Shown here one piece after another: positions 1 through 64,000 of a DNA stretch of 64,000 bases. The notes beneath the pieces were generated by a model. The model saw only the letters and a program-made list of their open reading frames with translations, did not search any database and was not told where the DNA came from. Origin of the DNA: Escherichia phage BME3. How positions within the stretch are numbered: the first letter of the stretch is position 1; every line of letters begins with the position of its first letter. The position numbers were made by a program, and so were the translations under genes. The stretch lies in sequence record PP239276.1; one strand, written 5' to 3'.

Positions 1-9625: not shown

Positions 9626-9710
9626 ATGGTAGCTAAGGTGAGACTCGAACTCACAATCCCTTGGGGCAATACGTTCTAAGCGTATCGTGTATACCATTCC
9701 ACCACTTAGC
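9626..9710 (-). tRNA. tRNA-Leu (anticodon UAG), type II
   Basis: 85 nt with long variable arm; anticodon arm ATACG/CTTAGAA/CGTAT; T-arm GTGAG/TTCGAGT/CTCAC. Confidence 0.6.
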
Positions 9711-9787
9711 CATAAAAATACACCACTGTAAGAAGCCTCAATGTGCTATTGACAGTTAACCAAGTCTACTCCTTGGATGGTGATATT

Positions 9788-9862
9788 TGGTGCAGAGAGA
9801 TGGTAACGATCCATCCTTTCTACCTTTTCAGGGTAGCACTAATCCGTCTCAGCTATCTCTGC
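9788..9862 (-). tRNA. tRNA-Phe (anticodon GAA)
   Basis: Acceptor GCAGAGA/TCTCTGC, anticodon arm CTACC/CTGAAAA/GGTAG; T-loop ATCGTTA is non-canonical. Confidence 0.5.
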
Positions 9863-9867
9863 AAATT

Positions 9868-9943
9868 TGGTCAGTGCGGCAGGACTCGAACCTGCGACCT
9901 GAAGCGTCCAAGGCTCCCACGCTACCAACTGCGCTACGCACTG
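9868..9943 (-). tRNA. tRNA-Pro (anticodon UGG)
   Basis: Perfect acceptor CAGTGCG/CGCACTG, D-arm GCGC..GCGT, anticodon arm GGAGC/CTTGGAC/GCTTC, T-arm GCAGG/TTCGAGT/CCTGC, CCA encoded. Confidence 0.7.
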
Positions 9944-9950
9944 TAAATCT

Positions 9951-10025
9951 TGGCTGGAGATCTAGGAATCGAACCTAGTCATCACGACTTCAAAGGCCGT
10001 TGCCTTCCCACTAGGCTAATCTCCA
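9951..10025 (-). tRNA. tRNA-Gln (anticodon UUG)
   Basis: Acceptor TGGAGAT/ATCTCCA, anticodon arm ACGGC/CTTTGAA/GTCGT, T-arm CTAGG/TTCGATT/CCTAG. Confidence 0.6.
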
Positions 10026-10124
10026 ATAAAACTAAAAATCACTTAAAAAGAACCGCTAGAGTTTGAAGGAGAAAACCATGAGCGAAAAGAGAAATTTTCT
10101 CTAGCGATTCCATTTAAATAATCT

Positions 10125-10199
10125 TGGAGCGAGTAACAGGACTTGAACCTGCACCTGGAGGGTGGAAACCTCATATGCTACCATTAACACTATACCCGC
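10125..10199 (-). tRNA. tRNA-Gly (anticodon UCC)
   Basis: Acceptor GCGGGTA/TACTCGC, anticodon loop TTTCCAC, T-arm GCAGG/TTCAAGT/CCTGT. Confidence 0.55.
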
Positions 10200-10254
10200 T
10201 TAACAATATTACTCTAACATATTATTAGCCCCTTTGTCAAGAGGCTTTTGATAT

Positions 10255-10584
10255 TTATTTTAAAATAGTAGATGAACCACGTCTGTTTAGATATGCAATA
10301 GTAAAGTCCAAATCACCTATTTCTTCAGGTTCCCACTGACCTTCTAAGCCATAACAAGAACAATGATATGCGTGTACTTCATAAAACAAAGATGTTTTCA
10401 TATCATAAAAATAAACGTGAGATTCACCTTCATAATATGCACAATCATAAGTGGCAGAAAGAATTACAATGTTATCCTTATCTAACTCTACTTCATAATA
10501 TCTTTCAACATCTTCAATATGATCAAAACCATCGAAAACATTGATATTAAAATATTTCTCTAACTCTTTTTCTGTCACATACAC
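10255..10584 (-). CDS. hypothetical protein embedded in tRNA cluster
   Basis: 109-aa ORF with GTG start preceded by AAGGAG RBS; Cys/Tyr/His-rich; no recognisable motif. Confidence 0.5.
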   Translation of the reverse strand: MYVTEKELEKYFNINVFDGFDHIEDVERYYEVELDKDNIVILSATYDCAYYEGESHVYFYDMKTSLFYEVHAYHCSCYGLEGQWEPEEIGDLDFTIAYLNRRGSSTILK

Positions 10585-10601
10585 TCCTTTAGAGTTAAAA
10601 T

Positions 10602-10676
10602 TGGTGCTCCCACAAGGACTCGAACCCTGATAAGTTGCTTACAAGGCAACCGTAATAGCCGTTATACGATAGGAGC
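10602..10676 (-). tRNA. tRNA-Thr (anticodon UGU)
   Basis: Acceptor GCTCCTA/TGGGAGC, anticodon arm GTTGC/CTTGTAA/GCAAC, T-arm CAGGG/TTCGAGT/CCTTG. Confidence 0.65.
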
Positions 10677-10682
10677 AATACT

Positions 10683-10759
10683 TGGACTCGACAGGATTCG
10701 ATACCTGCAATTCCAGAAGCCTCTTGGCGACTGGGGGTTTACCTTAACTCTACAAGTCC
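10683..10759 (-). tRNA. tRNA-like element (non-canonical: 8-nt T-loop, no clear anticodon arm)
   Basis: Acceptor GGACTTG/CGAGTCC and T-stem GCAGG/CCTGT enclose an 8-nt loop TATCGAAT; the interior forms a long hairpin (CCAGTCGCC-AAGA-GGCTTCTGG) rather than D/anticodon arms. Confidence 0.3.
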
Positions 10760-10766
10760 ATAATTC

Positions 10767-10851
10767 TGGCGATGGATCAAGGATTTGAACCTTGCTAGAA
10801 CTTTCGTTCACGGATTAACAGTCCGTCGCCCAACCACTAGGCCAATCCATC
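10767..10851 (-). tRNA. type II (long variable arm) tRNA with GUU (Asn) anticodon; Ser-like body
   Basis: 85 nt; acceptor GATGGAT/ATCCATC, discriminator G, 3-bp D-stem GCC/GGC, anticodon arm ACGGA/CTGTTAA/TCCGT, variable hairpin GAAC-GAAA-GTTC, canonical T-arm CAAGG/TTCAAAT/CCTTG. Confidence 0.5.
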
Positions 10852-10858
10852 TTTAATT

Positions 10859-10945
10859 TGGTGCAGGTAGTTGGACTCGAACCAACGAAGCCCAGAAGGG
10901 CAAGAGATTTACAGTCTCCAGCAATTGCCGCTATGCGATACCTAC
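10859..10945 (-). tRNA. tRNA-Tyr (anticodon GUA), type II
   Basis: 87 nt; acceptor GTAGGTA/TACCTGC, anticodon arm GGAGA/CTGTAAA/TCTCT, long variable arm, T-arm GTTGG/TTCGAGT/CCAAC. Confidence 0.6.
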
Positions 10946-10950
10946 GTGTT

Positions 10951-11026
10951 TGGTACATCGTGAAGGATTCGAACCTTCGACCTTGGAGTTAAAAGCCCCT
11001 TGCTCTACCAACTAAGCTAACGATGT
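10951..11026 (-). tRNA. tRNA-Lys (anticodon UUU)
   Basis: Perfect acceptor ACATCGT/ACGATGT, D-arm GCTT-AGTTGGTA-GAGC, anticodon loop CTTTTAA, T-arm GAAGG/TTCGAAT/CCTTC. Confidence 0.65.
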
Positions 11027-11150
11027 ATAAATTATCTTTAAAATAGCCAGTGTTTGCGGCACTTGACTATGGGATATCGGTAAGATGGTGGGGCCATCTG
11101 CCGAAAGTTTACTCTGTTAAAGTAAGATGACAAGCTACATTAAAGATAAC

Positions 11151-11236
11151 TTGGCGGTAGATGTAGGACTTGAACCTACACGCCGTTTCCGACGACAGTT
11201 TAGCAAACTGTTGTGGCTACCATTTCACCAATCTAC
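11151..11236 (-). tRNA. tRNA-Ser (anticodon GCU), type II
   Basis: 86 nt; acceptor GGTAGAT/ATCTACC, discriminator G, 3-bp D-stem GTG/CAC, anticodon arm ACAGT/TTGCTAA/ACTGT, long variable arm. Confidence 0.65.
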
Positions 11237-11245
11237 CGTTCTTAA

Positions 11246-11446
11246 TTATTCAAAACAACCGGAATCTTTTTGTTCTGCTTTTACCATACGAATATTTTTA
11301 CCATCTTCAGATTGTTGAAGATTAGAATACTCATAAATAACTTTATTATCTACAATCTTAACTCCGGTAACAACCTGTCCAATAGTTTTATAATTCATAA
11401 AGCTCCTAGTTGAATTTGGAGGAAGATAATGGAGTCGAACCATCAC
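11246..11446 (-). CDS. small hypothetical protein
   Basis: Track ORF overlaps tRNA-Ser(UGA) 3' end; AGGAG RBS before internal MNYKTIGQ suggests a ~50-aa product starting near 11398. Confidence 0.3.
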   Translation of the reverse strand: MMVRLHYLPPNSTRSFMNYKTIGQVVTGVKIVDNKVIYEYSNLQQSEDGKNIRMVKAEQKDSGCFE

Positions 11447-11506
11447 CGTATCGCTACAATGGGCCAGGGTTCAAACCTGGTTGCGCACCGCTGCGCCCTA
11501 CCTTCC
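11417..11506 (-). tRNA. tRNA-Ser (anticodon UGA), type II
   Basis: 90 nt; anticodon arm CCAGG/TTTGAAC/CCTGG, long variable arm, T-arm GATGG/TTCGACT/CCATT. Confidence 0.6.
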
Positions 11507-11569
11507 CGTTATCATACTTTAAATCTAACATAAAACTATGTTGCTTGTCAAGTAGTTTTTAAAACTTTT

Positions 11570-11651
11570 TGGCCGGGGTGACAGGATTCGAACCTGCATA
11601 CTCCAATTACTCGGTTAACGCCTGATTAGAAGTCAGGTGAGATACACCCCG
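11570..11651 (-). tRNA. tRNA-like element with Arg-type anticodon arm (UCU); D-arm not resolvable
   Basis: Acceptor CGGGGTG/CACCCCG and canonical T-arm; stem-loop CCTGA/CTTCTAA/TCAGG sits only 7 nt after the acceptor, followed by a 23-nt extra region. Confidence 0.35.
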
Positions 11652-11723
11652 TTTTCACAGTAACTATAACAAAAAACTAAGTAAATGTCAAGATATTTTT
11701 TACTAAATTGCTATTTAAATTGA

Positions 11724-11829
11724 AGCCTAGTTATGGAATCGAACCATATTTCGTATTTAGTTAGACAAAGCGATCTAACATATTTTTCAGGCTTTGATGG
11801 CCTCGGAATTACCAAATACCCTACCAGGC
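11724..11829 (-). tRNA. tRNA-like element (over-long, 8-nt internal loop; possible pseudo-tRNA or structured RNA)
   Basis: Canonical T-arm TATGG/TTCGATT/CCATA and 7-bp acceptor pairing spanning about 106 nt; interior contains hairpin GTTAGA-TCGCTTTG-TCTAAC instead of a canonical anticodon arm. Confidence 0.25.
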
Positions 11830-11831
11830 GT

Positions 11832-11917
11832 TGGTGCAAGTGGAGGGATTCGAACCCTCAATCATTTAAGCGTTGCGTTTTAAGCACAATGTGTATCACC
11901 AATTCCACCACACTTGC
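11832..11917 (-). tRNA. tRNA-Leu (anticodon UAA), type II
   Basis: 86 nt; perfect acceptor GCAAGTG/CACTTGC, anticodon arm TTGTG/CTTAAAA/CGCAA, long variable arm, T-arm GAGGG/TTCGAAT/CCCTC. Confidence 0.6.
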
Positions 11918-11948
11918 ATATAGGAGATGCATAGCACCTCCTTTTAAA

Positions 11949-12024
11949 TGGTGGTTCCCCAGGGTTACAATCCCTGCCCTCGACACTTATGAGGTGTGCG
12001 CTCTCGTCAGTGAGCTATGGAACC
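11949..12024 (-). tRNA. tRNA with CAU anticodon (third CAU species; Met/fMet/Ile2)
   Basis: Acceptor GGTTCCA/GGGAACC, D-arm GCTC..GAGC, anticodon arm CACAC/CTCATAA/GTGTC; T-loop ATTGTAA is non-canonical. Confidence 0.5.
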
Positions 12025-12031
12025 TTGAATA

Positions 12032-12298
12032 TTAAGCATACTGGGTCATTTCACCAGCTTCGCGTTTCTCCAGAAGAACTGTAATCAAAGCAATAGCTGC
12101 TTCTTCTTCGTGAGGAAGCCCCATTTCATCCAGAAGAGCAAGGAAGTCAATTACCAAACTTTCTGTTTTAAGGCTCACGCTACCATTTTCGTTTTCAGTA
12201 AGAACTGATTCAGGTTCAAAAATAAAGATTGCTCCACCTTTATTATCAATCAATACGTGCTTCTCAATCAATTCTTTACCATAAGTACGTTCTGTCAT
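12032..12298 (-). CDS. hypothetical protein
   Basis: 88-aa ORF with AAAGGAG RBS; acidic C-terminal half; no motif recognised. Confidence 0.5.
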   Translation of the reverse strand: MTERTYGKELIEKHVLIDNKGGAIFIFEPESVLTENENGSVSLKTESLVIDFLALLDEMGLPHEEEAAIALITVLLEKREAGEMTQYA

Positions 12299-12478
12299 AG
12301 TTTTCTCCTTTTTGTTTAACTTGTGCTTATCTTAGCAAATAACTAGCTATGTTGTCAACTAGTTTTTACAATATTTTTTCTTGATCTGTAACCTAGTGTA
12401 TAACCACATACAAAAGATACAATAGCAATAAAAACAGATAAGCCAAAAATAATTTCTGTAGACATACTGTTTCCTTAA

Positions 12479-12700
12479 TTATGTGAAATCTAATTCCTCC
12501 TCTGGTGCTGTGTAATTTAGAAGAAGATCAGTTACACTTTGATGTTGATAAACCCTTTCGGGACTGTCATCGAATGCCAAACTTGTACAAATCGAGCATA
12601 GATCCGACTCTTGAATATTACCATTCCTGTCTCTACGGGAGTGATTAGTCAAGTGTCTGTTACAGGCTCGGCAACGAAAATAAAAATTATGTTGTTTCAT
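12479..12700 (-). CDS. small zinc-ribbon protein with NrdB-like C-terminal tail
   Basis: 73 aa; CRAC...CSIC (four Cys); C-terminus ...APEEELDFT shares EEELDF with the C-terminus of the nrdB product in this window. Confidence 0.5.
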   Translation of the reverse strand: MKQHNFYFRCRACNRHLTNHSRRDRNGNIQESDLCSICTSLAFDDSPERVYQHQSVTDLLLNYTAPEEELDFT

Positions 12701-12771
12701 AAATCCTTCGTGAAGCCCATCCAGGGCAGTTATAGGCTCTCCTTACCTTAATCTTATCACGAAGTTTTTAT

Positions 12772-14505
12772 TTAGTCAACCTGGATGGTTCCCATAGTAC
12801 GAAGAACCTCTACGTCAACACGGTTGCGGATATCAGTGAATGTTTCATCACGTCCTTCTACTTGTGGTGTAATAACCTTACCATCTTTGAAGATAACTTG
12901 TAACTCATTGTCTTCATCCTGGATATCTTTAAAAGAAAGATTATCTACAAGAGAAAGATTACCATTAGTATCCTTAACAACCTTAATAAAACCTTTTGCA
13001 GAGCGTTTACCAGGATCAGTTTTAGGCTCCTTACTTACCAAAATTTCGTGTTCACCGATGATGCTACCTGTTGCTTTAACAGCAAAGCCAAAAGTATCTC
13101 GTGTATTGAACTGATAAGTATAACTACCAACACCAAATACAATATTGGAAGCAGCAAAGCCTTTCTTCTTCAGTCGGCGTAAGATTTCGTGTTCTCGTTC
13201 AACAGTAATAGAATCACCATAAATCATACCGATGTGCTGATCAAGAACCTTGTAGCCTTTTCGGTTGATAGTACCGCCAAACACTTCCCAAAGGATTTGA
13301 ATAGAACCTACTGCTTCACAATAAGGAATCTCATAAGTTTCATCAATACAATCAGCAACGCTACAATCCTGAAGAACATTGTAATACTTATTAACATCAG
13401 CCAAATGAACTACTTCAGTGGCTGTCGCAATACCATTATTTAAAAGGTCTTCATAGTTATCAAAAGATTCAACATTGTATCCTGCAACAACTTTAACCGG
13501 ATCTCCTGAATCTGGACGAATAACAAGACGACCATTTCGTGACATAATGGACTCTTTCAATTCTACCAGAATGCGAGTCAAGACAGCCCAGTAATCATAA
13601 GAATCTGCTACATATGAACAAAAACCTTCTGGAACAATTTCTTCAATATAGCGGCGAAGAAACTCTTTCTCTGCTACATAACGAAGCCCATCAACATCAT
13701 CTTTAAGATGTGGGAAATGTTTCTTCAGATCTTCAACAATAGCTCCAATGTTAGTCGTTGCTACTGAATGTTCTGTTGCCGGAATAGAACCTGCAACAAA
13801 TTGATCATAATCAATACCATAATAATCATGCACAGTTTCAATAGCCAGAATATTATCTGTTCCTGTGAAAGATGCCAAATGAGCGATACCACTCTTATAA
13901 CCATCTTCGATATTGCTTAAGCCACGTAGACTAAAATCATGACACTGGAAATTAACGTGATCAATGTTATCACACGTTGCCATCGCATACGCCATAGCGA
14001 TACGCTTATACTGAAAAGCTGCTGTGGCATTAGTCATTGTCTTCCAAGTTTCATCTGACAAGAGTGTTTCAACATAGTTAGTTAACCAAAAGAATTTTTC
14101 TAAAGTGTTATGCACAGTAAACACAGGAACACCAATAGGGCACAAAACACCTTCTGGCAGAGATCGAACTTCTAGCGGAAGATAACCTAAATCGTGCAAT
14201 TCTCCCCAACATTCAGCAGAAGGAGCAGAAGCACCTAATGCATTTTTAGACATACGATAAAATTTATTTACTGCTGCACTACGAGACATTTTAAAGAAGC
14301 TGTCCCACATAGTTACAAGAGCATCAGTAACTGCTCGACGAATACCTAAAACAATAACACCACGTGCTTCACGATCTGCATAATGTGCAAAGTTTTTATC
14401 ATTACGAGGAGTTAAATTAGAGAAAATGAGTTTTGTATTTTGGTTGTACATCTGCTTGTGACCAGGTTTATACCAATCAGTAGCAAAAGGTGCAAAAATA
14501 TTCAT
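12772..14505 (-). CDS. nadV: nicotinamide phosphoribosyltransferase-like protein (NAMPT family; NARP1 Namat-like)
   Basis: 577 aa; NAMPT hallmarks TDWYK, PEGVLCPIGVPVFTVHNT..FWLTNYVET, HDFSLRG, IRPDSGDP. Confidence 0.85.
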   Translation of the reverse strand: MNIFAPFATDWYKPGHKQMYNQNTKLIFSNLTPRNDKNFAHYADREARGVIVLGIRRAVTDALVTMWDSFFKMSRSAAVNKFYRMSKNALGASAPSAECWGELHDLGYLPLEVRSLPEGVLCPIGVPVFTVHNTLEKFFWLTNYVETLLSDETWKTMTNATAAFQYKRIAMAYAMATCDNIDHVNFQCHDFSLRGLSNIEDGYKSGIAHLASFTGTDNILAIETVHDYYGIDYDQFVAGSIPATEHSVATTNIGAIVEDLKKHFPHLKDDVDGLRYVAEKEFLRRYIEEIVPEGFCSYVADSYDYWAVLTRILVELKESIMSRNGRLVIRPDSGDPVKVVAGYNVESFDNYEDLLNNGIATATEVVHLADVNKYYNVLQDCSVADCIDETYEIPYCEAVGSIQILWEVFGGTINRKGYKVLDQHIGMIYGDSITVEREHEILRRLKKKGFAASNIVFGVGSYTYQFNTRDTFGFAVKATGSIIGEHEILVSKEPKTDPGKRSAKGFIKVVKDTNGNLSLVDNLSFKDIQDEDNELQVIFKDGKVITPQVEGRDETFTDIRNRVDVEVLRTMGTIQVD

Positions 14506-14576
14506 AGTTATGTCTCCTTGTTTGTTAGTGTGGGAGTATCTTACTAAGCATACTCCCTATTGTCAACACTTATTAT

Positions 14577-15470
14577 TTAAAAATTCCACACGTATGGAGA
14601 TACAATTTGTTGTTGCAAATCTGACTGATTCTTAACAAGAACACCGGAATCTTCTTGGATGTTATCTTCCCACACATTAAGAGAATGAATGCAGTCAAAG
14701 TGCTCACTTAACTCTTTAAGACCTTTAGAAAAGATACCGTGTGTAACATATAGCTCAATCTTACCTGCGTTACGAGCACGTAGCACTTTAGCCAATTCGA
14801 TAAAAGTTCTACCACCATCACAGATATCATCTACGATCATCAGGTTACGCTTATTGAAATCCTGTACAGAAATGTCTGTACGAACAATAGCACCTGTTGC
14901 AGTATCTCTAACCTTCTCTGCACAGAACACATCTAAAGACATTTTCTTAGATAATTTAAATATTTTCTTAAGAGCACCACCATCAGGACTAACAAGAGCA
15001 AAATTCTCCATACGTAACTTCCACTTTAAAGTTTCGTAAGCAATCTCTTCTTGAGGTATTACATAGAGTCTGTCAAACACTGCTGGAGTAACATCGCTAT
15101 GTGGATCAGCAACGATAACACGTGAGAAATTTAATGAATTAATTATAGAAGCAAATGCTTTAACTCCGAATGCTTCCCCAGGCTCACACACTCTGTCTTG
15201 TCGTGCATACGGTACATACAGCATGAGTAAATCAACACAATATGGTTTATGATATAGCATATTGTCCAATGCATTCTTAGTCATAACCAAAGTCATCAAG
15301 TCTTTAGCAGATCTTACTTCTAAAGAGAGTAAGATTCTGTCTGTAGCATGATTGAAACCTGATAGATTCGTATCTAGTTGAACATGTTGTTCTCCACCAG
15401 AGAATGTAAAGACTTTAACGTCTACATCAGTAACATAACAGTCAACACCATGTAGAATACTAACTTTCAT
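14577..15470 (-). CDS. prs: ribose-phosphate pyrophosphokinase-like protein (PRPP synthetase family; NARP1 Adps-like)
   Basis: 297 aa; Prs motifs PYARQDR, LVSPDGGA, MIVDDICDGGRT; directly upstream of the NAMPT-like gene on the same strand. Confidence 0.85.
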   Translation of the reverse strand: MKVSILHGVDCYVTDVDVKVFTFSGGEQHVQLDTNLSGFNHATDRILLSLEVRSAKDLMTLVMTKNALDNMLYHKPYCVDLLMLYVPYARQDRVCEPGEAFGVKAFASIINSLNFSRVIVADPHSDVTPAVFDRLYVIPQEEIAYETLKWKLRMENFALVSPDGGALKKIFKLSKKMSLDVFCAEKVRDTATGAIVRTDISVQDFNKRNLMIVDDICDGGRTFIELAKVLRARNAGKIELYVTHGIFSKGLKELSEHFDCIHSLNVWEDNIQEDSGVLVKNQSDLQQQIVSPYVWNF

Positions 15471-15880
15471 TATTTATCTCCTTAGTTGAGTTAGGACTTT
15501 ATGTTCTCTACTCTACATACAGATAGATCTAAAGTCAATAGATATTTATTATTTAATTAATAATAAAATTAATAAAGAATCTATTGTTAGTATAGAGCAT
15601 GTATGTTAGTATTATAGACATAACATAGTGCTATATGTAGACTACTCAGTTGTCTGTTAGATCATGTATCACAAGATTAGATAACACCCCCCTCGCTGCG
15701 CTCGGCGTTTTTCGGGGGTTAGGGTAGCATACTTTTTTGAGTTTGTCAACACCTTTTTAGATTATTTTTAAATACAACCTAAACCTCCTAAAAACGATTG
15801 TAACGAGTTTTACTGTGAGGTAAGGTGATTGCATATCTTAGAGGCTATTAGCTCGTTACAGAGCTATACAGGAGGGAATA

Positions 15881-16249
15881 ATGAGGGTCACACGTTACGT
15901 TAGAAGTGAAACAATAGATGGAGGCATAATGTATGCTTTCTACGATGATAAAACTTTTTGTTCTGCGTTCTATGAAGAAGACTTGTCTACGGAATGGCAA
16001 CAAATCATCTTCTTACTTGACATTTTGAAAAGAAGAGATAACTTTGAAGGTATTGAGTGGACAGCGGGAAGCAAAGTTATCGTTGCAGGTTTAAGCAAAC
16101 ATGAATTGCTTGACTTAGACTGTAAACTTTGTAATTATCAATTCTCAAAACGTTTACCATTAGAAAGACAGTTAGGAGTTGAGATTCATGTTGACTTGGG
16201 CGATGGAGTATCCTATACTCTCAACAATCATAGTGCTGACATTAATTAG
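15881..16249 (+). CDS. hypothetical early protein
   Basis: 122-aa ORF, first gene of plus-strand block after the ~410-bp divergent intergenic region; GGAGGG RBS. Confidence 0.5.
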   Translation: MRVTRYVRSETIDGGIMYAFYDDKTFCSAFYEEDLSTEWQQIIFLLDILKRRDNFEGIEWTAGSKVIVAGLSKHELLDLDCKLCNYQFSKRLPLERQLGVEIHVDLGDGVSYTLNNHSADIN

Positions 16250-16315
16250 TGGAATCACAAAGTGCGTCACAAGCATTTGCGATTGTTTAACACATTTTAA
16301 ACAAAGGAAAAATAA

Positions 16316-16513
16316 ATGAATCAAACTATGCAAACAATCTATAGAGTCATCCTTGGTGAGTTCCATGTTGTTAAGTCAACATTGAATTATGAAGAAGCTA
16401 AAGAGAATTTCTTGCTATGGGTTGAAGCCTTCTCTGAAGTTGAAAAGGTAAGTTACAATTGTGTAACTTTAACTGCTGATCACGTACCTGTATTGGAGTT
16501 TATTAAGAAATGA
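16316..16513 (+). CDS. hypothetical protein
   Basis: 65-aa ORF with AAAGGAAA RBS. Confidence 0.45.
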   Translation: MNQTMQTIYRVILGEFHVVKSTLNYEEAKENFLLWVEAFSEVEKVSYNCVTLTADHVPVLEFIKK

Positions 16514-16749
16514 AAAAAGAAATTTTAACTGATGTAACATATTCTTGTATTAGCAAAGGCGGTTTATATCGTGTAGTTGGTTTTCCTAAACCAGCGGGTG
16601 TATCTAAAGTATTTGATCCTGTTGTGATCTACGAAGATGTAAGGACTGGTCAACAGTATTGGCGATTCCAGCAAGATTTCTTACACCGCATGGAGGTTGT
16701 TGATGGCGAAAACACCGAAGAAGCGATCCGTAACAAAGCGCGCATCTAA
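16510..16749 (+). CDS. hypothetical protein
   Basis: 79-aa ORF; start overlaps previous stop. Confidence 0.4.
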   Translation: MKKEILTDVTYSCISKGGLYRVVGFPKPAGVSKVFDPVVIYEDVRTGQQYWRFQQDFLHRMEVVDGENTEEAIRNKARI

Positions 16750-17038
16750 AGATGGGGCGGCAAAAGCCGCTCCTAAGAAACAAAAATTTGACACAGAGGC
16801 TTTTGTCTTTGATACTCCAATAGAAAAGATAGAAGAAGCTCTTGCTAAATTTGAAGCACGTGATGCAGATCCTATGGCAGATCCTTTCACAGAAGATGAA
16901 TTGTACTGGTTTGGCTGGTGGGTTTTGAATCTACCAGAAGCTAAAAAACGAGGAATGAAGTCAGTTCCTATTTGCGCAAAAGAGTCGGCTGTGTTAGGTT
17001 TATACGAGAAGCCTAAAAGAAGGAGCAAAAAGAAATGA
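16697..17038 (+). CDS. lysine-rich basic protein (possible DNA-binding)
   Basis: GGAGG RBS 6 nt before ATG at ~16703 (MAKTPKKRSVTKRASKDGAAKAAPKKQKF...); C-terminus KPKRRSKKK; histone-H1-like composition. Confidence 0.5.
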   Translation: MLMAKTPKKRSVTKRASKDGAAKAAPKKQKFDTEAFVFDTPIEKIEEALAKFEARDADPMADPFTEDELYWFGWWVLNLPEAKKRGMKSVPICAKESAVLGLYEKPKRRSKKK

Positions 17039-17313
17039 GAAAAACTTATCTGAAGTGTTTGTCTGTTGTGCAAAATGAATGGTATTCAGGTTTGCTGACA
17101 GCAGGTAAGAAATATGAAGTGCTCAATAAACCAGGGGCAAGATTTTCATTAATTAAGAACGACGAAGGCACTGAAATGCTTATTTCAGTTGCAGATTCTG
17201 TGTATGGCACTTTTGAGTTGGTCTATGAATATGTACCAATTATTCTTGAATACAGCGGTACAAACAAGCCTTACACAGCTTTAGATGTGATCAACAACAA
17301 AAGGAATAAGTAA
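17035..17313 (+). CDS. hypothetical protein
   Basis: 92-aa ORF, start overlaps previous stop. Confidence 0.5.
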   Translation: MRKTYLKCLSVVQNEWYSGLLTAGKKYEVLNKPGARFSLIKNDEGTEMLISVADSVYGTFELVYEYVPIILEYSGTNKPYTALDVINNKRNK

Positions 17314-17504
17314 TGTTTCTTATTTATTCAGGTAAAGCCAAATACATGCAAGGTGTAAAGCGTGTAGAAGTAGTAGATACTGTAACTATAGGAAAATCCT
17401 TTATTCTTTATTTGTTTTATATCAATGGAGAAAGATTTGCTGTTTCTAAGAAGTTGGTAGATAATGGTAAAACTTGGAAAGAAGAGAAACAGGAAGGGGG
17501 TTGA
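17313..17504 (+). CDS. hypothetical protein
   Basis: 63-aa ORF. Confidence 0.4.
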   Translation: MFLIYSGKAKYMQGVKRVEVVDTVTIGKSFILYLFYINGERFAVSKKLVDNGKTWKEEKQEGG

Positions 17505-17848
17505 TAGTGGCTAAAATTCTTTGGTTAGACGATTTAAGAGATCCTAAAGATTATGGTTATGAGGATGCCATTTGGTTAAAATCTTTTGGGGATTGGTTAT
17601 CTTTTGTTTCAGATGAAGATAATTTCAATAATATCTCAGAGATACACTTCGATAATGATCTTGGAGAAGATCAGGAAGGATATCATGCATTCTTAGACGT
17701 AGAATGTATGTTGTATGCGGGTGAATGGGATGCTCTTAAAACTATCTATGTCCATACATCAAACCCTTCTGCTGCTGGTAAATATATGTTAGCTAAGGAA
17801 AATTTTATTTCATCTTATGGTGTTGAAATTAAGCGTGTTAACTATTAA
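17474..17848 (+). CDS. hypothetical protein
   Basis: 124-aa track ORF; likely GTG start near 17507 (MAKILWLDD...). Confidence 0.45.
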   Translation: MERRETGRGLIVAKILWLDDLRDPKDYGYEDAIWLKSFGDWLSFVSDEDNFNNISEIHFDNDLGEDQEGYHAFLDVECMLYAGEWDALKTIYVHTSNPSAAGKYMLAKENFISSYGVEIKRVNY

Positions 17849-18003
17849 GTAGGTATTATGCATTACTCAGTTTGGTCAGAGCAAGAAGAGGATGAAGGGC
17901 GTTTTATCTATAAAGAGGAAGAAAACTGTAACGATACGAGTAATGATCTTTTACTTCCTGATTACAGTTTTTTCGCTGATAGATTAAAAGAGTACGGAGA
18001 AAA

Positions 18004-18366
18004 TTGATGTGCGCTACTAATCAACATGATATTTGTTACCAACCTCTTACTTGGCTTGGTGAGGATCACTATGCTCAACGTGTTATAGTCTGCGCTGCGA
18101 ATAAGTATATTCTCAATAATGGCGAAGAGTTAATTATTCCTTGTGTTAGGCATGCAAATCCTGTACTATCTGCACAACTTAATGTTTTAAAAGATGCAGG
18201 ATTGATTGATAAACTGTTTTGCTTACCTGATAATCAAGGGTTTATTGATCAGTATTATAACTGGTGGAGTCGCAAAGATGCTTATATCATTGCAGATAAC
18301 GCCAAACAAATTAACTACGAAAGAAATGGTCACAACAGTGAACTATTCAGCGAGGGATTATACTAA
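18004..18366 (+). CDS. hypothetical protein
   Basis: 120-aa ORF directly upstream of the phosphoesterase gene. Confidence 0.5.
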   Translation: MMCATNQHDICYQPLTWLGEDHYAQRVIVCAANKYILNNGEELIIPCVRHANPVLSAQLNVLKDAGLIDKLFCLPDNQGFIDQYYNWWSRKDAYIIADNAKQINYERNGHNSELFSEGLY

Positions 18367-18917
18367 TGTTTATTACAAGTGATTTGCATTTTATGCACAA
18401 ACGTATCCGAGAGTTTGCTCCTGAATATCGCCCGTGGGAAGATATGGAGCATATGACAGAAGCACTGATCGAAGCATGGAATAAATGTGCCACAACACCA
18501 GGAGTAAAGATGTACCATCTTGGGGACTTCTGTTTCGGGACTGAAGAAGATACCCGTAAGATTGCTTCCCGTCTCCAAGGAGATATTACTTACTGTGTTG
18601 GGAACCATGATTATAGTAAACACAGAAAAGTGCTTGCAGAGTATGGAGAAGTGGTTTATTATGACGAAGTGAAATATCAGAAGCTGTTCTTCGTCTTAAG
18701 TCATTACCCTATGGCTGCCTGGAATAAACAAGGGCATGGATCAATCATGCTACACGGACACTCTCACGGATCATTCCCTGACCATTTGTATGGGAAGATG
18801 TTGGATGTTGGTTGGGATGCACACGGGAAAATCTTGCATTTTGACGAAATCATCTCTATTATGGATAAGCGTGATATTGTTGTTGTAGACCATCATAAGA
18901 TAATCAAAGGAGATTAA
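18366..18917 (+). CDS. calcineurin-like metallophosphoesterase (candidate RNA 2',3'-cyclic phosphodiesterase / 3'-phosphatase)
   Basis: 183 aa; metallophosphatase motifs DLHF, GDFCFG, GNHD, HGHSH. Confidence 0.75.
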   Translation: MFITSDLHFMHKRIREFAPEYRPWEDMEHMTEALIEAWNKCATTPGVKMYHLGDFCFGTEEDTRKIASRLQGDITYCVGNHDYSKHRKVLAEYGEVVYYDEVKYQKLFFVLSHYPMAAWNKQGHGSIMLHGHSHGSFPDHLYGKMLDVGWDAHGKILHFDEIISIMDKRDIVVVDHHKIIKGD

Positions 18918-18918
18918 G

Positions 18919-19851
18919 GTGGCTAAGTTCAATTGTGATGACCTGATTGCAAAAGGTTTAGTGCATAAAAAAGAAGTTAAATCTGGAGAGTATGCTGGTC
19001 TTGCTGTACTTAAATACAAAAACAATGTATTCTGGGATAACTTGTGGAACGTTGACAAACGACTTTTAGATTGTCGTGGGTTGGTTGTTGATTCAGAAGA
19101 CAATGTTGTTATTTGGCCTTTTACTAAAATCTTTAATCGTTTTGAAAATGGTACAGATCTTCCAGCAGACGAAATTGTAGATGCTGTCCGTAAAGTAAAC
19201 GGTTTTATGGCATCTGTAGGTGTGTACAAAGGGAAACTTGTTGTATCAACAACAGGGAGCCTAGAATCAGATTTCGCAATTATGGCAAAGAACCGTATTG
19301 TTTCCGAGTGTGACGACATAGAGTATTTCATTAAGTGGACAGAAAGTGCAAAAGCAACTTTTCTTTTTGAAATCTGTGATCCTTCTGATCCACATATTGT
19401 CGAAGAAGAACCAGGCGCATACTTAATTGGAGCAAGAATTCAAAATCTTGATGGGACAAGTTTCATGTTACCTGAAGGTGTTCTTGATGGGATTGCATCT
19501 GTTACAAAATTTAAACGTCCTGAAGTTTATCCGATGATTAAATTTTCAGATGTTGTTGAAATGTCTAAACATTGTAAACACGAAGGGTTTGTAGTTCGTG
19601 AAACAAACTACCCGTTTAACTTACTGTTAAAGATTAAGTCACCATACTATCTTGCTAAAAAATTCCTTATGCGTGGTGGCAATAAGAAGTGGGATATGAT
19701 TTGGGACAACCCAAACAATGCTAAACAAATTGTTGACGAAGAATATTATACTTTGCTAGAATGGCTTCGAAACAACTTTACGAAGGCTCAATGGGCTGCT
19801 CTCGATCCACAAGAGAGACGTAAAGAAATAGAAAACTTCTTTGGAGGCTAA
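18919..19851 (+). CDS. RNA ligase-like nucleotidyltransferase
   Basis: 310 aa; covalent nucleotidyltransferase motif I KVNGF, motif IV EGFVVR, motif V LKIKS; too short for an OB-fold DNA ligase, and a separate DNA ligase is present. Confidence 0.6.
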   Translation: MAKFNCDDLIAKGLVHKKEVKSGEYAGLAVLKYKNNVFWDNLWNVDKRLLDCRGLVVDSEDNVVIWPFTKIFNRFENGTDLPADEIVDAVRKVNGFMASVGVYKGKLVVSTTGSLESDFAIMAKNRIVSECDDIEYFIKWTESAKATFLFEICDPSDPHIVEEEPGAYLIGARIQNLDGTSFMLPEGVLDGIASVTKFKRPEVYPMIKFSDVVEMSKHCKHEGFVVRETNYPFNLLLKIKSPYYLAKKFLMRGGNKKWDMIWDNPNNAKQIVDEEYYTLLEWLRNNFTKAQWAALDPQERRKEIENFFGG

Positions 19852-20256
19852 ATGAAACAACTTATCATTTTACGTGGTGTTTCAGGCGCAGGTAAATCTA
19901 CAGTAGCAGAAATTATCTCTGAAAATCATTGGCCTATTTGTGAGGCAGATCAATACCACTACACTGAAGATGGTGTGTATGAGTGGAAACAAGAGAATAT
20001 CCATAAAGCACACCAATGGTGTCGTGTCAAAGTACAAAAATATATGCAGTATGGTGTTGAAAAGATTATTGTCTCTAACACTTCAACCACAGAGAAAGAA
20101 CTTAAACCTTATTTAACTCTTGCTGAAGAGTTTGGTTATCAAGTTATCTCTTTAGTAGTTGAAAATAGGCACGGTAACGACTCAATTCATGAGGTTCCAC
20201 AACATATTCGTGATCAGCAAGAGAAACGTCTTCGCAGTTCACTTAAACTACAATAA
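19852..20256 (+). CDS. polynucleotide 5'-kinase-like P-loop kinase
   Basis: 134 aa; Walker A GVSGAGKST at N-terminus, overall layout resembling the kinase domain of T4 Pnk; start 1 nt after the ligase-like gene stop. Confidence 0.65.
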   Translation: MKQLIILRGVSGAGKSTVAEIISENHWPICEADQYHYTEDGVYEWKQENIHKAHQWCRVKVQKYMQYGVEKIIVSNTSTTEKELKPYLTLAEEFGYQVISLVVENRHGNDSIHEVPQHIRDQQEKRLRSSLKLQ

Positions 20257-20265
20257 GGAGAGTGT

Positions 20266-20586
20266 ATGGAAATTTATTCTGGTGAAGGTAAGTATTTTAC
20301 AGTAGTCGATAATGGTGAAATTATTATTTATCGCTACGGAAGTGAGTGGAGGAACGAGACAGGAGACGGCTATATCTTATCTTTGCTCCGTTTGATTAAT
20401 GATCTTACGGAAGAACTTGAAGAAACAAAACGTTCATATGATGACCAAGTAGATTCATTAGAAAACATTATTTCAGATCTAAATGAAGAAGTTTGTTATT
20501 TGAGTGGACAAGTTTCAGAGTTAACACTGGAATGTGAAGATTTAGGTGATGTTATTGCAGATTTAAATGAACGTCTTAAGGATTAA
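20266..20586 (+). CDS. hypothetical coiled-coil protein
   Basis: 106-aa ORF; heptad-like acidic C-terminal half. Confidence 0.5.
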   Translation: MEIYSGEGKYFTVVDNGEIIIYRYGSEWRNETGDGYILSLLRLINDLTEELEETKRSYDDQVDSLENIISDLNEEVCYLSGQVSELTLECEDLGDVIADLNERLKD

Positions 20587-20589
20587 TAT

Positions 20590-20814
20590 ATGAGTACAGC
20601 TATCTATGTTAAAGGTGTAAGCGAAGATCAACAAATGTTATTCTCATTTGGTGAGAATACTGAAATGGAAGATATGTTTAATGATATCCTTGATGCCCTT
20701 TCTTCTGAAGGGTTCACAATGATTACATACTTTATGGCAACATCTTCTGAATATGTTGATACAGATCTTGAAGACTTGATGGAAGAAATTCAAACTCTTG
20801 TGTATAATTGGTAA
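20590..20814 (+). CDS. hypothetical acidic protein
   Basis: 74-aa ORF. Confidence 0.45.
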   Translation: MSTAIYVKGVSEDQQMLFSFGENTEMEDMFNDILDALSSEGFTMITYFMATSSEYVDTDLEDLMEEIQTLVYNW

Positions 20815-21011
20815 GGTTAACTATGACATTTATTGAAGAACTAACGAGAATTGCAAACGCGCCTAACAGTAGTGAAGATCCTTACTTTATGGTGGATGAT
20901 TACACTGGTGGTAATATTGATGATGCCTATGAACTAGGCAGACTACACGGTGAAATTGAAATGGCTAAATGGGTTCTTTCGCAACTGGAGGTTAAAGATG
21001 AAACAAACTAA
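20808..21011 (+). CDS. hypothetical protein
   Basis: 67-aa track ORF; probable start at internal MTFIEE with RBS. Confidence 0.4.
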   Translation: MVRLTMTFIEELTRIANAPNSSEDPYFMVDDYTGGNIDDAYELGRLHGEIEMAKWVLSQLEVKDETN

Positions 21012-22113
21012 TCCTACATTGTATGGTAAAACTTCTACAGGTAAAATTAAACAGTGGTCAGTCTATACCGAAGGTAGTGTTGTAACTGTTGCTCATGGTC
21101 AATTAGGTGGAAAGATTACTAGCAAATCTTATACAGCAGAACCTAAAAATATTGGTCGCTCAAATGAAACAACAGCAGAAGAACAAGCTGAAATAGAAGC
21201 TCTTGCCAAATGGACAAAGCAACTTAAGAATGGGTATTATAAAACAAAAGAGGAAGCTGAAAACCATGTTCCTTCTACACCCATGAAATGTCAGGATTAT
21301 AAAGATTATGCTGATCGTGTTTTGTTCCCAGGTTATGCACAATATAAATTGAATGGTCTACGTTCAATGATTAACATGCAAGGTGAATGTTTATCTAAAG
21401 CTGGGGAGGTATATAAACTTCCACCTCACTGGGAAGAAATTCCAACCTTCATTAAAGAAGTAGTTAGTCATCCTCTTGACGGTGAAGTTTTTGCTGGTTT
21501 GGGTGTCCTTAGCCTTCAACAAATTAATAGTGCGTGGAAAAAGCATAATGCTAACACTCCGCTTCTTAAATACTATGTATATGATGTTCCTGTGCCATCT
21601 GTACCATTTGAGAAGAGGGTTGAAGTTTTGGCTGCTCTAAAAGACGTTGTTGAAGATAAAGGTTTAGATGAACTTATTTGTGTAGTACATACAGAGTACA
21701 TTGAAAACCAAGAGCAGTTTGATGAATTCTATGCAAAAGCTCTGCGTGAGAAAGCGGAAGGTGTTGTGTATCGTAATGCACAAGGTGTTTACGAGTTTGA
21801 TAAACGTTCTTATGATGTTATTAAACGTAAACCACGGCAGACGCTGGAAGTTAAGGTGGTAAGTGCAAAACGTGATAAAAATGGTGACGGGGTATTGACA
21901 GGTGAGATGGAAAATGGTAAAGTAGTCGAATTCCTGATGCGTAAGGATTCAGATGAAACCATTAACTATCGTAAAGAAGAAAATGCTTTGACACTTATTG
22001 GTCAATTTGTTGAAATAGAGTACGAAGAATTTTCAGACGAAGGTATTCCTACCAAGCCTGTTGGGGTACGTGTACGTAAGATGATTCCAGGTACTTGGGA
22101 ACCAGCAGAGTAA
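20950..22113 (+). CDS. ATP-dependent DNA ligase
   Basis: Motif I KLNGLR, motif IV EGVVYR, motif V DVIKRK, C-terminal OB-like region; GGAGG RBS before internal Met at ~20998 (MKQTNPTLYGK). Confidence 0.75.
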   Translation: MKLKWLNGFFRNWRLKMKQTNPTLYGKTSTGKIKQWSVYTEGSVVTVAHGQLGGKITSKSYTAEPKNIGRSNETTAEEQAEIEALAKWTKQLKNGYYKTKEEAENHVPSTPMKCQDYKDYADRVLFPGYAQYKLNGLRSMINMQGECLSKAGEVYKLPPHWEEIPTFIKEVVSHPLDGEVFAGLGVLSLQQINSAWKKHNANTPLLKYYVYDVPVPSVPFEKRVEVLAALKDVVEDKGLDELICVVHTEYIENQEQFDEFYAKALREKAEGVVYRNAQGVYEFDKRSYDVIKRKPRQTLEVKVVSAKRDKNGDGVLTGEMENGKVVEFLMRKDSDETINYRKEENALTLIGQFVEIEYEEFSDEGIPTKPVGVRVRKMIPGTWEPAE

Positions 22114-22301
22114 GAGGTAATATGGTATTAGTAACAGTTCTTATGATGTTAATTGCTATTGCAATTATAATGTTAGCCTCGTTTCCAGTGGATAAATGGT
22201 ACTGCAATTTTTGTAGATTTGTTGTTTTCCTCTGTGCTGGGGCGTATATGGGCGAATCGGTAGTTCGCATTAGTGTTTTGTTAGAACAATATTTTAAATA
22301 A
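22095..22301 (+). CDS. small membrane protein
   Basis: Two hydrophobic helices (LVTVLMMLIAIAIIMLA; FVVFLCAGAYMG); probable start near 22122. Confidence 0.45.
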   Translation: MGTSRVRGNMVLVTVLMMLIAIAIIMLASFPVDKWYCNFCRFVVFLCAGAYMGESVVRISVLLEQYFK

Positions 22302-22310
22302 GGAGAAACA

Positions 22311-23033
22311 ATGATCGAGAATTTTTTCAAACAAGTAAAAGTGGACAATAGCTTCTTTATCAAAGCTGCCGATCAAATTGTTGCTTGGAATGCTAAGGCA
22401 CGCGGTGGAGTAACCCCAGAATTTACTCAAGAGATGTTTGAAGCTCAACTTTCTTTTGTACGAGAAGAACTTAAAGAGTTCCAAGCAGCAGCACAGGAAA
22501 ATGATCACGTTGAATTACTTGATGCAGCAGCAGATATTTTTGTAGTAGCATCCTACCTGGCGTTTATGTTCTTTGGTAAAGAAGGTGTTGATAAAGCTCT
22601 GGAAATGCCGACAGGAGATGTTCTGGCAGAAAACATTTACGATGTTATCATCGAATTTGATAAAATGGTAGAAAATGACTTGCAATTTGCACTAATGTCT
22701 CTTACACTTACACGTATGGCACGAGATACTTTGGTGCGTTCTGTTTATAACGAGAAGAAAGTTATGCGTGAAGTGTTGAATAGCAATGAGTCCAAGTATC
22801 CTACCAAAAAGCAACTCCTAGCTATTTGGGAAACTAAGGATATTATTGAAGCTCTTGAAAAAGAATGTGATGCTATCGAGATGCGAAGCAAAGATCGTGC
22901 AGAAGGTTCTTACACTGGAGTACATGCTGTATATAACGAAGTTCAAAAGGTGTACGTATTCTTTGATGACAAAGGTAAAATTATGAAACCATCTACCTTT
23001 GTTAAACCTAATATCGCAGCAATCATTGCTTAA
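22311..23033 (+). CDS. MazG-like all-alpha nucleoside triphosphate pyrophosphohydrolase (possible dCTPase/dUTPase)
   Basis: 240 aa; EELKEFQAAAQEND..ELLDAAADIFVVASYLA resembles MazG/dimeric dUTPase EExxE..D motifs. Confidence 0.5.
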   Translation: MIENFFKQVKVDNSFFIKAADQIVAWNAKARGGVTPEFTQEMFEAQLSFVREELKEFQAAAQENDHVELLDAAADIFVVASYLAFMFFGKEGVDKALEMPTGDVLAENIYDVIIEFDKMVENDLQFALMSLTLTRMARDTLVRSVYNEKKVMREVLNSNESKYPTKKQLLAIWETKDIIEALEKECDAIEMRSKDRAEGSYTGVHAVYNEVQKVYVFFDDKGKIMKPSTFVKPNIAAIIA

Positions 23034-23035
23034 GA

Positions 23036-23062
23036 AATAAAGCCCCTTCGGGGGCTTATTGG
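23036..23062 (+). terminator. intrinsic terminator
   Basis: AAGCCCCTTCGGGGGCTT hairpin followed by ATTGG/T-rich tract. Confidence 0.55.
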
Positions 23063-23069
23063 AGGTATT

Positions 23070-23348
23070 ATGTTAACAGCAGAAGATATCTTTAAACACG
23101 GTTTGCGTCAGGTAATCAAATCCTTGAAGAATGCAGGTATTGAAGATATCACACAGGAAATTGTTGGTTTAGAAAAAGAAGGTAAGAGAACAGAGTTTAA
23201 GTTTTACACAGAAGAACAGTGGTTGAGTAATCCGCAAAATAAAGCTAATGAAGCTGTTAGTCTGTTTGGTAAATCTTATAAAGGATTTAAATATCCTGAT
23301 CATATTGTCGAATATGATGGTGTAAAATATTTTGTAGTTGTTATTTGA
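23070..23348 (+). CDS. hypothetical protein
   Basis: 92-aa ORF with GGAGG RBS. Confidence 0.45.
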   Translation: MLTAEDIFKHGLRQVIKSLKNAGIEDITQEIVGLEKEGKRTEFKFYTEEQWLSNPQNKANEAVSLFGKSYKGFKYPDHIVEYDGVKYFVVVI

Positions 23349-24243
23349 GGAGAAAACTATGTTTGCTAAAAATTTCAAATCTTGCGTAACCCTGATTTCT
23401 GGTGATGGTCTGTCTATTTCCGCACTGAACACAGTAACAGATAAACCGCTGGATTTTGTTGTGGCACAGGGTCAACAAGCACATACCATTGGTCTTGTTC
23501 GTTTTGAAGATGATGGTTCCTATGTAAAAGTGTTCTCTGGTTTAGAGGTTATTAAAGTAGGGCAGTCTGTTAAGAAAGTTAACAAGAAGAAAGTTAAACG
23601 CATTCTTAATGAAAAACTCCAGGAGATGGAACAAGAGTTTATTGCTGCAAACCCTACTAAAGAATTCTTCCTGGACAAAGAAAGTAAAAAGGCAATTGAG
23701 GCTGATATCGTGTTTTCTCTGCTCCCAGAAACAGAGGCAGATGATTTCTATAACTATGTTGTTGTAGACACTGAAAACAGTATTACCTACGTTCTTAATG
23801 GTACTAAGAAAATTAGTGAAGATATTGCTGTGTTTCTTCGTGAGGTGTTGGGTACTTTCCCAGTCCTGCCGTTTAGTGTACACGAAGAAGCCATTATTAA
23901 AGGTTTTGATACCATCTTAGAAGAACATGAGGCTGAACGACTGACACTTGGTAATTATATTAAACTTGAAGATTCTGAAGGTGTGGTTGTATGGAGTAAA
24001 GAATCCCTTTATGAATCTCGTGCAGTAGAACTTATGGAAGATGGTAAGCACGTTGTTGCCATTGGCCTGGAATATGACGGTTTCGTTAACTTTATTGTTG
24101 ATAAAGAATTTAAGTTGAGTGGTATTAAATTCCCTAAATACTTTAACGATGAAGAAGGATCTTTTGAAGCATCTGTTCTTCTGTGCTTTAATGAAATCCG
24201 TGGTATTATGCAAGACCTTATCAAGTCAACTATTCAAAAATAA
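23338..24243 (+). CDS. hypothetical protein
   Basis: 301-aa track ORF; GAGGAG RBS before internal Met near 23359; acidic, no motif recognised. Confidence 0.5.
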   Translation: MLFEEKTMFAKNFKSCVTLISGDGLSISALNTVTDKPLDFVVAQGQQAHTIGLVRFEDDGSYVKVFSGLEVIKVGQSVKKVNKKKVKRILNEKLQEMEQEFIAANPTKEFFLDKESKKAIEADIVFSLLPETEADDFYNYVVVDTENSITYVLNGTKKISEDIAVFLREVLGTFPVLPFSVHEEAIIKGFDTILEEHEAERLTLGNYIKLEDSEGVVVWSKESLYESRAVELMEDGKHVVAIGLEYDGFVNFIVDKEFKLSGIKFPKYFNDEEGSFEASVLLCFNEIRGIMQDLIKSTIQK

Positions 24244-24246
24244 TAC

Positions 24247-24276
24247 TTGACTTACTAATTTAATATGTGTTAATAT
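24247..24276 (+). promoter_or_regulatory. sigma70-like promoter (TTGACT-N18-TAATAT)
   Basis: Consensus-like -35 TTGACT and -10 TAATAT upstream of the secreted-protein gene; followed by an imperfect hairpin and AAGGAG RBS. Confidence 0.4.
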
Positions 24277-24530
24277 GCCTACCTACTCAGTTAGGTGGGC
24301 TTTTAAGGAGACACACCATGAAAAAACTTCTTGTCGGTTTACTTTTAGTAATCAGTTCTTATTCTTATGCTGGTCAAATAACTTTAATTAATTCTGGAGA
24401 ACAAGTTTCTGGAAGTACAAAATACTGTTTTTACTCTAACGGTATGTACGACAAGGTTATAGAGGTTTCTGCAAGTCGTCAGTGTCCCTACACACGAACA
24501 TTCTCAACAGAGAGTTCAGATGATGAATAG
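24267..24530 (+). CDS. small secreted protein
   Basis: Internal Met near 24318 with AAGGAG RBS begins MKKLLVGLLLVISSYSYA (signal peptide, SYA-G cleavage site); ~70-aa mature product with 2 Cys. Confidence 0.5.
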   Translation: MLICLPTQLGGLLRRHTMKKLLVGLLLVISSYSYAGQITLINSGEQVSGSTKYCFYSNGMYDKVIEVSASRQCPYTRTFSTESSDDE

Positions 24531-24622
24531 GAGGTAATATTAGCGGTTACATTTTAATCCAACCGGAAGACCTGCACAAATATGTTGACGAGAACACAAT
24601 TCTTGCAATAGACTACGATCAA

Positions 24623-25657
24623 GTGGCGTTCCAAGCGTCTTCAGCTTTAGAACAAAGAAAAATCCACGCTGTACACAAGGCTTCCGGTAATGTAAAAGAG
24701 TTTGAAACAAGAACAGATTTTTGGGGTAAATCTTCAAAAAATATTGGAGGATGGTTAGGAGCACTTAACGCGCAACGCGAAGCTGCTGGTAAGAAGTTGT
24801 TCTCTAGAGAAGATTTTGAAATAAAAGATGTTCAAATAGTCCCAGATAATATTTCTTTTACGTTTCAAGCTGCAAAGACAAAAATAACCCAGATGATGGA
24901 TCACCTAAAACTTCAAAAGTATTGCGGTGTCATCGGGGTAGGAAAAACCTTCCGGCATTCTTTCAAAATGCCAAAAGAATATAAATCAGAACGATCAGAT
25001 TTAAGACCAATCCATTTATCAGATACTAAAGATTATTTAGTTGAAAAACATAACGGTGACGTTGTTACTAGTATTGAGGCAGATGATGCTTTAGAAATCT
25101 ATGGATATGCAGGGTATAAAGCCTACAAGGAAACTGGTAAGTTTTCTCATATTGTAGCATCTATCGACAAAGATAGCTTGCACACACCAAGTTTACTCTT
25201 TAACTTTTATAAAGAGGATGGTGTTTATAAAAATCCTTGTATTATTCTGATTGATGAATCTATCGGTGATATCTGGATCGTAGAAAAAGGTAAGAAAAAA
25301 GAAATTAAGGGTTGGGGTAGTTACTGGTTAGCTTATCAAATGCTAATGGGCGATAAGACAGATAGTATTCGACCTTACCAAGATTTCGATGTTAAGTTTG
25401 GAGATATTACTTGCTTTAATCTTATTTCCAAATGTAAAACACAGGCTGAACTTTTTCAGACAGTTAAAGATCAGTATTATGAATGGTTCCCAGATGGCGT
25501 TAAATTTACTTCTTGGGATGGTGAAGAAGTAGAAATGACAACTGATGAATGGATAGAGACAATTTTTCAGTTGGTATATATGAAACGTTGGGCGAATGAT
25601 GAAACAACTTTTGAAAGTATGCTACAAGCGTATATTTCAGAGCAGGAGGAACATTGA
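24623..25657 (+). CDS. RNase H / flap-endonuclease-like 5'-3' exonuclease (T4 rnh-like)
   Basis: 344 aa; motifs align to T4 RNase H: IEADDALEIYG (EADD), ILIDESIGDIW (DxD), LMGDKTDSIRP (L-GDK-D helix-hairpin-helix region). Confidence 0.65.
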   Translation: MAFQASSALEQRKIHAVHKASGNVKEFETRTDFWGKSSKNIGGWLGALNAQREAAGKKLFSREDFEIKDVQIVPDNISFTFQAAKTKITQMMDHLKLQKYCGVIGVGKTFRHSFKMPKEYKSERSDLRPIHLSDTKDYLVEKHNGDVVTSIEADDALEIYGYAGYKAYKETGKFSHIVASIDKDSLHTPSLLFNFYKEDGVYKNPCIILIDESIGDIWIVEKGKKKEIKGWGSYWLAYQMLMGDKTDSIRPYQDFDVKFGDITCFNLISKCKTQAELFQTVKDQYYEWFPDGVKFTSWDGEEVEMTTDEWIETIFQLVYMKRWANDETTFESMLQAYISEQEEH

Positions 25658-26616
25658 GTAAATTAACAGACGAACAGAAAGCCTTGATTGTATCTATGAA
25701 AGCACAAGGTTATTCTTCGCGTAAGATTGCACAAGAGGTGTTGGGAAGTTCTACTAAGAAGAGCACAGTAAATGATTACTTAGCTCGTGTAAATTCACCA
25801 CATCGCGGTGCTCCGCAAGATAAAGGTGGGCCAGTAATTAAAATTATTGACGTAGAGACAGCACCGGAGATTGTGTATAGCTTCTCACGTTTCAAAGCCT
25901 TTATTGCACCTGAACAAGTTATTCGTCGAGGTTACTTGCTTTCCTATTCATCTGCTGATTTAGAAACAGGAGAAGTAGAAGGTAAAAACCTTAGCAATTA
26001 CCCTCTGTTTGACATAGATCATACAGATGATTGGGAATTATGTCAAGATCTGTGGCACTTGCTTGACGATGCAGATATTGTGATCGCACACAACGGTATT
26101 AAGTTTGATAAGGCTTATATTAACCAACGTTTTGCTTTTCACGGTATGGAGCCACCATCGCACTATGTTGTAATTGATACACTCAAGGCAGCTAAGAAGC
26201 AGTTTGCACTACCTTCTAATGCGCTTAAAGAAATGTGTTTGTATTTTGATACAGAAAACTTTAAACTTGACAATGAAGGTTTTCCTTTGTGGAAAGCATG
26301 TTGTGAAGGAGACAGACACGCCTTCTTCCGTATGCAAACATACAACGATGGTGATGTTGTTTCTCTTAGAGATCTTTACATCAAACTTCGTGCGTGGATT
26401 CCACAACATCCTAACGTATCTGCATTCTATGACGATGAAAAACTTCGTTGTCCTCGTTGCGGTAAAGAGCACCTTGAAGTTGTTCCTGGTAAGGTTTACA
26501 CAACAGCGGTTAGTACATTCCAAGTACTAAGATGCACATCATGTAATAGCCTGTCTCGTGGACGTGTTAATTTGCGTAGCAAAGAGAAGCGTGTAAACAC
26601 TGTTATTGGAATTTAA
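25654..26616 (+). CDS. DEDD-family 3'-5' exonuclease with N-terminal HTH and C-terminal zinc ribbon
   Basis: TTG start with AGGAGG RBS; Exo I IIDVETAP, Exo II VIAHNGIKFDKAYI, Exo III YNDGDVVSLRDLY; C-terminal CPRCGK...CTSCNS. Confidence 0.65.
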   Translation: MSKLTDEQKALIVSMKAQGYSSRKIAQEVLGSSTKKSTVNDYLARVNSPHRGAPQDKGGPVIKIIDVETAPEIVYSFSRFKAFIAPEQVIRRGYLLSYSSADLETGEVEGKNLSNYPLFDIDHTDDWELCQDLWHLLDDADIVIAHNGIKFDKAYINQRFAFHGMEPPSHYVVIDTLKAAKKQFALPSNALKEMCLYFDTENFKLDNEGFPLWKACCEGDRHAFFRMQTYNDGDVVSLRDLYIKLRAWIPQHPNVSAFYDDEKLRCPRCGKEHLEVVPGKVYTTAVSTFQVLRCTSCNSLSRGRVNLRSKEKRVNTVIGI

Positions 26617-26621
26617 TAAAA

Positions 26622-26646
26622 AGGGGCGAAAGCCCCTTTATTTTTG
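26622..26646 (+). terminator. intrinsic terminator
   Basis: AAGGGGCGAAAGCCCCTTTATTTTT; same hairpin sequence recurs at ~39710 and ~51716. Confidence 0.6.
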
Positions 26647-26654
26647 GAGGATTT

Positions 26655-27056
26655 ATGACTACAGCACTGGATATTCAAATTGATGGTGATCACTACAAAC
26701 GTATGCGTATGCAACCTTTGGAACTTGCATATCTAATTGGTGCAACTCCTTGTTTCACTAAGTTAGCTAAGTATGCTTGTCGAAACAAAGGTGATCGTGT
26801 GATCAACCTAAACAAAGCGATTCACGTTATTCATATTGAAAAAGAATTGAGTGATAAGTATTACAATATGTTGTATGAAGCCTACCCTAATCTAAAAAAC
26901 CCTGTAAAAATTGAGTTAGCTAATCAGCTAATTGATTTATACACAGACGATGATCTTGTTCGTAAGGCTTTAAAAGCAATGTATAAAGGTAAGTATATTG
27001 AAGCAGCAGATGCTATTGAACAATTGAAGGAGAGTGTAGATGGCTTCTCACGGTAA
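26655..27056 (+). CDS. DUF3310-like phage protein
   Basis: 133 aa; DHYKRMRMQPLELAYLIGATPCF..LAKYACRNKGD matches the HY..QP.E...G..F..AIKY..R pattern recalled for DUF3310. Confidence 0.4.
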   Translation: MTTALDIQIDGDHYKRMRMQPLELAYLIGATPCFTKLAKYACRNKGDRVINLNKAIHVIHIEKELSDKYYNMLYEAYPNLKNPVKIELANQLIDLYTDDDLVRKALKAMYKGKYIEAADAIEQLKESVDGFSR

Positions 27057-27234
27057 ACAATACGGAGAGGGTGAAGTATATAAAATATACAATAAACGTG
27101 GAGATAAACTCCTATATACAATCACAATCCCAGAAAACATGTGTAAGGCTGGTTTAGACCGTATGCTTTTCTTTAAGTATAACATTCCACCTGGAGATTA
27201 TGTAGCTAAAAAGGTGAGCACTATTGGAAAATAA
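27040..27234 (+). CDS. hypothetical protein
   Basis: 64-aa ORF. Confidence 0.35.
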   Translation: MASHGKQYGEGEVYKIYNKRGDKLLYTITIPENMCKAGLDRMLFFKYNIPPGDYVAKKVSTIGK

Positions 27235-27799
27235 AGAACCTAAAGTTATTTGGGGAGATGGAACACCTTGGAAAACTCAAGCAGCCTTTTATACATATTT
27301 AAGGGGTTGCTTAAGGAAAGCATGGGTGAGACACCCGAATAAGATAAAAAAGATCCAATCTGTACGATTTAAAGCCGATAGGTTGGACAAAGATGGCAAT
27401 GTAGTTTTAGATAAGAAAACAGGCAAACCGAAACAGGTTTGGAATTGTAAATGTGAATTGTGTGGACATACAGGAGGTATGAAAGACTTTCAAGTAGACC
27501 ATATTAATGCAGCAGGTACATTAACCTGTTATGAAGATATCCCAAGTTTTGTTTTACGCCTATTGTATGTAACAGAAGACGACCTGCGTGTAGTTTGTAA
27601 GCAGTGCAACGCTATCCTGGCTTATGCTGACAAGCACGATATGACATTCAGGGAAGCAAAAGCGGAGAAAGAAGCGATAGCTTTATGCCAGTCTAAAAAG
27701 GATAAAAATTGGCTGACGAAGCGCGGAATTTCACCAGAAAGTACAATAACTAAGCGAAGAAAACAGATAGTAAAAATTCTTCTTGACGAAGAGAAATAA
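27224..27799 (+). CDS. HNH homing endonuclease
   Basis: 191 aa; CELCGHTGG...VDHINAAG...CKQCN (HNH with flanking Cys pairs); free-standing between nucleotide-metabolism genes. Confidence 0.6.
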   Translation: MENKEPKVIWGDGTPWKTQAAFYTYLRGCLRKAWVRHPNKIKKIQSVRFKADRLDKDGNVVLDKKTGKPKQVWNCKCELCGHTGGMKDFQVDHINAAGTLTCYEDIPSFVLRLLYVTEDDLRVVCKQCNAILAYADKHDMTFREAKAEKEAIALCQSKKDKNWLTKRGISPESTITKRRKQIVKILLDEEK

Positions 27800-27844
27800 T
27801 AAAGTATTATCGCTCCCACAAATGGGAGCGTTAGAGGAGAAAAT

Positions 27845-28408
27845 ATGGCTAAACTTTATTTCCGATATAGTCCAATGAACAGTGGTAAAAGCACACATCT
27901 GCTACAAACAGCTTGGAACTATAAAGAAAGAAATATGAAAGTTCTTCTTTTAACTTCAGCTTTAGATACCAGATCTGGTTGTGCTATTGCTTCTAGGATA
28001 GGTATTAAAGAGGAAGCAAAACCAGTTAAAACAAAAGAAGATATGCTGGAAATTTATACACAGCTTAAAGAAAATCCAGTAGATGCAGTATTTGTGGACG
28101 AATCACAATTCCTAACTAAAGATATGGTTGACATTCTTGGAGATGTGGTAGATAATTACGATATTCCTGTATTCTGCTATGGACTTAAAACAGATTTTGC
28201 TACAGAATTGTTTGAAGGTTCTGAACGGTTATTAGCCATAGCAGATTCAATTACGGAATTGAAAAGCATTTGTAAATGTGGAAGAAAAGCTATTTTCAAT
28301 GCTAGACTTATCGACTCTAAAGAACAGATTGTTATTGGGGGAGAAGACATTTACGAAACGATGTGTAGAAAATGTTATAACAGGAGAAATAATGCGTCTA
28401 GTATGTGA
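27845..28408 (+). CDS. tdk: thymidine kinase
   Basis: 187 aa; P-loop SPMNSGKST, VDESQF, C-terminal CKCG...CRKC zinc ribbon typical of Tdk. Confidence 0.85.
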   Translation: MAKLYFRYSPMNSGKSTHLLQTAWNYKERNMKVLLLTSALDTRSGCAIASRIGIKEEAKPVKTKEDMLEIYTQLKENPVDAVFVDESQFLTKDMVDILGDVVDNYDIPVFCYGLKTDFATELFEGSERLLAIADSITELKSICKCGRKAIFNARLIDSKEQIVIGGEDIYETMCRKCYNRRNNASSM

Positions 28409-28982
28409 TTGGGATTTAGTAATAGCTCCTGCGGATATAGAATGGTTAAATTGGTTAAATGCGGTAAGTAGATCTAATATCGAATTTGATAAGACACATA
28501 AAACTGTGCATTATGATATTACGAAATATTTCCCTGATTTTAAAAAGCAATTTGGTGTAGATCCTTACTCTTTTTGGGATAACCAACATCTATATGATAC
28601 TATGGGAGTAGTACCTAATAGTACAGATGTTGTTCATCGTATAATTGCAAATGGAGCTAATATATCTATAGCAAGCCACACTAAGGGTGGACACCTTAGT
28701 TCTAAATATAGACACGTAACACGGTCTTTAGATAAAGTGGATTTTAGTAGAACATCTGGTAATGGTTTTTTCGCAACAAAAGAAAAATACTTATTGCCTT
28801 GCGACGTAACTATTGATGATAGGGCTGAAAATCTTGTCCTGTTTCCAGATGAAACATTGAAAATATATTTCAACACTATTTACGAAGATCCATACTTGGA
28901 AGAATTAAAGAAACTTCCTAATGTAATTATCACTGGTTTAGATAATCAGTGGGAAGAAATTGAAAGTATTTTACTACCTTAA
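28278..28982 (+). CDS. putative HAD-superfamily 5'(3')-deoxyribonucleotidase
   Basis: AGGAG RBS before internal Met near 28392 (MRLVCDWDLVIAP, DxD-type HAD motif I-like); adjacent to tdk; weak assignment. Confidence 0.4.
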   Translation: MEEKLFSMLDLSTLKNRLLLGEKTFTKRCVENVITGEIMRLVCDWDLVIAPADIEWLNWLNAVSRSNIEFDKTHKTVHYDITKYFPDFKKQFGVDPYSFWDNQHLYDTMGVVPNSTDVVHRIIANGANISIASHTKGGHLSSKYRHVTRSLDKVDFSRTSGNGFFATKEKYLLPCDVTIDDRAENLVLFPDETLKIYFNTIYEDPYLEELKKLPNVIITGLDNQWEEIESILLP

Positions 28983-28991
28983 GGAGAAATA

Positions 28992-29963
28992 ATGACAGAT
29001 TCTATTTCAGCAAAAATTATTGCACACTCTCAAACATCTGAAGGTAAGGATATTGTTACCTTTGAACTTGAATATCCTCGCATCATTCACTCTGAATTGA
29101 TGACGCATCGTTTGTTTTCTCGTAATGCTGCATCAAGTCGAGCTATCCCTGTTAAAACTCTAATTGAAATGGTACGGCAATCTCCAGCACGTCCTTATCG
29201 TTTTGGTGCTAACCAACCAGGTATGCAAGATAAAGGCACGGATCACGATGCCCTGATTGATGCAGGTTACACTGCAAAAGAATGGTGGGACTTGGCTGCG
29301 CTAAGTGCTGCACGTTTTGCAGAAGAGTTTGCCCTTGCTGGTTATCATAAACAGGTTGCAAACCGCCTACTAGAACCATTTCAGCGTATGAAGACTGTAG
29401 TAACCACTACAGAGTTAGAAAACTTCTTGTGGTTGCGCGTAGATGCTGATGCAGATCCTACTATTGAGGCTCTTGCTAAAGAAATTAAAAAACTGTATGA
29501 ATCTTCTGAACCATATCTTCTTTTCCCAGGGGAATGGCATACACCTTACGTTAATCGTGATCGAGATCCAGAAACTGGTATGATCCGTTATTTCTTGGGT
29601 GAAACCTTCTCCAACGAGAAAATGTTGACAGAAGACGAAGCAAAAGCTATTTCAGCTTCTTGTTGCGCTCAGGTAAGTTATCGTAAATTGAATGATACTA
29701 AAGATAAAGCATTAGATATCTATTCTCGTTTGCTGTCTGGACAAAAGGTACATGCATCTCCGTTTGAACACCAGGCAACGCCAATGAAAGAAATGGATCT
29801 GTCAGGATTAAAACAACAGAAAGATGGTATTAATATGCCTCCGTTCCCTTCTTCTTGGGAGGAAGGTATTACACATATGGATCGTAAACATCGTTTGTGG
29901 AGTGGAAACTTCTGTGGTTGGATTCAACATCGTCAACTTTTGACTAACCATACAAAATGGTGA
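28992..29963 (+). CDS. thyX: flavin-dependent thymidylate synthase (ThyX family)
   Basis: 323 aa; ThyX signature region ELMTHRLFSRNAASSRAIP (xHR-x7-S-SR). Confidence 0.8.
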   Translation: MTDSISAKIIAHSQTSEGKDIVTFELEYPRIIHSELMTHRLFSRNAASSRAIPVKTLIEMVRQSPARPYRFGANQPGMQDKGTDHDALIDAGYTAKEWWDLAALSAARFAEEFALAGYHKQVANRLLEPFQRMKTVVTTTELENFLWLRVDADADPTIEALAKEIKKLYESSEPYLLFPGEWHTPYVNRDRDPETGMIRYFLGETFSNEKMLTEDEAKAISASCCAQVSYRKLNDTKDKALDIYSRLLSGQKVHASPFEHQATPMKEMDLSGLKQQKDGINMPPFPSSWEEGITHMDRKHRLWSGNFCGWIQHRQLLTNHTKW

Positions 29964-29980
29964 TCAACTTAAAATTATAG

Positions 29981-30038
29981 TTGACTTTTAATTGAGATTC
30001 GTGTAGTATAGGCTAACGTTAGGAGAGCTATGCTCTCC
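29981..30038 (+). promoter_or_regulatory. sigma70-like promoter (TTGACT-N17-TAGTAT) with downstream perfect hairpin
   Basis: -35 TTGACT, 17-nt spacer, -10 TAGTAT; then GGAGAGC-TAT-GCTCTCC inverted repeat and GAAGGAG RBS before the 30061 ORF. Confidence 0.5.
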
Positions 30039-30060
30039 TTAAAAGAGAGAAGGAGAATTT

Positions 30061-30471
30061 ATGTCACTAATTAATACAACCATTTGGGCGACCGTAAGTA
30101 TGTCTACCATTAAGGCTACACCGATCTGGAAAGAAATGGCTAAAAAGCACGGAGGAAAAATTCCTCACGAGTATCATAACACTACATTGCGAGCAGCATT
30201 AGTAATGCTTGGTATGTCTACCGATGGACATTATACAGTAGAACGTGGTGTTAATATTCGTAGTAACAACAATCGACGTGTGGTGTTTGCAAATACTACA
30301 TTGTATACTTTCCCAGTTCGACAAGACTATAAATATAAGCGAATCTATCAGGGTGTAGATATTTTGCACTTTGGAGAAGAAGATTTTACAGGTTGGGGTA
30401 GCTCTCATATCAAAATGGAAGACTTCGGAAATGAACATGATCCATCACGAGATGATGATTCTGAATTCTAA
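30061..30471 (+). CDS. hypothetical protein
   Basis: 136-aa ORF with strong RBS. Confidence 0.5.
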   Translation: MSLINTTIWATVSMSTIKATPIWKEMAKKHGGKIPHEYHNTTLRAALVMLGMSTDGHYTVERGVNIRSNNNRRVVFANTTLYTFPVRQDYKYKRIYQGVDILHFGEEDFTGWGSSHIKMEDFGNEHDPSRDDDSEF

Positions 30472-30732
30472 TTGAGAGGCCAAATGACAGAAAGTAATAA
30501 ATATGAAGGCTGTGAAATTGAAGTCTATTTTGATGAAACATTAGGTTGCAATGTAACAGTTATCCTTGATACATCTAAAAGATTATCCCCAAAAAGACAA
30601 GAAGCAGACCGCAAAGCAAAGGCAAAAGGTTTTGAAGGTATAGATCATTTTGAAGGTTTTCTATACGCAAATGGCTTATATAATGAGATGCGTGGCGGTT
30701 ATGATGTAGATGTTCTAAACATGCACAATTAA
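30472..30732 (+). CDS. hypothetical protein
   Basis: 86-aa ORF immediately upstream of nrdA. Confidence 0.45.
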   Translation: MRGQMTESNKYEGCEIEVYFDETLGCNVTVILDTSKRLSPKRQEADRKAKAKGFEGIDHFEGFLYANGLYNEMRGGYDVDVLNMHN

Positions 30733-30743
30733 TAGGAGAGGAA

Positions 30744-33005
30744 GTGACTCAGTATCTAAGCAAATCTATCCGTTATGTAACAAAAACAAACGGCAAGAAA
30801 GAAGAATTTAATCCAGAAAAACTTCGTAAATGGTCAGAGTTTGCTGCTGGTAAATTAAATTGGTCTGAAATTGAACTCGAAGCTGTTAAACGTTGTTACG
30901 ACGGTGTGCCTACTCGTGATTTACATAAAGCTATGATAGCAGCATGTATTGATAAGAAAGATCAGGCATATAGTGATATGGCAGGTCGGTTACTTCTTGG
31001 TATGATCTATAAACAGGCTCATGGGGGATATCACAATATCCCCTCCCTCCTGGATTTCTACAATATGTCTGTAAGTAAAGGCTATTGGGGAAAAATGGAT
31101 TATACAGAAGAAGAAATTATTGAGATTGGTAAAATTGTCAATCACGATAAAAACCTAACTTATGGTTATTCCGTACTGCGCCAGATGGTTGATAAGTATC
31201 TTGTGAAAGATGCGATCAATGATGTTGTTTTTGAATCACCACAGTTTTTATTCATTGGTGTAGCAATGAAGGTAATGGAAATTCAACCAAAAGATCGCAG
31301 AGTAGAAGACATTAAACGTCTATATACCTACGTAAGTGATCTTAAGATTAATTTACCATCGCCTTATTTAACAACTTTGCGTACTAAGATTAAAGGTAGT
31401 GCTTCTTGTTGTCTGTTTAGAGCAGATGATACAGCAGAATCTTTAGCAATTGCTAACTATCTTGCTCATGAATATACATTGAATAATGCAGGTATTGGTG
31501 TTAACCTACAAACCCGTGCTACAGGACAAGGTGTTAAGAACAACCGTATCGTTCACGGTGGGCTTTTACCATATCTGAAATGGATGGAAACAAGTGTTGG
31601 AGCATCAAAACAAGCAAGTCGTGGTGGAAGTGCAACAGTAACGTTCACAATATTAGAGCCTGACTTTGAAGATCTGGTACGTTTGAAAAACCCAACTACG
31701 GTTAGTGAAAAACGAGTAGATAAACTTGATTACTCTATTGTAGTAAACAATGCTTTCCTGCGACGTGCAGCAAAAGGTAAAGATTGGATGTTAGTCAGTT
31801 ATGACGAAGCACCAGAACTCTATGAGGCGCTTTATAAAAGCGAGGAAGAGTTTGAAGAAGTATATGAAAAAGTTAGTCGCAAACGAATTAAGAAGAAGTT
31901 TGTAAAAGCACGAGATCTTCTGGCAGAAATTATTACACAAAGAGCAGAGACAGGACGTATTTATATGTTCTTTGCGGATAATGTTAATAAGCATACTCCG
32001 TTTAAGGATGTTATTTACCAGTCAAACTTGTGCCAAGAAATTTTCTTACCTACGAAAGCATTTCACAATATGACTGATCTTTTCACAGGTGAGAATACAG
32101 AAGATCAAGAATTGGCATTATGCTTCCTGTCTTCTATTGTAGCTGGTCGTGTTACACCAGAAGAATATGAAGATGTTGCATATTATACCGTTCTAACTAT
32201 TGATAATGTTATTGAAACAATGCAGTATCCGTTTAAACATAACGAAATCACTGCTAAAGCACGTAGGTCTATCGGTGTAGGTATTACAAACCTTGCACAT
32301 TATCTGGCAAGTAATTTTGTTACTTATTCAGATCCTTACGGCAAAAAACTAATTCACGAATTAGCAGAAAGACATTATTACTGGTTAGCAAGAGCTTCTC
32401 TTCGTTTGGCAAAAGAGAAAGGTAATGCAGAATGGATGCATAAAACCAAGTGGCCTGAAGGATGGTTGCCTATTGATACCTACGCTAAAGCTGTAGACGA
32501 TATTGGCAATTTTAAACTTAAAATGGATTGGGAAGGTTTACGACAAGATATCATTGCACAAGGTGGTATCCGAAATAGCGTATTAGCAGCTATTGCTCCA
32601 AATGAGTCCAGTAGTCTTGTAAGTAATACGACTAACTCTGTGTATCCTGTACGAGATACTATAGTTTATAAACAAAGCCAAAAAGGTAATGTTCTGTTTA
32701 TTGTGCCAGATTACGATAAACTAAAAGATATTTACCAATCGGCTTGGGATACGCCAGATAAAGATATGGCTGAAGCATATGGTCTGTTGACTAAATTCTT
32801 AGATCAAGGTGCATCATGTGATAAGTGGATTGACTACTCTAAGATGGAAGGTGGTCGTTTATCCATTAAATCAGAAATGCAATATATCCTTCAGTTTGCA
32901 AAACTTGGTGGTAAATCTTTGTACTATCTAAATAGTAGAACAAAATCGGCAACCTCACTCGCTCAAGAGGATGAAGAATCCGGTTGTGAGGCTTGTAAGA
33001 TGTAA
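30744..33005 (+). CDS. nrdA: ribonucleoside-diphosphate reductase alpha subunit (class Ia)
   Basis: 753 aa; N-terminal ATP-cone (VTKTNGKKEEFNPEKLRKW), large catalytic core, C-terminal redox Cys pair ...ESGCEACKM; GTG start with AGGAGAGG RBS. Confidence 0.9.
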   Translation: MTQYLSKSIRYVTKTNGKKEEFNPEKLRKWSEFAAGKLNWSEIELEAVKRCYDGVPTRDLHKAMIAACIDKKDQAYSDMAGRLLLGMIYKQAHGGYHNIPSLLDFYNMSVSKGYWGKMDYTEEEIIEIGKIVNHDKNLTYGYSVLRQMVDKYLVKDAINDVVFESPQFLFIGVAMKVMEIQPKDRRVEDIKRLYTYVSDLKINLPSPYLTTLRTKIKGSASCCLFRADDTAESLAIANYLAHEYTLNNAGIGVNLQTRATGQGVKNNRIVHGGLLPYLKWMETSVGASKQASRGGSATVTFTILEPDFEDLVRLKNPTTVSEKRVDKLDYSIVVNNAFLRRAAKGKDWMLVSYDEAPELYEALYKSEEEFEEVYEKVSRKRIKKKFVKARDLLAEIITQRAETGRIYMFFADNVNKHTPFKDVIYQSNLCQEIFLPTKAFHNMTDLFTGENTEDQELALCFLSSIVAGRVTPEEYEDVAYYTVLTIDNVIETMQYPFKHNEITAKARRSIGVGITNLAHYLASNFVTYSDPYGKKLIHELAERHYYWLARASLRLAKEKGNAEWMHKTKWPEGWLPIDTYAKAVDDIGNFKLKMDWEGLRQDIIAQGGIRNSVLAAIAPNESSSLVSNTTNSVYPVRDTIVYKQSQKGNVLFIVPDYDKLKDIYQSAWDTPDKDMAEAYGLLTKFLDQGASCDKWIDYSKMEGGRLSIKSEMQYILQFAKLGGKSLYYLNSRTKSATSLAQEDEESGCEACKM

Positions 33006-33381
33006 TGAAACTAGGGGGCTTTGTCCCCCTTTCTTAAGGAGGAATATGCCTACATTAGTTGTATTACCTGGAGCAACACCACAAAGACGCTGGGGAAATT
33101 ATACACTGGTAGATAGTAAAGATTTTACATTCGATTGGTGTTGTCATTATATTGCAGGTTTTCAATTTTCCAGTGTTGAAATATGGGCTTCCAATGATCC
33201 CATAGCTACCTGGTATGCTTTAACCAGGGCAAGGTATGAGGGAGAGGTTACTGTACTACTCACAAAGAGTGTATGGGATGCATTAGAGAAGGCTTACATA
33301 GAGCATGGTATGGAGAGAGAACACATTGATACAATAAAAGCAATGTGCGATATTGTGGAGGATTTAAATGGCAGCAATTAA
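32971..33381 (+). CDS. hypothetical protein between nrdA and nrdB
   Basis: AAGGAGG RBS before internal Met near 33046 (MPTLVVLPGATPQRRW...); ~111 aa, Trp/Cys-rich. Confidence 0.45.
   Translation: MKNPVVRLVRCNETRGLCPPFLRRNMPTLVVLPGATPQRRWGNYTLVDSKDFTFDWCCHYIAGFQFSSVEIWASNDPIATWYALTRARYEGEVTVLLTKSVWDALEKAYIEHGMEREHIDTIKAMCDIVEDLNGSN
33013..33035 (+). promoter_or_regulatory. GC hairpin between nrdA and the next gene (attenuator or terminator)
   Basis: AGGGGGC-TTTG-TCCCCCT hairpin followed by TTCTT. Confidence 0.4.
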
Positions 33382-34453
33382 CTTATACAACGACACTTAC
33401 AAAGAAGGTTTCTACCCTGTGTTTTTGGGAGAACAGTTAGGTATTTTTGATTCTATTAATGTAACATACCCAGAAATGCATCGTCTGTATAAACTACAAA
33501 AACAGCAAGATTGGGATGAAAACGAAGTAAACTTAGATCAGACACGAAAAGATTTCGTAGCTTGTTCTAAAAGCAACTATGATGTTATGATCAAAAACCT
33601 ATCTTTCCAATGGGAAAATGATTCACTTGCTAAATCAATCATCACTTTGTTTGCACCATTTTTAAGCAACAACGAAGCATGTGCAATGATGATGAAGCAA
33701 TCAGAAATGGAAGTTTTACACGCTTTGACATATTCTGAAATTATTCGTCAGTGTATCCCTAATCCAAATGAAGTTATCGATCAGATTATGGAGAACGAAA
33801 GAATCTTCCAGAGGATGGGTATAGTTGAAGAGATAATGAGTGATCTGGCAGAGGCAGGGCATAAGTATGCTCTAGGTCTGATTGAGAAGGATGATAACCT
33901 TCGTCTACTGATTCTGAAAGGAATGATTGCACTTATAGGTCTGGAAGGCATTCAATTCATATCATCTTTTGCTGCAACATTTGCCTTAGCAGAGCAGCAA
34001 CTGTTTGTAGGTGCAGCTAAACTCATTCAAAAAATTATGTTGGATGAACTATTGCACGTTAAAATGGATTATGCTATTATTGATGCACTGCTGAAAGATC
34101 CTGTCTGGAGAAAAGTATACGAAGATAATATCGACGTTCTGACAGAAATTCTTGACACGGTAGTTGGACAAGAGGAAGATTGGTGTGACTATCTGTTTAG
34201 TGAAGGAAGGATTATCGTTGGTGGTAACGCAGAGCTGTTCAAACTTTGGGTTTACTTCAATGCTGCGCCTATCTATCGAAGACTGAAAATGAAACACAAA
34301 TTCCGTGCACCGAAGAAAAGTCCACTGCCTTGGATGGATGTTTGGTTAAATCCAGATCAAATTCAAGCAGCAGCACAGGAGATCCAAATTACAGCTTACA
34401 AACTGAATTCAGCAAATAAAGATGTAAGTGATGACGAGGAGTTAGACTTTTAA
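33368..34453 (+). CDS. nrdB: ribonucleoside-diphosphate reductase beta subunit (class Ia)
   Basis: 361 aa; ferritin-like helices with paired E..H ligand contexts; acidic C-terminal tail ...DVSDDEELDF expected to dock onto NrdA. Confidence 0.8.
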   Translation: MAAINLYNDTYKEGFYPVFLGEQLGIFDSINVTYPEMHRLYKLQKQQDWDENEVNLDQTRKDFVACSKSNYDVMIKNLSFQWENDSLAKSIITLFAPFLSNNEACAMMMKQSEMEVLHALTYSEIIRQCIPNPNEVIDQIMENERIFQRMGIVEEIMSDLAEAGHKYALGLIEKDDNLRLLILKGMIALIGLEGIQFISSFAATFALAEQQLFVGAAKLIQKIMLDELLHVKMDYAIIDALLKDPVWRKVYEDNIDVLTEILDTVVGQEEDWCDYLFSEGRIIVGGNAELFKLWVYFNAAPIYRRLKMKHKFRAPKKSPLPWMDVWLNPDQIQAAAQEIQITAYKLNSANKDVSDDEELDF

Positions 34454-34671
34454 TGAAACTACTTTGTGTTGGATTAATTTCTGACTTCAAAGACGTTTTC
34501 GAAAAGGGAGCCTCTTACGAGGCTTCCGAATTACAGAATGGCTTCTGTGATGTTTACGGTAAACGTTTAAAAAAGAATGGTGATCATTGGCTAGGAGTTA
34601 TGTCTTGCGGTCACATTATAGTTAATGGTGTAGCCAAGTTTGAAATTATCAAAGGAGAAAAAGATGATTGA
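34453..34671 (+). CDS. hypothetical protein
   Basis: 72-aa ORF, start overlaps nrdB stop. Confidence 0.4.
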   Translation: MKLLCVGLISDFKDVFEKGASYEASELQNGFCDVYGKRLKKNGDHWLGVMSCGHIIVNGVAKFEIIKGEKDD

Positions 34672-34846
34672 TTTTGTTGATGTAGATATTAATTCTGACT
34701 TAACAGAAGATGAAGGTGGTGCTTTTGTGTGTTCAGATGGAGAAAAATGTTTTACTCTGATGGTAGAAACTTATGATGGTATCACAGAAATTCTGTTAAC
34801 AGAGAATGAGTTAAAACAGATGTTAGAAAAGATTGAGGAGCTTTAA
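34640..34846 (+). CDS. hypothetical acidic protein
   Basis: Probable start at internal MIDFVDVDIN with AAAGGAG RBS (~34664). Confidence 0.4.
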   Translation: MKLSKEKKMIDFVDVDINSDLTEDEGGAFVCSDGEKCFTLMVETYDGITEILLTENELKQMLEKIEEL

Positions 34847-34848
34847 TA

Positions 34849-34995
34849 ATGGATGATGTAAGTATTTGTCCTATCTGCGGTGGTACTGGGAATTTTATTG
34901 TTAGTATGGAACAATTTATTCCTTGTTGGAATTGTAACGGCTTAGGTTTCGTTCATACAGAAGAAAAAGAAGAGGAGGAAGATAGTGGGGGTTGA
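34849..34995 (+). CDS. small zinc-ribbon protein (48 aa, below ORF-track cutoff)
   Basis: Hand-translated MDDVSICPICGGTGNFIVSMEQFIPCWNCNGLGFVH...; CPxCG...CWNCNG; GAGGAG RBS. Confidence 0.35.
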   Translation: MDDVSICPICGGTGNFIVSMEQFIPCWNCNGLGFVHTEEKEEEEDSGG

Positions 34996-35311
34996 TATTG
35001 CATGGCGTATGTTACAGGGTGCACCTTTTAATAAATGGGAAGAGGCTGTAGGAGAAGATCCTAAAATTGAAGAAGAATTTGGTGGAGATTTGAACTGGTT
35101 CTTACAAGAAGGTCTTGATTTAAGTCGTATCTCTCCTTTCTATGATGCTGATGAATCTTATTGCATATATGGCATTTATTTAGAAGGTGGCGAAGGAAGT
35201 ATAGCTGTAGATCTTGAGCAACTAAATAAGAATGCAAAAGAAGCCTACGCACAACTTCTTGAAAAATATAACATTGAAACGGAAACTATTATTTCTCAAC
35301 ACGTTTGGTAA
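34985..35311 (+). CDS. hypothetical acidic protein
   Basis: 108-aa ORF. Confidence 0.45.
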   Translation: MGVDIAWRMLQGAPFNKWEEAVGEDPKIEEEFGGDLNWFLQEGLDLSRISPFYDADESYCIYGIYLEGGEGSIAVDLEQLNKNAKEAYAQLLEKYNIETETIISQHVW

Positions 35312-35522
35312 GGAGGATAGTAGAATGATGCTAGATCGACTGATCAATGCTCCTCGCGTAACAGTAAGTCCAAAAACATTTGCATCACTTTTAGAAGATG
35401 CTAGAGAGGTTTATAACTTTACTGAAGAAGAGATTCCTGTTCCTGTTGAAAAAGGTTCCAGATGGTTGTTTTATGAAGGTATTATTTTTACTGAAGGGAA
35501 TAATTGGAAGGAGACTAAATGA
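35232..35522 (+). CDS. hypothetical protein
   Basis: AAGGAGG RBS before internal MMLDRLINAPR near 35326; ~65 aa; directly upstream of rfbB. Confidence 0.4.
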   Translation: MQKKPTHNFLKNITLKRKLLFLNTFGKEDSRMMLDRLINAPRVTVSPKTFASLLEDAREVYNFTEEEIPVPVEKGSRWLFYEGIIFTEGNNWKETK

Positions 35523-36508
35523 AATACTTAGTAACAGGTGGTTTAGGCTTTATTGGAAGTGCAGTAGTTCGTTTCCTGGCTAAAAATACTAAGAATGATA
35601 TTTACGTTATAGATAAATGGGGTTACGCTTCAGACCCTAGAAATTTATCAGAAACACCTAATGTAAAGTTTTGTCGTGTTGACTTGACAAATGCTCAGTT
35701 AACTGCTAAGATTGTGGCAGATGTTAATCCAGATTATATAATGCATCTTGCAGCAGAAAGTCACGTAGATAATTCAATAGCATCACCGAGTGTTTTTATA
35801 AATTCAAATATTGTTGGAACATTTAATCTTCTAGAAGCTGTTCGTTTAATGGGAGATAAATCAAATCTTAAAATGTTTCATCATATTTCAACAGATGAAG
35901 TGTATGGTGATATGGAAGAAGGGGATTATCCGTTTACAGAACAGAATCCTTATAAGCCAAGTAGTCCATATGCTGCATCTAAAGCTGCAAGCGATCATTT
36001 GGTAAGAGCGTGGCATCGTACTTATGGTATTCCGACAGTTATAACAAATTGTTCAAATAATTTTGGAGCATATCATCATCCAGAAAAACTAATACCTAAA
36101 ACGATAACAAATATCTTAATGCATAAACCAATCCCTGTTTATGGTAATGGTCTTCAAGTAAGAGACTGGTTATACGTTGACGATCACGCAGAGGCATTAC
36201 ACCTAGTAGTAACTAAAGGCAAATCTGGAGAAACATATAATATTGGGAGCAGAAACCCTAGAACTAATATTGATGTAATCTATATGATTTGTGATTATAT
36301 GGATGCGGTATATCCATCTGAAACAGATGCTTGTAGCCTCATTGAGATGGTTACAGATAGGCCTGGGCATGATCTAAGATATGAAGTGAATCCTTATAAG
36401 ATTGAAAAGGAATTAGGGTGGAAAGCTAAAGGCACATTTGAAGAAAAACTTTATTCAACCATTGATTGGTATGTAGATAACAAAGAGTGGTGGGAAAATA
36501 AAGTTTAA
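35519..36508 (+). CDS. rfbB: dTDP-glucose 4,6-dehydratase
   Basis: 329 aa; SDR extended family: N-terminal [12 protein letters not shown] Rossmann motif, catalytic YAASKAASD (YxxxK). Confidence 0.9.
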
Positions 36509-36516
36509 GGAGGAGT

Positions 36517-37386
36517 ATGAAAGGTATTATCTTAGCAGGTGGTAGTGGAACAAGACTTTACCCAGTTACTAAAGGGGTTAGTAAACAACTATTACCAATT
36601 TACGATAAACCTATGATTTATTATCCACTCTCTGTCCTAATGCTTTCTGGAATTAGGGAAATACTAATAATTACAACACCAGAAGATCAAATTAATTTTG
36701 TAAATCTTCTAGGTGATGGTTCTTCTTTTGGTATTTCCCTACAGTATGCAATACAGGATAGCCCAAAAGGTTTAGCAGAAGCGTTTATTATTGGTGAGAA
36801 CTTTATTGGTGAAGATTCTGTAGCACTTGTGCTAGGTGATAATTTATTCTTTGGTCAGAGTTTTGGTAGCATTTTAGATTCTGCTAAAGAACATATTGAA
36901 AAGAATGGTGGAGCTAATATTTTTGGGTATCACGTAAATGATCCTGAAAGATTTGGTGTTGTTGAGTTTGATTCTGAAGGTACAGTGGTGAGTATTGAAG
37001 AAAAACCAAAAGCACCAAAAAGCAACTATGCAATTACAGGCTTGTACTTTTACGATAATTCTGTTATACAGAAAGCTAAGAGCGTTAAACCTTCTGCTAG
37101 AGGGGAGTTAGAGATTACAGATATAAATGAGATGTACTGGAAAGAAAAGACTTTACGTGTCTGTAAACTAGGAAGAGGTTTCACTTGGCTGGATACAGGA
37201 ACACATGAAAGTCTTATGGAAGCATCTCAATTTGTTCATGCGATAGAAAAGCAACAAGGTATGAAGGTTGCATGCCTAGAGGAGATTGCTTTTAAAAATG
37301 AATGGATTACTTTAGACTCTGTAAAAAGTTCTGGAGAGGTTTTAAGTAAAACAGACTACGGTAAGTATTTACTTAAATTAAAATAA
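36517..37386 (+). CDS. rfbA: glucose-1-phosphate thymidylyltransferase
   Basis: 289 aa; [18 protein letters not shown]...[16 protein letters not shown] signature of RmlA. Confidence 0.9.
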
Positions 37387-37398
37387 AGGGGGAATTAA

Positions 37399-37953
37399 AT
37401 GATTCAAGCAACAAAAATCGAAGATTTGTTGATCATTCAACCTGACGTTTACGGAGATGAACGTGGCTTTTTCTTAGAAAGTTTTAATCAGGCTTTATAT
37501 GATCAATACATAGGTAAACAAAACTTTGTCCAGGATAACCACTCACGTTCTATTCGAGGAGTTCTACGTGGGCTTCATTTTCAAAAGAAAAACCCACAAG
37601 GGAAGTTAGTACGTTGTGTTCGTGGTGAAGTTTATGATGTTGCTGTAGATATTAGGGTTGGTAGTCCAACATTTGGAGAATGGGTAGGTGTTCTCTTATC
37701 TGAAAAGAATAAAACACAATTTTGGATTCCTCCTGGTTTCGCTCATGGCTTTGTTGTGATTAGCGACATTGCTGATTTTGAATATAAATGTACAGAATAT
37801 TACGATCCGACTTCAGAGTGTAGTCTTGCGTGGAATGATCCAGATATCAATATAGATTGGGGTTTTGATTTAATCTTTAATGATATTAATTTTAAACCTA
37901 TCTTGTCACAAAAAGATCAGCAAGCCAAAACACTAAAGGAGATCATATTTTGA
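37399..37953 (+). CDS. rfbC: dTDP-4-dehydrorhamnose 3,5-epimerase
   Basis: 184 aa; cupin RmlC motifs DERGFFLESFN, RGLHFQ, FWIPPGFAHGF. Confidence 0.85.
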   Translation: MIQATKIEDLLIIQPDVYGDERGFFLESFNQALYDQYIGKQNFVQDNHSRSIRGVLRGLHFQKKNPQGKLVRCVRGEVYDVAVDIRVGSPTFGEWVGVLLSEKNKTQFWIPPGFAHGFVVISDIADFEYKCTEYYDPTSECSLAWNDPDINIDWGFDLIFNDINFKPILSQKDQQAKTLKEIIF

Positions 37954-38780
37954 CAAAATTTTTAATCTTTGGTTCAAAAGGTCAATTAGGACAGTCTTTG
38001 GCAAAAGTTGCGCCCGAAGATGTTATTTTGATTGAAGCAAGTGATGTAGACATTACCAACTTTAAAGATGTTATGAATAGTCTTGTACAGCATGTACCTG
38101 ATGTTGTTGTGAATTGTGCGGCTTACACGGCAGTAGATAAAGCTGAAGAAGATGTTAACACCTGTATAAATGTTAATGCATACGGTGCAACAAACATTGC
38201 CAAAGCATGTAATGATTTACTGATACAGTTTGTACATATTTCAACAGACTATGTTTTTGATGGGCATGTCGCTGGCACAGAAGATAGTAAAACAAACCCC
38301 TTGAACACCTATGGTTACAGTAAACAATTAGGTGAAACTTTAGTACAAACAGTTTGTCCTACAGCACTTATTATCAGAACAGCTTCTGTTTATAGTGAGT
38401 TTGGACATAACTTTTTGAAAACTATGTTGGAACGCTACAACGGTGGTCAAAAAGAATTTAATGTAGTATGTGATCATTTATCATGTCCTACTTATGCACC
38501 TGATCTGGCAGAAACAATTTTTAAACTTGTAAAAGATGGTGTAAATAGTAAAATTGTACACTATGCAGGTGCAGATTATATTTCTTGGTATGATTTTGCA
38601 CGAAAGATATTTCTTGTTATAGATTTATCTGTTACAGTTAATCCTGTATCTGCTTCAACCTATAATTCTAAAGCAGTCAGACCAGCAACATCTTATTTAA
38701 AAACAGATCCTACTTTAAATCCGCGAAGTGTTGATAGCGGTATTGTAAGAACTTTAACTATACTTTTAAACAAGGAGTGA
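37950..38780 (+). CDS. rfbD: dTDP-4-dehydrorhamnose reductase
   Basis: 276 aa; N-terminal FGSKGQLGQ Rossmann motif, SDR-like YGYSK, operon position after rfbC (4-nt overlap). Confidence 0.75.
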   Translation: MTKFLIFGSKGQLGQSLAKVAPEDVILIEASDVDITNFKDVMNSLVQHVPDVVVNCAAYTAVDKAEEDVNTCINVNAYGATNIAKACNDLLIQFVHISTDYVFDGHVAGTEDSKTNPLNTYGYSKQLGETLVQTVCPTALIIRTASVYSEFGHNFLKTMLERYNGGQKEFNVVCDHLSCPTYAPDLAETIFKLVKDGVNSKIVHYAGADYISWYDFARKIFLVIDLSVTVNPVSASTYNSKAVRPATSYLKTDPTLNPRSVDSGIVRTLTILLNKE

Positions 38781-39043
38781 AAATGAATTTTATTATCTAC
38801 GGTAAACCAAATTGTCCTTTCTGCACTAACGCTAAAATTCTGCTAGAACAGCGTGAACAGGATTTTAAATACCTTACCTTAGATGAAGACTATTCTTTAG
38901 ATCAGATTCAGAATCTGGTTTTAGAGAAAACAGGTGTTCTGCCACGTACCTTTCCTCAAATTTTTGTGGAAGATGGTGAACATCTAACCCACGTAGGAGG
39001 TTTTTCTGAACTACGTGAATTCATGGCTCAGATTGCGGAGTAA
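38777..39043 (+). CDS. glutaredoxin
   Basis: 88 aa; thioredoxin-fold active site YGKPNCPFC near N-terminus; likely RNR reductant. Confidence 0.7.
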   Translation: MKMNFIIYGKPNCPFCTNAKILLEQREQDFKYLTLDEDYSLDQIQNLVLEKTGVLPRTFPQIFVEDGEHLTHVGGFSELREFMAQIAE

Positions 39044-39047
39044 CAAT

Positions 39048-39191
39048 ATGAAAGGTAAACAGAAACGTAAGATCTTTTCTCGTGCTTTGGCAACAGAGCT
39101 TAAGTCCCAAACTAAAAAGACGAAGCCTAAACGTGAAATGTCTCCTGAACACCTACTGTTTCAAGAGCTAGATCATGGGGAGGGCGACTAA
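39048..39191 (+). CDS. small basic protein (47 aa, below ORF-track cutoff)
   Basis: Hand-translated MKGKQKRKIFSRALATELKSQTKKTKPKREMSPEHLLFQELDHGEGD; coordinates approximate. Confidence 0.3.
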   Translation: MKGKQKRKIFSRALATELKSQTKKTKPKREMSPEHLLFQELDHGEGD

Positions 39192-39203
39192 TATAAGGAA
39201 AAC

Positions 39204-39704
39204 ATGGCTAAAGTAGTTGATGTGTTTGATATGTTACGTTTTGATGAAGGACTAAAGCTAACTGTATATACTGATACCGAAGGGTATTGGACGGTTGGTA
39301 TTGGACACCTTCTGACAAAACGCAAAGATAAAGCAGAAGCTATACGCATTCTTGATAACTTAGTAGGTAGAAAAACCAATGGGGTTATTACTGAAGCGGA
39401 AGCTAGAAAAATCTTTGAGAGTGACGTAAAGAAAGCGATACAACAGATCCATTCAAGCACCATATTATCTCCTATTTACGATAAAGTAAGTCCTAATCGT
39501 AAAATGGCTATTATCAATATGGTATTTCAAATGGGATTGAAAGGTGCAGAATCTTTCAAAAATAGCTTGACTTTAGTGAGTAATTCATATTATACTCAAG
39601 CCTCTATAAATTTACGTAAAAGTAAATGGTATCGCCAAACGCCTAATCGCGCAGAGCGTGTAATTCAGGTACTTAAAACTGGAACATTAGACGCTTATAA
39701 CTAA
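39204..39704 (+). CDS. T4-type lysozyme (GH24 endolysin)
   Basis: 166 aa; MLRFDEGLKLTVYTDTEGYWTVGIGHLLTK nearly identical in pattern to the T4 lysozyme N-terminus (catalytic E, D, T). Confidence 0.9.
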   Translation: MAKVVDVFDMLRFDEGLKLTVYTDTEGYWTVGIGHLLTKRKDKAEAIRILDNLVGRKTNGVITEAEARKIFESDVKKAIQQIHSSTILSPIYDKVSPNRKMAIINMVFQMGLKGAESFKNSLTLVSNSYYTQASINLRKSKWYRQTPNRAERVIQVLKTGTLDAYN

Positions 39705-39709
39705 ACAAA

Positions 39710-39728
39710 GGGGCGAAAGCCCCTTTTA
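39710..39728 (+). terminator. intrinsic terminator
   Basis: GGGGCGAAAGCCCC hairpin plus T-run after the lysozyme gene. Confidence 0.6.
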
Positions 39729-39742
39729 TAAGGAGTGCAAAC

Positions 39743-40495
39743 ATGGGAAATAAAACCGCAAAGGCTCGTCGTCAATCAGCAGCCAATGATGACAAACGTG
39801 CCAGTCGTTATGCGGCTAAAGCAGTAGGAAATGATGATTACCGTCTTGATGAATTTACCCCTGTTGGGAATCAAGAAGCTATTGTAAGAAGCATGGTTTG
39901 GAATGATTTAACCATTGTTAATGCCCCAGCAGGAACAGGAAAAACGACAACAGCACTGTGGAAAGCATTGCAAATGCTTAAAGCTGGTGATTTCAGAAAG
40001 TTGATTTTCCTTAAAAACCCGACAGAAGTAGGTGATGATCAAATTGGTTTCTTATCTGGAGATAAGACTGATAAACTGGCAGCACACTACGAATCAACTA
40101 AAAGAATTTTCCAACAGTTTATGACTGCAAATAAATTGGAAAACGATATTGCAAGTGGCAAAATTGAACTTAATATTCCAAACTATGCACTAGGTGCTAC
40201 CTGGGATAACAGTATTATTCTTATTGATGAAGTTCAACTTATGTCACCAAATACAGTAAAACTTCTTCTTGAGCGAGCAGGTCTTAATACACGTATTGTC
40301 ATTATGGGTGATGTTAATCAAACATATGCAATTAAACGAAGAGCTAACGGGTTAGGTGATTTGTTAGATCGTGTTGTTCCTATTAATGAAGAAGGAGAAA
40401 GGGAAGCTATTGTAGATTTTATTGGTTATGTTGAAATGACAACTGCTGATAACCAACGTTCCCGTTTGTCTCAGTTCATCACGGAAGTATACTAA
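39743..40495 (+). CDS. phoH: PhoH-like ATPase
   Basis: 250 aa; Walker A NAPAGTGKTTTA, Walker B ILIDEVQ, PhoH-typical length. Confidence 0.85.
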   Translation: MGNKTAKARRQSAANDDKRASRYAAKAVGNDDYRLDEFTPVGNQEAIVRSMVWNDLTIVNAPAGTGKTTTALWKALQMLKAGDFRKLIFLKNPTEVGDDQIGFLSGDKTDKLAAHYESTKRIFQQFMTANKLENDIASGKIELNIPNYALGATWDNSIILIDEVQLMSPNTVKLLLERAGLNTRIVIMGDVNQTYAIKRRANGLGDLLDRVVPINEEGEREAIVDFIGYVEMTTADNQRSRLSQFITEVY

Positions 40496-40531
40496 TAATT
40501 ACAAGGCAAGGATGCCTGTTATGGAGGTTAA

Positions 40532-41026
40532 ATGACGCTAATTGAGATTGATCGCAATGGTATTGATGAATGCTATCAAGCTGGCTTAGTTAAGCCGAAT
40601 GAGTTTAGACAGATTTATATTGACAAGATTGAAAAAGAAATATCTCTTCGTTTAGAGAACATGACAACTTTGCAAAAAGTTCAGATGTTTTTTAGTTGGT
40701 TAAAAGGCGAGGATTGGCTAACTAAATATTACCAGGAATTATCTGATAGTCAAGAAGGCTTGTTTGAGTGTATAATAAATATAGCTGGGTCTAATTCAGA
40801 ATTACTCCTGATTGATGAAGAAGATTCTAAACTTCTTTTTCTTAGCAGTATCTTTCACAAGAAATCTATGTTAGTAAGAAATTGCAGTGATTTACTAAAT
40901 CATCCACTAACAAGAACTAATAAAATTCTTGTGGATAAAGAAACACTAAGAGCTATTGATTACCTCCGTAAATATGTAAGCGGTGGTAAAGCAGTCCTTA
41001 AAACACTACAGGAGGAAGTACAATGA
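40532..41026 (+). CDS. hypothetical protein
   Basis: 164-aa ORF. Confidence 0.5.
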   Translation: MTLIEIDRNGIDECYQAGLVKPNEFRQIYIDKIEKEISLRLENMTTLQKVQMFFSWLKGEDWLTKYYQELSDSQEGLFECIINIAGSNSELLLIDEEDSKLLFLSSIFHKKSMLVRNCSDLLNHPLTRTNKILVDKETLRAIDYLRKYVSGGKAVLKTLQEEVQ

Positions 41027-41676
41027 CAACAATTATTGCAACACGTAACAAAATTCTGTCTGACGGTAAAGTAACAGTAGGTAGTCGTGTAGACACTTTA
41101 AATTTCAAGAAAGTGCGTAAAATTGGGGATTACCTTGTTGGTGGTGCAGGACGTCTGTCTTCTATCCTGACTTTCTTTTCTTGGTTCGAACAAAACTTAC
41201 AATGCCAAGCAGCACAAGAGACAATCCCAGGTTTGGTGATCCAGTCAGATCCTGACAAAGAAGATGAAGAGTTTGTGGCATTGGTTGTTCACCCAGACGG
41301 TAAAATTTATATGCACGAGGGTAATAATCCCACGCGAGCATATCCTTTAACTGAAGATTATTATGCTGTTGGTAGTGGGGCAGATTTTGCTTTAGCAGCT
41401 TTAGACGCTGGGGCATCCCCAGAAGAAGCGATGGAAGTTGCAAAACTGCGAGATGCTTTTTCAGGCGGTGAAACTTTTATCGAAGAGATCGAAGAACAAC
41501 TGGAGTTAACAGCGGAAGATATTCTGAACTTTAGCAAGGAGCAACTAATTAGTATGCTGTTGACTGGTGATCCTGATAGTGATGAAGCTGAAAGTATTTT
41601 AGCAGAAATGAAAGAATCACAAGAAAAAGTATTGACAGTCTCTGAAAAACTTGATAAAGTGTCCTCTGATAATTAA
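41023..41676 (+). CDS. HslV / 20S-proteasome-beta-like Ntn-hydrolase (putative threonine peptidase)
   Basis: 217 aa; Thr immediately after Met (MTTIIATRN), KVRKIGDYLVGGAG, AVGSGADFALAALDAG resemble HslV; acidic C-terminal extension. Confidence 0.6.
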   Translation: MTTIIATRNKILSDGKVTVGSRVDTLNFKKVRKIGDYLVGGAGRLSSILTFFSWFEQNLQCQAAQETIPGLVIQSDPDKEDEEFVALVVHPDGKIYMHEGNNPTRAYPLTEDYYAVGSGADFALAALDAGASPEEAMEVAKLRDAFSGGETFIEEIEEQLELTAEDILNFSKEQLISMLLTGDPDSDEAESILAEMKESQEKVLTVSEKLDKVSSDN

Positions 41677-41686
41677 TCTAGTATAA

Positions 41687-41704
41687 ACCCCCAGCAAGGG
41701 GGTT
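41687..41704 (+). terminator. intrinsic terminator
   Basis: CCCCCAGCAAGGGGG hairpin followed by TTATT. Confidence 0.55.
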
Positions 41705-41717
41705 ATTAGGAGGAGAT

Positions 41718-42146
41718 ATGTTACCAGTACCTGTAACCTTTGTAGAAAAAGCCTACTACTCTTTAGAACAAAACTGTAAAAGAGCTAAAAATTTTATTGA
41801 AAGTTTAGCAGAACAGCGTTACACTGTATCTAAAAAGGGATGGTTCAGAACTTCACAATATTCAGTCAACCCTTTCGGAGAAGTTCGTGTGCTGTATGGC
41901 AACACAGAAAATATCTTAGAAAGAATGTTAGAACTAGATAGGATCTCCTCCTGTGATTATCAACTGTTGAAATTTTACGATTTGTCAGAAAACTTTAAAA
42001 ACTTTCTTGACGATTTATGTAAACGAAAAACAGAAGAAGATACAATACCAGTATCTATGGAAGAATTAACGTTCTTAAGAGATATTATGGTTTTTGAAGA
42101 AGACCCTGAAATCACAAAAGAGGAGATTTTAAGTAGTGGCAAATAA
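41718..42146 (+). CDS. hypothetical protein
   Basis: 142-aa ORF with AGGAGG RBS. Confidence 0.5.
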   Translation: MLPVPVTFVEKAYYSLEQNCKRAKNFIESLAEQRYTVSKKGWFRTSQYSVNPFGEVRVLYGNTENILERMLELDRISSCDYQLLKFYDLSENFKNFLDDLCKRKTEEDTIPVSMEELTFLRDIMVFEEDPEITKEEILSSGK

Positions 42147-42645
42147 GTATGATCGTCCACCAACTGATTACTATCCTACTCCACAAAAATGTATAAATGC
42201 ATTATTTAGTGTAATAGATTTTAATAACCTTAAAGAAGAAGGTTTTATTTTTGCAGAACCGTGTAAAGGCGCTGCTGCTGCAATTTATCAACATTTTCCA
42301 GAAGGATCAGAATATTGTGAGTTAGAAGAAGGGAAAGATTATTTTAACCATGAATGGCATACTAAGCCGGATATTATAATCACAAATCCCCCATTCAAAC
42401 TTGCACTTGAGTTCTTGCAAAAGAGCTTAAAAGAAGCAGACGTTTGCATATACTTGTTGCGTCTTGGGTTCCTAGAGTCTATTAAACGAAGGGAATTCCA
42501 TAAACAGAATCCACCAACAAATTTGATTGTTCTTTCTGAACGCCCATCTTTTGTTGCAGGTGGTACTGATAAGACAGCATATGCTTGGTACGTCTACGAC
42601 CCAAAAAACAGGCTGGGTTTAACTCAACCTTTCTATTTTGTTTAA
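42136..42645 (+). CDS. DNA N6-adenine methyltransferase (putative)
   Basis: 169 aa; catalytic IITNPPF (motif IV, NPPF/DPPY type) and upstream FAEPCKGAAAA SAM-binding-like segment. Confidence 0.6.
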   Translation: MANKYDRPPTDYYPTPQKCINALFSVIDFNNLKEEGFIFAEPCKGAAAAIYQHFPEGSEYCELEEGKDYFNHEWHTKPDIIITNPPFKLALEFLQKSLKEADVCIYLLRLGFLESIKRREFHKQNPPTNLIVLSERPSFVAGGTDKTAYAWYVYDPKNRLGLTQPFYFV

Positions 42646-42889
42646 GAGGAGCATTTTTATGACCGAGAAATTTATTGTTACTATGGAACTCACCTTTGAT
42701 GAAGAAGATTTTGATCTTCATGTATCAACTAAAGCAGATAACATTCACACAACACAGAGTGTTGCAATCGCTATGTTCTTTAAACAAGCAATTGCAAAAC
42801 AAGCTGAAGTATGTGCTGGTTTAGCTGTAGAGTATGCAGAAGTTGTCAAGGTTCTTGAAAGTGCTCGTAACGGCGATTGGGATGAATAA
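42638..42889 (+). CDS. hypothetical protein
   Basis: Probable start at MTEKFIV with GAGGAG RBS. Confidence 0.45.
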   Translation: MFKRSIFMTEKFIVTMELTFDEEDFDLHVSTKADNIHTTQSVAIAMFFKQAIAKQAEVCAGLAVEYAEVVKVLESARNGDWDE

Positions 42890-43092
42890 TGGCATACAAT
42901 TACTATCTGGTATATTTTAACGAAACTAAGAAAAAAGACACAGGAACTAATGTTTATGCGGAATCCGAAGAACACGCAAAAGCTATTGGTTCAGTGCTTC
43001 TTTCTAGAATAGCAGGTGAAGAAATTCCTGTAGAGGCTATCTTTGCAGAAGTTGATCCTGATATTCAAGAAGATGATATTACCACTACTTAA
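42889..43092 (+). CDS. hypothetical protein
   Basis: 67-aa ORF. Confidence 0.4.
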   Translation: MAYNYYLVYFNETKKKDTGTNVYAESEEHAKAIGSVLLSRIAGEEIPVEAIFAEVDPDIQEDDITTT

Positions 43093-43095
43093 CTG

Positions 43096-43141
43096 TTGAC
43101 TTTAACGTTAAGGTAGTGCATACTTCCTGTAACAGAACAGG
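43096..43141 (+). promoter_or_regulatory. sigma70-like promoter (TTGACT-N17-CATACT) with downstream hairpin
   Basis: -35 TTGACT, 17-nt spacer, -10 CATACT; then CCTGT-AACAGA-ACAGG hairpin and AGGAGG RBS before the recombinase gene. Confidence 0.5.
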
Positions 43142-43149
43142 AGGGTATT

Positions 43150-43812
43150 ATGAAGTTTGTACTGTATCATCGACTTTCTAAGAAGAAACAACAAGGCAAC
43201 CAGTATGGTATAGAATCACAGGAAGCAGATATCCAACGCTTCCTGGATTCACAAGAAAATTATACTATTGTAGGTAGCTTTGCAGAGTTTTATTCTGGTA
43301 AAGGCGATTGGAAGCAACGTAGAGAGCTTGTAAAAGCTGTTAATCTTTGCAAAGAAACAGGTGCTACACTTGTTGTTGCTAAGGTTGACCGTCTTGGACG
43401 TAACACAGCTTCTGTTGCAACCTTGTTAGAGATGATTAATGTACGAATAGCAACTATGCCCTCCGCTGAAAATATGATAATAAATATTTTAGCAGTTCTG
43501 GCAGAAGAAGAGGCTCGTGCAATATCTGATCGTGTTAAGAAGAGCCTTAAAGTAGCAAAAGCGAAGGGAACGCTTCTTGGTGCAGCAAACCCTAAATACA
43601 AAAGAACAGATTATACGAAAACGGAAGAAGCAAAACGCTCAAAAGAGTTTGCGCTTTCTTTAAAAGATTCTTTAGTTGCATACAGAGCTTGTAAAACGCC
43701 ATATATGACGATTGCAAAACATCTGAATGAATCAGGAAAGAGAACTATTCGTGGGAGTTTGTTCGATGCCAAAGCGGTACAACGTCTTTGTGCAAAATTG
43801 AATATTAAATAA
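43150..43812 (+). CDS. serine recombinase (resolvase/invertase family)
   Basis: 220 aa; catalytic-domain motifs LYHRLSKKKQQ (Ser nucleophile), VVAKVDRLGRN; C-terminal HTH-like segment. Confidence 0.7.
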   Translation: MKFVLYHRLSKKKQQGNQYGIESQEADIQRFLDSQENYTIVGSFAEFYSGKGDWKQRRELVKAVNLCKETGATLVVAKVDRLGRNTASVATLLEMINVRIATMPSAENMIINILAVLAEEEARAISDRVKKSLKVAKAKGTLLGAANPKYKRTDYTKTEEAKRSKEFALSLKDSLVAYRACKTPYMTIAKHLNESGKRTIRGSLFDAKAVQRLCAKLNIK

Positions 43813-43821
43813 GGAGGAAAC

Positions 43822-44025
43822 ATGGCAGTTCAATCTTTTGAGGAGACTGTTAAAAAACAATTCCTATCGAAGCGAGCGATGGTTGAATTTTTGCATTTTC
43901 TCGAAGTAGATAGGGTACTTATTGAGACTACACCAGATGGTAACTGGCAAGTCTCGTATATTGCCACCAGGCATATCGTAGACAGTACGAAAGAAGAAAG
44001 TTCGGAAGTTACGGTTGCTAGTTAA
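43822..44025 (+). CDS. hypothetical protein
   Basis: 67-aa ORF with AAGGAGG RBS. Confidence 0.4.
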   Translation: MAVQSFEETVKKQFLSKRAMVEFLHFLEVDRVLIETTPDGNWQVSYIATRHIVDSTKEESSEVTVAS

Positions 44026-44036
44026 AGGAGTTAAAT

Positions 44037-44609
44037 ATGCGTTTAGCTTTTAACGGGAAGATAAGCACAGCAAACATATTGTCAGCAGTAGGATTATTAG
44101 GTAAAAAATTCACACCTTTCAGTTTACCAGTTTGTGTAGATTTTGATCATGTGTTTGATATTAATAATCCTTCACGTTGTATTGCCAGAAGTAATATTGA
44201 TAATCCAAGCGAAAATCTGTTTTATATTACTAAACCATCCCAAGCAATTTTGAATCAATGGGAAGCAGGTCTGATTAAACCAGGTAAATATTTTGCATTA
44301 CTACCTTGTAAATCATTGGCTATAGAGGACAGTCTAAACTATGCAAACAATCTTGTTGTTACAGCATTCATTGTCTCAGAAAAAGAAGAAACTGCGGTAC
44401 TTGCAAACACTGTTAAATCTTTGTATGATGCTTTGGGTGTTACTTACACTACCTTCGTTTGTGAAGATATTCCACATTGCGTTGAATTCGTGGTGAATGG
44501 TGTAACTGTATGTCGTGTAGAAACAACTCAAGACGAAGACGTTTTTATTACTGTAGCCGATGTAATATCTGAACCTGTGTTTAGCTACGCAGTTTCATTA
44601 ACACATTAA
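44037..44609 (+). CDS. hypothetical protein
   Basis: 190-aa ORF. Confidence 0.5.
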   Translation: MRLAFNGKISTANILSAVGLLGKKFTPFSLPVCVDFDHVFDINNPSRCIARSNIDNPSENLFYITKPSQAILNQWEAGLIKPGKYFALLPCKSLAIEDSLNYANNLVVTAFIVSEKEETAVLANTVKSLYDALGVTYTTFVCEDIPHCVEFVVNGVTVCRVETTQDEDVFITVADVISEPVFSYAVSLTH

Positions 44610-44619
44610 GGAGAAGGGG

Positions 44620-44946
44620 ATGAAAATAACGACAGAACAGGCTTTAATAGACAAAGGAAGGGAAATCTTAGAAAGTCATTTGGAGGATATTCAAAGGACT
44701 CCAGGGTATCTCGGCTGGCGTATACAAGAAGCCGTCGATTTTCTACCCCGTAAAAATAAAGAGATTGAAGTGAGATCTCTATTCCTCCTTGTTAAAGTAG
44801 ATGGTGACGCTATATACAAAGACGTAGCGTCTCACATTGAACAAATAGAAGAAAAAGCCTACAAAGAATTTGCAGATCTTGTTGTAGAACATAATATAGA
44901 AGGTAAAGTTAATATCTTTATACTTATGGATTTTGAGGAGAGTTGA
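44620..44946 (+). CDS. hypothetical protein
   Basis: 108-aa ORF. Confidence 0.45.
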   Translation: MKITTEQALIDKGREILESHLEDIQRTPGYLGWRIQEAVDFLPRKNKEIEVRSLFLLVKVDGDAIYKDVASHIEQIEEKAYKEFADLVVEHNIEGKVNIFILMDFEES

Positions 44947-45689
44947 TGCTAGTATATCAAGAAATTAGTGTAAAAGATGATCAAGACCTGTTTATTATTG
45001 GTGATTTACATGGTTGCTTTGATTTGTACCAGAAAGGTGTTAATACTTTAGGTATCCGAGATCAAGATGTTGTTGTATCTTTAGGCGATCTTACAGATCG
45101 CGGCAAGCAGAATTTTCGTTGTGTTGTTGAATTCACCAGAAAGCTAAATCGTTATGGTATTCGTGGAAATCATGAAGATATGATGATTAAAGGGTTGCTA
45201 GAAGGTGATAGACGATATTACGAATGTTGGTTTCAGAACGGAGGCCATACAGTTCTAGACGAGTGTGGAGAAGAGGGTGCAACTGCTCTTGCTTTGATGC
45301 TAGAAGATTTACCTGTTGTACTTGTTGTCAATTATCGTAATATGAAACTAGGCTTTATTCACGGGGGATATCCTTCAGTTTTGGAACATTTACCAGTGAC
45401 GGAAGTTTTGCCATTTTGTTCGAATATGAATAAAGAGCAAGTTTCTCGATTCACAGAATCTTTAATGTGGGATCGTGATATGATAGACTGCGCACTTGAA
45501 GGGATTCTTCTTCCTAGGGTTTCAGGAGTAGATTATGTATTTCACGGGCATTCTTATGTTCCTAAACCTGTAATTAGCAGTAATAGGGTATATATGGATA
45601 CAGGATCTTGCTTCAATGGTAATTTAACCTTTGCATATTTTGATGATTCAAATACGTTACAATTTTATTCTACTTTAGAGGAGGACTAA
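44943..45689 (+). CDS. PPP-family Ser/Thr protein phosphatase (lambda-phosphatase-like)
   Basis: 248 aa; GDLHGCFD, GDLTDRG, RGNHE, HGGY, FHGHS metallophosphatase motifs in canonical order. Confidence 0.8.
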   Translation: MMLVYQEISVKDDQDLFIIGDLHGCFDLYQKGVNTLGIRDQDVVVSLGDLTDRGKQNFRCVVEFTRKLNRYGIRGNHEDMMIKGLLEGDRRYYECWFQNGGHTVLDECGEEGATALALMLEDLPVVLVVNYRNMKLGFIHGGYPSVLEHLPVTEVLPFCSNMNKEQVSRFTESLMWDRDMIDCALEGILLPRVSGVDYVFHGHSYVPKPVISSNRVYMDTGSCFNGNLTFAYFDDSNTLQFYSTLEED

Positions 45690-46009
45690 TGTATAAAATC
45701 ACAATTAAAGAGACAGTAGGAAAACTTACGAAAGAAACTACTATTGAGACGGAAGATGTTGAGTTAGTTAAAGAGCTTTTATTTCCAAAACCAGAAATAA
45801 AAGATAATGATGAACAGTTGGATGAAGATAATGAGACAGCAGGTGATAAATGGAGGAAACAACTAGATGAGATTTGGAAAAAGCCTCAAGTAACGCCTCC
45901 ATTTGATCCTCGTAGACCTTATAATCCTTGGGAAATTGGAAGCCCTTGGTTTACGTACCCTATTACTCCAATTGTTAATCCAATTGTTACTCCCAATATT
46001 ACTTGTTAA
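45689..46009 (+). CDS. hypothetical protein
   Basis: 106-aa ORF; Pro-rich C-terminus. Confidence 0.4.
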   Translation: MYKITIKETVGKLTKETTIETEDVELVKELLFPKPEIKDNDEQLDEDNETAGDKWRKQLDEIWKKPQVTPPFDPRRPYNPWEIGSPWFTYPITPIVNPIVTPNITC

Positions 46010-46598
46010 GGAGAAAACCATGAGCGATTTATTCTACACAGGTGTTGGTAGCAGAGATATTACAGACGAAGAATGGGATACTATGGTAGCTGTTGCAAAA
46101 TGGTTATCTACATGGTTCATTTTACGATCTGGTAAAGCAGAAGGTGCAGATTCCGCATTTGAATGCGGGGTGTATGATAGTGGAAACAATACAAAGAAAG
46201 AAATATACATTCCTTGGCCTTCGTTTAAAGGTAATGAGATAGAGGGAGAGGTTATTGTTCTTGACAGACCAGATAGTGTAAACTATGCTCTAACCTTGCA
46301 ATATGCAAAAGAATTGCATCCAGCTTGGGACAGATTATCTCAAGGTGCTAAAAAATTACATCAAAGAAATATCCACCAAGTTCTTGGCAGAGATCTTGAG
46401 AATCCAAAACCATCTTGTTTTCTTTTAGCTTGTGCAAATACAGATAAAAATGGAGATCCTTTAGGTGGTACAAGAACAGCTTGGATGTTGGCTAAAAAGT
46501 TTAATGTTCCTTGTTTTAATATTCGAGGTAAAAGTAAAAAACAAATTTTCGAATTTATTAAACCTATTTTAGAGGAGAATGGTCTTGTCCAGAAATAA
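45903..46598 (+). CDS. DprA/SLOG-like Rossmann-fold protein
   Basis: AAGGAG RBS before internal Met near 46017 (MSDLFYTGVGSRDIT...LRSGKAEGADSAFE); GxGSR and SGxAxGxD resemble DprA/SMF/LOG family. Confidence 0.45.
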   Translation: MILVDLIILGKLEALGLRTLLLQLLIQLLLPILLVKEKTMSDLFYTGVGSRDITDEEWDTMVAVAKWLSTWFILRSGKAEGADSAFECGVYDSGNNTKKEIYIPWPSFKGNEIEGEVIVLDRPDSVNYALTLQYAKELHPAWDRLSQGAKKLHQRNIHQVLGRDLENPKPSCFLLACANTDKNGDPLGGTRTAWMLAKKFNVPCFNIRGKSKKQIFEFIKPILEENGLVQK

Positions 46599-47103
46599 TA
46601 TAAGCATCATTAAAGATAGCTTTATTGATGTAACAAACGATATTGTACCTACAATACAATATATAGTTGAGGCACAAGGTTTAAACTTTATACGTGATAA
46701 AGTTAAGATTGTTTTTCATAACACTCCAGGTTTTGTAACAGTGGGTTCAACAAAAACGCCGTGCTCTACAGATCTGATTACTTTAGACAAAAACTTAACA
46801 CAAGAAGAAGTAGAAATTCTTAACCTCTATTGGTTAGGTTTTAAAAGATACGAGGATACAGCTTTATCCAGAATGTCAACTATTTTAGCTAATATTCTGG
46901 TTCGGAAAATTTCTAAAATATGGGATGAAGAAAACCCAGATGAAATAGTTTTACACTTTGCTAAACCGGAAGACGGGGCATATGATATAGACACATCTGA
47001 AATGGCTTATGGGTTTATTATTTCTGGTAATGTATTACAGATGGAATCTTTATTGTATGTTGAGACAGTAAAACACAATAACAACTACGAGGAGGTTGTA
47101 TGA
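46579..47103 (+). CDS. hypothetical protein
   Basis: 174-aa ORF. Confidence 0.5.
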   Translation: MVLSRNNISIIKDSFIDVTNDIVPTIQYIVEAQGLNFIRDKVKIVFHNTPGFVTVGSTKTPCSTDLITLDKNLTQEEVEILNLYWLGFKRYEDTALSRMSTILANILVRKISKIWDEENPDEIVLHFAKPEDGAYDIDTSEMAYGFIISGNVLQMESLLYVETVKHNNNYEEVV

Positions 47104-47357
47104 AAGGTTTAGAGTTTAACTTTGTAGATGCGTGGGAAGGATGGGATGAACTAGGAGTAGGGGATTTATGTTTTTATGATGTTACCTTGAAGGAAGAATA
47201 CAAACATCTAGCTCCTAGTGAAGATTGCGATGTGATTCTATCTATTCTATTAAGTCAGTCTATAGTGCAATTTGATTTTCTAAAAGGTAGTGAGTGTATT
47301 GAAAGTAAAGCATTCCGTTTAGAAGTTTCTCTTGGTGAAGAAGTTCCTGTAGAATAA
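47100..47357 (+). CDS. hypothetical protein
   Basis: 85-aa ORF. Confidence 0.45.
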   Translation: MKGLEFNFVDAWEGWDELGVGDLCFYDVTLKEEYKHLAPSEDCDVILSILLSQSIVQFDFLKGSECIESKAFRLEVSLGEEVPVE

Positions 47358-47360
47358 TAT

Positions 47361-47384
47361 AAACCCGCTTCGGCGGGTTTTTTG
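47361..47384 (+). terminator. intrinsic terminator
   Basis: AAACCCGCTTCGGCGGGTTTTTTG. Confidence 0.6.
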
Positions 47385-47413
47385 TTGACAACACCAGTTT
47401 TTTCAAATAAACT
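47385..47413 (+). promoter_or_regulatory. sigma70-like promoter (TTGACA-N17-TAAACT)
   Basis: Perfect -35 TTGACA directly after the terminator, 17-nt spacer, -10 TAAACT; upstream of the 47443 ORF. Confidence 0.45.
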
Positions 47414-47442
47414 ACAGAAAAACAGAAGAGGAGAAGATTAGC

Positions 47443-47856
47443 ATGTACTATAGCGACTATTTTGTAAACCCAACAAAAGAACAACTTCAATCAGCAGTGG
47501 ATAAGATGCAGATTGTAGTTAAAGAATGTGAGAAAATAAGAAAACAACTACAAGAGGAGACTGTTGTTGTTAATAAATGGTTTGGTCTTAGGAAGAAAGT
47601 TGTTAGCAAACACAATATCATCCTTGAAAAAGCAAAAACGACAGGAACTAGTTATGCCTTACAAGCCTTGTTACTAAATTACATTGATATAGAACAACAT
47701 TCTCTTCTGCACTGTTGGCTTAACAGCCCTGGTATTGAGGATCTCTTGTTCTGGTTATCGTGTGAATCTGTACTTTTAAATGAGAATGAGGCTTACCGTT
47801 TAAACTTCTGCCTCAAGGTAGAGTTACCAGCTAGTGTTAAGGAGAAGAAGCAATAA
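47443..47856 (+). CDS. hypothetical protein
   Basis: 137-aa ORF immediately upstream of the C5-methyltransferase gene. Confidence 0.5.
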   Translation: MYYSDYFVNPTKEQLQSAVDKMQIVVKECEKIRKQLQEETVVVNKWFGLRKKVVSKHNIILEKAKTTGTSYALQALLLNYIDIEQHSLLHCWLNSPGIEDLLFWLSCESVLLNENEAYRLNFCLKVELPASVKEKKQ

Positions 47857-48845
47857 TGAAAGTTTTAAGTCTTTTTGATGGTATGTCAGGAGGAATGCTT
47901 GCACTAAAAAGTGCAGGTATTGAAGTAGATACATATTATGCTTCAGAATTAGACAAATTTGCCATAGCTGAAAGCCAAGCAAATTTTCCAGATATTATTC
48001 AGTTAGGTGATGTTACAAAATGGAGAGAATGGGATATCCCGTGGGGAGAAATTGATCTTTTGTTAGGTGGTAGTCCGTGTCAAGGCTTCTCTTCTTCTGG
48101 TAAGGGTTTGAACTTTCAAGATCCGCGATCTAAACTGTTCTTTGAATATGTTGAAATTCTTGAACATATTAAAAAGTTTAACCCTAATGTTAAGTTCATG
48201 CTTGAGAACGTTAAGATGAAGGTGGAGTGGGAAAACGTGATCACAAGTTACTTAGGTGTTGATCCCGTATTCATTAACTCCGCAGATTTCACGGCACAGA
48301 ATAGACAACGTTTATACTGGTGCAACTGGGAAATAAAACCTTGGGAGATTACCAATGAAGTGTTGCAAGATATCATTGAAGATGATAGTATTGTAGACAG
48401 AGATAAGGCTTATTGCATAGATGCAAATTATGCCAAAGGTGGTAATATAGAACAGTATTTTGAAAAGAGTCGCAGACAACTTGTTTTTTATCCGGCAGCA
48501 ATATATGGGCGTAGAATTAATGAAAATGGCAAACGTAGTACATCTAAAACTGATCGTTTGGTACATTGTTTGGAAGTTCAGGACAGTGAAAAAACTCGTT
48601 GCCTCACAACTGTACCTAAAGACGTACTATTAGCCTACATTCCACCTGGAAGATATCTAGATGCCTTTGAAAAATTGAGTGAAGGCGTACATTATAGAAA
48701 ATTAACGGTTAGAGAGTGTTGCCGCTTGCAAGGTGTGCCAGATGACTACTTTAAGGTAAGTAGTAACACACAAGCATATAAGATGTTAGGTAACGGTTGG
48801 ACTATACCTGTCATTGCACATATTCTTAAATGTATGGAGGAATAG
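47856..48845 (+). CDS. DNA cytosine-5 methyltransferase
   Basis: 329 aa; motif I LSLFDGMSGG, motif IV GGSPCQGFS, motif VI ENV, C-terminal motifs; classic C5-MTase order. Confidence 0.85.
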   Translation: MKVLSLFDGMSGGMLALKSAGIEVDTYYASELDKFAIAESQANFPDIIQLGDVTKWREWDIPWGEIDLLLGGSPCQGFSSSGKGLNFQDPRSKLFFEYVEILEHIKKFNPNVKFMLENVKMKVEWENVITSYLGVDPVFINSADFTAQNRQRLYWCNWEIKPWEITNEVLQDIIEDDSIVDRDKAYCIDANYAKGGNIEQYFEKSRRQLVFYPAAIYGRRINENGKRSTSKTDRLVHCLEVQDSEKTRCLTTVPKDVLLAYIPPGRYLDAFEKLSEGVHYRKLTVRECCRLQGVPDDYFKVSSNTQAYKMLGNGWTIPVIAHILKCMEE

Positions 48846-48968
48846 TGGAAACATTGTGGAAAGGCTGGAAGACTGCTCTGATAGCTTTTATAATTCCATT
48901 AACTTTTCTTGGTTGGTGTTTTTGGGAATTTATCTTTTGGTTAATTTCCCATATACATTGGGGGTAAT

Positions 48969-49577
48969 ATGACTCAAAAAGTTGCATATCAAGTAGATCG
49001 TGAAGATGGTGAAGGTAGTGTTGTAGTTTTTGATACACATGGTCTTGCAGCAAGACGCAAAGGTGCTTGTCTACTGGACATTGGTGGTGAAGATGAATAC
49101 TGCACTGTACGTAGAGTAAAAGAATTTGATCAATATGCTGAAAAAGGTTTTGTACCCGTGAAAGCACTATTAGAAGCTGGATGGTGGATACCTAGTGCAC
49201 ATGATTATGATATTTTGGAAGATACAGATGAATTCAACAGCGAGGATTTTGTTTTTTCTCTGGATGAAAAATGCGTTTGGAAAAACTGGGATGAAATGGA
49301 ACGCCATGCTTATTTTATAAACGAAGCATTAGATCGTAAAACTTGGTTTGAAAATACAGTTAAAGCAGCGTATCCTCAATTTACTTTTACACAGTTTTGG
49401 GGTGGCCCACATCATATTACTCATACAGCATATTTCGAGTTCCCAGGCTCACGTTATAAAGGTACTGTTTATTGGGATTGGGACGAGGACAAAGAACCTT
49501 CTGCTCAAGATTTCCGTTGCTATGTTTGTCAAGGTGATCAAGAAGCCCTTGACAAGTACCTTAAAAGTCTGGTATAA
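48969..49577 (+). CDS. hypothetical protein
   Basis: 202-aa ORF. Confidence 0.5.
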   Translation: MTQKVAYQVDREDGEGSVVVFDTHGLAARRKGACLLDIGGEDEYCTVRRVKEFDQYAEKGFVPVKALLEAGWWIPSAHDYDILEDTDEFNSEDFVFSLDEKCVWKNWDEMERHAYFINEALDRKTWFENTVKAAYPQFTFTQFWGGPHHITHTAYFEFPGSRYKGTVYWDWDEDKEPSAQDFRCYVCQGDQEALDKYLKSLV

Positions 49578-49578
49578 T
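49549..49578 (+). promoter_or_regulatory. sigma70-like promoter (TTGACA-N18-TATAAT)
   Basis: Perfect -35 and -10 hexamers embedded in the 3' end of ORF 48969..49577. Confidence 0.45.
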
Positions 49579-49595
49579 CTGTAAAACTTAACCAA

Positions 49596-49618
49596 AGCCC
49601 CAATCAGGGGCTTTATTT
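49596..49618 (+). terminator. hairpin terminator/attenuator
   Basis: AGCCCC-AATCA-GGGGCT followed by TTATTTAT, ~20 nt downstream of the promoter -10. Confidence 0.5.
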
Positions 49619-49631
49619 ATGTGGAGGATAT

Positions 49632-50165
49632 ATGGGTTTTGATGATATGTTATTATATGAGGAGGCTTGTGTGAAAGAAGCTATGGCTTTACCAGTTTTA
49701 TCTATTGATATTACAACAGTAGACACTTTTTCAGATTGTGAAACGTGTGGATCGTATTCGTCTATTGTACATGAAGTCAGTGGTGATTTAGGCACTTACG
49801 AAGATGGAGATTATGCAAGTTGTTTAGGTGATAATCTAGATGGTGAAGTGGTGAATGTTGCAAACTGGATTGCTTCTAAGTTAAAAGAAAGAAATCGTCC
49901 GTTCCCTAATCTTCTTACACCAGAAGCTATGCTTAAAGCTGAACAAGAGATGTATGATTATGGTTATAAAGTAGATTATGACTATAATGATCCTAAATAT
50001 AAAAAATTGAGTGACAAGTATTGGGAACTAGCTAACGCTTATGATAAATACTACTCTACAGAAAACATTGTTAAATTGTTTTTAGATTTTGGAGTAGAAA
50101 TTAATTGGGATTTCGAAGAGGAAGAGCGTTACGACGCATCTTCTTGGGAGGACGAGGGTGAATGA
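49632..50165 (+). CDS. hypothetical acidic protein
   Basis: 177-aa ORF with GGAGG RBS. Confidence 0.5.
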   Translation: MGFDDMLLYEEACVKEAMALPVLSIDITTVDTFSDCETCGSYSSIVHEVSGDLGTYEDGDYASCLGDNLDGEVVNVANWIASKLKERNRPFPNLLTPEAMLKAEQEMYDYGYKVDYDYNDPKYKKLSDKYWELANAYDKYYSTENIVKLFLDFGVEINWDFEEEERYDASSWEDEGE

Positions 50166-50902
50166 TAGAACGAAAACCCTTACCAGATAGAGATTACTTG
50201 TTATCAAGGTTTAGTGTGGAGAATGGTCGTCTTGTTTGGAAACCTAAACCTTCTACAACAAAAGAGAACAAAAGGTGGAATAGCAGATACGCAGGGAAGA
50301 TTGCAGGGACTATTGATAAAGTTGGTTACTCTCATGTCAAAATAGATGGTATTGTATACTTGGAGCACAGAATTTGTTTTAAAATGTATCATAATTACTG
50401 TCCAGATGTTATAGACCATGACGACGGCAATAAACTTAATAATGCGGAAAGTAATTTGTTGGATAGTAACTATTTATTAAATAATAACAATAGACACGTG
50501 GATGGGTTAGAAGGTATTTATGAAAAGGATGGTGTTTTTCTTTGGGTTATAAACTACAACCAAGAAACTTTCTCTGTTTCAGGTTTCAAAACTAAAGAGG
50601 AAGCTATTGTAGCTAGAGCTTTAGCAAAACAAGAAATTTTGAAAGGATCTTATATCAAAAAAGAAAAGAAGCGTATAGATAACACTTCAGGATTAAGCTG
50701 TGTGTTTGTGGCGACAAGAGAGAGAACATTCTTTTTCAAGTTTGTGTTTGACAAGACCACGTATTGCAAATATGGTTTCAACGATCCAGAGAGATGTGCT
50801 ATAGCTCTGGAGAAGCTAAGATTAAAGGTGATGAAAGAAAAATATAAACCTGCAAATAAAAGCATTTGCGAAAAATATAAGGAGGAGATTTATGCCGCGT
50901 AG
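50162..50902 (+). CDS. HNH homing endonuclease (HNH plus AP2-like DNA-binding region)
   Basis: 246 aa; HVKIDGIVYLEHRICF...IDHDDGNKLNNAESNL HNH core; C-terminal basic region. Confidence 0.6.
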   Translation: MIERKPLPDRDYLLSRFSVENGRLVWKPKPSTTKENKRWNSRYAGKIAGTIDKVGYSHVKIDGIVYLEHRICFKMYHNYCPDVIDHDDGNKLNNAESNLLDSNYLLNNNNRHVDGLEGIYEKDGVFLWVINYNQETFSVSGFKTKEEAIVARALAKQEILKGSYIKKEKKRIDNTSGLSCVFVATRERTFFFKFVFDKTTYCKYGFNDPERCAIALEKLRLKVMKEKYKPANKSICEKYKEEIYAA

Positions 50903-51707
50903 AGTCATATTCATAACTGGCGCAGGACTATCTGTGGATAGCGGTATCCCAGCTTTTAGAACAGATACTTCTTCAGGGGAGGCGTTATGGTCTTCTTATG
51001 ATCTTTCTGAGGTCTGTAATATTTTCAACTTCCGTGACGGTTATCAGCAAGAACAAGGTGTTCTTGATGCTATGGGTGGTTTAGATGCGGAAGGATATAA
51101 CCTCTACCGTAAAACTCACGACTTTTACAATAAACGTCGCGTGGAATTAGAGAAAGTTGACCCGAATCCAGCACATCTTCAGATTGGAGAATGGTTCAAA
51201 AAATATGGCCCAGAACGAATTATTAACATTACTACTAACGTAGATGACCTCCTTGAACGAGCAGGAGTAGATAGGGAAGAAGTGCTACATGTGCACGGTT
51301 TTCTTCCTGAAATTACTTTTCAAAGAAAAGCTGGACAACCTACAATTGTAAAAGATGTTGGTTATCAAGCCATAGATGTAGATGACTACCATTATGTAAA
51401 ACCTAATGTAATTTTCTTTGGGGAAGCTGCTCCACTTTACACAGATATGTATCATATTTTTGATACACTGACGGCTCAAGATTTGGTTGTAGTAGTAGGA
51501 TGTTCAAACCAAGTTATCAATTTTAATTGGGAATTATTCCCTGCACTTAATATGGGTACAAAAATGATCGTTGTTAACCCAGGAATTAATTACGAAGAAA
51601 CTCTTCTTTACGAAGATAGAGGAGTCTTTGTTTATAGAGAAAAGGCAGCAGATGCTTTTAGCAATCCTGCTTTCATAAAAATGATAGAAGATCATTTGAC
51701 TAAATAA
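50892..51707 (+). CDS. Sir2-family (sirtuin-like) protein lacking zinc-binding module
   Basis: 271 aa; ITGAGLSVDSGIPAFR, TTNVDDLLERAG, HVHG, FFGE, VVVGCS sirtuin core motifs; no CxxC...CxxC zinc module. Confidence 0.7.
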   Translation: MPRRVIFITGAGLSVDSGIPAFRTDTSSGEALWSSYDLSEVCNIFNFRDGYQQEQGVLDAMGGLDAEGYNLYRKTHDFYNKRRVELEKVDPNPAHLQIGEWFKKYGPERIINITTNVDDLLERAGVDREEVLHVHGFLPEITFQRKAGQPTIVKDVGYQAIDVDDYHYVKPNVIFFGEAAPLYTDMYHIFDTLTAQDLVVVVGCSNQVINFNWELFPALNMGTKMIVVNPGINYEETLLYEDRGVFVYREKAADAFSNPAFIKMIEDHLTK

Positions 51708-51715
51708 CTTAACCA

Positions 51716-51735
51716 AGGGGGCGAAAGCCCCTTTT
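51716..51735 (+). terminator. intrinsic terminator
   Basis: GGGGGCGAAAGCCCC hairpin plus TTTTCTT. Confidence 0.6.
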
Positions 51736-51751
51736 CTTATAGGAGAATATT

Positions 51752-52009
51752 ATGACCACAGAACAAATCGTTAAAGACCATTTTATGATGCACTACGTTT
51801 ATTACTTCAATAACAATCAACAGAAAGGTGAGGGATTTTGTTATCTATCCGCACAACAAGGTTTTGGTATCCGTCAAGCAGATATTAACGGGGCAGTGGC
51901 TGGGATTACAAAAGGCTTGGTTGAAAACCTTAAAGACAATGTTGTTGTTGTCCCAACGTGCATCTCTTATCTCTCAACCTGCCCTGAAGAAGATTTTATG
52001 CATTCCTAA
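51752..52009 (+). CDS. hypothetical protein
   Basis: 85-aa ORF, last gene of the plus-strand block. Confidence 0.45.
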   Translation: MTTEQIVKDHFMMHYVYYFNNNQQKGEGFCYLSAQQGFGIRQADINGAVAGITKGLVENLKDNVVVVPTCISYLSTCPEEDFMHS

Positions 52010-52078
52010 AACCTCCTGTAACGCATTCTAACGCACTTTTTATTTTAGTAATACGTTTCCCTATCTAATGCAAACAAA

Positions 52079-52111
52079 AGCCCCTAGAATCGCTTCTAGG
52101 GGCTTTATTTT
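52079..52111. terminator. bidirectional intrinsic terminator at convergence point
   Basis: AGCCCCTAGAA-TCGC-TTCTAGGGGCT hairpin flanked by A-run and T-run, between converging plus and minus blocks. Confidence 0.6.
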
Positions 52112-52184
52112 AGTCTTCTGTAAAATATCCTATGACAACAATGATAAAGATGATTAACACTACAATACTCTCTAGTAAATTCAT

Positions 52185-52406
52185 CTATAGATCTCGTTCA
52201 TATAGTTCAATTATCAATTCATCCTCTGCTGTTATTGTACCAATTTGCCAAGTGTGAAGATAAACCTCAGTATAAGAGTGTATCTTACTATCTAACAAGC
52301 ACAACCACGTATTGTTGCTTACCTTTTCTTGAATATGAACCTTAACCACGAAAGGGTGAGGGTTATCTACTAAGAAACCAATACTACCTTCTACAACTAC
52401 AGACAT
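52185..52406 (-). CDS. hypothetical protein
   Basis: 73-aa ORF; last gene of the minus-strand small-gene block. Confidence 0.45.
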   Translation of the reverse strand: MSVVVEGSIGFLVDNPHPFVVKVHIQEKVSNNTWLCLLDSKIHSYTEVYLHTWQIGTITAEDELIIELYERDL

Positions 52407-52466
52407 AATACCTCCTATTGTTTATGTTAGAAGTGTTTATAACAGATAAAGAGCATATATACAAGA

Positions 52467-52487
52467 AAACCCGCCGAAGCGGGTTTA
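52467..52487 (-). terminator. intrinsic terminator
   Basis: AAACCCGCTTCGGCGGGTTT hairpin with T-run on minus strand, directly after ORF 52491..52814. Confidence 0.45.
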
Positions 52488-52490
52488 GTG

Positions 52491-52814
52491 TTATACAATG
52501 TGTTTTGTTTTAACGTGCGAAGATTTAAAAATCTTATTATGTAATGCAATACAGTTATCACGGAACACGTAGTAGTTAACAACATCTGGTTTATCAACAC
52601 AGAGTGTAGCCACGACTTTAATAGGTATAGATACATTCTCACGAAGAGTAACACTACCTTTCAAACGTTCAGATGAAATGTGAATCAAACCTTCTTTTTC
52701 ATCAATGATAACTTCTTTAACATTTTTGAAATTATAACAAGAGTTGTCAACATAAGATACCCTTGCTTTTGTTTGCTTCTGTTTAGGACGAGAACCAGTG
52801 TTTATTTTTTGCAT
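52491..52814 (-). CDS. hypothetical basic protein
   Basis: 107-aa ORF; K/R-rich N-terminus. Confidence 0.5.
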   Translation of the reverse strand: MQKINTGSRPKQKQTKARVSYVDNSCYNFKNVKEVIIDEKEGLIHISSERLKGSVTLRENVSIPIKVVATLCVDKPDVVNYYVFRDNCIALHNKIFKSSHVKTKHIV

Positions 52815-52822
52815 AGTTTTCC

Positions 52823-53110
52823 TTATTTGCTTTCACGAGCAAAATAATAATTTTCATATTCATTACGTGTAACGATTTCTGGATGATCAGGTTCACCGTA
52901 ACTAAGTTTAACTTCAGGATACACTTTGGTGTTGAATAGACACGTAACACCTCTCATATAATATCCTGTAGGACTTAAAACAACATCATCTTCACTTACA
53001 CTTGAGAATTTTATTTCACCATTAGTATCTTTGACGACAATAAGAGCATGTTCAGGCCAATCAAGATTCTCTTCTTTTAGTTTTTCATAAACTTCTTGTA
53101 CTAGTTCCAT
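52823..53110 (-). CDS. hypothetical protein
   Basis: 95-aa ORF with RBS. Confidence 0.5.
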   Translation of the reverse strand: MELVQEVYEKLKEENLDWPEHALIVVKDTNGEIKFSSVSEDDVVLSPTGYYMRGVTCLFNTKVYPEVKLSYGEPDHPEIVTRNEYENYYFARESK

Positions 53111-53120
53111 ATTGCCTCCT

Positions 53121-53294
53121 CAGATTACAAATTTTTCTTCTTCTGGTTTCTCGTAGTTGGGAGAATAAACGTGGGATGGATTAAAACCTTTAAAGCTACC
53201 TCGCCCTTTTCGTGGACAATTGAATGTTTTAGCTTTGTGATCACCAAAAGATTTACCACAATGTACACATTTATAATTGGTATCTTTGAACATT
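53121..53294 (-). CDS. small zinc-finger protein (57 aa, below ORF-track cutoff)
   Basis: Hand-translated MFKDTNYKCVHCGKSFGDHKAKTFNCPRKGRGSFKGF... with AAAGGAGAG RBS; preferred over the overlapping track ORF 53125..53322. Confidence 0.4.
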
Positions 53295-53449
53295 TTACTC
53301 TCCTTTGAAAGATAGGCTGCACAGCAGTACAGCCTTTTTAAAAATTAGTGTTTAAATTTTTCGATTACTTCGTCAACTTTAGCGATGATAACATCTTGGT
53401 ACTTGTGACCAAAATAACCAACAACAACACCAACAATAAACGTCATCAT

Positions 53450-54094
53450 TTACTTCTCCTTTTTAACTATAATGGCTTCTTCATTCAGAGTAAACAGCAA
53501 GGAAGATGTATCACCAACACACCTTGCACCTGGAATGAGTTCTAAAATTTTAGAGGATATAGCAATAGTAGTGTCATCCAGTACGTATTCTCCAGGTAAC
53601 AATCTTAATGTTATTGGAAAATCTACAGATGCCAAACCAGAGAACATCCCATCATTCAGAAGAATAACTTCTAAACTGCTATCTTCTTGTTGTGCATTAT
53701 GCACTTTTTCAGGTAAGAAGTCAATACATTGATTTAAAATTTCTACATCTAATTCTACACCAGTCCTAGCCTTATAAACTCTAGCCAAATCTATGATCCG
53801 AGAATCAATGCTGGCGTAAGGAGATTCCAAGTGTTTTGGGTCAATAGGAGCAACGCGCAATTTACCATCGAGAGATATCCACGTTACAATCCACATTTCA
53901 CCAACCCCAGGTTGATCTCGTGCAGTAAGGAATTCTACTAATGCTCCAGGATTAGGCATTATGTAATCTTGTGTGATCAACATGTTCTTTACTCGCAAAA
54001 GCATTCCTGGCTTTAGTAAGCCCTTCTCACCACTCCAATATTCTTTCATTTTTACTCCTGCTTTAATGTCGTAGTTCACTAAACTTACAAACAA
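53450..54094 (-). CDS. hypothetical protein
   Basis: 214-aa track ORF; AGGAG RBS before internal MKEYWSGEKG suggests start near 54049. Confidence 0.5.
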   Translation of the reverse strand: MFVSLVNYDIKAGVKMKEYWSGEKGLLKPGMLLRVKNMLITQDYIMPNPGALVEFLTARDQPGVGEMWIVTWISLDGKLRVAPIDPKHLESPYASIDSRIIDLARVYKARTGVELDVEILNQCIDFLPEKVHNAQQEDSSLEVILLNDGMFSGLASVDFPITLRLLPGEYVLDDTTIAISSKILELIPGARCVGDTSSLLFTLNEEAIIVKKEK

Positions 54095-54335
54095 AGTGAA
54101 CGTTAAGAAAAGTTAGTTTTCGATCTGGTGTAAACTCTGTTACTGTTTTATACACCTGTGCAATACCGAACCTGTTGACAGCAGGTACTGACAATTGGCT
54201 TATACATTTCATAGCTGATAGTTTTGCCTCTTCTTCAGATGCAAAATAAGTAAACATACCTTCTTCGTCAACTATAATTTCTTGTGTAACACAATCTACA
54301 AAACAAAAGAAAACATTAGGTAATTTTTCCGACAT
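54063..54335 (-). CDS. hypothetical protein
   Basis: 90-aa ORF. Confidence 0.45.
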   Translation of the reverse strand: MSEKLPNVFFCFVDCVTQEIIVDEEGMFTYFASEEEAKLSAMKCISQLSVPAVNRFGIAQVYKTVTEFTPDRKLTFLNVHFVCKFSELRH

Positions 54336-54336
54336 A

Positions 54337-54549
54337 TTAGTTGTTCCTGTACTTAGAGAACAAAGTATTGACTAACCAGTCAGCAAACAGTAATCCAAGT
54401 GTACCAATACCGTAACCGATAAGCATAATGTAAGGCACTGCCTTATTTTCATTACCTGTCATTACTTCAGGAAAAATCAAAAACACAATACCGTTACCAA
54501 CGATAATCCAGAACATAAGAAACACAAACATACGAAGCAACATTGTCAT
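54337..54549 (-). CDS. small two-TM membrane protein (holin candidate)
   Basis: 70 aa; two hydrophobic helices (FVFLMFWIIVGNGIVFLIF; YIMLIGYGIGTLGLLFADWL) and charged C-terminus; not adjacent to endolysin. Confidence 0.4.
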   Translation of the reverse strand: MTMLLRMFVFLMFWIIVGNGIVFLIFPEVMTGNENKAVPYIMLIGYGIGTLGLLFADWLVNTLFSKYRNN

Positions 54550-54550
54550 A

Positions 54551-54733
54551 TTATTCTTCCTCCTTCACTTCTTCAACTTTACGAAGCATACGTTTATCAA
54601 ATGTAGCTTTCTGTAGTTGTTCATTAACATCAAACCACACCACTTCGCAAGTATCATAGGTAGATACCATTACAGTCATTAACATTTCTTCACTGGCAAG
54701 ACGTACAATATCACCTGTTTTAATATTTACCAT
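54551..54733 (-). CDS. hypothetical protein
   Basis: 60-aa ORF. Confidence 0.4.
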   Translation of the reverse strand: MVNIKTGDIVRLASEEMLMTVMVSTYDTCEVVWFDVNEQLQKATFDKRMLRKVEEVKEEE

Positions 54734-55137
54734 AACTCCTCCAGAAGTTTACCAAGTTTAGTTTTAAATTCATTATCCCACGCTATACGAACTATGTCAA
54801 GATCACCTTGTGCATTACGTTTTGTATCTAAGTAGTAACCACCATGCTCATAGCGGTGTTTTATATGTTCGATCAGACGTTCTTTACCACTCTTAGATAA
54901 ATAATCATCAAACTCCCCATTGAAAAGGTCTAAGATTGTTTGTCTATTATCTCCTAATTGAGTGATTCTAAAACTAATCAAACATCCCTGTAAACCTATG
55001 TCTGTTTGTTTAAGAGAAAACCCATGACCAAAGCCGCCTGTAACTATAACAAGCGGTTTTCCTGTGATAGAGCTTTTAATAACATCTTGCTTAGGTTCTG
55101 CCAAAGATGTTAGAAACTCTTTTAACCATTTGAACAT
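54727..55137 (-). CDS. hypothetical protein
   Basis: 136-aa ORF; PLVIVTGGFGHGF segment. Confidence 0.5.
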   Translation of the reverse strand: MFKWLKEFLTSLAEPKQDVIKSSITGKPLVIVTGGFGHGFSLKQTDIGLQGCLISFRITQLGDNRQTILDLFNGEFDDYLSKSGKERLIEHIKHRYEHGGYYLDTKRNAQGDLDIVRIAWDNEFKTKLGKLLEELW

Positions 55138-55147
55138 AAACCCTCCT

Positions 55148-55238
55148 GTGTGGCGTGGCTTTGCCTAAGCGCCGAAGGCGCGGATCAAATATAAGCTGAA
55201 TTTATTACGCCCAGGTAGCCAGGGCGCATAAATATCAG
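55148..55238 (-). promoter_or_regulatory. GC-rich double hairpin element in AT-rich intergenic region
   Basis: GCGCC-GAA-GGCGC and CGCCC-AGGTAGCCA-GGGCG stem-loops within ~90 nt. Confidence 0.35.
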
Positions 55239-55242
55239 AAAT

Positions 55243-55491
55243 TTACCATCGAATAACTATTCGAGTAAAGTTTTCATCGTAATGAGATGTTTCTGTATCA
55301 ATAAAAGTTGAAAAACCTTCAGCATCCAAGCTAACTTTTGCGAAAGTTGGATAAAGCGTGTATATAGCAACTTCTCTGTCTCCATCTTTAGCTGCTCTCT
55401 CAATATACGCGTAGATATTTTGTAAACTCTCCTTTGCTTTGTTAAGTTCTGCGTTTTCTGCCAGTTCTCTCATTTTATCTGCTACAGTCAT
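55243..55491 (-). CDS. hypothetical protein
   Basis: 82-aa ORF. Confidence 0.45.
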   Translation of the reverse strand: MTVADKMRELAENAELNKAKESLQNIYAYIERAAKDGDREVAIYTLYPTFAKVSLDAEGFSTFIDTETSHYDENFTRIVIRW

Positions 55492-55760
55492 TTGTCAGTA
55501 TCCTTTTCAATAAATCCTGTGGTTTTACAAGGCACACATTCATACATCTGTCCAACATCTGCAACTACCCAACCCATTCCATTGCAATAAGGACAGATTG
55601 TTTTGTTCTCTTTAGCATACACAGCCAGAAGTCTTTCTTCTAGCTTGTTGTAATCAGCAAGAAGAACATAGTCTCCTTCTGGATCTGGTACAATATCACA
55701 TTGACCAGCAGCACCTTGGCTGTACACCTCTAAATCATATCGTGTAACCATTATTCCCAC
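55488..55760 (-). CDS. hypothetical protein (CDIVxDPxG family, copy 1)
   Basis: 90 aa; shares QCDIVPDPEGDYVLLADY with the 59590..59814 product (ACHCDIVEDPNGEMVYYEDY); also CPYCNG...CVPC. Confidence 0.45.
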   Translation of the reverse strand: MGIMVTRYDLEVYSQGAAGQCDIVPDPEGDYVLLADYNKLEERLLAVYAKENKTICPYCNGMGWVVADVGQMYECVPCKTTGFIEKDTDK

Positions 55761-55969
55761 TCCGCAATCAGTTTTGGATTTTCTGCACGAGAATAGAATG
55801 TTGTAATGTCACCGTAAGTGTACTCTTGTTCCGACAGTTTTACAAGAGAGATCATTTCACGATCTGGAGTACCAGGAATCCAGTCAAATACAGCAACACC
55901 ACGTGGTGTTACATAGAAACCAGATGTATTACCCGTAAACTTATCTTTTCCTTTATATAATTTGTACAC
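55751..55969 (-). CDS. hypothetical protein
   Basis: 72-aa ORF. Confidence 0.45.
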   Translation of the reverse strand: MYKLYKGKDKFTGNTSGFYVTPRGVAVFDWIPGTPDREMISLVKLSEQEYTYGDITTFYSRAENPKLIAEWE

Positions 55970-56176
55970 TTTCTACTCCTCATAGATAGAACCTATTAAA
56001 AACCTGCTATCAATCGGTATAAACAGTTTTACTTTTCGTAAAAAACATGCTACCCTAATCTTATATACCGAGCGATAGCGAGGTAGAGAATATTCCATGT
56101 TATACATGGAAAGAGTATATGTAATGTTACTAACTCTATAACTAACTATATACTCTTAATATCTTACTTACTACTC

Positions 56177-56440
56177 TTATTGAAGTTCAAAGATATCCCC
56201 ATCTCCATCATATCCATACTCTAACTCTCCTGTATCATATAATACAATAAAGTCTGTATCATCTTCAATAAAAGATCTAGCATAATCTACTAACTCTTCA
56301 TTATCTTCATAACCTTCCAGGTACTCAATACGACCATTGATACACTTAGCTGCAACAATTCCTGGGCCATTGCTTGGAGTCCACTCACTGTATACCCGCA
56401 TGCCTAATTCTTTAATCATTGTTTGTCTCCTCATAATCAA
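56177..56440 (-). CDS. hypothetical acidic protein
   Basis: 87-aa ORF. Confidence 0.45.
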   Translation of the reverse strand: MIMRRQTMIKELGMRVYSEWTPSNGPGIVAAKCINGRIEYLEGYEDNEELVDYARSFIEDDTDFIVLYDTGELEYGYDGDGDIFELQ

Positions 56441-56636
56441 CGTAATTGTAACACTTATTCTTTAAGAAATCTTCTGCTTGTTTATTATGTTTTAGAATGG
56501 TGCACTTCTCTATGTTATGTTCTACATTGTTGTGTAGCTTGTATAAGTTAGCTGCACCATACAGAATACCAATTAACAAAAGCAAAAAGATTGCTGTTGA
56601 TAACAAAAATTGTTGCAACTTGTTTACAGACTTCAT
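56412..56636 (-). CDS. small membrane-anchored protein (family B, copy 1)
   Basis: 74 aa; N-terminal TM, C-terminal KCTILKHNKQAEDFLKNKCYNYVDYE paralogous to 59824..60072 (QCIVFKHQRDAEKFLALDCNRYVSYQ). Confidence 0.45.
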   Translation of the reverse strand: MKSVNKLQQFLLSTAIFLLLLIGILYGAANLYKLHNNVEHNIEKCTILKHNKQAEDFLKNKCYNYVDYEETNND

Positions 56637-56859
56637 GAACCCTCCTTATCGTTAGTACACATTGATACTAACAAGAAGTTAAGATCGTGTCAACATCTTT
56701 GTGTTAATTTTATCCACTGTTCACATTCTTCTTTTGTGTCATACTCTACAGGCTTTCCTGTATCATTTCCACAACCATCTCCGAACGTAGCCCACCAGGA
56801 GAATAGAAAACAAGTTTCTCTTACTCTCCACTTATTAGCATAGGGCACAACATAATAAC

Positions 56860-57111
56860 TCATAAGGTTGTGATCCTTAGCTCATTTTTTAAGGTATGTC
56901 TCACACACTCTTTGAAATTGTTATCAATATACACCACACGTACTCCATGAGGTGTGTCTTTACATTCAAACACATTATATACAGTATCAGATAAGACATG
57001 TTGTACGTTTACTTGTCCAATGCCATTTTTAACCACAACCATTACTTTCAGTAAACTTGTATGGTTTTTAACTTCATCTGCTACGTATGCTACAACATCT
57101 TTGATATTCAT
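56860..57111 (-). CDS. hypothetical protein
   Basis: 83-aa ORF. Confidence 0.45.
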   Translation of the reverse strand: MNIKDVVAYVADEVKNHTSLLKVMVVVKNGIGQVNVQHVLSDTVYNVFECKDTPHGVRVVYIDNNFKECVRHTLKNELRITTL

Positions 57112-57407
57112 GGTTTCTCCTGTTTAAGTACGATATAGGATTGACGAGATTTCCATCGCCCTATCTTAACAAGGCAAATAATGCCTCTCTTTAACAAATA
57201 TTTCATATCTTCGTCATAAGCTGTTTGCAATTGCCACTTACTGTTAACAGGAAGCGAACCATGTACCCTTAAATGAGCTAACAAATACTTTCTTCGCTCT
57301 TTTCCATAAGGCAGGTATTGCCATTCTTTCTTTGATACAGGTTCATGTACTTTGCGATGCCAGTAAGTAAGGTGTCTTCTTTTATGTAAACCCCTATTCC
57401 TTACCAT
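57108..57407 (-). CDS. hypothetical basic protein
   Basis: 99-aa ORF, R/K/H-rich. Confidence 0.45.
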   Translation of the reverse strand: MVRNRGLHKRRHLTYWHRKVHEPVSKKEWQYLPYGKERRKYLLAHLRVHGSLPVNSKWQLQTAYDEDMKYLLKRGIICLVKIGRWKSRQSYIVLKQEKP

Positions 57408-57646
57408 TATACCTCTACCTCCGTTACCCCAGGATCTCTAGTCCAAGTGTAGTAGAGCATACCATCTTCTTTCAGTGCAATGCGATCACTTTCGTCTCGA
57501 AGATATAGGTCACATACTACGCGCAGTTGCGGATCTGATCCGAGTAGTTCTGAAACAATAAGGTCATCACCGCTCATACGAGCAACAATCACTGCATATT
57601 GACCAGTATCTGCATCAAAAATTGGTTGTCCGATGTTTAATTGCAT
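57407..57646 (-). CDS. hypothetical protein
   Basis: 79-aa ORF. Confidence 0.45.
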   Translation of the reverse strand: MQLNIGQPIFDADTGQYAVIVARMSGDDLIVSELLGSDPQLRVVCDLYLRDESDRIALKEDGMLYYTWTRDPGVTEVEV

Positions 57647-57918
57647 TGTGTTGTCTCCTTATTCAGTACGTTGTTTTGTGCTGCGCACCAGCACTCATAA
57701 AAACCTTGGGTTAATGGCATAGTGTAATTTCCAGAAGGATCTCTTTCGAGATCCCCATCTGCATAACAACCACTACCTAAGAACCATTTTTCAAAATCGG
57801 ATAAATCATCCCAATCTACACTATTTTTCATATTATACTGTCTTATACCCGACAATGGCAACCTGATTCGTAGGCTTCCAACGACCAATAATCTCACCAG
57901 AAATCTCTGTGCTACCAT
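57637..57918 (-). CDS. hypothetical protein
   Basis: 93-aa track ORF; probable start at internal MKNSVDWDD near 57831. Confidence 0.4.
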   Translation of the reverse strand: MVAQRFLVRLLVVGSLRIRLPLSGIRQYNMKNSVDWDDLSDFEKWFLGSGCYADGDLERDPSGNYTMPLTQGFYECWCAAQNNVLNKETTQCN

Positions 57919-58324
57919 TTATGTATTGGTAATGGGTATCATCATGATTAACCCATGCCATAACGTCAAGAGTAGGGGTTTTGACGTGTACCAGTAATGT
58001 AGCCCATTCTGGGGCTTCTTTAATATCTACAGAATCTTGCCAATCTTCTTCGATATGCCAAGTAGGTTCACCATCAACATCTGTAACGAAGAAACGAGCT
58101 TTCATACGTTTAAAGAACATTGGTGTATACCCGTGATCGCACTCTGGGATAAAATCATCCATTGTCTCGTCATAGGTGAAATATTGTCCATCTTTGTAAT
58201 GAAAAGATGCGCAAAACAGTTCATTACGAGCAGGAACATGCCATACAGCTACAAAACTACGACCATGTGGATAATGTTTAACCTCTTGCATAGTTTTCTC
58301 CTTATTTTTATTCAAAAGAATCAA
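57833..58324 (-). CDS. hypothetical protein
   Basis: 163-aa track ORF; AAGGAG RBS before internal MQEVKHYPH near 58291. Confidence 0.5.
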   Translation of the reverse strand: MILLNKNKEKTMQEVKHYPHGRSFVAVWHVPARNELFCASFHYKDGQYFTYDETMDDFIPECDHGYTPMFFKRMKARFFVTDVDGEPTWHIEEDWQDSVDIKEAPEWATLLVHVKTPTLDVMAWVNHDDTHYQYINGSTEISGEIIGRWKPTNQVAIVGYKTV

Positions 58325-58751
58325 TTCGATTTTGTTCTATGTCAATTGCAGCATCTAAGATAAGTTTTAACGCTTCAAATTGCAAGTCTTCTTCTAAAGA
58401 GAAGACATATAAAACAACGGACTCCAAGTAAGACAGCACCCCAAGACTAAGAGTTGCAATCTCTACTCCTGCATCGGAGAAGCCTGTTTGCAAAACTTCT
58501 TTGAAGAAACGTTGTTTATCAACAATAGCAGATAAAATAAGCGTTTTACGCTCCTCTGCTGATCGCACTGTGCTGTATATGTTGCTAAAAGAGTCCAGCC
58601 ACATTTTGATCATACCTTGGCGGTACATAAGGATTTCAATATCAGCCAACATATTATTTATCCTCTGGAGAGAGATTTGTATTAATTTGATAGTAAAAAT
58701 CAAAATCCTTGTGTTGATCGCACCATTCTTGAGCCTCTTTAAATGACGCAA
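58308..58751 (-). CDS. hypothetical protein
   Basis: 147-aa ORF. Confidence 0.45.
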   Translation of the reverse strand: MRHLKRLKNGAINTRILIFTIKLIQISLQRINNMLADIEILMYRQGMIKMWLDSFSNIYSTVRSAEERKTLILSAIVDKQRFFKEVLQTGFSDAGVEIATLSLGVLSYLESVVLYVFSLEEDLQFEALKLILDAAIDIEQNRIDSFE

Positions 58752-58826
58752 ATTGCATAGTGAATGTTGCCATCCATGTGTTCATATTTTTATTGAACTT
58801 GTCGATAAAAAATGTTTGCATTTTCA

Positions 58827-59411
58827 TTACACATCCTCCATTTGGAACATCTCTTTGTGGTTAGAATAGATCTGTTTGAAAATCTTGTCAAGACGTTCAT
58901 ATGATTCTTTATGCTCTTGTTTCCATCCTTGATTTCGGATTTTATCTGCCAGGTCATAAACCTCGCATAAAACTTTGGCAAAGTTGGTATTATTTATAGC
59001 ACAAGCCTCAAAACCTTGAACTAAACCCTCTACATCGTACCACGTATAGTCAGAGTCACTAGGAGGCTTTCCTGCATCGGCTAAACGTTGCCTCACCCAT
59101 TCGATACGTTTTTCATTCAAATGGCACTTACCTTCTCTACACTCTTGTTCTAATTCTTCTTTAGATTCATTGAATGGGTGAAGGACAGGTAGCTCTGCTT
59201 TTTGCAATTGCTCCAGATATTCTCCTACAATGCGCATAGCTTCACTGTGTGTACACTTTCTACCTGTGTGCCAGTAACGGAAGATACTTTCTGTTAAACA
59301 GATGTTTTTACTAAACATCGCATTGTCTTTAACATTCGATCTATTAACCCAGTCTATATAATATACATAAAACTGCAATAATTCATAACTGCTTGGTATA
59401 ATTTTACTCAT
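58827..59411 (-). CDS. hypothetical protein (family A, copy 1)
   Basis: 194 aa; shares LHPFN and RIEWVRQRL-type segments with the 60035..60385 and 62125..62547 products. Confidence 0.5.
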   Translation of the reverse strand: MSKIIPSSYELLQFYVYYIDWVNRSNVKDNAMFSKNICLTESIFRYWHTGRKCTHSEAMRIVGEYLEQLQKAELPVLHPFNESKEELEQECREGKCHLNEKRIEWVRQRLADAGKPPSDSDYTWYDVEGLVQGFEACAINNTNFAKVLCEVYDLADKIRNQGWKQEHKESYERLDKIFKQIYSNHKEMFQMEDV

Positions 59412-59589
59412 AACCTCTCCTTAATTGTGCAAAATGTTATCGATCAGTATGACTAATAATACGAGGATAGAAGGGAGTAGGAATAGAAATCTTAACATTA
59501 TGTGATGCGTGTGAGAAGCGGCTTTAGCGCCAGCCGCCAGTAAGCCTACTAATCCTACAATAAAGAGGAGTTGTTCAGGGACACCCATA

Positions 59590-59814
59590 TTATGAAACAC
59601 TTGGATACTCCGTAAGTTCGGCTAATAGTTGGATATGTGGACACGTGAATTGTTGTCCTGGATAGCGTGAGCTAATATCATCCAGTAAAGCAATCACAGC
59701 ATTGTGCAATGCTTCGTAATCCTCATAATACACCATCTCTCCATTAGGATCTTCAACAATATCACAGTGACAAGCGTGAGCAGTACACGCATCCCATTCC
59801 AGACGTTTTACCAT
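59590..59814 (-). CDS. hypothetical protein (CDIVxDPxG family, copy 2)
   Basis: 74 aa; paralogous to the 55488..55760 product. Confidence 0.45.
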   Translation of the reverse strand: MVKRLEWDACTAHACHCDIVEDPNGEMVYYEDYEALHNAVIALLDDISSRYPGQQFTCPHIQLLAELTEYPSVS

Positions 59815-59823
59815 AAATCCTCC

Positions 59824-60072
59824 TTACTTATACATTTGATAAGATACATAGCGATTACAATCAAGTGCGAGAAACTTTTCAGCATCTCTTTGATGCTTGA
59901 ACACAATACACTGTTCTTTTTTAGCTTCACTTTCACGAGCTTCTCTTGCCATATACTCGCCTAAACGAATGATACCAGAGAATAACACGTATGCAAGAAT
60001 AAGACAAAGAGTGATTGCACAGAAAGTTTTAAACTTAACCATTGTATTCCTCCATATCACGAATACGATCAA
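59824..60072 (-). CDS. small membrane-anchored protein (family B, copy 2)
   Basis: 82 aa; TM helix then Cys-containing C-terminal domain paralogous to 56412..56636; GGAGG RBS before internal MVKFKT. Confidence 0.45.
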   Translation of the reverse strand: MIVFVIWRNTMVKFKTFCAITLCLILAYVLFSGIIRLGEYMAREARESEAKKEQCIVFKHQRDAEKFLALDCNRYVSYQMYK

Positions 60073-60385
60073 TCACCCATTGTACACGTTCTTTGTTAAG
60101 GTGTGCAATGCCTAACTCTGTTTCCGTAAAGTAATGTGAGAAATCTGTATTAAATGGGTGTAAATGGTTCAAACCCGCTTTCTTAAACTGTTCCTTCATT
60201 TCCTCTCGTACAGAGGACTGGAGGTTTGCTACATTCTCAACATCTTTTATCCAAGCGATATTGTATAAGAAGTCTACAAGACACGTGCAAAGACCATAAT
60301 GCTTTTTGCTAAAGTTTGTATCTTCTTGTTCTAACCACCATTCATAAAATTGTAGCAAATAGGGGCTGCTTTTCATGTTACACAC
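60035..60385 (-). CDS. hypothetical protein (family A, copy 2)
   Basis: 116 aa; LLQFYEWWLEQ, GLCTCLVDFL, LHPFN, RVQWVIDRI shared with the 62125..62547 product. Confidence 0.5.
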   Translation of the reverse strand: MCNMKSSPYLLQFYEWWLEQEDTNFSKKHYGLCTCLVDFLYNIAWIKDVENVANLQSSVREEMKEQFKKAGLNHLHPFNTDFSHYFTETELGIAHLNKERVQWVIDRIRDMEEYNG

Positions 60386-60398
60386 TTTATTATTCTCC

Positions 60399-60698
60399 TT
60401 AATGCCAATCTACGATCACTGAATCTACAAAACCCTCTTTGGTGTTTAAAGCATACACCTTACTAAGCCCACGCTCTCGTAGTGCTTCCATAGCAAGATC
60501 AATCAAATCAACTTGGCGTTTCCTTGCTTGTTCATTTGTCGGATAGTCATCCAAACCGAAAACAGATGGTTTAAATGCTTTGGAGTATTTGCCAGTCTTA
60601 GCCTGGTCATAACAGTCCTGAATAACTTCATCAATAGGAAACCATAAGCCTTCTCCACTTTGCTTTGCAATACAACGCAGTTTTTCTGTAACAGTCAT
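60399..60698 (-). CDS. hypothetical protein
   Basis: 99-aa ORF. Confidence 0.45.
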   Translation of the reverse strand: MTVTEKLRCIAKQSGEGLWFPIDEVIQDCYDQAKTGKYSKAFKPSVFGLDDYPTNEQARKRQVDLIDLAMEALRERGLSKVYALNTKEGFVDSVIVDWH

Positions 60699-60907
60699 TC
60701 TTCCTCTCCTTTCAATTTACACTCAAAGATACCATTCTTAATGTTATCTGTCAAATAAAGACTATCTTCTATCTCTTCTTTTGTATACACATAAGCCTCC
60801 TTTTCCACGTCTGTCAGACCTTGCATCGGAGCTAGTAGCCACCAGCCCCGCCAGTCAAACATAGGAGACTTATCAGATACACGAAGAATGTATCTGTCAT
60901 TACACAT
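60695..60907 (-). CDS. hypothetical protein
   Basis: 70-aa ORF. Confidence 0.4.
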   Translation of the reverse strand: MCNDRYILRVSDKSPMFDWRGWWLLAPMQGLTDVEKEAYVYTKEEIEDSLYLTDNIKNGIFECKLKGEEE

Positions 60908-60910
60908 ATA

Positions 60911-61363
60911 TTATACGATGTTCACACTAATATCTGCAACACCAACAAGAGAATAGATTTCAACTACACTCTGTGTACGATCCAGCTTGTAACGTTTCGC
61001 CTCTTTTTCAACTTCCTCACGGTAGATAGTTTCCATGATCGGAACTCCATCCACTACAAGCAGGTATTTCTCTTCGTGTTTACTTTTTGGTGCTTCCTCT
61101 AAGACTTCTACAAAATACTCAAACTCACTTTTGGCAAGCAACGTGTAACACTGAAGAAAGTCTCCTTCATTTTGAGCGATAATTTCTTGTTCTCCTGTTA
61201 AGGATTGCAAAGCAGTGACACCATACCAATCATCCACATCTAATACACGAAAATAGGAATCACCTAAAAAAGAAGCAATCCTGCTATTGCACTCAGACAT
61301 GTTAGCAAACTTACGGATATAAGATGGGTTTTTAAAACGATACACTTTACCAATTTCAAACAT
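60911..61363 (-). CDS. hypothetical protein
   Basis: 150-aa ORF. Confidence 0.5.
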   Translation of the reverse strand: MFEIGKVYRFKNPSYIRKFANMSECNSRIASFLGDSYFRVLDVDDWYGVTALQSLTGEQEIIAQNEGDFLQCYTLLAKSEFEYFVEVLEEAPKSKHEEKYLLVVDGVPIMETIYREEVEKEAKRYKLDRTQSVVEIYSLVGVADISVNIV

Positions 61364-61378
61364 TACACAACTCCTTTT

Positions 61379-61639
61379 TTAAACAGTATATTCGTGTGGA
61401 AGGAAAACATAATCTTCTCCTTCAACAACATCAACTACTTCCCACTTCCAGCCAGGTACTTGGCTCATTGTCTTGAATGACACATAAGCAACTCCGCTGT
61501 AAGCGATATCGGCATCTAACATAAGAGGGAAAGCAACGTGTGTCAACCCCAGATAACCACAATTATTTTCAATATACACCTGAATGCTTTTCATGTTATG
61601 CTCCATTAAAGACGGGGCGTGTAGCGTTACGTTCATCAT
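61379..61639 (-). CDS. hypothetical protein
   Basis: 86-aa track ORF; true start probably an internal Met. Confidence 0.45.
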   Translation of the reverse strand: MMNVTLHAPSLMEHNMKSIQVYIENNCGYLGLTHVAFPLMLDADIAYSGVAYVSFKTMSQVPGWKWEVVDVVEGEDYVFLPHEYTV

Positions 61640-62054
61640 TCACTGTAATAAGGTTTTTCATAACCATAACACCCTGAATATAGCCTAGCCAACGATGGCG
61701 TTTGGTTTCAGACATACCATTACACCCATCCTGAATTTCATTCAACATCCACAGTAAGTGGGGAACACCTGTTTCACTAGTATCTGGATCTTCTACAGAA
61801 CTAAGAATAGTTTCATAGCGTTCACAAATTTCTGGGTAGAATTCATAATCCTGTTGTACATCTCGCATTTCTTGAATGAAGTGACGAGCAATAGGTTTTC
61901 CACGAAAATATTCATTGAGGAAATCAATAACACACATCTCACTGCCTGTCACCACGGAAGGCTTTCCTGTGTTAAATTGAACACTCACACCGCATTCTTT
62001 TACCAGATTATGTACACGCTCCGTGTTAGCAAGATACAAAGATACAGTTTTCAT
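61596..62054 (-). CDS. hypothetical protein
   Basis: 152-aa ORF. Confidence 0.5.
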   Translation of the reverse strand: MKTVSLYLANTERVHNLVKECGVSVQFNTGKPSVVTGSEMCVIDFLNEYFRGKPIARHFIQEMRDVQQDYEFYPEICERYETILSSVEDPDTSETGVPHLLWMLNEIQDGCNGMSETKRHRWLGYIQGVMVMKNLITVNDERNATRPVFNGA

Positions 62055-62124
62055 TTACACCTCTCATTAGTAGTTTGTTATGCGCGATATTGCATATCTT
62101 ATGGAACACAGTGTACAGGCATTT

Positions 62125-62547
62125 CTATTCAATGCAAGCATTATTTGCATCTTCGATTCTGTCTTTCACCCACTGCAATCTCTTTGGGTTGGTATGGCAA
62201 GAATGTGTCTTACCTTCGTCTTCATAACACAGAAGATCATAATTAAAGGGTAGGAAGGAGGATAGCCCAGCACACGTGAATTGCAGTTTCATCTCTTCCA
62301 GCGTTTTGCTACGAACCATCTTGAAATGTTCTATATCTTCTTGCGTAGGTTTTTTCTTTGACATAGTGGTTGCCAGGTAATCCATAAGGCAATTACACAA
62401 ACCAACATTCTCACGATGCATTGAGGAATGATCTTCCATCCATGCTTTATAGAATTCTAACAGCAGTGGACTGCTAAGAGGAACACACATATCAGACTCC
62501 TTTATAAATTTACGTTTCATGCCACACATAATACAGCGTCTTTTCAT
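62125..62547 (-). CDS. hypothetical protein (family A, copy 3)
   Basis: 140 aa; LLEFYKAWMED, GLCNCLMDYL, LPFN, RLQWVKDRI; first gene downstream of the repeat-containing non-coding region. Confidence 0.5.
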   Translation of the reverse strand: MKRRCIMCGMKRKFIKESDMCVPLSSPLLLEFYKAWMEDHSSMHRENVGLCNCLMDYLATTMSKKKPTQEDIEHFKMVRSKTLEEMKLQFTCAGLSSFLPFNYDLLCYEDEGKTHSCHTNPKRLQWVKDRIEDANNACIE

Positions 62548-62721
62548 CTATTACAAGAACAGTAACATAGGAACATCATTAATGAAGGAATTAGTATAGG
62601 TATTCCCTATCAATTATTCTATATATACCTATTATTTTTAACACACCCATTTGTACATAATATAGACAAATAAATATCTATGCCACAAAAATTTTCCGGT
62701 ATACCCGATTTATTTCGACAC

Positions 62722-63139
62722 ACCCCCTTTTCATAAGCGTAAAGTCAATAATATCAATAACTTGCCGCAAAATACTGCTCGCTTGCGAGAGGTGCTTAAC
62801 GCGATTTTCAGCGCCCCCCGATTTCTGCCGACCGTCCCCCTCAAATATCAATGAGAATAATTATCATTTGCATTATCATTCAATGACTTATAAGACTTTT
62901 GATTATTTTCTGAGCGAAAAAGGTGCTACTCACAACAAAACAGATAAATTCTAAGTAAATCAATGACTTGGCAAGTCTAAACATCTATATACACCTTGCC
63001 AAATGAAATGATCCTGCGTGAAATAGTGCTACCCGTGGAAGATAGCTGATAATGATTATCATTTGCATATTTTCTATACTATAAAACGCCCTAAAAATCA
63101 AGATAATTCTACTTTATTGCGCTTTTAAGAAAGTAGGCT
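62722..63139. repeat. direct repeat copy 1 (~417 bp)
   Basis: Near-identical to 63584..64000 (about 3 mismatches, all near the 5' end); contains inverted repeat TTGGCAAG-N21-CTTGCCAA and hairpin CTCGC-TTG-CGAG. Confidence 0.8.
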
Positions 63140-63140
63140 C

Positions 63141-63212
63141 AACAAATAGGGAGATACATTGCAACAAATAGGGGTAATTTTATCCAACAAATAACAACAA
63201 ATAGTAAGTTAT
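63141..63212. repeat. iteron-like short direct repeats (CAACAAATAG x4)
   Basis: caacaaataggg...caacaaatagggg...ccaacaaataa...caacaaatagtaag within ~70 nt between the two large repeat copies. Confidence 0.6.
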
Positions 63213-63439
63213 ATGGGGCAATAGTATGAAAAATCATCTATTCAGATATAAATAATTTTGCGCAATAGTAGTAATATTTTCTTGACAAGAAAGATTTCTT
63301 TGTGTTCACATAGCGCCCCCTGGAAGGTGGCGCATTATGATCATCGGTGTCATTATTCACGATGTTTACTATTGCATAGCTCATTATTTAGCTTATATTA
63401 TAGCCAATGTTCTAAACATTAGCTAATAATAACGCACCG

Positions 63440-63540
63440 CAACAATGTAAGGGAATACAATATACCATGTATATTGTTGCGCTTGCAATTGTTGCAAGCT
63501 ACATAAGCACAAATAATAACTATCGGTGATAGTTATTATG
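63440..63540. promoter_or_regulatory. cluster of perfect palindromes (candidate operator/origin elements)
   Basis: GCTTGCAA-TTG-TTGCAAGC and AATAACTATC-GGT-GATAGTTATT lie within ~60 nt; coordinates approximate. Confidence 0.45.
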
Positions 63541-63583
63541 TGGGGTGTGTAGTTGCGTTATTATTAGCCGCCTATGTGTCCGG

Positions 63584-64000
63584 CACCCTTTTCATAATCG
63601 TAAAGTCAATAATATCAAAAACTTGACGCAAAATACTGCTCGCTTGCGAGAGGTGCTTAACGCGATTTTCAGCGCCCCCCGATTTCTGCCGACCGTCCCC
63701 CTCAAATATCAATGAGAATAATTATCATTTGCATTATCATTCAATGACTTATAAGACTTTTGATTATTTTCTGAGCGAAAAAGGTGCTACTCACAACAAA
63801 ACAGATAAATTCTAAGTAAATCAATGACTTGGCAAGTCTAAACATCTATATACACCTTGCCAAATGAAATGATCCTGCGTGAAATAGTGCTACCCGTGGA
63901 AGATAGCTGATAATGATTATCATTTGCATATTTTCTATACTATAAAACGCCCTAAAAATCAAGATAATTCTACTTTATTGCGCTTTTAAGAAAGTAGGCT
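63584..64000. repeat. direct repeat copy 2 (truncated by window end)
   Basis: Matches 62722..63139 base-for-base over its visible length apart from ~3 substitutions; may extend beyond the window. Confidence 0.8.

What the first reader, a model, noticed from the sequence alone, without database searches (positions are those of the whole stretch)
10767..10851. Type II (Ser-like) tRNA carrying an Asn GUU anticodon
This 85-nt tRNA has a perfect 7-bp acceptor stem, G73 discriminator, 3-bp D-stem and long variable hairpin (GAAC-GAAA-GTTC), features of bacterial tRNA-Ser. Its perfectly paired anticodon arm ACGGA/CTGTTAA/TCCGT presents GUU. SerRS does not read the anticodon, so this could insert Ser at AAC/AAU codons, or be an Asn isoacceptor with an unusual body. 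Separate Ser(GCU), Ser(UGA) and Tyr(GUA) type II tRNAs are present, and no canonical tRNA-Asn was found in the cluster.
Basis: partly seen in the sequence, partly recalled or inferred. Interest (0 to 1): 0.5.

Follow-up and report, generated by a model that had tools for sequence, protein, structure and literature searches.

The report
Phage asparagine tRNA with extra arm
This is a real phage transfer RNA for asparagine that carries an extra small hairpin; that shape occurs in many unrelated phages and was almost absent from the cellular genomes scanned, and it most likely still inserts asparagine, not serine.

Summary
Window 10767..10851 (minus strand) encodes an 85-nt tRNA with anticodon GUU, discriminator G73, an encoded CCA and a 12-nt variable hairpin (GAAC-GAAA-GUUC). 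ARAGORN and the Rfam tRNA model both call it, in the same anticodon register. The window is a phi92-like E. coli phage.

The same architecture is annotated "tRNA-Asn" in hundreds of phage genomes: phi92-, phAPEC8-, rV5-, T5-, T4- and phiKZ-like. It makes up roughly one in ten GUU tRNAs in a sample of viral contigs. It is absent from 5,426 E. coli genomes. A scan for its GAAA-capped form in 185,579 species genomes found it only on 15 uncultured-organism contigs, 13 of them dense tRNA arrays. Compensatory changes support the extra hairpin.

The "Ser-like" reading is weak:
- G2:C71 and A3:U70 are near-universal in co-resident phage tRNA-Ser and are absent here.
- The arm is short, with 3 unpaired 3' bases, which is Tyr-like geometry.
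- The D-stem has 4 pairs.
- GUU plus G73 are the known E. coli AsnRS determinants, and half the family has U1-A72, which is rare in the co-resident Ser and Tyr tRNAs.

The best reading is a genuine Asn tRNA with a virus-associated extra arm. The arm may shield it from tRNA-cutting host defences; that part is inferred. I found no paper describing this architecture.

The parts
10767..10851 (-). tRNA-Asn(GUU) with an extra variable arm, 85 nt including the encoded CCA (10767..10769) and discriminator G73 (10770)
   Evidence: ARAGORN. Rfam tRNA model 56.5 bits. Cloverleaf minimum-free-energy fold. Covariance model R1 95.7 bits. 100% identical copies in about 50 phi92-like phage records annotated tRNA-Asn.
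10817..10819 (-). Anticodon GUU (tRNA positions 34-36) within the loop CUGUUAA
   Evidence: ARAGORN and the Rfam alignment agree on the register. The anticodon arm ACGGA-CUGUUAA-UCCGU matches E. coli tRNA-Asn (GCGGA-CUGUUAA-UCCGU) at 16 of 17 positions; the E. coli sequence was verified in 5,425 genomes.
10798..10809 (-). Extra (variable-arm) hairpin GAAC-GAAA-GUUC: 4 bp capped by a GNRA tetraloop
   Evidence: Sequence. Compensatory changes in relatives: AAC/GUU, AGA/UCU, AGU/ACU, UUC/GAA, GGG/CCC. The last three loop bases are conserved: G47, A49 and A50 are invariant in alignment A1 and A48 nearly so. Column 47 read as G is the loop's G only if the tetraloop is GAAA at columns 47-50.
10795..10797 (-). 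Three unpaired bases (UAG) between the extra hairpin and the T-stem
   Evidence: Sequence. Three or four unpaired 3' bases is the commonest geometry of type II Asn (58 of 94) and of phage tRNA-Tyr (40 of 60). It is uncommon in tRNA-Ser, where 53 of 97 have one.
10828..10842 (-). D-arm: 4-bp stem GCCU/GGGC (U13-G22 wobble) plus the 7-nt loop AGUGGUU, a class I type
   Evidence: Rfam alignment. The 13:22 position keeps pairing in relatives. The nearest D-arms in the phage tRNA set belong to class I isotypes: edit distance 2 to a His, 3 to class I Asn, 4 to Ser or Tyr, 7 to Leu.
10602..11026 (-). Block Lys(UUU) 10951..11026, Tyr(GUA) 10859..10945, Asn(GUU) 10767..10851, Thr(UGU) 10602..10676
   Evidence: ARAGORN. 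Lys(UUU), Thr(UGU) and Asn(GUU) are the E. coli tRNAs cut by PARIS AriB (PMC12409363). Tyr is the target of retron-Eco7 PtuAB (PMC11555353). The window Lys and Thr differ from the host at position 39; the Asn does not (with the host site as given).
11152..11506 (-). Canonical type II tRNA-Ser(GCU) 11152..11237 and tRNA-Ser(UGA) 11417..11506, used for comparison
   Evidence: ARAGORN. Both have G1:C72 and G2:C71, unlike the Asn tRNA.
9147..12024 (-). The whole tRNA gene cluster: 16 ARAGORN calls plus one tRNA-like element, all on the minus strand
   Evidence: Sigma-70-like promoters with TTGACA and an extended -10 lie on the minus strand at 12358, 11691, 11551 and 10240. The cluster sits between the terminase large subunit gene and NAD-salvage-like genes.

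Best explanation
This is a functional phage tRNA-Asn. It is transcribed as part of the minus-strand tRNA cluster and carries its own CCA. It is most likely charged with asparagine by the host AsnRS, which reads the anticodon GUU and the discriminator G73. It then decodes AAC and AAU, which make up 4.9% of the phage's codons.

The body is essentially a class I tRNA: a 4-bp D-stem, a 7-nt D-loop and a host-like anticodon arm. A 10-12-nt GNRA-capped mini-hairpin sits in the variable loop. That hairpin is kept by selection at the RNA level. This architecture occurs in many unrelated phage families and was essentially confined to viral or virus-like contigs in my scans.

The proposed role has two steps, and both are inferred. 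First, the phage supplies an Asn decoder of its own for when host tRNA-Asn is depleted by tRNA-cutting defences. Second, the added arm, rather than changes in the anticodon stem, makes the phage copy a poor substrate for such nucleases.

Shown here: the gene, its fold, its conservation and covariation, its identity elements and its distribution. Inferred: charging by AsnRS, and protection by the arm.
For: Real tRNA with GUU in register.

Asn identity:
- GUU plus G73 is the E. coli AsnRS identity set and can be transplanted into tRNA-Lys (PMC9976931).
- G73 is kept in 93 of 100 unique type II Asn and U1-A72 in 52 of 100. This includes the phiKZ-like and BRkr Pseudomonas phages.
- The anticodon arm matches the E. 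coli tRNA-Asn arm at 16 of 17 positions.
- It is the only Asn tRNA in the window.
- In T5-like phages it occupies the same Cys-Asn-Asp slot that holds a class I tRNA-Asn in T5 and Bas31.
- Profile HMMs of phage isotypes score class I Asn 27.6 bits against Ser 20.9 and Tyr 11.8. With the hairpin deleted the scores are 35.7 and 14.7.

Not Ser-type: the acceptor-stem and arm-geometry statistics, and no special identity to the co-resident Ser tRNAs.

The hairpin is selected.

Virus-associated and widespread:
- 154 and 695 phage records match the two query versions.
- 89 unique sequences came from the first 120 IMG/VR loci.
- About 13 of about 113 GUU tRNAs in a sample not selected for the arm carry it.
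- There is no match in 5,426 E. coli genomes.
- Only 15 MAG or uncultured contigs carry it among 185,579 species genomes, and 13 of these are tRNA arrays.

Extra-armed versions of class I isotypes work in vivo:
- Bas33's only Thr(UGU) is an 87-nt extra-armed tRNA with the host-like UAAUCA site intact.
- Bas33 Thr(UGU) strongly rescues phages from the OLD tRNase (preprint 10.64898/2026.07.10.737580).
- Bas33 needs only T5 tRNA-Lys to escape PARIS (PMC12409363), although PARIS also cuts host Thr(UGU) and Asn(GUU).
- The SP15 type II Asn was expressed in E. coli from a phage tRNA promoter as a control, with no toxicity reported in the passages read (PMC11555353).

Arm versus stem mutation:
- In the window and in T5-like phages, the class I Lys, Thr and Asn carry a changed position 39, while the extra-armed Asn and Thr keep the host sequence.
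- Across viral contigs, the E. coli-type UAAUCC occurs in 22 of 98 type II Asn against 7 of 114 class I Asn. UAAUCA occurs in 6 of 11 extra-armed Thr(UGU) against 15 of 73 class I.
Against: - No charging or cleavage data exist for any type II tRNA-Asn.
- The published PARIS rescue used T5's own tRNA-Asn, which I found to be a 78-nt class I tRNA with a mutated stem. That result does not carry over.
- Class IIb synthetases approach tRNA from the variable-loop side (my own knowledge of the AspRS complex), so an added arm could hinder AsnRS.
- With the anticodon masked, the sequence profile prefers Ser (18.1 bits) to class I Asn (9.9 bits). Local alignment across the masked bases makes this unreliable.
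- The window tRNA keeps the exact AriB site U36AAUC|C41, so resistance is not evident from the sequence.
- Class I Thr(UGU) tRNAs from T4 and Bas32 also resist OLD. An arm is therefore not required for resistance.
- The motif counts are confounded by unknown hosts, by shared ancestry, and by the way the first sample was selected.
Confidence: 0.72

Rival explanations
1. Serine-inserting tRNA. SerRS ignores the anticodon and recognises the long arm plus G73, so the tRNA would place Ser at AAC/AAU, wholly or partly, as nematode nev-tRNAs place Leu at Gly or Ile codons.
For: - It has an extra arm, G73, G1:C72 and the D-stem GCC/GGC.
- Serine identity rests mainly on the arm, not the anticodon (PMC9976931).
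- Ser(GCU) tRNAs are among the best non-Asn matches to the family covariance model: 56.1 bits in the window, 58.7 for T5 Ser3, 55.1 in phAPEC8.
- GCU to GUU is one substitution.
- There is precedent in nev-tRNAs (PMC3333845).
Against: - G2:C71 is absolutely conserved in E. coli tRNA-Ser and present in 91 of 99 phage tRNA-Ser. It is A2:U71 here and unconstrained across the family.
- The arm is 3-4 bp with 3-4 unpaired 3' bases (Tyr-like), where Ser has 4-8 bp and one unpaired base.
- The D-arm is class I.
- Selection holds GUU, G73 and often U1-A72, which SerRS does not need.
- Asn codons are 49 per 1000 in the phage ORFs, so serylation would damage every protein. Even so, the gene is 100% conserved in about 50 genomes.
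- The SP15 copy was expressed in E. coli as a control, with no toxicity reported in the passages read.
Confidence: 0.08
2. Genuine Asn tRNA whose arm has no function of its own. The arm would be a leftover of descent from a class II tRNA (Ser(GCU) by C35U, or Tyr(GUA) by A36U plus A73G). It stays paired only because an unpaired insert would spoil folding.
For: - Many family members have full class II D-arms. Examples are GCCGAGCGGUUGAAGGC, and CCCGAGUGGUAGCAGGG in phiKZ-like phages, which resembles E. coli tRNA-Tyr.
- The arm geometry is Tyr-like.
- Single-base anticodon shifts link GCU or GUA to GUU.
- Covariation proves pairing, not function.
Against: - The architecture persists across very divergent phage families while being essentially absent from the cellular genomes scanned.
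- The window subfamily has a class I D-arm, which looks like a hairpin added to a class I body.
- GNRA loops are strongly preferred: GAAA is nearly invariant in alignment A1, and GUGA, GCAA, GUAA and GAAA appear in the sample not selected for the arm.
- Similar mini-hairpins appear on Thr(UGU), Cys, Glu, Lys and Met tRNAs, and inside the D-loop of the PVP-SE1 tRNA-Lys. This suggests repeated gain.
Confidence: 0.2
3. The RNA is not mainly a translation substrate. It would act as a decoy or competitive inhibitor that binds a host tRNA nuclease or toxin, or as a handle for a phage-encoded tRNA enzyme.
For: The PARIS authors raise the possibility that some overexpressed viral tRNAs inhibit AriB by competition. 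The host-like anticodon stem with an intact AriB site would suit a decoy. Conserved GNRA loops are common protein or RNA docking sites (my own knowledge).
Against: - All translation features are kept: a 7-bp acceptor stem, G73-CCA, a canonical T-loop, and U33 and A37.
- For OLD, a Northern blot showed that a phage Thr tRNA supplements the pool and does not inhibit the nuclease.
- It is the only Asn tRNA of the phage.
Confidence: 0.07
4. The type II and class I difference at this locus reflects conflict at the DNA level with homing endonucleases that cut tRNA genes, not selection on the RNA.
For: In T5 and Bas31, the class I Asn allele comes with an overlapping 519-bp gene annotated as a putative homing endonuclease (T5.069, bas31_0099). 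The type II allele in Lindwurm, SP15, Bas32 and Bas33 lacks it. HNH and homing endonuclease genes are scattered through these tRNA clusters.
Against: This explains allele replacement in T5-like phages only. It does not explain a paired, covarying hairpin, or its presence in phi92-, rV5-, T4- and phiKZ-like phages where no such gene is adjacent.
Confidence: 0.05

Closest known systems
E. coli tRNA-Asn(GUU) (asnT/U/V/W)
   Same: Anticodon GUU, G73, and an anticodon arm identical at 16 of 17 positions, including U36AAUCC41. It presumably uses the same synthetase and the same Q34 and t6A37 modification signals; that last point is my own knowledge.
   Different: The host tRNA is class I: 76 nt, a 5-nt variable loop and U1-A72. 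The phage tRNA has a 15-nt variable region with a hairpin and G1-C72, and blastn finds no match in any E. coli genome.
Phage T5 tRNA-Asn(GUU), used with T5 tRNA-Lys and tRNA-Thr to neutralise PARIS (Belukhina et al. 2025, PMC12409363)
   Same: A phage-encoded Asn(GUU) decoder in a tRNA cluster, at the same Cys-Asn-Asp slot as the type II form in other T5-like phages.
   Different: The T5 copy is class I (78 nt), has a changed anticodon stem (U36AAGUU41) and sits beside a homing-endonuclease-like gene. The window tRNA keeps the host stem and adds an arm. The experimental rescue data exist only for the T5 class I form.
Bacterial and phage tRNA-Ser(GCU), and bacterial tRNA-Tyr(GUA) (class II tRNAs)
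   Same: An extra arm. It shares G73 and G1:C72 with Ser. It shares the short arm, with 3 unpaired 3' bases and G34-U35, with Tyr. Each is one anticodon substitution away.
   Different: It lacks the G2:C71 and A3:U70 of Ser and the A73 of Tyr. It has a 4-bp D-stem with a 7-nt loop, not 3 bp with a 10-11-nt loop.
Nematode nev-tRNAs (Hamashima et al. 2012, PMC3333845) and bacterial allo-tRNAs (Mukai et al. 2017)
   Same: tRNAs with an extra arm whose anticodon belongs to a class I isotype.
   Different: Those keep the identity set of the class II synthetase (Leu, or Ser/Ala) and are charged against their anticodon. Here the class II determinants are eroded, and the anticodon-reading AsnRS determinants are the conserved ones.
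Phage tRNAs that escape anticodon nucleases through anticodon-loop or stem substitutions (van den Berg et al. 2023, PMC10264068; Burman et al. 2024)
   Same: The same biological setting: a phage copy of a tRNA that host defences deplete.
   Different: The described escape route is base substitution near the cut site. Here the loop and stem are host-like and the difference is an added structural arm. The papers I read on this topic (PMC10264068, PMC12409363 and the OLD preprint) never use the word 'variable'.

Membership tests
tRNA (Rfam RF00005) | Cloverleaf scoring above the family gathering score | tested here: met
   56.5 bits against a gathering score of 29. ARAGORN calls it. The minimum-free-energy fold is the cloverleaf.
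tRNA-Asn (substrate of bacterial AsnRS) | Anticodon G34 U35 U36 in a 7-nt loop | tested here: met
   The loop is CUGUUAA. Two independent tools give the same register.
tRNA-Asn (substrate of bacterial AsnRS) | Discriminator G73 | tested here: met
   G at 10770. G73 is present in 93 of 100 family members. Its identity role is described in PMC9976931.
tRNA-Asn (substrate of bacterial AsnRS) | Class I body with a 4-5-nt variable loop | tested here: not met
   The variable region is 15 nt and contains a 4-bp hairpin. The D-arm, however, is class I.
tRNA-Asn (substrate of bacterial AsnRS) | U1-A72, found in bacterial tRNA-Asn and required by GatCAB | tested here: not met
   The window tRNA has G1-C72. 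U1-A72 is present in 52 of 100 family members, including the Pseudomonas phages. It is not among the reported E. coli AsnRS determinants.
tRNA-Asn (substrate of bacterial AsnRS) | Actually charged with asparagine | not testable with these tools
   This needs aminoacylation assays or charged-tRNA sequencing.
Bacterial tRNA-Ser (substrate of SerRS) | Long variable arm of Ser type: stem of 4-8 bp with about 1 unpaired base on each side | tested here: not met
   The window has a 4-bp stem with 0-1 unpaired 5' bases and 3 unpaired 3' bases. Of the family, 58 of 94 have 3-4 unpaired 3' bases. Of phage Ser tRNAs, 53 of 97 have 1.
Bacterial tRNA-Ser (substrate of SerRS) | G1:C72 and G2:C71 (and usually A3:U70) in the acceptor stem | tested here: not met
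   The window has G1:C72, A2:U71 and U3:A70. Phage Ser tRNAs have G2:C71 in 91 of 99; type II Asn have it in 39 of 100. Conservation in E. coli is stated in PMC9976931.
Bacterial tRNA-Ser (substrate of SerRS) | G73 | tested here: met
   G73 is shared with tRNA-Asn, so it does not discriminate between the two.
Bacterial tRNA-Ser (substrate of SerRS) | Class II D-arm: 3-bp stem and a long loop | tested here: not met
   The D-arm is 4 bp plus a 7-nt loop, and 13:22 keeps pairing.
Bacterial tRNA-Tyr | A73 and anticodon GUA | tested here: not met
   The window tRNA has G73 and GUU. All 71 phage Tyr tRNAs have A73.
Mistranslating extra-arm tRNAs (nev-tRNA / allo-tRNA type) | Extra arm combined with an anticodon of a class I isotype | tested here: met
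Mistranslating extra-arm tRNAs (nev-tRNA / allo-tRNA type) | Retains the identity set of a class II-tRNA synthetase and is charged against its anticodon | tested here: inconclusive
   The sequence determinants of Ser, Tyr and Leu are incomplete. Charging itself cannot be tested here.
Nuclease-resistant phage replacement tRNAs (anti-PARIS / PrrC / retron type) | Phage-encoded copy of a host tRNA that a defence nuclease cuts | tested here: met
   E. coli tRNA-Asn(GUU) is an AriB target (PMC12409363). The window tRNA sits next to Lys(UUU), Thr(UGU) and Tyr(GUA).
Nuclease-resistant phage replacement tRNAs (anti-PARIS / PrrC / retron type) | Substitutions at or near the cleavage site | tested here: not met
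   U36AAUC|C41 is identical to the host sequence (with the site as given). Only position 27 differs within the arm.
Nuclease-resistant phage replacement tRNAs (anti-PARIS / PrrC / retron type) | Demonstrated resistance to cleavage and rescue of infection | not testable with these tools
   Only indirect evidence exists. Bas33, which carries a type II Asn and an extra-armed Thr, needs only tRNA-Lys to escape PARIS.

The most novel reading that the evidence does not exclude
Extra-armed versions of normally class I tRNAs would be a virus-specific adaptation that has spread widely among phages. The set includes Asn above all, and also Thr(UGU), Cys, Glu, Lys and Met. A GNRA-capped mini-hairpin inserted in the variable loop, or in the D-loop, would let a phage tRNA keep a host-like anticodon arm. 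That arm preserves charging, modification and decoding. At the same time the tRNA would become a poor substrate for the host's tRNA-cutting immune nucleases such as PARIS AriB and OLD-family enzymes. This would be a second, architectural route of immune evasion, beside the known route of anticodon-loop and stem mutations.
Probability: 0.3. Interest if true: 0.75.

Novelty: new variant of a known kind. Interest (0 to 1): 0.5.

Why it matters
The long variable arm is usually taught as the mark of tRNA-Leu, tRNA-Ser, bacterial tRNA-Tyr and tRNA-Sec. A tRNA-Asn with such an arm, common in well-studied phages (T5-like, T4-like, phiKZ-like, phi92-like) and nearly absent from cells, has three consequences:
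1. Annotation by anticodon alone hides a distinct class of viral tRNA.
2. AsnRS, a class IIb enzyme, must tolerate an added arm. That is a testable point of synthetase-tRNA recognition.
3. If the arm protects against tRNA-cutting defences, it would explain how phage tRNAs with host-identical cleavage sites can still rescue infection. It would also give a simple design rule for nuclease-resistant tRNAs.

If the minority reading were true and the tRNA inserted serine at Asn codons, it would be a virus-driven recoding of 5% of all codons. The evidence here speaks against that.

Tried and rejected
1. Transferring the published PARIS rescue result to this tRNA. Rejected: T5's own tRNA-Asn is a 78-nt class I tRNA.

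2. Using Bas34's PARIS sensitivity as evidence that a type II Asn is cleaved. Rejected: the Bas34 copy has three mismatches in the acceptor stem and ARAGORN does not call it.

3. Using Bas32's OLD-resistant Thr(UGU) as an example of an extra-armed tRNA. Rejected: it is class I. Only the Bas33 Thr has the arm.

4. Stand-in for isotype-specific models, using profile HMMs built from ARAGORN-labelled phage tRNAs. The result favours class I Asn over Ser only when the anticodon is present, and reverses when it is masked. I treat this as inconclusive.

5. Nearest-neighbour comparison of D-arms to find the ancestor. The result is heterogeneous across the 79 arms, counted as fractional votes: Ser 12.6, Tyr 7.6, Cys 7.5, class I Asn 6.8. 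No single origin emerges.

6. Pairwise identity to the co-resident tRNAs. All fall between 58% and 67%, with Lys and Gln highest. There is no sign of a recent duplication of Ser or Tyr.

7. Cellular genome scan. Of the 52 pattern matches, 37 carried no type II tRNA-Asn; most were not tRNAs at all.

8. Literature. One search served to map BASEL phage names. None of the papers listed describes a phage tRNA-Asn with a long arm. Older subscription-journal papers on T5 tRNA sequencing are outside the searchable library, so prior description cannot be excluded.

9. A guessed accession, NC_105120, for Bas32 failed.

10. Pfam scan of neighbouring ORFs for a phage synthetase or amidotransferase. Nothing relevant was found.
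Full report
**1. What is there**

Window 10767..10851, minus strand, encodes an 85-nt tRNA. ARAGORN calls it tRNA-Asn(gtt). The Rfam tRNA covariance model scores it 56.5 bits against a gathering score of 29, with E = 1.2e-10. Its alignment places ACGGA-CUGUUAA-UCCGU as the anticodon arm, so the worry about a different loop register is settled.

The RNA reads GAUGGAU UG GCCU AGUGGUU GGGC G ACGGA CUGUUAA UCCGU GAACGAAAGUUC UAG CAAGG UUCAAAU CCUUG AUCCAUC G CCA. The minimum-free-energy fold is the cloverleaf with a fourth hairpin in the variable region (-29.5 kcal/mol, z = -2.57).

The gene lies in a cluster of 16 tRNA genes on the minus strand, 9147..12024. The cluster includes Ser(GCU), Ser(UGA), Tyr(GUA) and two Leu, all of class II. 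There is no other Asn tRNA in the 64-kb window.

One correction is needed. The D-stem is 4 bp, with U13-G22 as the fourth pair, and the loop is 7 nt. It is not a 3-bp class II stem.

**2. Where the window comes from, and how widespread the tRNA is**

The region is 99% identical to phage ECGD1 and 93-99% identical to many phi92-like (Justusliebigvirus, Stephanstirmvirinae) E. coli phages.

The 85-nt tRNA is 100% identical in about 50 phage records. It is 92% identical in Klebsiella relatives, about 84% in PVP-SE1 (rV5-like) and about 75% in phAPEC8-like phages. Wherever tRNAs are annotated, it is called tRNA-Asn.

T5-like phages carry 82-86-nt versions: Lindwurm, Stubb, PSTCR5, SP15, Bas32 and Bas33. 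The T5-like version matches 695 phage records. These include T4-like phages (CC31, Klebsiella 167-kb phages, Serratia CHI14) and Pseudomonas jumbo phages. phiKZ-like fMGyn-Pae01 and BRkr have 84-87-nt forms.

I scanned IMG/VR for GUU followed by a GAAA-capped arm.

A second scan did not require an arm. In it, about 13 of about 113 GUU tRNAs had one, roughly one in ten. Almost all of these lay in loci with several tRNAs.

Cells look different. blastn finds nothing in 5,426 complete E. coli genomes. The arm-specific pattern found true type II Asn on only 15 contigs among one genome from each of 185,579 species. All 15 come from metagenome bins or uncultured organisms, and 13 of them carry 4-21 tRNAs within 8 kb, which is the look of phage tRNA arrays. 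That scan covers only GAAA-capped arms.

**3. The extra hairpin is selected**

I aligned eleven equal-length relatives, from enterobacterial phages and from metagenomic contigs. Across them, 98% of cells form standard pairs and 19 of 25 pairs show changes on both sides. None of 500 shuffles reaches the observed covariation score of 0.876, and the signal collapses when partners are slid by one to three columns.

In the variable hairpin, 3 of 4 pairs change on both sides: AU, UA and GC at the second pair, and GC, CG, UA and AU at the third. The tetraloop is almost invariant GAAA in that alignment. In the sample not selected for an arm, the loops include GUGA, GCAA, GUAA and GAAA.

The common layout is one base, a 3-4-bp stem, a GNRA loop, then 3-4 unpaired bases. 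In effect this is a normal 5-nt variable loop with an 8-10-nt hairpin set into it.

**4. Ser or Asn?**

I compared unique phage tRNAs taken from the same loci.

| Feature | tRNA-Ser (99) | tRNA-Tyr (71) | Type II Asn (100) |
|---|---|---|---|
| 1:72 | G:C in 91 | G:C in 64 | U:A 52, G:C 48 |
| 2:71 | G:C in 91 | G:C in 48 | G:C 39, C:G 37, U:A 13, A:U 6 |
| 3:70 | A:U in 85 | G:C in 45 | all four pairs about equal |
| Position 73 | G 75, U 18, A 6 | A in all 71 | G in 93 |
| Arm stem | 4-8 bp | mostly 3 bp | 3-4 bp |
| Unpaired 3' bases | 1 in 53 of 97 | 3 in 36 of 60 | 3-4 in 58 of 94 |

The window tRNA has A2:U71 and U3:A70, and 3 unpaired 3' bases.

[quoted passage not shown] E. coli Asn identity is the anticodon plus G73, and it can be transplanted into tRNA-Lys.

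U1-A72 is present in E. coli tRNA-Asn. It is the element that the amidotransferase needs in organisms making Asn-tRNA indirectly. Finding it in the Pseudomonas phage copies fits an Asn identity. P. aeruginosa uses that indirect route, which I state from my own knowledge.

The anticodon arm of the window tRNA matches the verified E. coli tRNA-Asn arm at 16 of 17 positions.

In T5-like phages, the type II gene sits in the Cys-Asn-Asp slot. T5 and Bas31 hold a class I tRNA-Asn in the same slot.

Rough stand-ins for isotype models give mild support. Profile HMMs built from phage tRNAs score class I Asn 27.6 bits, Ser 20.9 and Tyr 11.8. With the hairpin deleted the scores are 35.7 and 14.7. The order reverses when the anticodon is masked.

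A covariance model of the family scores members 65-97 bits. The next best are Gln (57), Ser(GCU) (55-59) and Tyr (47-57). T5's class I Asn scores only 40. So the body is not a close copy of any other isotype, and an origin from Ser(GCU) by a C35U change remains possible.

Asn codons make up 49 per 1000 in the phage ORFs. Reading them as Ser would be very costly.

**5. What the literature adds**

[quoted passage not shown] Co-expressing the three T5 counterparts neutralises PARIS (PMC12409363). I checked T5 itself. Its tRNA-Asn is class I with a changed stem, so this experiment says nothing directly about the type II form.

Bas34's copy is broken, so Bas34 is not informative either.

Bas33 is more useful. 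Its only Thr(UGU) is an 87-nt extra-armed tRNA with the host-like site UAAUCA intact, and its Asn is type II.
- Bas33 Thr(UGU) gives strong rescue from the OLD tRNase (preprint 10.64898/2026.07.10.737580).
- Bas33 needs only T5 tRNA-Lys to escape PARIS.

Extra-armed versions of class I isotypes therefore work as replacement tRNAs in E. coli. They appear to survive nucleases that cut the host copy despite an unchanged cleavage-site sequence. Class I Thr tRNAs from T4 and Bas32 also resist OLD, so the arm is not necessary for resistance.

The SP15 type II Asn was cloned and expressed from a phage tRNA promoter in E. coli as a negative control for PrrC. No toxicity is reported in the passages I read (PMC11555353).

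**6. A pattern that suggests what the arm is for**

In this window, the class I Lys and Thr differ from the host at position 39, the base whose mutation abolishes AriB cleavage of tRNA-Lys. The extra-armed Asn keeps U39-C40-C41.

T5-like phages show the same split. Class I Thr, Asn and Lys have position 39 changed, while extra-armed Thr and Asn keep it.

Across viral contigs, the E. coli-type UAAUCC motif occurs in 22 of 98 type II Asn against 7 of 114 class I Asn. UAAUCA occurs in 6 of 11 extra-armed Thr(UGU) against 15 of 73 class I.

These counts are confounded by unknown hosts, shared ancestry and the selection of the first sample. They are a lead and not a test.

The hairpin leaves the tRNA core three to four nucleotides 3' of the AriB cut site on the same strand. 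This follows from the sequence. Whether it clashes with the enzyme is not known.

**7. Verdict**

The feature is real, conserved and unusual in shape. It is most likely a genuine asparagine tRNA (confidence about 0.7) and not a serine-inserting one (about 0.08).

The gene itself is known and annotated. In ten literature searches I found no description of the extra arm on tRNA-Asn, of its near-restriction to viruses, or of its possible link to tRNA-targeting immunity. I therefore rate it a new variant of a known kind, of moderate interest, with clear experiments available.

Noticed in passing
window 11573..11651 (-): A tRNA-like RNA without a D-arm. It has a 7-bp acceptor stem, a 7-nt linker, an anticodon arm with loop CUUCUAA (UCU, Arg), an extra hairpin CCGA-GUAA-UUGG, a normal T-arm and no encoded CCA. 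The Rfam tRNA model scores it 38.6 bits, but ARAGORN does not call it. A near-consensus promoter lies just upstream at 11691..11663. The element is 82-86% conserved in 258 phage records of many families (Felix O1, Klebsiella phages, T5-like, jumbo phages, a Streptomyces phage) and is almost never annotated.
   Followed up: partly
L300 12001-12087 (Bas33 Thr); L015; L001 2286-2374 (Glu, 89 nt); other loci listed: Other normally class I isotypes in phage tRNA clusters also carry GNRA-capped extra arms: Thr(UGU), Cys(GCA), Glu(UUC), Lys, Met, Ile and Trp. In phages that have a type II Asn, 10 of 41 Thr(UGU) and 5 of 27 Cys(GCA) are long. In the sample not selected for an arm, the figures are 2 of 43 and 2 of 22.
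   Followed up: partly
L002 1348-1433 (Salmonella phage PVP-SE1): The gene annotated tRNA-Lys is 86 nt because a GCAA-capped mini-hairpin sits inside its D-loop. The anticodon arm (UCCGA-CUUUUAA-UCGGA) keeps U39-C40. ARAGORN mis-reads it as having a 4-base anticodon. The D-loop is where the second AriB subunit is modelled to bind.
   Followed up: partly
L295 8953-9525 (T5); L301 7767-8339 (Bas31); compare L004, L299, L300, L303: In T5-like phages the Asn slot has two alleles. One is a class I tRNA-Asn overlapped by a 519-bp gene annotated as a putative homing endonuclease (T5.069, bas31_0099). The other is the type II tRNA-Asn without that gene. This looks like endonuclease-driven allele replacement.
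   Followed up: no
L296 601-683 (phage SelmaRatti = Bas34): The annotated tRNA-Asn is a type II copy whose 3' acceptor strand no longer pairs (three mismatches), and ARAGORN does not call it. It is probably a pseudogene at a deletion junction. This may explain why Bas34 needed T5 tRNA-Asn in the PARIS study.
   Followed up: yes
window 12772..15470 (-): Directly beside the tRNA cluster lie a gene of the NAPRTase/Nampt family (577 aa) and a gene resembling PRPP synthetase (297 aa). Together they form an NAD-salvage pair of the kind phages use against NAD-depleting defences. The terminase large subunit gene lies on the other side at 5262..7346.
   Followed up: no
L295 (GenBank record NC_005859, phage T5): The T5 record carries experimental notes for each tRNA on whether a change of anticodon turns it into an amber suppressor. 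Ser1, Ser3, Tyr and Leu1 are listed as convertible; Asn, Asp, Cys and Thr are not. This is a ready-made assay design for testing whether SerRS recognises the type II Asn body.
   Followed up: no

Follow-up and report, generated by a model that had tools for sequence, protein, structure and literature searches.

In class Ia ribonucleotide reductases (RNRs), C-terminal peptides of R2 (the beta subunit) are competitive inhibitors, and inhibitory peptides derived from the RNR beta tail include HSV YAGAVVNDL and mammalian Ac-FTLDADF. Eukaryotes also encode small disordered RNR inhibitors (Sml1, Spd1, Hug1, and Dif1) that are proposed or known to bind the large subunit. To our knowledge, these proteins do not act by copying the R2 tail, and we know of no virus or cell encoding a protein that copies the RNR beta tail. 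An acidic run ending in Asp-Phe is, in addition, the hallmark of SSB-type C-terminal tails; those of SSB (DDDIPF) and T7 gp2.5/gp4 serve as portable docking peptides and use the free carboxylate of the terminal Phe.

The window analyzed here is a stretch of 64,000 nucleotides from Escherichia phage BME3 (PP239276.1). It contains a minus-strand gene for a 73-aa zinc-ribbon protein (hereafter the mini-protein), whose disordered acidic C-terminus resembles a class Ia beta tail in its Phi-D-F ending and shares EELDF with the NrdB of the same phage. Compared with a genuine class Ia beta tail, however, this tail sits on an unrelated zinc-ribbon protein, its aromatic residue is subterminal, its anchor residues are not conserved, and it does not covary with NrdB; moreover, the mini-protein lacks a conserved upstream Tyr such as the radical-transfer Tyr of beta. 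No sequence relationship to Sml1, Spd1, Hug1, or Dif1 was found by Pfam, and the mini-protein differs from these inhibitors in having a folded zinc ribbon. The tails of SSB and T7 gp2.5/gp4 are likewise disordered, with an aromatic residue placed at the end after a stretch of acidic ones, but in the mini-protein family the terminal Phe carboxylate is replaced by Phe-Asn/Thr/Gly/Ser, and there is neither an OB fold nor a known link to replication. The nearest described families, PHROG families 37033, 10364, 5259, and 23358, consist of phage proteins without assigned function, for which neither the tail motif nor the tRNA synteny described below is recorded. The features of the locus are as follows.

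14577-15470, minus strand: prs, first in the minus-strand order of transcription, ahead of nadV.
12772-14505, minus strand: nadV, after prs and followed by the mini-protein gene.
12751..12779, minus strand: sigma70-like promoter candidate, TTGACT-17-TAAGAT with an upstream TG (a consensus scan match only).
12704..12709, minus strand: Shine-Dalgarno sequence GAAGGA, 3 nt 5' of the ATG.
12479..12700, minus strand: mini-protein gene (ORF list), phrog_37033 member; product of 73 aa, MKQHNFYFRCRACNRHLTNHSRRDRNGNIQESDLCSICTSLAFDDSPERVYQHQSVTDLLLNYTAPEEELDFT.
12587..12673, minus strand: C4 zinc-ribbon core, residues 10-38 (CRAC, 21 residues, CSIC).
12482..12502, minus strand: C-terminal tail EEELDFT, residues 67-73, within a disordered segment.
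12032..12465, minus strand: a pair of small ORFs separating the mini-protein gene from the tRNAs (ORF list).
12355-12465, minus strand: the 36-aa hydrophobic ORF, a CDS in the annotation of phage EmilieFrey.
12032-12298, minus strand: the 88-aa ORF, phrog_15056, also a CDS in the EmilieFrey annotation.
9147..12024, minus strand: array of 16 tRNA genes (ARAGORN), directly downstream of the mini-protein gene region on the same strand.
Minus strand, beyond the tRNA array in the order of transcription: terminase, portal, and capsid genes.

Across positions 12000 to 15500, the window shares 98-99% identity with Escherichia phage phi92 and with about 55 of its relatives in the genus Justusliebigvirus (phi92-like, subfamily Stephanstirmvirinae), the group to which the phage of the window belongs. 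For genome-wide counts, the rest of its genome was reconstructed from the near-identical phage Antha, yielding a whole-genome equivalent of 1230 ORFs. Essentiality data for Bas63 (PhageMaP) were considered and set aside as not applicable, since Bas63 is a Felixounavirus and the Justusliebigvirus of the BASEL collection is Bas61, phage EmilieFrey.

An earlier note, made from the letters of this DNA, had described an ORF at 12479-12700 on the minus strand encoding a 73-aa CxxC...CxxC protein that ends in APEEELDFT, and the ORF list confirmed this description. It is a genuine conserved gene encoding a small protein: the product is 100% identical in 49 phage records, often without any annotated feature, and 67-82% identical in sister lineages. 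No CDS is annotated for it in the phi92 reference genome. More than 30 further records carrying the 100%-identical gene likewise have no annotated CDS, and in those relatives where it is annotated the start is often set too far upstream, with the Shine-Dalgarno DNA read as 'HEGF'. The promoter candidate overlaps the stop codon of nadV, and the ATG of the mini-protein gene lies about 45 nt downstream of it; thus, judging from the sequence, the gene probably has its own sigma70-type promoter, and early expression is probable as well. Strong sigma70-like sites recur on the minus strand between 10200 and 14570 of the window (TTGACA/TTGACT, a 17-18 nt spacer, and TAAGAT/TAGAGT/TATAGT). Such sites, several with an upstream TG, precede nadV, the mini-protein gene, and the 88-aa ORF, and are also present inside the tRNA array. 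A scan counted 41 sites against 30 +/- 6 in shuffled sequence, and this repetition suggests that the region may contain many independent early promoters.

The predicted fold class of the mini-protein is a C4 zinc ribbon. Its Cys form two pairs, C10-x2-C13 and C35-x2-C38, and none of the four varies in an alignment of 20 family members. In the AF2 model, short strands at residues 8-9, 16-17, 21-23, and 29-31 form beta-hairpins, with pLDDT of about 80 over residues 11-40, followed by a helix at residues 54-63, and pLDDT falls below 50 for residues 69-73. The net charge is split between the two parts of the chain, being +6 in residues 1-30 and -9 in residues 31-73. Searches of Pfam, NCBIfam, PDB sequences, folds, and viral models for a functional lead returned only generic zinc-finger noise, and all fold-search matches were generic zinc fingers with E>0.01. 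A relation to NrdR was rejected (hhalign probability of 0.5% against E. coli NrdR), and Pfam detected no ATP-cone in the mini-protein. The Ogr/Delta late-gene activators were also rejected, Ogr_Delta being absent among the Pfam matches at E<=1.

At the family level, the mini-protein matches the phrog_37033 profile over its full length (E=1.7e-36, residues 3-69 against profile positions 14-80 of 83) and gives weak matches over the zinc ribbon to phrog_10364, phrog_5259, and phrog_23358. Proteins closely homologous to it are encoded in the phAPEC8, Klebsiella, and Citrobacter Tr1 lineages as well as in metagenomes. Searching 1.8 billion representatives with a profile recovered 18 family proteins, distant members included. 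The family comprises zinc-ribbon proteins of 60-90 aa in phi92/phAPEC8-type phages, Otagovirus-type phages, and related uncultured myoviruses, and its conserved segments are the four Cys, FYFRCxxCN, and AFDxSPExxYxHQxxTD. A match in a Rheinheimera Barba phage was left out of the family (tblastn E=7, Foldseek E=0.04, no tRNA neighbours).

Further examination of gene neighbourhoods revealed a same-strand tRNA array downstream of the mini-protein gene in the window and at 11 other loci (L001, L003, L006, L008-L010, L012, L024, L025, L052, and L053). This arrangement was seen in phAPEC8-type and Klebsiella-type phages, Amme-3, two otagoviruses, three IMG/VR contigs, and several Logan/ENA contigs, including Pseudomonas phages that are otherwise dissimilar in this neighbourhood, and the terminase lies further downstream of the array wherever the contig extends far enough. 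In phAPEC8-type phages, nadV and prs are missing at the site and the order of mini-protein gene, 88-aa ORF, and tRNAs is retained. The tRNA block is the only association that holds across the whole mini-protein family; it could reflect inherited gene order rather than functional coupling. Arrays of the Klebsiella-type lineage also contain a tRNA with a CUA anticodon (38062-38136 in phi1_175008, L003; 5684-5758 in L024; 5208-5282 in L025), which is absent from the window; ARAGORN labels this gene tRNA-Pyl; its practical role would be that of an amber suppressor.

The genes concerned with the RNR part of the comparison lie on the opposite strand of the window.

Plus strand: nucleotide-metabolism block of thymidine kinase, ThyX, the 136-aa ORF, an 86-aa ORF, nrdA, an inserted ORF, and nrdB.
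30061..30471, plus strand: 136-aa homologue of Phi92_gp077 (hereafter gp077), ending in DDDSEF, two genes upstream of nrdA; the third carrier of the tail type.
30744..33005, plus strand: nrdA, class Ia RNR alpha, the proposed receptor (Pfam Ribonuc_red_lgC, Ribonuc_red_lgN, and a weak ATP-cone match); the C-terminus of NrdA is a CEACKM redox tail.
33368..34453, plus strand: nrdB, class Ia RNR beta (Pfam Ribonuc_red_sm), whose product can be aligned with solved class Ia beta chains right to its end.
34430-34450, plus strand: NrdB tail DDEELDF, the C-terminus being ...DVSDDEELDF.

The earlier note had claimed that the mini-protein and NrdB end in the same hexapeptide. The identity holds for the 5-mer EELDF and does not extend to a sixth residue (D-EELDF in NrdB against E-EELDF-T in the mini-protein); nor is the mini-protein tail terminal in the way that of NrdB is, EELDF being subterminal there with an extra Thr after it. 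A 5-mer shared with DDEELDF arose in 0.3% of simulations of 822 random tails drawn with the C-terminal composition of the genome (P about 0.003 against that specific tail). A C-terminal 5-mer shared between any pair of ORFs appeared in 0.99 of simulations and is therefore expected by chance. Indeed, six other ORF pairs in the genome share C-terminal 5-mers, and the two of the six that were checked (CAKLN and YSTLE) each pair a credible gene with a short ORF of spurious look. The gene that follows the mini-protein gene in Klebsiella phage phi1_175008 (36347-36622) ends in ..RKDDEEFKNFA and has DDEEF in common with the NrdB tail of that phage, DDEEFDF; this match is likely due to chance and calibrates the EELDF finding. 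Besides exact identity, we also examined how rare the tail type itself is. The pattern [DE][DE].[DE][FWY].?$ was found in 3 of the 1230 ORFs of the whole-genome equivalent (NrdB, the mini-protein, and the 136-aa ORF at 30061-30471) and in 0 of 1135 ORFs from 165 kb of other phage DNA, so the motif did not prove to be a common acidic terminus among unrelated phage proteins, an outcome that the earlier note had named as one that would count against its proposal.

The tails of NrdB, the mini-protein, and gp077 in the window and its relatives are listed below.

Window and most of the genus: NrdB DDEELDF; mini-protein EEELDFT; gp077 DDDSEF.
phi92 type strain: NrdB DDEELDF; mini-protein EEELDLT; gp077 DDDSEF.
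Klebsiella phi1_175008 and an IMG/VR twin: NrdB DDEEFDF; mini-protein DDEIDTN; gp077 DDGSDF.
Citrobacter Tr1: NrdB EDEELEW; mini-protein DEEADFN; gp077 KDYADF.
phAPEC8-type: NrdB DDEELDFE; mini-protein EDEQLTD; gp077 ADDTNQ.
IMGVR_3300014004: NrdB DDMEFDF; mini-protein EDEQTID; gp077 AEDNSL.
More distant IMG/VR clade: NrdB DEEKFDF or EDEEFDF; mini-protein SPSNNLD; gp077 ADDTEE.
Pseudomonas phage Amme-3: NrdB SAWEDED; mini-protein AMKTPE; gp077 none found.
Metagenomic mini-proteins (mini-protein tail only): EEEIDFN, EEDSDYN, EDDTEFN, EEEVDCS, and DDESDFG.

Within the phi92/Klebsiella/Tr1 group, the mini-protein tail follows [DE]3-x-[DE]-[FY, rarely L/T/C]-[NTGS] in exact register in about nine lineages, and the linker ahead of it varies in both sequence and length. 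Most of the distant family members lack the motif, the ends of distant members being unrelated and mostly acidic. It is well supported that the EEELDFT tail is a clade-specific acidic-aromatic addition whose motif class is that of the NrdB tail. One way to account for it is pure coincidence: the acidic, disordered end would be a generic one that aids solubility or balances the charge of the basic ribbon, with no specific partner, and EELDF would have arisen by drift in one lineage. The chance sharing of C-terminal 5-mers and the DDEEF match in the Klebsiella relative are in keeping with this explanation, as are the mostly acidic ends of the distant members. The tail is also the fastest-evolving and least conserved part of the protein (between-lineage identity of 0.25-0.5, against 0.74-0.78 for the body), and all five substitutions observed within the genus (5/5) fall at A65 or F72. 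However, the last seven residues keep their register (three acidic residues, x, an acidic residue, a mostly aromatic position, and a small polar residue) behind a variable linker, and therefore the pattern is not mere drift; in addition, it occurs in no other ORF of the 165 kb of unrelated phage DNA. Coincidence is a rather unlikely explanation.

The proposal of the earlier note was tail mimicry, in which EEELDF(T) would dock in the groove of NrdA that receives the NrdB C-terminus and the mini-protein would act as a competitor (an RNR brake or timer) or as a zinc-ribbon tether. Several observations are consistent with docking: EELDF is identical to the tail of the cognate NrdB, the motif is a rare one both in this genome and in other phage DNA, the tail is predicted to be disordered (pLDDT <50) as a docking peptide would be, and the pattern shared within the clade, [DE]3-x-[DE]-[FY]-x, is similar to the [DE]3-[LF]-[DE]-[FW] of NrdB. 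The additional Thr could be tolerated as well, given that residues past the aromatic position occur in class Ia beta tails (phAPEC8-type NrdB ends in DFE, and the solved chain 7mdi_E, N. gonorrhoeae-type, runs two residues past GDF). Other observations stand against docking. Both hydrophobic anchors of NrdB, [LF]-[DE]-[FW], are kept in 11 of the 11 lineages examined, whereas the corresponding positions drift in the mini-protein orthologues (L/I/V/A/S/T/Q at the first and F/Y/L/T/C at the aromatic one). In phi92 itself, F72L has changed the tail to EEELDLT beside an unchanged DDEELDF. A small polar residue (T, N, G, or S) stands beyond the aromatic position in all 10 distinct mini-protein tails of the phi92/Klebsiella/Tr1 group, whereas NrdB ends on the aromatic residue in 10 of 11 lineages. 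No cognate covariation with the NrdB tail was evident: a 4x4 tail-similarity matrix, whose power is low given that NrdB tails hardly vary, revealed no preference for the cognate NrdB, and the Tr1 mini-protein tail is closer to the phi92-type NrdB tail than to its own EELEW. Moreover, the motif is missing in several groups in which NrdAB is present (phAPEC8-type phages, IMGVR_3300014004, the IMGVR_3300031418 clade, and Amme-3); in the phAPEC8-type and more distant motif-negative clades, NrdA is 74-88% identical and the NrdB tail is kept. The mini-protein gene is also unlinked to nrdAB, lying about 21 kb away on the opposite strand, and a literature search turned up no description of a phage protein mimicking the NrdB tail. 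These indirect lines of evidence pull both ways, and we rate docking on NrdA as unlikely.

A further observation in favor of an RNR-related partner is the third carrier of the tail type. The gene for gp077 belongs to a cassette of conserved order, gp077-orf86-nrdA-(variable insert)-nrdB, and the consensus tail of its family is DPSRDDGSDF. In the AF2 model of gp077, residues 106-136 are disordered; its folded part does not adopt an OB fold and matched nothing in the PDB. The clades with a DF-ending gp077 coincide with those whose mini-protein has its motif (phi92, Klebsiella-type, and Tr1), and both motifs are absent from the phAPEC8-type clades and the distant IMG/VR clade, with the NrdB tail kept throughout. 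This co-distribution, which rests on one or two evolutionary events, hints that the two tails may share a receptor, possibly an RNR-related one; the independent events are too few for the co-occurrence to count as covariation. A broader version of NrdA docking would make the beta-tail groove of NrdA a small hub in phi92/Klebsiella/Tr1-type phages, at which the mini-protein and gp077 might dock and tune or relocate RNR, but we consider this improbable.

The gap separating nrdA from nrdB resembles a hotspot at which mobile genes insert. In the window (32971-33381, plus strand) it holds a phrog_17458 ORF of roughly 111 aa, which is also present in several clades; in phi92 it holds an HNH endonuclease gene (L059, 1976-2632), and in phAPEC8-type phages it is empty. 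The ORF of this gap was considered as a receptor co-distributing with the motif and was rejected, as it is present in a motif-negative clade and phi92 has the HNH endonuclease gene in its place.

That the tail imitates an SSB-type acidic C-terminus and targets replication or repair proteins of the phage or host is very improbable: the phage does encode a family A DNA polymerase and a primase-helicase, but in the mini-protein a further residue always follows the aromatic position, and no other replication protein of the genome has the motif.

We tentatively favor an adaptor model, in which the function of the mini-protein resides in the zinc ribbon and the tail is an auxiliary docking or masking element; we infer these roles of adaptor and tail as plausible, if still short of probable. 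The model is preferred because the tail is the least conserved part of the protein, the ribbon Cys are invariant, and the synteny with tRNAs is family-wide. The working part of the family would then be the zinc ribbon together with AFDxSPExxYxHQxxTD. The basic zinc-ribbon half would engage the main target, a nucleic acid or a protein that is perhaps tied to the tRNA block, and the acidic-aromatic tail may serve either as a low-affinity docking peptide for a partner or as an intramolecular mask of the basic half. Under the adaptor model, the exact EELDF identity with NrdB would be a lineage-level coincidence inside a shared motif class rather than the mark of a dedicated NrdA competitor. Four points stand against it: the searches gave no target for the zinc ribbon; the tRNA-block synteny could, as noted, be inherited; the tail is too regular in the clade and too rare elsewhere for mere drift; and gp077, encoded beside nrdA, has a similar tail in the same clades, which would fit the shared, possibly RNR-related receptor considered above.

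If the tail does dock on NrdA, the mini-protein would be the first protein-encoded mimic of the RNR beta tail, and it would represent a natural regulation of dNTP supply during infection as well as a ready-made peptide scaffold. Should it not dock, as we think more likely, the more modest yield is that the analysis defines a conserved, probably early gene of phi92-type therapeutic phages that lacks annotation, places its product in a family that consistently accompanies phage tRNA arrays, and flags a rare C-terminal motif present in three proteins of these phages.

Further RNR-type genes were observed in the rest of the genome as represented by phage Antha. The interval 23395-32524 of Antha encodes an anaerobic class III RNR (NrdD and NrdG) and also includes a small 'NrdA-like' ORF and a 316-aa 'ribonucleotide reductase' ORF. 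Beside these RNR-type ORFs lie small ORFs annotated as histidyl-tRNA synthetase and tRNA amidotransferase.

Follow-up and report, generated by a model that had tools for sequence, protein, structure and literature searches.

A probable two-gene NARP1 operon in a phi92-like coliphage

Escherichia phage BME3 carries, side by side, genes for a PRPP synthetase (Prs)-like and a NAMPT-like protein. Public records of phi92-like phages still name such genes "ribose-phosphate pyrophosphokinase" and "nicotinamide phosphoribosyltransferase", and the question raised by the locus is whether the encoded enzymes make PRPP and NMN, or ADP-ribose pyrophosphate (ADPR-PP) and NAD+ as in the NARP1 pathway. An earlier note on the window (the whole stretch of 64,000 nucleotides analysed here, from record PP239276.1) had put the pair forward as a candidate NARP1-type (Adps/Namat) module, without deciding between PRPP and ADPR-PP as the product.

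NARP1 is a major counter-defence of phages, present in about 4% of those sequenced, which allows survival of Thoeris, DSR1/2, SIR2-HerA, SEFIR and other NAD+-depleting systems. In the mechanism proposed for the window pair, a defence of this kind (SIR2-HerA, DSR1/2, type I Thoeris, SEFIR or similar) would split NAD+ into ADP-ribose and nicotinamide. Adps would then use ATP to pyrophosphorylate ADP-ribose at its free ribose C1'', yielding ADPR-PP, and Namat would exchange this pyrophosphate for nicotinamide; NAD+ would thus be regenerated directly, with no need for the NMN salvage enzymes of the host. The two reactions (ADPR + ATP to ADPR-PP, and ADPR-PP + nicotinamide to NAD+) have been demonstrated only with the enzymes of SPbetaL1, Paenibacillus foliorum and DyoEdafos and, in vivo, with Bas63; rescue of phage replication and of NAD+ against NAD+-depleting defence has been shown for the Bas63, Fado and SPbetaL1 operons. 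It is from homologs, namely Bas63 in vivo and SPbetaL1 in vitro, that we infer the substrates and the anti-defence phenotype of the window pair; its gene order, clade membership, catalytic residues and adenine-clamp helix motif were observed directly.

Both genes lie on the minus strand. The first gene of the operon, adps, encodes the Prs-like, predicted ADP-ribose pyrophosphate synthetase (14577..15470, 297 aa) and is followed by namat, encoding the NAMPT-like, predicted nicotinamide ADP-ribose transferase (12772..14505, 577 aa), with a spacer of 71 nt between them (14506..14576); the co-directional arrangement described in the earlier note is as claimed. Each gene has an AAGGAG ribosome-binding site on the minus strand, 8-9 nt 5' of its ATG (15478-15483 for adps and, within the spacer, 14514-14519 for namat). 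Putative sigma-70-like promoters, which are consensus matches only, precede both genes on the same strand: TTGACT-17-TAGAGT at 15538..15510, 5' of adps, and TTGACA-17-TAAGAT at 14566..14538, inside the spacer. The candidate promoter and ribosome-binding site of adps (15478..15538) sit in a divergent intergenic region (15471-15880). A likeness upstream of both genes, TTGACA...GTATGCT, was considered as a common promoter motif and is taken as coincidence, since the spacing is 7 nt in one case and 11 nt in the other. No intrinsic terminator was found 3' of namat on the minus strand, and the 71-nt spacer contains no ORF, so that adps and namat are not separated by a third gene.

The window derives from a phi92-like phage (Justusliebigvirus), matched by 55 phage records at 95-99% nucleotide identity. 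Adps is 99.3% identical to phi92 gp107 and Namat is 98.8% identical to phi92 gp108, with 2 and 7 residue differences, respectively, none of functional note. The pairs of phi92 and of the BASEL phages PaulScherrer (MZ501100) and JohannJBalmer (MZ501084) have the same lengths (297/577 aa), order and flanks as the window pair, with a tRNA array downstream and a divergent early region upstream. Both genes are intact in the 55 related genomes, and comparison with phi92 gives 13 synonymous and 2 nonsynonymous codons in adps, and 28 and 7 in namat, a substitution pattern that indicates purifying selection. NARP1 in this lineage is already known, having been catalogued in the paper that defined it (Osterman et al.). 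The Prs-like proteins of phi92 and PaulScherrer are listed there in Table S1 (Prs/Adps homologs) with "Namat within 10 genes: Yes", and their NAMPT-like proteins in Table S2 (Namat) as "Adps-associated"; the JohannJBalmer pair, like that of PaulScherrer, is also found in Tables S1 and S2.

The Prs-like protein matches TIGR01251 (E 1.6e-34) and phrog_619 (E 5.5e-91), and the NAMPT-like protein matches Pfam NAPRTase (E 2.6e-37), NCBIfam PRK09198 (462 bits) and phrog_448 (E 3e-188); on these scores both family assignments are judged to be far beyond chance. The window Adps is 35% identical to Bas63 Adps, 35% to SPbetaL1 Adps and 28% to E. coli Prs. In a neighbour-joining tree of a 20-sequence alignment it groups with 13 Namat-linked proteins, including the Bas63 and SPbetaL1 Adps, apart from six canonical Prs (bootstrap 84%). 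With HMMs built without the window protein, it scores 269.7 bits on the Adps model as against 85.8 bits on the Prs model; canonical Prs reach 140 bits at most on the Adps model. TIGR01251, a broad subfamily model, is the sole NCBIfam Prs model whose cut-off the protein reaches, and that narrowly (119.3 bits, cut-off 113); PRK01259 (99.5 vs 297) and PRK00934 (99 vs 296) are missed, and the rest lie far below their cut-offs. Osterman et al. report that Namat is adjacent in 97% of Adps-clade proteins and rare beside bacterial prs genes. On the tree and the profile scores, the Prs-like protein of the window falls within the Adps clade associated with Namat and outside canonical Prs.

In canonical Prs, the DTGGT-type loop binds the ribose and 5-phosphate of ribose-5-phosphate, and the KRR loop is the catalytic loop. 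The window Adps has neither element of this signature: its loop DDICDGGRT (aa 214-222; 14805..14831, minus strand) takes the place of E. coli Prs DDMIDTGGT in the alignment, and EKVRDTATG that of DKRRPRAN. Adps-clade proteins in the alignment have DGG[RAGM]T or S[FY]GGT where E. coli Prs has DTGGT, and inspection by eye of five actinobacterial Prs from Table S1 showed DDMIDTGGT/DTAGT in four. Lys186, within AEKVRD (14913..14915, minus strand), is by alignment the equivalent of K162 of SPbetaL1 Adps, where the K162A mutation impaired NAD+ production (Osterman et al.).

The motifs from which the earlier note had recognised the two families are all in place, at aa 87 (PYARQDR) and 214 (DDICDGGRT) of Adps, and at aa 9 (TDWYK), 189 (HDFSLRG) and 329 (IRPDSGDP) of Namat. 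The top solved-structure match of Namat is the SPbetaL1 Namat (9W5X/9W5W, E 5e-118); mammalian NAMPT is matched with E 3e-50. Sequence identity is 39% to Bas63 Namat and 39% to SPbetaL1 Namat. In the alignment, none of the catalytic or NAD+-contacting residues seen in the crystal structure of SPbetaL1 Namat is replaced: D10, Y12, F191, R194, D217, H246, R330, D332, G430 and D431 match the nicotinamide/NAD+ contacts of 9W5W. The Namat core (nicotinamide-stacking Phe/Tyr, Asp215, the catalytic His, Arg306 and Asp308) is represented by Y12, F191, D217, H246, R330 and D332.

The adenine-clamp motif of Namat also points to this family. The selectivity-clamp helix (SCH), GSYTYQFNTRD (aa 460-470; 13096..13128, minus strand), is aromatic at the third and seventh positions of the motif and fits the published consensus found only in Namat, GS-X-phi-X-phi-X-phi-TRD (PMC12774641). 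The motif is absent from Xanthomonas (Xcc) Nampt (GGALLQKVDRD), from a Nmnat-associated phage Nampt (GGGMATADMDRD) and from PDB 9KE8/9KEO, the third-best structural match, whose GAQTYQRNTRD is not Namat-like and served only as a sequence contrast. Taken together, the HMM scores, K186, the DDICDGGRT loop and the SCH motif favour Adps/Namat over canonical Prs/NadV, the comparison to which the earlier note had pointed, and the product is, as far as sequence can settle it, supported as ADPR-PP.

The selectivity-clamp loop (SCL) is less regular. By alignment it corresponds to NDKNFAHYADREARG (aa 35-49; 14359..14403, minus strand), and exceeds the loops of Bas63 and SPbetaL1 by 4 aa and 6 aa, respectively. 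Under the published rule, adenine is stacked either by an Arg at loop position 3 or by the residue after a Lys/Tyr. In the window Namat, K37 aligns with SPbetaL1 R40, where the rule would place it, and is followed by N38, at the position of Bas63 W43, and then by F39; the loop departs from the rule, with Asn rather than an aromatic or stacking residue after K37 as well as in its length, and the identity of the adenine-stacking residue is uncertain from the alignment. Relative to SPbetaL1 Namat, the window protein also contains two insertions, of 30 aa (aa 253-282; 13660..13749, minus strand) and of 56 aa (aa 343-398, after IRPDSGDPVKVVAG; 13312..13479, minus strand). At the first site the insertion of Bas63 Namat is shorter, and at the second, where SPbetaL1 has none, it is longer; a Shigella phage Ag3 entry shows an insertion similar to the second. 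There is a slim chance that the long, Asn-bearing SCL and the insertions confer a different substrate range or regulation, in which case the pair would be a functional variant of NARP1 instead of a simple ortholog. One example would be acceptance of modified ADPR derivatives, with NADP+ rebuilt from 2'-phospho-ADPR; another would be gating of the active site by the insertions.

Weighing these observations, the window pair is highly likely to be a NARP1 operon in its two-gene core form, carried by a phi92-like coliphage. The published listing of phi92, the adps-first pair with its 71-nt spacer, the tree and HMM scores, K186, the conserved contacts with the SCH, the best PDB match and the apparent purifying selection argue for this reading; arguing against it are the 35% and 39% identity to characterised Adps and Namat, the off-rule SCL and the narrow pass of TIGR01251. 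That narrow pass, like the GenBank, PHROG and NCBIfam names, would agree with ordinary nucleotide/NAD salvage, in which a true PRPP synthetase and a NadV-type nicotinamide phosphoribosyltransferase would lead through PRPP to NMN, host NadR or PncC would complete NAD+, and the aim would be precursors for replication and not counter-defence. Namat homologs do keep PRPP-to-NMN activity in vitro, and because this holds for SPbetaL1 Namat some canonical chemistry is possible in the window pair. However, the position of the Prs-like protein in the Adps clade and outside the Prs clade, the replacement of DTGGT loop residues in DGGRT and the Namat adenine-clamp motif make salvage as the function very unlikely.

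The same in vitro activity would also allow a dual use, in which the pair would make NAD+ from ADPR under defence and, in undefended cells, Namat would make NMN from host PRPP, combining counter-defence with a general NAD+ booster. The fully conserved catalytic core of the window Namat is compatible with this, but in a published assay NAD+ alone was detected when PRPP and ADPR-PP were mixed, and ADPR-PP has been reported in vivo solely when a defence system is present; we regard dual use as highly improbable. The pair could also be a decayed, inactive remnant of a NARP1 operon, given that related phages do contain deletion chimeras of the two genes (seen in the Shigella phage Ag3 entry and in phrog_12872). 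Against this, both ORFs of the window are full length with all catalytic residues present, and the genes, intact across the 55 genomes, show synonymous changes in strong excess, which leaves the idea a negligible probability.

As a probable NARP1 operon, the pair can be compared with its characterised relatives. Bas63 (Escherichia phage JohannRWettstein, MZ501086), whose NARP1 (genes 79-80) was validated in vivo by operon deletion, belongs to a different phage group (Felixounavirus, as against Justusliebigvirus) and also places adps ahead of namat, with a short spacer between them. Its Adps shares the DDICDGGRT loop and the catalytic-loop signature K-V-R-[DN]-x-x-T-G, and its Namat shares the Lys-type SCL, the GSYTYQ[FY]xTRD helix and the location of both insertions. 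The two differ in the SCL, with N38-F39 in the longer window loop and W43-F44 in Bas63, and in the insertions, the first being about 13 aa longer and the second about 30 aa shorter in the window Namat. The biochemically characterised pair of Bacillus phage SPbetaL1 (genes 190-191; Adps WIT26982, Namat WIT26983) is likewise adps-first, and has in common with the window pair the nicotinamide/NAD+ contacts, the catalytic His, R306 (R330 in the window Namat), the SCH motif and K162 of Adps. In contrast, its Namat is 491 aa long and lacks both insertions, its SCL stacks through Arg40 where the window Namat has K37, and its Adps has DDLSSFGGT in place of DDICDGGRT. Canonical Prs (E. coli b1207) with NadV/Nampt, and the Nampt and Nmnat of NARP2 (KVP40), have the same folds as the window pair and share its catalytic chemistry (pyrophosphoryl transfer of the phosphoribosyltransferase type, and nicotinamide attachment); one distinction is the aromatic adenine clamp of the window Namat, as against GGALLQK-type or GGGMATAD-type sequences in canonical Nampt and NARP2. 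NARP2 combines a Nmnat partner with a clamp-less Nampt. Here the clamp motif is present, the phi92 protein is "Adps-associated" in Table S2, and the annotated neighbours of the pair in phi92 and Nernie include no Nmnat.

Some NARP1 loci carry further genes around the same Adps/Namat core, namely NARP1-AP (Adps-Adpp-Namat, with a Macro-domain ADPR-1''-phosphatase) and the RyDEP-containing loci, with a gene for an RyR-domain glycosidase. No Macro or RyR Pfam domain was found in the flanking ORFs at 12479..12700 (73 aa) and 12032..12298 (88 aa), nor does either domain appear in the locus annotation of the relatives phi92 and Nernie. Given the lack of a Macro-domain (NARP1-AP) or RyR-domain accessory gene at the locus, a two-gene core pathway is predicted, without the aRES-countering and cADPR-degrading extensions of those loci. 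The upstream ORF at 15881..16249 (122 aa) belongs, in a scan of PHROGs only, to phrog_14390, of unknown function; a further small ORF of 36 aa lies downstream at 12355..12465. An extended operon with conserved accessory genes was rejected: the 73-, 36- and 88-aa downstream ORFs and the 122-aa upstream ORF are common to phi92 and have no counterpart in the Bas63 and SPbetaL1 NARP1 loci, and there is no Macro or RyR domain among the Pfam-scanned ORFs.

The window pair leaves the understanding of the pathway unchanged, and its practical value lies in a correct annotation for phi92-like phages. Among the papers searched, no anti-defence test of a phi92-like phage was found. A phage with this pair should resist ADPR-producing NADase defences and, since there is no Macro-domain phosphatase at the locus, is predicted to stay sensitive to aRES-type defence.

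Elsewhere in the window, the ORF at 50892..51707 agrees with its earlier description as a zinc-less Sir2-like protein: having only two cysteines, C42 and C204, it contains no Cys4 zinc ribbon, and it matches Pfam SIR2 with E 2.2e-20.

The Prs-like gene, adps (14577..15470, minus strand; 297 aa), and the NAMPT-like gene, namat (12772..14505, minus strand; 577 aa), are co-directional neighbours separated by a 71-nt spacer. Both ORFs are listed at exactly the coordinates reported in the earlier note, and all five motifs quoted there are present: PYARQDR and DDICDGGRT at residues 87 and 214 of the adps product, and TDWYK, HDFSLRG and IRPDSGDP at residues 9, 189 and 329 of the namat product. In both genes AAGGAG lies 8-9 nt 5' of the ATG. 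The family assignments are unambiguous, with Pribosyltran and Pribosyl_synth domains, TIGR01251 and phrog_619 for the first product and Pfam NAPRTase, NCBIfam PRK09198 and phrog_448 for the second. The spacer contains a sigma-70 match (14538-14566, minus strand; TTGACA-17-TAAGAT, 10/12 of consensus), from which namat could have its own promoter.

By their database names the two genes would constitute ordinary Prs plus NadV salvage, the main alternative to NARP1, the phage pathway that makes NAD+ from ADP-ribose (ADPR) and nicotinamide; the same annotation has been found to be wrong for the NARP1 pairs of phages Bas63 and SPbetaL1. A two-gene operon of this kind has been reported in four BASEL phages; without it Bas63 is sensitive to SIR2-HerA, and host PncC or NadR is not required for protection. 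The SPbetaL1 Prs-like enzyme converts ADPR and ATP to ADPR-PP, which the NAMPT-like enzyme combines with nicotinamide to give NAD+; the ribose-5-phosphate/ATP assay of the former gave no product (the main text says PRPP, the figure legend ribose-5-phosphate) (Osterman et al., bioRxiv 10.1101/2024.02.11.579819).

The window Adps shares 35% identity with Adps of Bas63, 35% with that of SPbetaL1 and 28% with E. coli Prs. A neighbour-joining tree of 14 Namat-linked proteins and six canonical Prs (from the Osterman et al. table and E. coli K-12) separates the two groups in 84% of 200 bootstraps and places the window protein among the Namat-linked phage proteins, nearest to those of PVP-SE1, Klebsiella 0507-KN2-1, Yersinia phiR1-37 and Ralstonia RP12. 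Against an HMM of 13 Adps-clade sequences that leaves the window protein out, this protein scores 269.7 bits, inside the members' range, versus at most 139.8 bits for canonical Prs; on a Prs HMM it scores 85.8 bits, versus 486-589 for Prs. Among NCBIfam models it narrowly clears only the broad TIGR01251, missing all specific Prs models widely. The earlier note had left open whether the enzyme is of the PRPP or the ADPR-PP type; the HMM scores, the tree and the active-site alignment argue for the latter. The ATP-site elements F-x-G-GE, PYARQDR and DPHS are kept, and K186 aligns with the catalytic lysine K162 of SPbetaL1 Adps; the K162A mutant of the latter is impaired (Osterman et al., bioRxiv 10.1101/2024.02.11.579819). 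The counterpart of the E. coli Prs loop DDMIDTGGT in the alignment is DDICDGGRT, a sequence identical in Bas63 Adps. In Prs the loop is the binding site for ribose and its 5-phosphate; the altered sequence may make space for the ADP part of ADPR.

The best solved-structure matches of the window Namat are 9W5X and 9W5W (E ~5e-118), both SPbetaL1 Namat crystal structures, with mammalian NAMPT at ~3e-50. Namat is distinguished from Nampt by an adenine "selectivity clamp", built from two elements, a loop that varies (SCL) and a helix that is conserved (SCH), the latter with the motif GS-X-phi-X-phi-X-phi-TRD, whose aromatic residues (positions 3 and 7) stack on the NAD+ adenine (Lan et al., PMC12774641). 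Residues 460-470 of the window protein (GSYTYQFNTRD) match the SCH motif in full; the corresponding segment is GGALLQKVDRD in Xanthomonas Nampt, GAQTYQRNTRD in PDB 9KE8 and GGGMATADMDRD in a Nmnat-associated phage Nampt (CcrSC). All nicotinamide/NAD+ contact and catalytic residues of SPbetaL1 Namat are kept in the alignment (D10, Y12, F191, S192, R194, D217, A243, H246, R330, D332, G430, D431, T468, R469 and D470, window numbering). The SCL is the one feature that appears not to fit the Namat description neatly: K37 takes the place of SPbetaL1 R40 and Bas63 K42 in the alignment, but is followed by Asn and then Phe, where Bas63 has Trp next and the published rule expects an adenine-stacking residue, and the loop is 4-6 residues longer. 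The protein exceeds SPbetaL1 Namat by 86 aa, mainly through two insertions (residues 253-282 and 343-398). Insertions at both of these sites also occur in the Bas63 Namat (593 aa), which is functional in vivo; they are therefore a trait of the branch and not peculiar to this phage.

Salvage by Prs plus NadV conflicts with the clade tests, with the clamp motif and with the published finding that this annotation was wrong for Bas63 and SPbetaL1. The earlier reading of the locus as a NARP1-type module is borne out by the clade tests, the clamp motif and active-site conservation, and by the catalogued phi92 pair, as far as sequence comparison can tell. The mechanism is very probably three-step NAD+ rebuilding: host NADase effectors would release ADPR and nicotinamide, Adps would pyrophosphorylate ADPR using ATP, and Namat would exchange the pyrophosphate for nicotinamide, restoring NAD+. 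The sequence itself shows the gene arrangement, the clade membership and the conservation of active-site and clamp-helix residues; the substrates and phenotype of the window pair are predicted from homologs at 35-39% identity. Published supplementary tables include phi92 FR775895_00103/_00104, PaulScherrer MZ501100_00239/_00240 and JohannJBalmer MZ501084_00233, tagged "Namat within 10 genes: Yes" and "Adps-associated" (Osterman et al., bioRxiv 10.1101/2024.02.11.579819), and the sequences printed there are essentially those of the window. The lineage is therefore already catalogued as a NARP1 carrier, and the operon is not new: the pathway was published in 2024 and the Namat structures in 2026. 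Its value is limited to gene re-annotation and to predicting which defence systems the phage does or does not evade.

Full-length matches to 12500-15700 at 95-99% identity were found by Megablast in 55 phage records. They represent phi92 and further Justusliebigvirus/Stephanstirmvirinae coliphages, a few of them deposited as "Campylobacter" phages. The three best (MG065639, MG065645 and MG065656; unannotated, ~146 kb) are named 'Campylobacter phage' (host C. jejuni); because they are 98.8% identical to this coliphage-type sequence, the host label looks doubtful. Identity to the phi92 proteins is 99.3% for Adps (gp107) and 98.8% for Namat (gp108). Changes relative to phi92 (synonymous:nonsynonymous codons 13:2 in adps, 28:7 in namat) and Nernie are mostly synonymous, and both genes are therefore under purifying selection. 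The phi92 RefSeq record annotates a 151-nt 'hypothetical tRNA' inside gp108 (8264-8414, ~window 13760-13915); ARAGORN finds no tRNA in the window namat, which makes the feature a probable annotation artefact.

The window, phi92 and Nernie share one layout: structural and lysis genes are followed by a 16-tRNA array (9147-12024, minus strand; three with CAT anticodon) and then, likewise on the minus strand, by three small ORFs, namat and adps; beyond adps, a 410-nt divergent intergenic region leads to plus-strand early and replication genes. No intrinsic terminator was detected between namat with the three small ORFs and the tRNA array directly downstream, and the NARP1 genes and tRNAs may share transcripts.

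Extended versions of the NARP1 locus are reported in two recent preprints, one with a Macro-domain ADPR-1''-phosphatase (Adpp) that counters aRES defence, the other with a RyR-domain glycosidase (RyDEP) that turns cADPR signals into ADPR. The window locus is the two-gene core, without Adpp or RyDEP: the spacer contains no ORF, the downstream 73-aa and 88-aa ORFs have no Pfam match to Macro or RyR domains, the upstream 122-aa ORF (scanned against PHROGs only) matches a family of unknown function, and no Macro/RyR-type gene was seen in the annotations of phi92 and Nernie. By inference, the phage should still be vulnerable to aRES. No counterparts of the small flanking ORFs were found beside the Bas63 or SPbetaL1 operons. 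The 73-aa ORF immediately downstream of namat (12479-12700, minus strand; phrog_37033, unknown function), absent from both those loci, has a CxxC...CxxC spacing. In phi92 it goes unannotated, with a DNA-translated conservation of 98.6%.

Elsewhere in the window, a sirtuin-family protein (50892-51707, plus strand; Pfam SIR2 E 2e-20, phrog_2162) is closest, among solved structures, to deacylases of the CobB/Sir2-Af2 type and not to defence-type SIR2 NADases. GAGxS, TTNVDDL and HVHG are retained; as the protein has only two cysteines (C42 and C204), the Cys4 zinc ribbon is missing, in agreement with its earlier description as zinc-less. In this phage, a member of an NAD+-consuming enzyme family thus coexists with a pathway that rebuilds NAD+. 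The end of an ORF with a weak HNH_3 match (50162-50902, plus strand; E 1.7e-4) overlaps the start of the Sir2-like gene by 11 nt; the ORF may encode a homing endonuclease that inserted immediately upstream of this gene. Five consecutive plus-strand ORFs at 17474-20256, four with recognisable domains, resemble an RNA-repair cassette: a cREC_REC 'cyclic-phosphate processing receiver' domain protein (17474-17848), a phrog_839 ORF (18004-18366), a calcineurin-like phosphoesterase (18366-18917), an Rnl1-type RNA ligase (18919-19851) and a small AAA_33/PNK-like P-loop kinase (19852-20256). The cassette may be a countermeasure to anticodon-nuclease defences.

In phrog_12872 (547 positions, named NAMPT), profile positions 9-222 match Adps and 221-536 match Namat. 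The Shigella phage Ag3 entry FJ373894_00125 (Osterman et al. Table S1) is a single ORF in which an N-terminal Adps part, as far as DDICDGGRTFVE, is fused to Namat's C-terminal two-thirds; together these indicate that deletion chimeras of the operon circulate in related phages.

What the first reader, a model, noticed from the sequence alone, without database searches (positions are those of the whole stretch)
18366..20256. Three-gene RNA healing-and-sealing operon: metallophosphoesterase, RNA-ligase-like enzyme, polynucleotide kinase
A calcineurin-type phosphoesterase, a small covalent nucleotidyltransferase (KVNGF / EGFVVR / LKIKS) and a T4-Pnk-like P-loop kinase are encoded back to back with 1-2 nt spacing. 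Together they supply the activities needed to repair tRNAs cleaved by anticodon nucleases: 2',3'-cyclic phosphate removal, 5' phosphorylation, ligation. This mirrors bacterial Pnkp (kinase / metallophosphoesterase / ligase domains) but split into separate genes, and it sits in the same genome as a large tRNA cluster. A dedicated DNA ligase is encoded separately at 20950..22113, supporting an RNA role for the 18919 gene.
Basis: partly seen in the sequence, partly recalled or inferred. Interest (0 to 1): 0.65.

Follow-up and report, generated by a model that had tools for sequence, protein, structure and literature searches.

The report
Phage three-enzyme RNA repair gene cluster
A phi92-like E. 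coli phage carries a tight cluster of a phosphoesterase, a T4-type RNA ligase and a small polynucleotide-kinase-like enzyme that most likely mends RNA cut by host defence nucleases; this kind of system is known, some databases already annotate these genes this way, and the activity has never been tested.

Summary
Three back-to-back genes at 18366-20256 encode an intact binuclear metallophosphoesterase, an Rnl1-type RNA ligase with all catalytic motifs, and a 134-aa P-loop kinase whose best sequence and fold matches are polynucleotide kinases. The window is a phi92-like coliphage.

The strongest new evidence is comparative. Of 80 viral loci holding a ligase homologue (38-96% identity), 77 keep the phosphoesterase and 61 keep the kinase, in at least six gene orders. 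The window's unrelated neighbours survive in only 1-3 loci. The same kinase-phosphoesterase pair also sits beside an unrelated RNA ligase family elsewhere. A cyclic-phosphate-processing Receiver-domain (cREC) gene at 17507-17848 belongs to the cluster.

- The phosphoesterase belongs to the uncharacterised Aquifex aq_1665 family, not the lambda-phosphatase/Pnkp type. A lambda-type enzyme lies 25 kb away at 44943-45689.
- The kinase family never has the essential Arg of the Pnk Asp-x-x-Arg motif.
- The ligase lacks T4 Rnl1's long C-terminal domain.
- tRNA as the substrate is inferred only.

Relatives are already annotated as RNA ligase, polynucleotide kinase and phosphoesterase. In phage Bas54 all three genes are dispensable on laboratory E. 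coli.

Verdict: a new variant of a known kind, of moderate interest.

The parts
17507..17848 (+). cREC (cyclic-phosphate-processing Receiver-like) protein, 113 aa, GTG start; probable accessory 3'-end healing component (phi92 gp100)
   Evidence: PF20274 cREC_REC 1.4e-13, 51.7 bits against a cut-off of 27. Invariant W.DD.RDP..YG, HFDNDLGE and VH.SNPSA..K in 11 sequences. Present in 10 of 80 ligase loci, directly upstream of the kinase in rV5/PVP-SE1-like contigs. cREC-RNA ligase linkage was described by Iyer et al. 2021, PMC7824862.
17858..18007 (+). 49-aa ORF (phi92 gp099), unknown; overlaps the next gene by 1 nt (TGATG)
   Evidence: No family hit. Retained in 1 of 80 ligase loci, so it is probably not part of the functional module.
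18007..18366 (+). 119-aa homologue of T4 Arn.3 (phi92 gp098), function unknown; overlaps the phosphoesterase start by 1 nt (TAATG)
   Evidence: phrog_839 6e-47. tblastn finds it in 1535 phage records, including T-even arn.3. Retained in only 3 of 80 ligase loci. It is a physical neighbour, not a conserved partner.
18366..18917 (+). Binuclear metallophosphoesterase of the aq_1665 family, 183 aa; predicted 2',3'-cyclic phosphodiesterase / 3'-phosphatase (3'-end healing)
   Evidence: phrog_547 5e-55. A profile of 27 homologues matches PDB 1xm7 at 2e-21. Invariant D6, H8, D54, N80, H81, H113, H132 and H134. Lies within 5 kb of the ligase in 77 of 80 viral loci.
18919..19851 (+). Rnl1-type ATP-dependent RNA ligase, 310 aa, GTG start; sealing enzyme
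   Evidence: PF09511 54.3 bits. phrog_562 8e-69. Profile against PDB matches T4 Rnl1 2c5u at 8e-11. Invariant K92, E151, E222, G223, K238 and K240. AlphaFold2 model pLDDT 88. Foldseek top hits are T4 Rnl1 and fungal Trl1 ligase domains.
19852..20256 (+). Stand-alone Pnk-like P-loop kinase, 134 aa; predicted polynucleotide 5'-kinase (5'-end healing)
   Evidence: AAA_33 1.8e-10. Profile against PDB gives Pnkp1 4xrp at 2e-6, CthPnk 4gp7 at 8e-5 and T4 Pnk at 9e-5. Model pLDDT 88. The top 20 fold hits are all T4 Pnk or CthPnk, TM 0.73-0.79. K15, D33 and T77 are conserved, but the motif is D33-Q-Y-H36, not DxxR. Lies near the ligase in 61 of 80 loci.

Best explanation
This is a phage-encoded RNA end-healing and sealing module, functionally equivalent to the T4 Pnkp + Rnl1 pathway but built from separate, partly non-orthologous proteins.

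Proposed mechanism:
1. A host ribotoxin, such as an anticodon nuclease or another metal-independent RNase, leaves a 2',3'-cyclic phosphate end and a 5'-OH end.
2. The aq_1665-type metallophosphoesterase opens and removes the cyclic or 3' phosphate to give a 3'-OH. In this phage lineage the cREC protein may help.
3. The 134-aa Pnk-like kinase transfers a phosphate from an NTP to the 5'-OH.
4. The Rnl1-type ligase is adenylylated on K92, transfers AMP to the 5'-phosphate, and seals the break.

The genes are translationally coupled in the early/middle plus-strand gene block. The module complements the phage's own 16-tRNA cluster as a second way to keep translation running.

Shown here: the enzyme families, intact catalytic residues, predicted folds, and conserved linkage across diverse phages. 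Inferred: every enzymatic activity, the division of labour at the 3' end, tRNA as the substrate, and the counter-defence role.
For: Ligase:
- Pfam RNA_lig_T4_1 scores above its cut-off.
- The profile matches T4 Rnl1 at 8e-11.
- All nucleotidyltransferase motifs are invariant in 20 homologues.
- Fold hits rank T4 Rnl1, then Trl1, Rnl3, Rnl2 and Rnl5, with DNA ligases last.

Kinase:
- The best PDB profile hits and the top 20 fold hits are all polynucleotide kinases.
- P-loop K15, general-base D33 and T77 are conserved in 136-146 of 146 family members.

Phosphoesterase:
- All metal-binding motifs are invariant.

Linkage:
- Of 80 ligase-seeded viral loci, the phosphoesterase is present in 77 and the kinase in 61, in at least six gene orders. 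The window's other neighbours gp098, gp099 and gp094 are present in only 3, 1 and 2.
- The kinase-phosphoesterase pair also flanks an unrelated PF09414 RNA ligase in 14 kinase-seeded loci (16 counting loci that also hold the Rnl1-type ligase). HAD_SAK_2 RNA-repair phosphatases appear in two loci.
- Phosphoesterase-only loci have no other recurrent neighbour.
- phrog_8238 is a 737-aa family whose N-terminus matches the kinase and whose C-terminus matches the ligase, i.e. a fusion elsewhere.

Other support:
- Established knowledge: T4 Pnkp + Rnl1 repair PrrC-cut tRNA-Lys (PMC3400036). A binuclear metallophosphoesterase can heal 2',3'-cyclic phosphate ends (PMC2190708).
- cREC-RNA ligase operons have been reported (PMC7824862).
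- The homologous trio in phage Bas54 tolerates transposon insertions on E. coli K-12, as expected for an accessory counter-defence module.
Against: - No activity has been measured for any member of these three subfamilies.
- The kinase family never has Arg or Lys at the D+3 position (F, H, L or W in 146 sequences). That Arg is essential in T4 Pnk and CthPnk.
- The phosphoesterase's only solved relative, aq_1665, has no known function.
- About half of phosphoesterase-seeded loci (37-43 of 80) have no ligase or kinase within 6 kb.
- The ligase matches T4 Rnl1 only over residues 48-241. It has a 65-residue helical tail in place of the roughly 120-residue T4 C-terminal domain. T4 K119 aligns with an invariant Thr (that K119 is essential is from memory).
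- In Bas54 the trio was not depleted on two uropathogenic isolates, so no phenotype is known yet.
Confidence: 0.7

Rival explanations
1. The phosphoesterase, cREC and perhaps the kinase act on small molecules rather than RNA ends. Candidates are cyclic-nucleotide or ADP-ribose-derived defence signals and NAD-related metabolites. On this view their closeness to the ligase reflects a shared counter-defence neighbourhood, not one pathway.
For: The phosphoesterase family stands alone in 37-43 of 80 seeded loci. The kinase stands alone in 21-22 of 80. Iyer et al. link cREC to NAD/ADP-ribose-processing systems. NAMPT-like and PRPP-synthetase-like genes lie 0.9-3.1 kb upstream on the other strand. 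The kinase lacks the polynucleotide-anchoring Arg. Weak kinase hits include nicotinamide riboside kinase at E 0.007.
Against: The only recurrent partners of both families are RNA ligases, of two unrelated families. Linkage persists through gene-order permutation. The kinase's best sequence and fold matches are polynucleotide kinases, not nucleoside kinases. The NAD genes are on the opposite strand, across a divergent intergenic region.
Confidence: 0.12
2. The module heals and seals DNA ends or RNA-DNA hybrid ends, for example 3'-phosphate/5'-OH breaks in phage DNA, rather than RNA.
For: T4 Pnk and CthPnk crystal complexes hold DNA oligonucleotides. The module sits in a block of DNA-metabolism genes: DNA ligase, RdgC-like protein, exonucleases and a DNA polymerase subunit.
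Against: The ligase's sequence and fold neighbours are RNA ligases; DNA ligases rank far lower, at E 4e-5 or worse. A dedicated ATP-dependent DNA ligase is encoded 0.75 kb downstream. The alternative partner ligase elsewhere is also an RNA ligase family, PF09414.
Confidence: 0.08
3. The ligase homologue serves mainly as a tail-fibre attachment factor, like the second activity of T4 gp63. On this view the neighbouring enzymes are unrelated.
For: It falls in the PHROG named 'RNA ligase and tail fiber protein attachment catalyst'. T4 gp63 has both activities (PMC3400036 reference list).
Against: All adenylyltransferase residues are invariant. The gene lies among early/metabolic genes, not structural ones. 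Its partners are end-healing enzymes. The Bas54 homologue tolerates insertions on K-12, so it is not needed to build infective virions there, whereas the T4 rnlA N-terminal domain did not tolerate insertions.
Confidence: 0.04
4. The module matures or splices the phage's own RNAs, for example transcripts of the tRNA cluster, rather than repairing host-inflicted damage.
For: The genome carries 16 tRNA genes. Rnl1-like Trl1 ligases do splice tRNAs in fungi (one search hits; PMC10946426 abstract).
Against: ARAGORN reports no intron-containing tRNA in the cluster. The trio is dispensable in Bas54. No splicing endonuclease was seen in the annotation of relatives.
Confidence: 0.03

Closest known systems
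Bacteriophage T4 Pnkp (pseT) + Rnl1 (gp63/rnlA) tRNA repair pathway
   Same: The logic is the same: heal the 3' end, phosphorylate the 5' end, seal with an Rnl1-type ligase. The ligase is a true Rnl1 homologue (profile 8e-11, top fold hit). The kinase has the T4 Pnk kinase-domain fold at TM 0.74-0.78. Both are phage-encoded, and both phages also carry tRNA genes.
   Different: - Here there are three separate small proteins in one cluster. In T4 the two genes are about 1.4 kb apart with four genes between them (coordinates, file 3).
- The 3' phosphatase is a binuclear metallophosphoesterase, not the DxDxT/HAD domain fused to the T4 kinase.
- The kinase has D-x-x-H/F, not D-x-x-R.
- The ligase lacks the roughly 120-aa T4 C-terminal domain.
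- A cREC gene is added.
Bacterial Pnkp/Hen1 (Clostridium thermocellum) and Pnkp1-Rnl-Hen1 (Capnocytophaga) RNA repair systems
   Same: Both combine a Pnk-family kinase, a metallophosphoesterase and a ligase-type adenylyltransferase. Pnkp1 and CthPnk are the best sequence-profile hits of the kinase.
   Different: - Those systems are multidomain polypeptides working with a Hen1 2'-O-methyltransferase. No Hen1 is annotated in relatives of this phage.
- Their phosphatase is lambda-phosphatase-type, whereas this one is aq_1665-type with no detectable match to 1g5b or 4j6o.
- The ligase here is Rnl1-type.
Aquifex aeolicus aq_1665 (PDB 1xm7), a structural-genomics metallophosphoesterase
   Same: It is the only solved relative of the 18366 product (profile E 2e-21, residues 3-118) and has the same metal-binding motifs.
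   Different: aq_1665 is a cellular protein deposited as 'hypothetical protein' with no assigned substrate. The phage family has a conserved RNA-ligase and kinase context.
cREC-linked RNA repair neighbourhoods described by comparative genomics of jumbo phages (Iyer et al. 2021, PMC7824862)
   Same: That work predicts ATP-grasp RNA ligases working with polynucleotide kinases, phosphoesterases (occasionally calcineurin-like) and cREC domains in phage operons. This is exactly the composition found here.
   Different: This phage is about 146-149 kb, not jumbo. The specific aq_1665-type phosphoesterase, the Arg-less kinase and their near-obligate linkage to this Rnl1 subfamily are not spelled out in the text I could read. 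The 2016 source paper could not be opened.
Homologous trio in rV5-like phage Bas54 (bas54_0209-0211) and other Stephanstirmvirinae/Vequintavirinae records
   Same: These are orthologous genes, already annotated as RNA ligase, polynucleotide kinase and putative phosphoesterase. The ligase is about 46-47% identical to rV5-type ligases.
   Different: In Bas54 the kinase and phosphoesterase are divergently oriented to the ligase, and a small ORF follows the ligase. In the rV5-like locus L017, which has the same arrangement, the gene after the ligase is cREC. Here all genes are co-oriented and cREC comes first.

Membership tests
Rnl1-type ATP-dependent RNA ligase (T4 Rnl1, Pfam PF09511) | Motif I lysine nucleophile (KxxG) | tested here: met
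   K92-V-N-G95 is invariant in 20 of 20 homologues and aligns with T4 K99-E-D-G102.
Rnl1-type ATP-dependent RNA ligase (T4 Rnl1, Pfam PF09511) | Nucleotidyltransferase motifs III, IV and V | tested here: met
   E151 (FEI), E222-G223 (EGF) and K238/K240 (KIKS) are invariant. They align with T4 E159, E227-G228 and K240/K242.
Rnl1-type ATP-dependent RNA ligase (T4 Rnl1, Pfam PF09511) | Score above the curated family threshold, with Rnl1 as the nearest fold | tested here: met
   54.3 bits against a gathering score of 28.3. Foldseek ranks 1, 2 and 4 are T4 Rnl1, E about 1e-13, TM 0.61-0.64.
Rnl1-type ATP-dependent RNA ligase (T4 Rnl1, Pfam PF09511) | Rnl1-specific upstream residues (T4 R54, K75, F77) and K119 | tested here: inconclusive
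   R53, K70 and F72 align and are conserved. T4 K119 aligns with invariant T112 in an STTG motif. That these T4 residues are essential is recalled from memory and was not checked in a paper here.
Rnl1-type ATP-dependent RNA ligase (T4 Rnl1, Pfam PF09511) | C-terminal all-helical domain of T4 Rnl1 (about residues 255-374), reported to confer tRNA specificity | tested here: not met
   The profile match ends at residue 241. The model has only six short helices over residues 242-307, at lower confidence (pLDDT 68-88). The role of the T4 domain is from memory.
Rnl1-type ATP-dependent RNA ligase (T4 Rnl1, Pfam PF09511) | Seals 3'-OH/5'-phosphate RNA ends through a ligase-AMP intermediate | not testable with these tools
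   Needs biochemistry.
RNA-repair polynucleotide 5'-kinase (T4 Pnk / CthPnk / Pnkp1 kinase domain) | P-loop GxxGxGK[ST] with catalytic Lys and Ser/Thr | tested here: met
   G9-V-S-G-A-G-K15-S-T17. K15 is present in 146 of 146 sequences.
RNA-repair polynucleotide 5'-kinase (T4 Pnk / CthPnk / Pnkp1 kinase domain) | General-base Asp after strand beta-2 (T4 D35, Cth D38) | tested here: met
   D33 is present in 146 of 146 sequences and aligns with D35/D38. Its role is taken from PMC3902929.
RNA-repair polynucleotide 5'-kinase (T4 Pnk / CthPnk / Pnkp1 kinase domain) | Arg of the Asp-x-x-Arg motif (T4 R38, Cth R41), essential and anchoring the first phosphodiester | tested here: not met
   The window has D33-Q-Y-H36. 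Across 146 family sequences this position is F 106, H 19, L 9, W 7, M 3, A 1 and never R or K. An invariant family-specific R8 before the P-loop might compensate, but that is untested.
RNA-repair polynucleotide 5'-kinase (T4 Pnk / CthPnk / Pnkp1 kinase domain) | Thr contacting the first phosphodiester (T4 T86, Cth T80), and a lid Arg | tested here: met
   T77 is present in 136 of 146 sequences. R106, in ENRHG, is present in 115 of 146 and aligns with the lid region.
RNA-repair polynucleotide 5'-kinase (T4 Pnk / CthPnk / Pnkp1 kinase domain) | Pnk kinase-domain fold | tested here: met
   Model pLDDT is 88. The top 20 Foldseek PDB hits are all T4 Pnk or CthPnk, TM 0.73-0.79.
RNA-repair polynucleotide 5'-kinase (T4 Pnk / CthPnk / Pnkp1 kinase domain) | Phosphorylates 5'-OH polynucleotides | not testable with these tools
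   Needs an enzyme assay.
Calcineurin-like binuclear metallophosphoesterase superfamily | Metal-binding motifs DxH, GD, GNH[DE], H and GHxH | tested here: met
   D6, H8, G53-D54, G79-N80-H81, H113 and G131-H132-x-H134 are invariant in 27 sequences. The single sequence scores below the Pfam cut-off (PF12850, 21.1 against 27), but the family profile matches 1xm7 at 2e-21.
Lambda-phosphatase / CthPnkp-type phosphatase (the metallophosphoesterase subfamily with proven RNA 2',3'-cyclic phosphodiesterase activity) | Detectable homology to lambda phosphatase (1g5b) or the CthPnkp phosphatase domain (4j6o) | tested here: not met
   The profile search lists neither at E up to 1. The window's other phosphoesterase at 44943-45689 matches 1g5b at 2e-29 and 4j6o at 0.002.
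Bacterial Pnkp/Hen1 RNA repair system | Single kinase-phosphatase-ligase polypeptide partnered with a Hen1 methyltransferase | tested here: not met
   There are three separate genes. The NCBIfam bacter_Pnkp model scores 13 bits against a cut-off of 750. No Hen1 is annotated in relatives across the window, but no Hen1 model was run.
cREC (PF20274) cyclic-phosphate-processing Receiver domain | Score above the family threshold, with Receiver-like acidic residues conserved | tested here: met
   51.7 bits against a cut-off of 27. DD, D-N-D, S and K positions are invariant in 11 sequences. The enzymatic activity is itself only a published prediction.

The most novel reading that the evidence does not exclude
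The aq_1665-type metallophosphoesterase and the Arg-less mini-kinase may form a distinct, phage-wide end-healing pair that plugs into interchangeable RNA ligases (Rnl1-like here, PF09414/Rnl5-like elsewhere). On this reading the kinase recognises its 5'-OH acceptor in a new way, through the invariant R8, H54/C57 and H113 residues in place of the canonical DxxR arginine. It would also give the first function to the aq_1665 structural-genomics family. The module might then repair a broader or different set of RNA lesions than T4's tRNA-Lys repair.
Probability: 0.35. Interest if true: 0.55.

Novelty: new variant of a known kind. Interest (0 to 1): 0.42.

Why it matters
If the predicted activities hold, RNA repair is not a T4 peculiarity. 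It would be a common accessory weapon of several large phage groups: the ligase subfamily is in 689 isolate genomes infecting Escherichia, Pseudomonas, Vibrio, Acinetobacter, Campylobacter and Streptomyces.

It would also give a function to an uncharacterised metallophosphoesterase family, and define a polynucleotide-kinase subclass that lacks a residue thought to be essential.

In practice, it points to phage genes that could decide whether therapeutic phages such as phi92-like, rV5-like and Pakpunavirus phages escape RNA-cleaving defences like PrrC, RloC and HEPN nucleases. The enzymes are small and stand-alone, so they could be useful as end-repair reagents.

Tried and rejected
- Single-sequence search of the ligase against PDB found nothing relevant. 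Only a family profile reached T4 Rnl1.
- NCBIfam gave no usable hit for any of the six proteins. PADLOC gave no meaningful hit.
- The source paper on RNA repair systems (Burroughs & Aravind 2016) could not be opened by PMC id or DOI.
- Literature searches for phi92 or rV5 with 'RNA ligase' found nothing. A search for T4 Rnl1 residue data found nothing, so those residue roles rest on memory.
- The sigma-70 promoter and terminator scans were at background level (32 promoter-like sites found against 30.6 expected). They give no operon boundaries apart from a bidirectional hairpin near 23040-23065.
- I considered gp098 as a fourth component. I rejected it because it is a widespread T4 Arn.3 homologue kept in only 3 of 80 ligase loci. 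The label 'anti-restriction nuclease' looks like name spill-over.
- I looked for a recurrent alternative partner in the 37 phosphoesterase-only loci and found none.
- The species-representative genome scan gave only 5 hits, all in metagenome-assembled contigs. There is no evidence of a cellular counterpart of this ligase subfamily, with the caveat that the scan is pattern-based.
- I considered a zinc site (H54, C57, H107, H113) and a compensating R8 in the kinase. Neither could be tested because model coordinates are not exposed.
- One mistyped reference failed.


Full report
**What the window is.** Bases 17400-20300 are 98.2% identical to Escherichia phage phi92 (Justusliebigvirus, Stephanstirmvirinae), and 100 phage records cover at least 80% of that stretch. 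The three ORFs of the finding correspond to phi92 gp097 ('phosphoesterase'), gp096 (unnamed) and gp095 ('ATPase'). Other records name them 'putative RNA ligase / RNA repair', 'polynucleotide kinase' and 'putative phosphoesterase'.

**Check of the observation.** The ORFs are at 18366-18917 (183 aa), 18919-19851 (310 aa, GTG start) and 19852-20256 (134 aa), all on the plus strand.
- TAA at 18915-18917 is followed one base later by GTG at 18919, with AAGGAG upstream.
- TAA at 19849-19851 is followed directly by ATG at 19852, with GGAGG upstream.
- The chain of tight junctions starts further upstream. GTG at 17507 lies 2 nt after the previous stop. The 17858-18007 and 18007-18366 ORFs overlap by one base (TGATG), and 18007-18366 overlaps the phosphoesterase start by one base (TAATG).
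- The tRNA cluster (16 genes, 9147-12024, minus strand) and the separate ATP-dependent DNA ligase (PF01068 3e-11, phrog_114 6e-75) are confirmed. Relatives start the DNA ligase at 20998.

**The ligase.**
- It passes the Pfam RNA_lig_T4_1 threshold (54.3 against 28.3 bits) and falls in the PHROG of T4 gp63 (8e-69).
- A single-sequence PDB search found nothing. A profile of 20 homologues (50-85% identical) matches T4 Rnl1 (2c5u, 9do4) at 8e-11 over residues 48-241.
- K92 (motif I), E151 (III), E222-G223 (IV) and K238/K240 (V) are invariant and align with T4 K99, E159, E227-G228 and K240/K242. R53, K70 and F72 align with T4 R54, K75 and F77. T4 K119 aligns with an invariant Thr. The importance of those T4 residues is from memory.
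- The AlphaFold2 model (pLDDT 88.4) is closest to T4 Rnl1 (E about 1e-13). Next come fungal Trl1 ligase domains, archaeal Rnl3, Rnl2 and Naegleria Rnl. DNA ligases appear only from E 4e-5.
- The C-terminal 65 residues form short helices with lower confidence and have no sequence match to the long T4 C-terminal domain.
- It is therefore an Rnl1-type RNA ligase with a truncated or different specificity module.

**The kinase.**
- Pfam gives only the generic AAA_33, and PHROG calls it 'ATPase', with a weaker Pnk hit at 1e-9.
- A profile of 24 homologues hits Capnocytophaga Pnkp1 (2e-6), CthPnk (8e-5), T4 Pnk (9e-5) and a fungal Trl1 kinase (1e-4). These rank ahead of sugar and nucleoside kinases.
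- The top 20 fold matches of the model (pLDDT 87.9) are all T4 Pnk or CthPnk, with TM 0.73-0.79.
- The P-loop, the general-base Asp (D33), the phosphodiester-contacting Thr (T77) and a lid Arg (R106) are conserved.
[quoted passage not shown] In 146 non-identical family members that position is F, H, L, W, M or A, and never Arg or Lys.
- The family instead has its own invariant residues: R8 just before the P-loop, H113, and near-invariant H54 and C57.
- I therefore call it Pnk-like in fold and context, but not a canonical member.

**The phosphoesterase.**
- All five calcineurin-type metal-binding motifs are invariant in 27 homologues (36-93% identical).
- Its only solved relative is Aquifex aq_1665 (1xm7), deposited as a hypothetical protein (1.3e-6 for the single sequence, 2e-21 for the profile).
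- It shows no detectable relation to lambda phosphatase or the CthPnkp phosphatase domain, which are the metallophosphoesterases with demonstrated 2',3'-cyclic phosphodiesterase activity on RNA-type substrates (PMC2190708).
- The window does hold a true lambda-phosphatase homologue at 44943-45689 (1g5b 2e-29), 25 kb away.
- So 'mirrors bacterial Pnkp' is a functional analogy only.

**Comparative genomics: the main new evidence.**
- Ligase-seeded loci. In 80 viral contigs encoding a ligase homologue (38-96% identical; contigs of 4-300 kb), the phosphoesterase family lies within 5 kb in 77 and the kinase family in 61. The window's other neighbours gp098, gp099 and gp094 are retained in only 3, 1 and 2.
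- Gene order. The orders seen are MPE-RNL-KIN (23 loci), KIN-RNL-MPE (20), MPE-RNL-cREC-KIN (6), RNL-MPE-KIN (5), cREC-MPE-RNL-KIN (3), KIN-MPE-RNL (2) and one divergent arrangement, plus incomplete sets. Here MPE is the phosphoesterase, RNL the ligase and KIN the kinase. Linkage kept through rearrangement, while ordinary synteny decays, argues for a functional unit.
- Phosphoesterase-seeded loci. The ligase is present in 32 of 80 and the kinase in 29. The 37 loci with the phosphoesterase alone share no other recurrent neighbour.
- Kinase-seeded loci (36-49% identical). 33 of 80 have the Rnl1-type ligase. A further 17 have an unrelated RNA ligase (PF09414 with the PHA02142 OB domain), mostly together with the phosphoesterase. 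Two loci carry a HAD 'Swiss-army-knife' RNA-repair phosphatase.
- The healing pair thus travels with interchangeable RNA ligases.
- PHROG 8238 is a 737-aa family whose N-terminus matches the kinase and whose C-terminus matches the ligase, so the two are fused in other phages.
- The ligase subfamily occurs in 689 phage isolate records: Escherichia 198, Pseudomonas 175, Vibrio 83, Streptomyces 78 and others. Only five contigs among species-representative genomes hold it, all metagenome-assembled.

**The cREC gene.** The 17507-17848 product matches PF20274, the 'cyclic-phosphate processing Receiver domain' (1.4e-13), and keeps Receiver-like acidic, Ser and Lys positions. It occurs in 10 of 80 ligase loci, wedged between ligase and kinase in rV5/PVP-SE1-like contigs. 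Iyer et al. 2021 predicted that cREC resolves cyclic phosphate ends and noted operonic links to RNA ligases. They also noted that calcineurin-like phosphatases occasionally replace HAD phosphatases in phage RNA repair. So it belongs to the module here. The two ORFs between it and the phosphoesterase probably do not: one is a T4 Arn.3 homologue found in 1535 phage records.

**Experimental context.** In the HIDEN-SEQ preprint (10.1101/2025.11.20.689424), rV5-like phage Bas54 carries the same trio, annotated as RNA ligase, polynucleotide kinase and putative phosphoesterase (bas54_0209-0211).
- All three carry abundant transposon insertions on E. coli K-12, with mean counts of 140-192.
- None is depleted on the clinical isolates compared (log2 fold change +0.3 to +0.4, q at least 0.75).
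- One relative carries an in-frame phosphoesterase-kinase chimera that has lost the ligase (P0263).
- The module is therefore dispensable in the laboratory, which fits an accessory counter-defence role but does not prove one.

**Conclusion.** The best explanation (about 0.7) is a split, partly non-orthologous version of the T4 Pnkp + Rnl1 healing-and-sealing pathway (pathway as reviewed in PMC3400036).
- Shown: the enzyme families, intact active sites, predicted folds and conserved linkage.
- Inferred: all activities, the division of labour between the phosphoesterase and cREC, and the substrate.
- tRNA is plausible, given the T4 precedent and the phage's investment in tRNAs. It is weakened by the missing T4-like C-terminal domain.
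- Rivals, all less likely: small-molecule or NAD-linked roles for the phosphoesterase, cREC and kinase; DNA-end repair; tail-fibre attachment; and processing of the phage's own RNA.
- The finding is correct in substance and is already partly captured in database annotation and comparative-genomics reviews.
- What is new is the kinase family without the DxxR arginine, a first conserved context for the aq_1665 phosphoesterase family, and ligase swapping around a constant healing pair.

Noticed in passing
window 44943-45689 (+): A second metallophosphoesterase, and a clear lambda-phosphatase homologue (PF00149 at 51 bits; 1g5b at 2e-29; a weak hit to the CthPnkp phosphatase 4j6o). It belongs to the subfamily with proven RNA 2',3'-cyclic phosphodiesterase activity, yet it is not linked to the ligase.
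   Followed up: partly
window 12772-14505 (-) and 14577-15470 (-): Two large minus-strand ORFs that relatives annotate as nicotinamide phosphoribosyltransferase and ribose-phosphate pyrophosphokinase (NAD+ salvage). They face away from the repair cluster across the 15471-15880 intergenic region. Relatives also carry a Sir2-like gene further along.
   Followed up: partly
window 18007-18366 (+): Homologue of T4 arn.3, found in 1535 phage records (T-even, Vi1-like and T5-like phages). The label 'anti-restriction nuclease' used in some records appears to be name spill-over from the neighbouring T4 arn gene. Its function is unknown.
   Followed up: partly
protein P0263 (from a 143-kb contig related to the window): A 202-aa chimera of the phosphoesterase N-terminus (residues 1-128) and the kinase C-terminus (138-202). 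It looks like an in-frame deletion that removed the ligase, which suggests the module is lost in some relatives.
   Followed up: no
window 19852-20256 (+) and 146 family members from loci L003-L249: The kinase family has its own invariant residues: R8 before the P-loop, H113 in an H-x-V-P motif, and near-invariant H54 and C57. These might form a metal site or replace the missing DxxR arginine.
   Followed up: partly
loci L170-L249, e.g. L203 7938-9107: In 14-17 kinase-seeded viral loci, the same kinase (usually with the same phosphoesterase) lies next to a PF09414 RNA ligase with a PHA02142 OB domain instead of the Rnl1-type ligase. Two loci have a HAD_SAK_2 'Swiss-army-knife' RNA-repair phosphatase.
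   Followed up: partly
window 9147-12024 (-): The 16-tRNA cluster includes three CAT-anticodon tRNAs. It also includes Lys(UUU), Tyr(GUA), Asn(GUU) and Gln(UUG), which from memory are isoacceptors targeted by known anticodon nucleases and colicins. No intron-containing tRNA was reported.
   Followed up: no
window 23040-23065 (both strands): A G+C-rich hairpin followed by T-runs on both strands, just after the 22311-23033 MazG-like gene. It is the only convincing terminator-like site in 15300-24500, so the repair genes sit in a long multi-gene transcription block.
   Followed up: no
window 44037-44609 (+): A 190-aa ORF that a relative annotates as 'histidyl tRNA synthetase'. It has no Pfam hit here and is far too short for a synthetase, so the annotation is doubtful.
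   Followed up: partly
window about 15500-16000 and about 52000: GC skew changes sign at both places (negative before 16 kb, positive from 16 to 52 kb, negative after). This coincides with the switches in coding strand.
   Followed up: no
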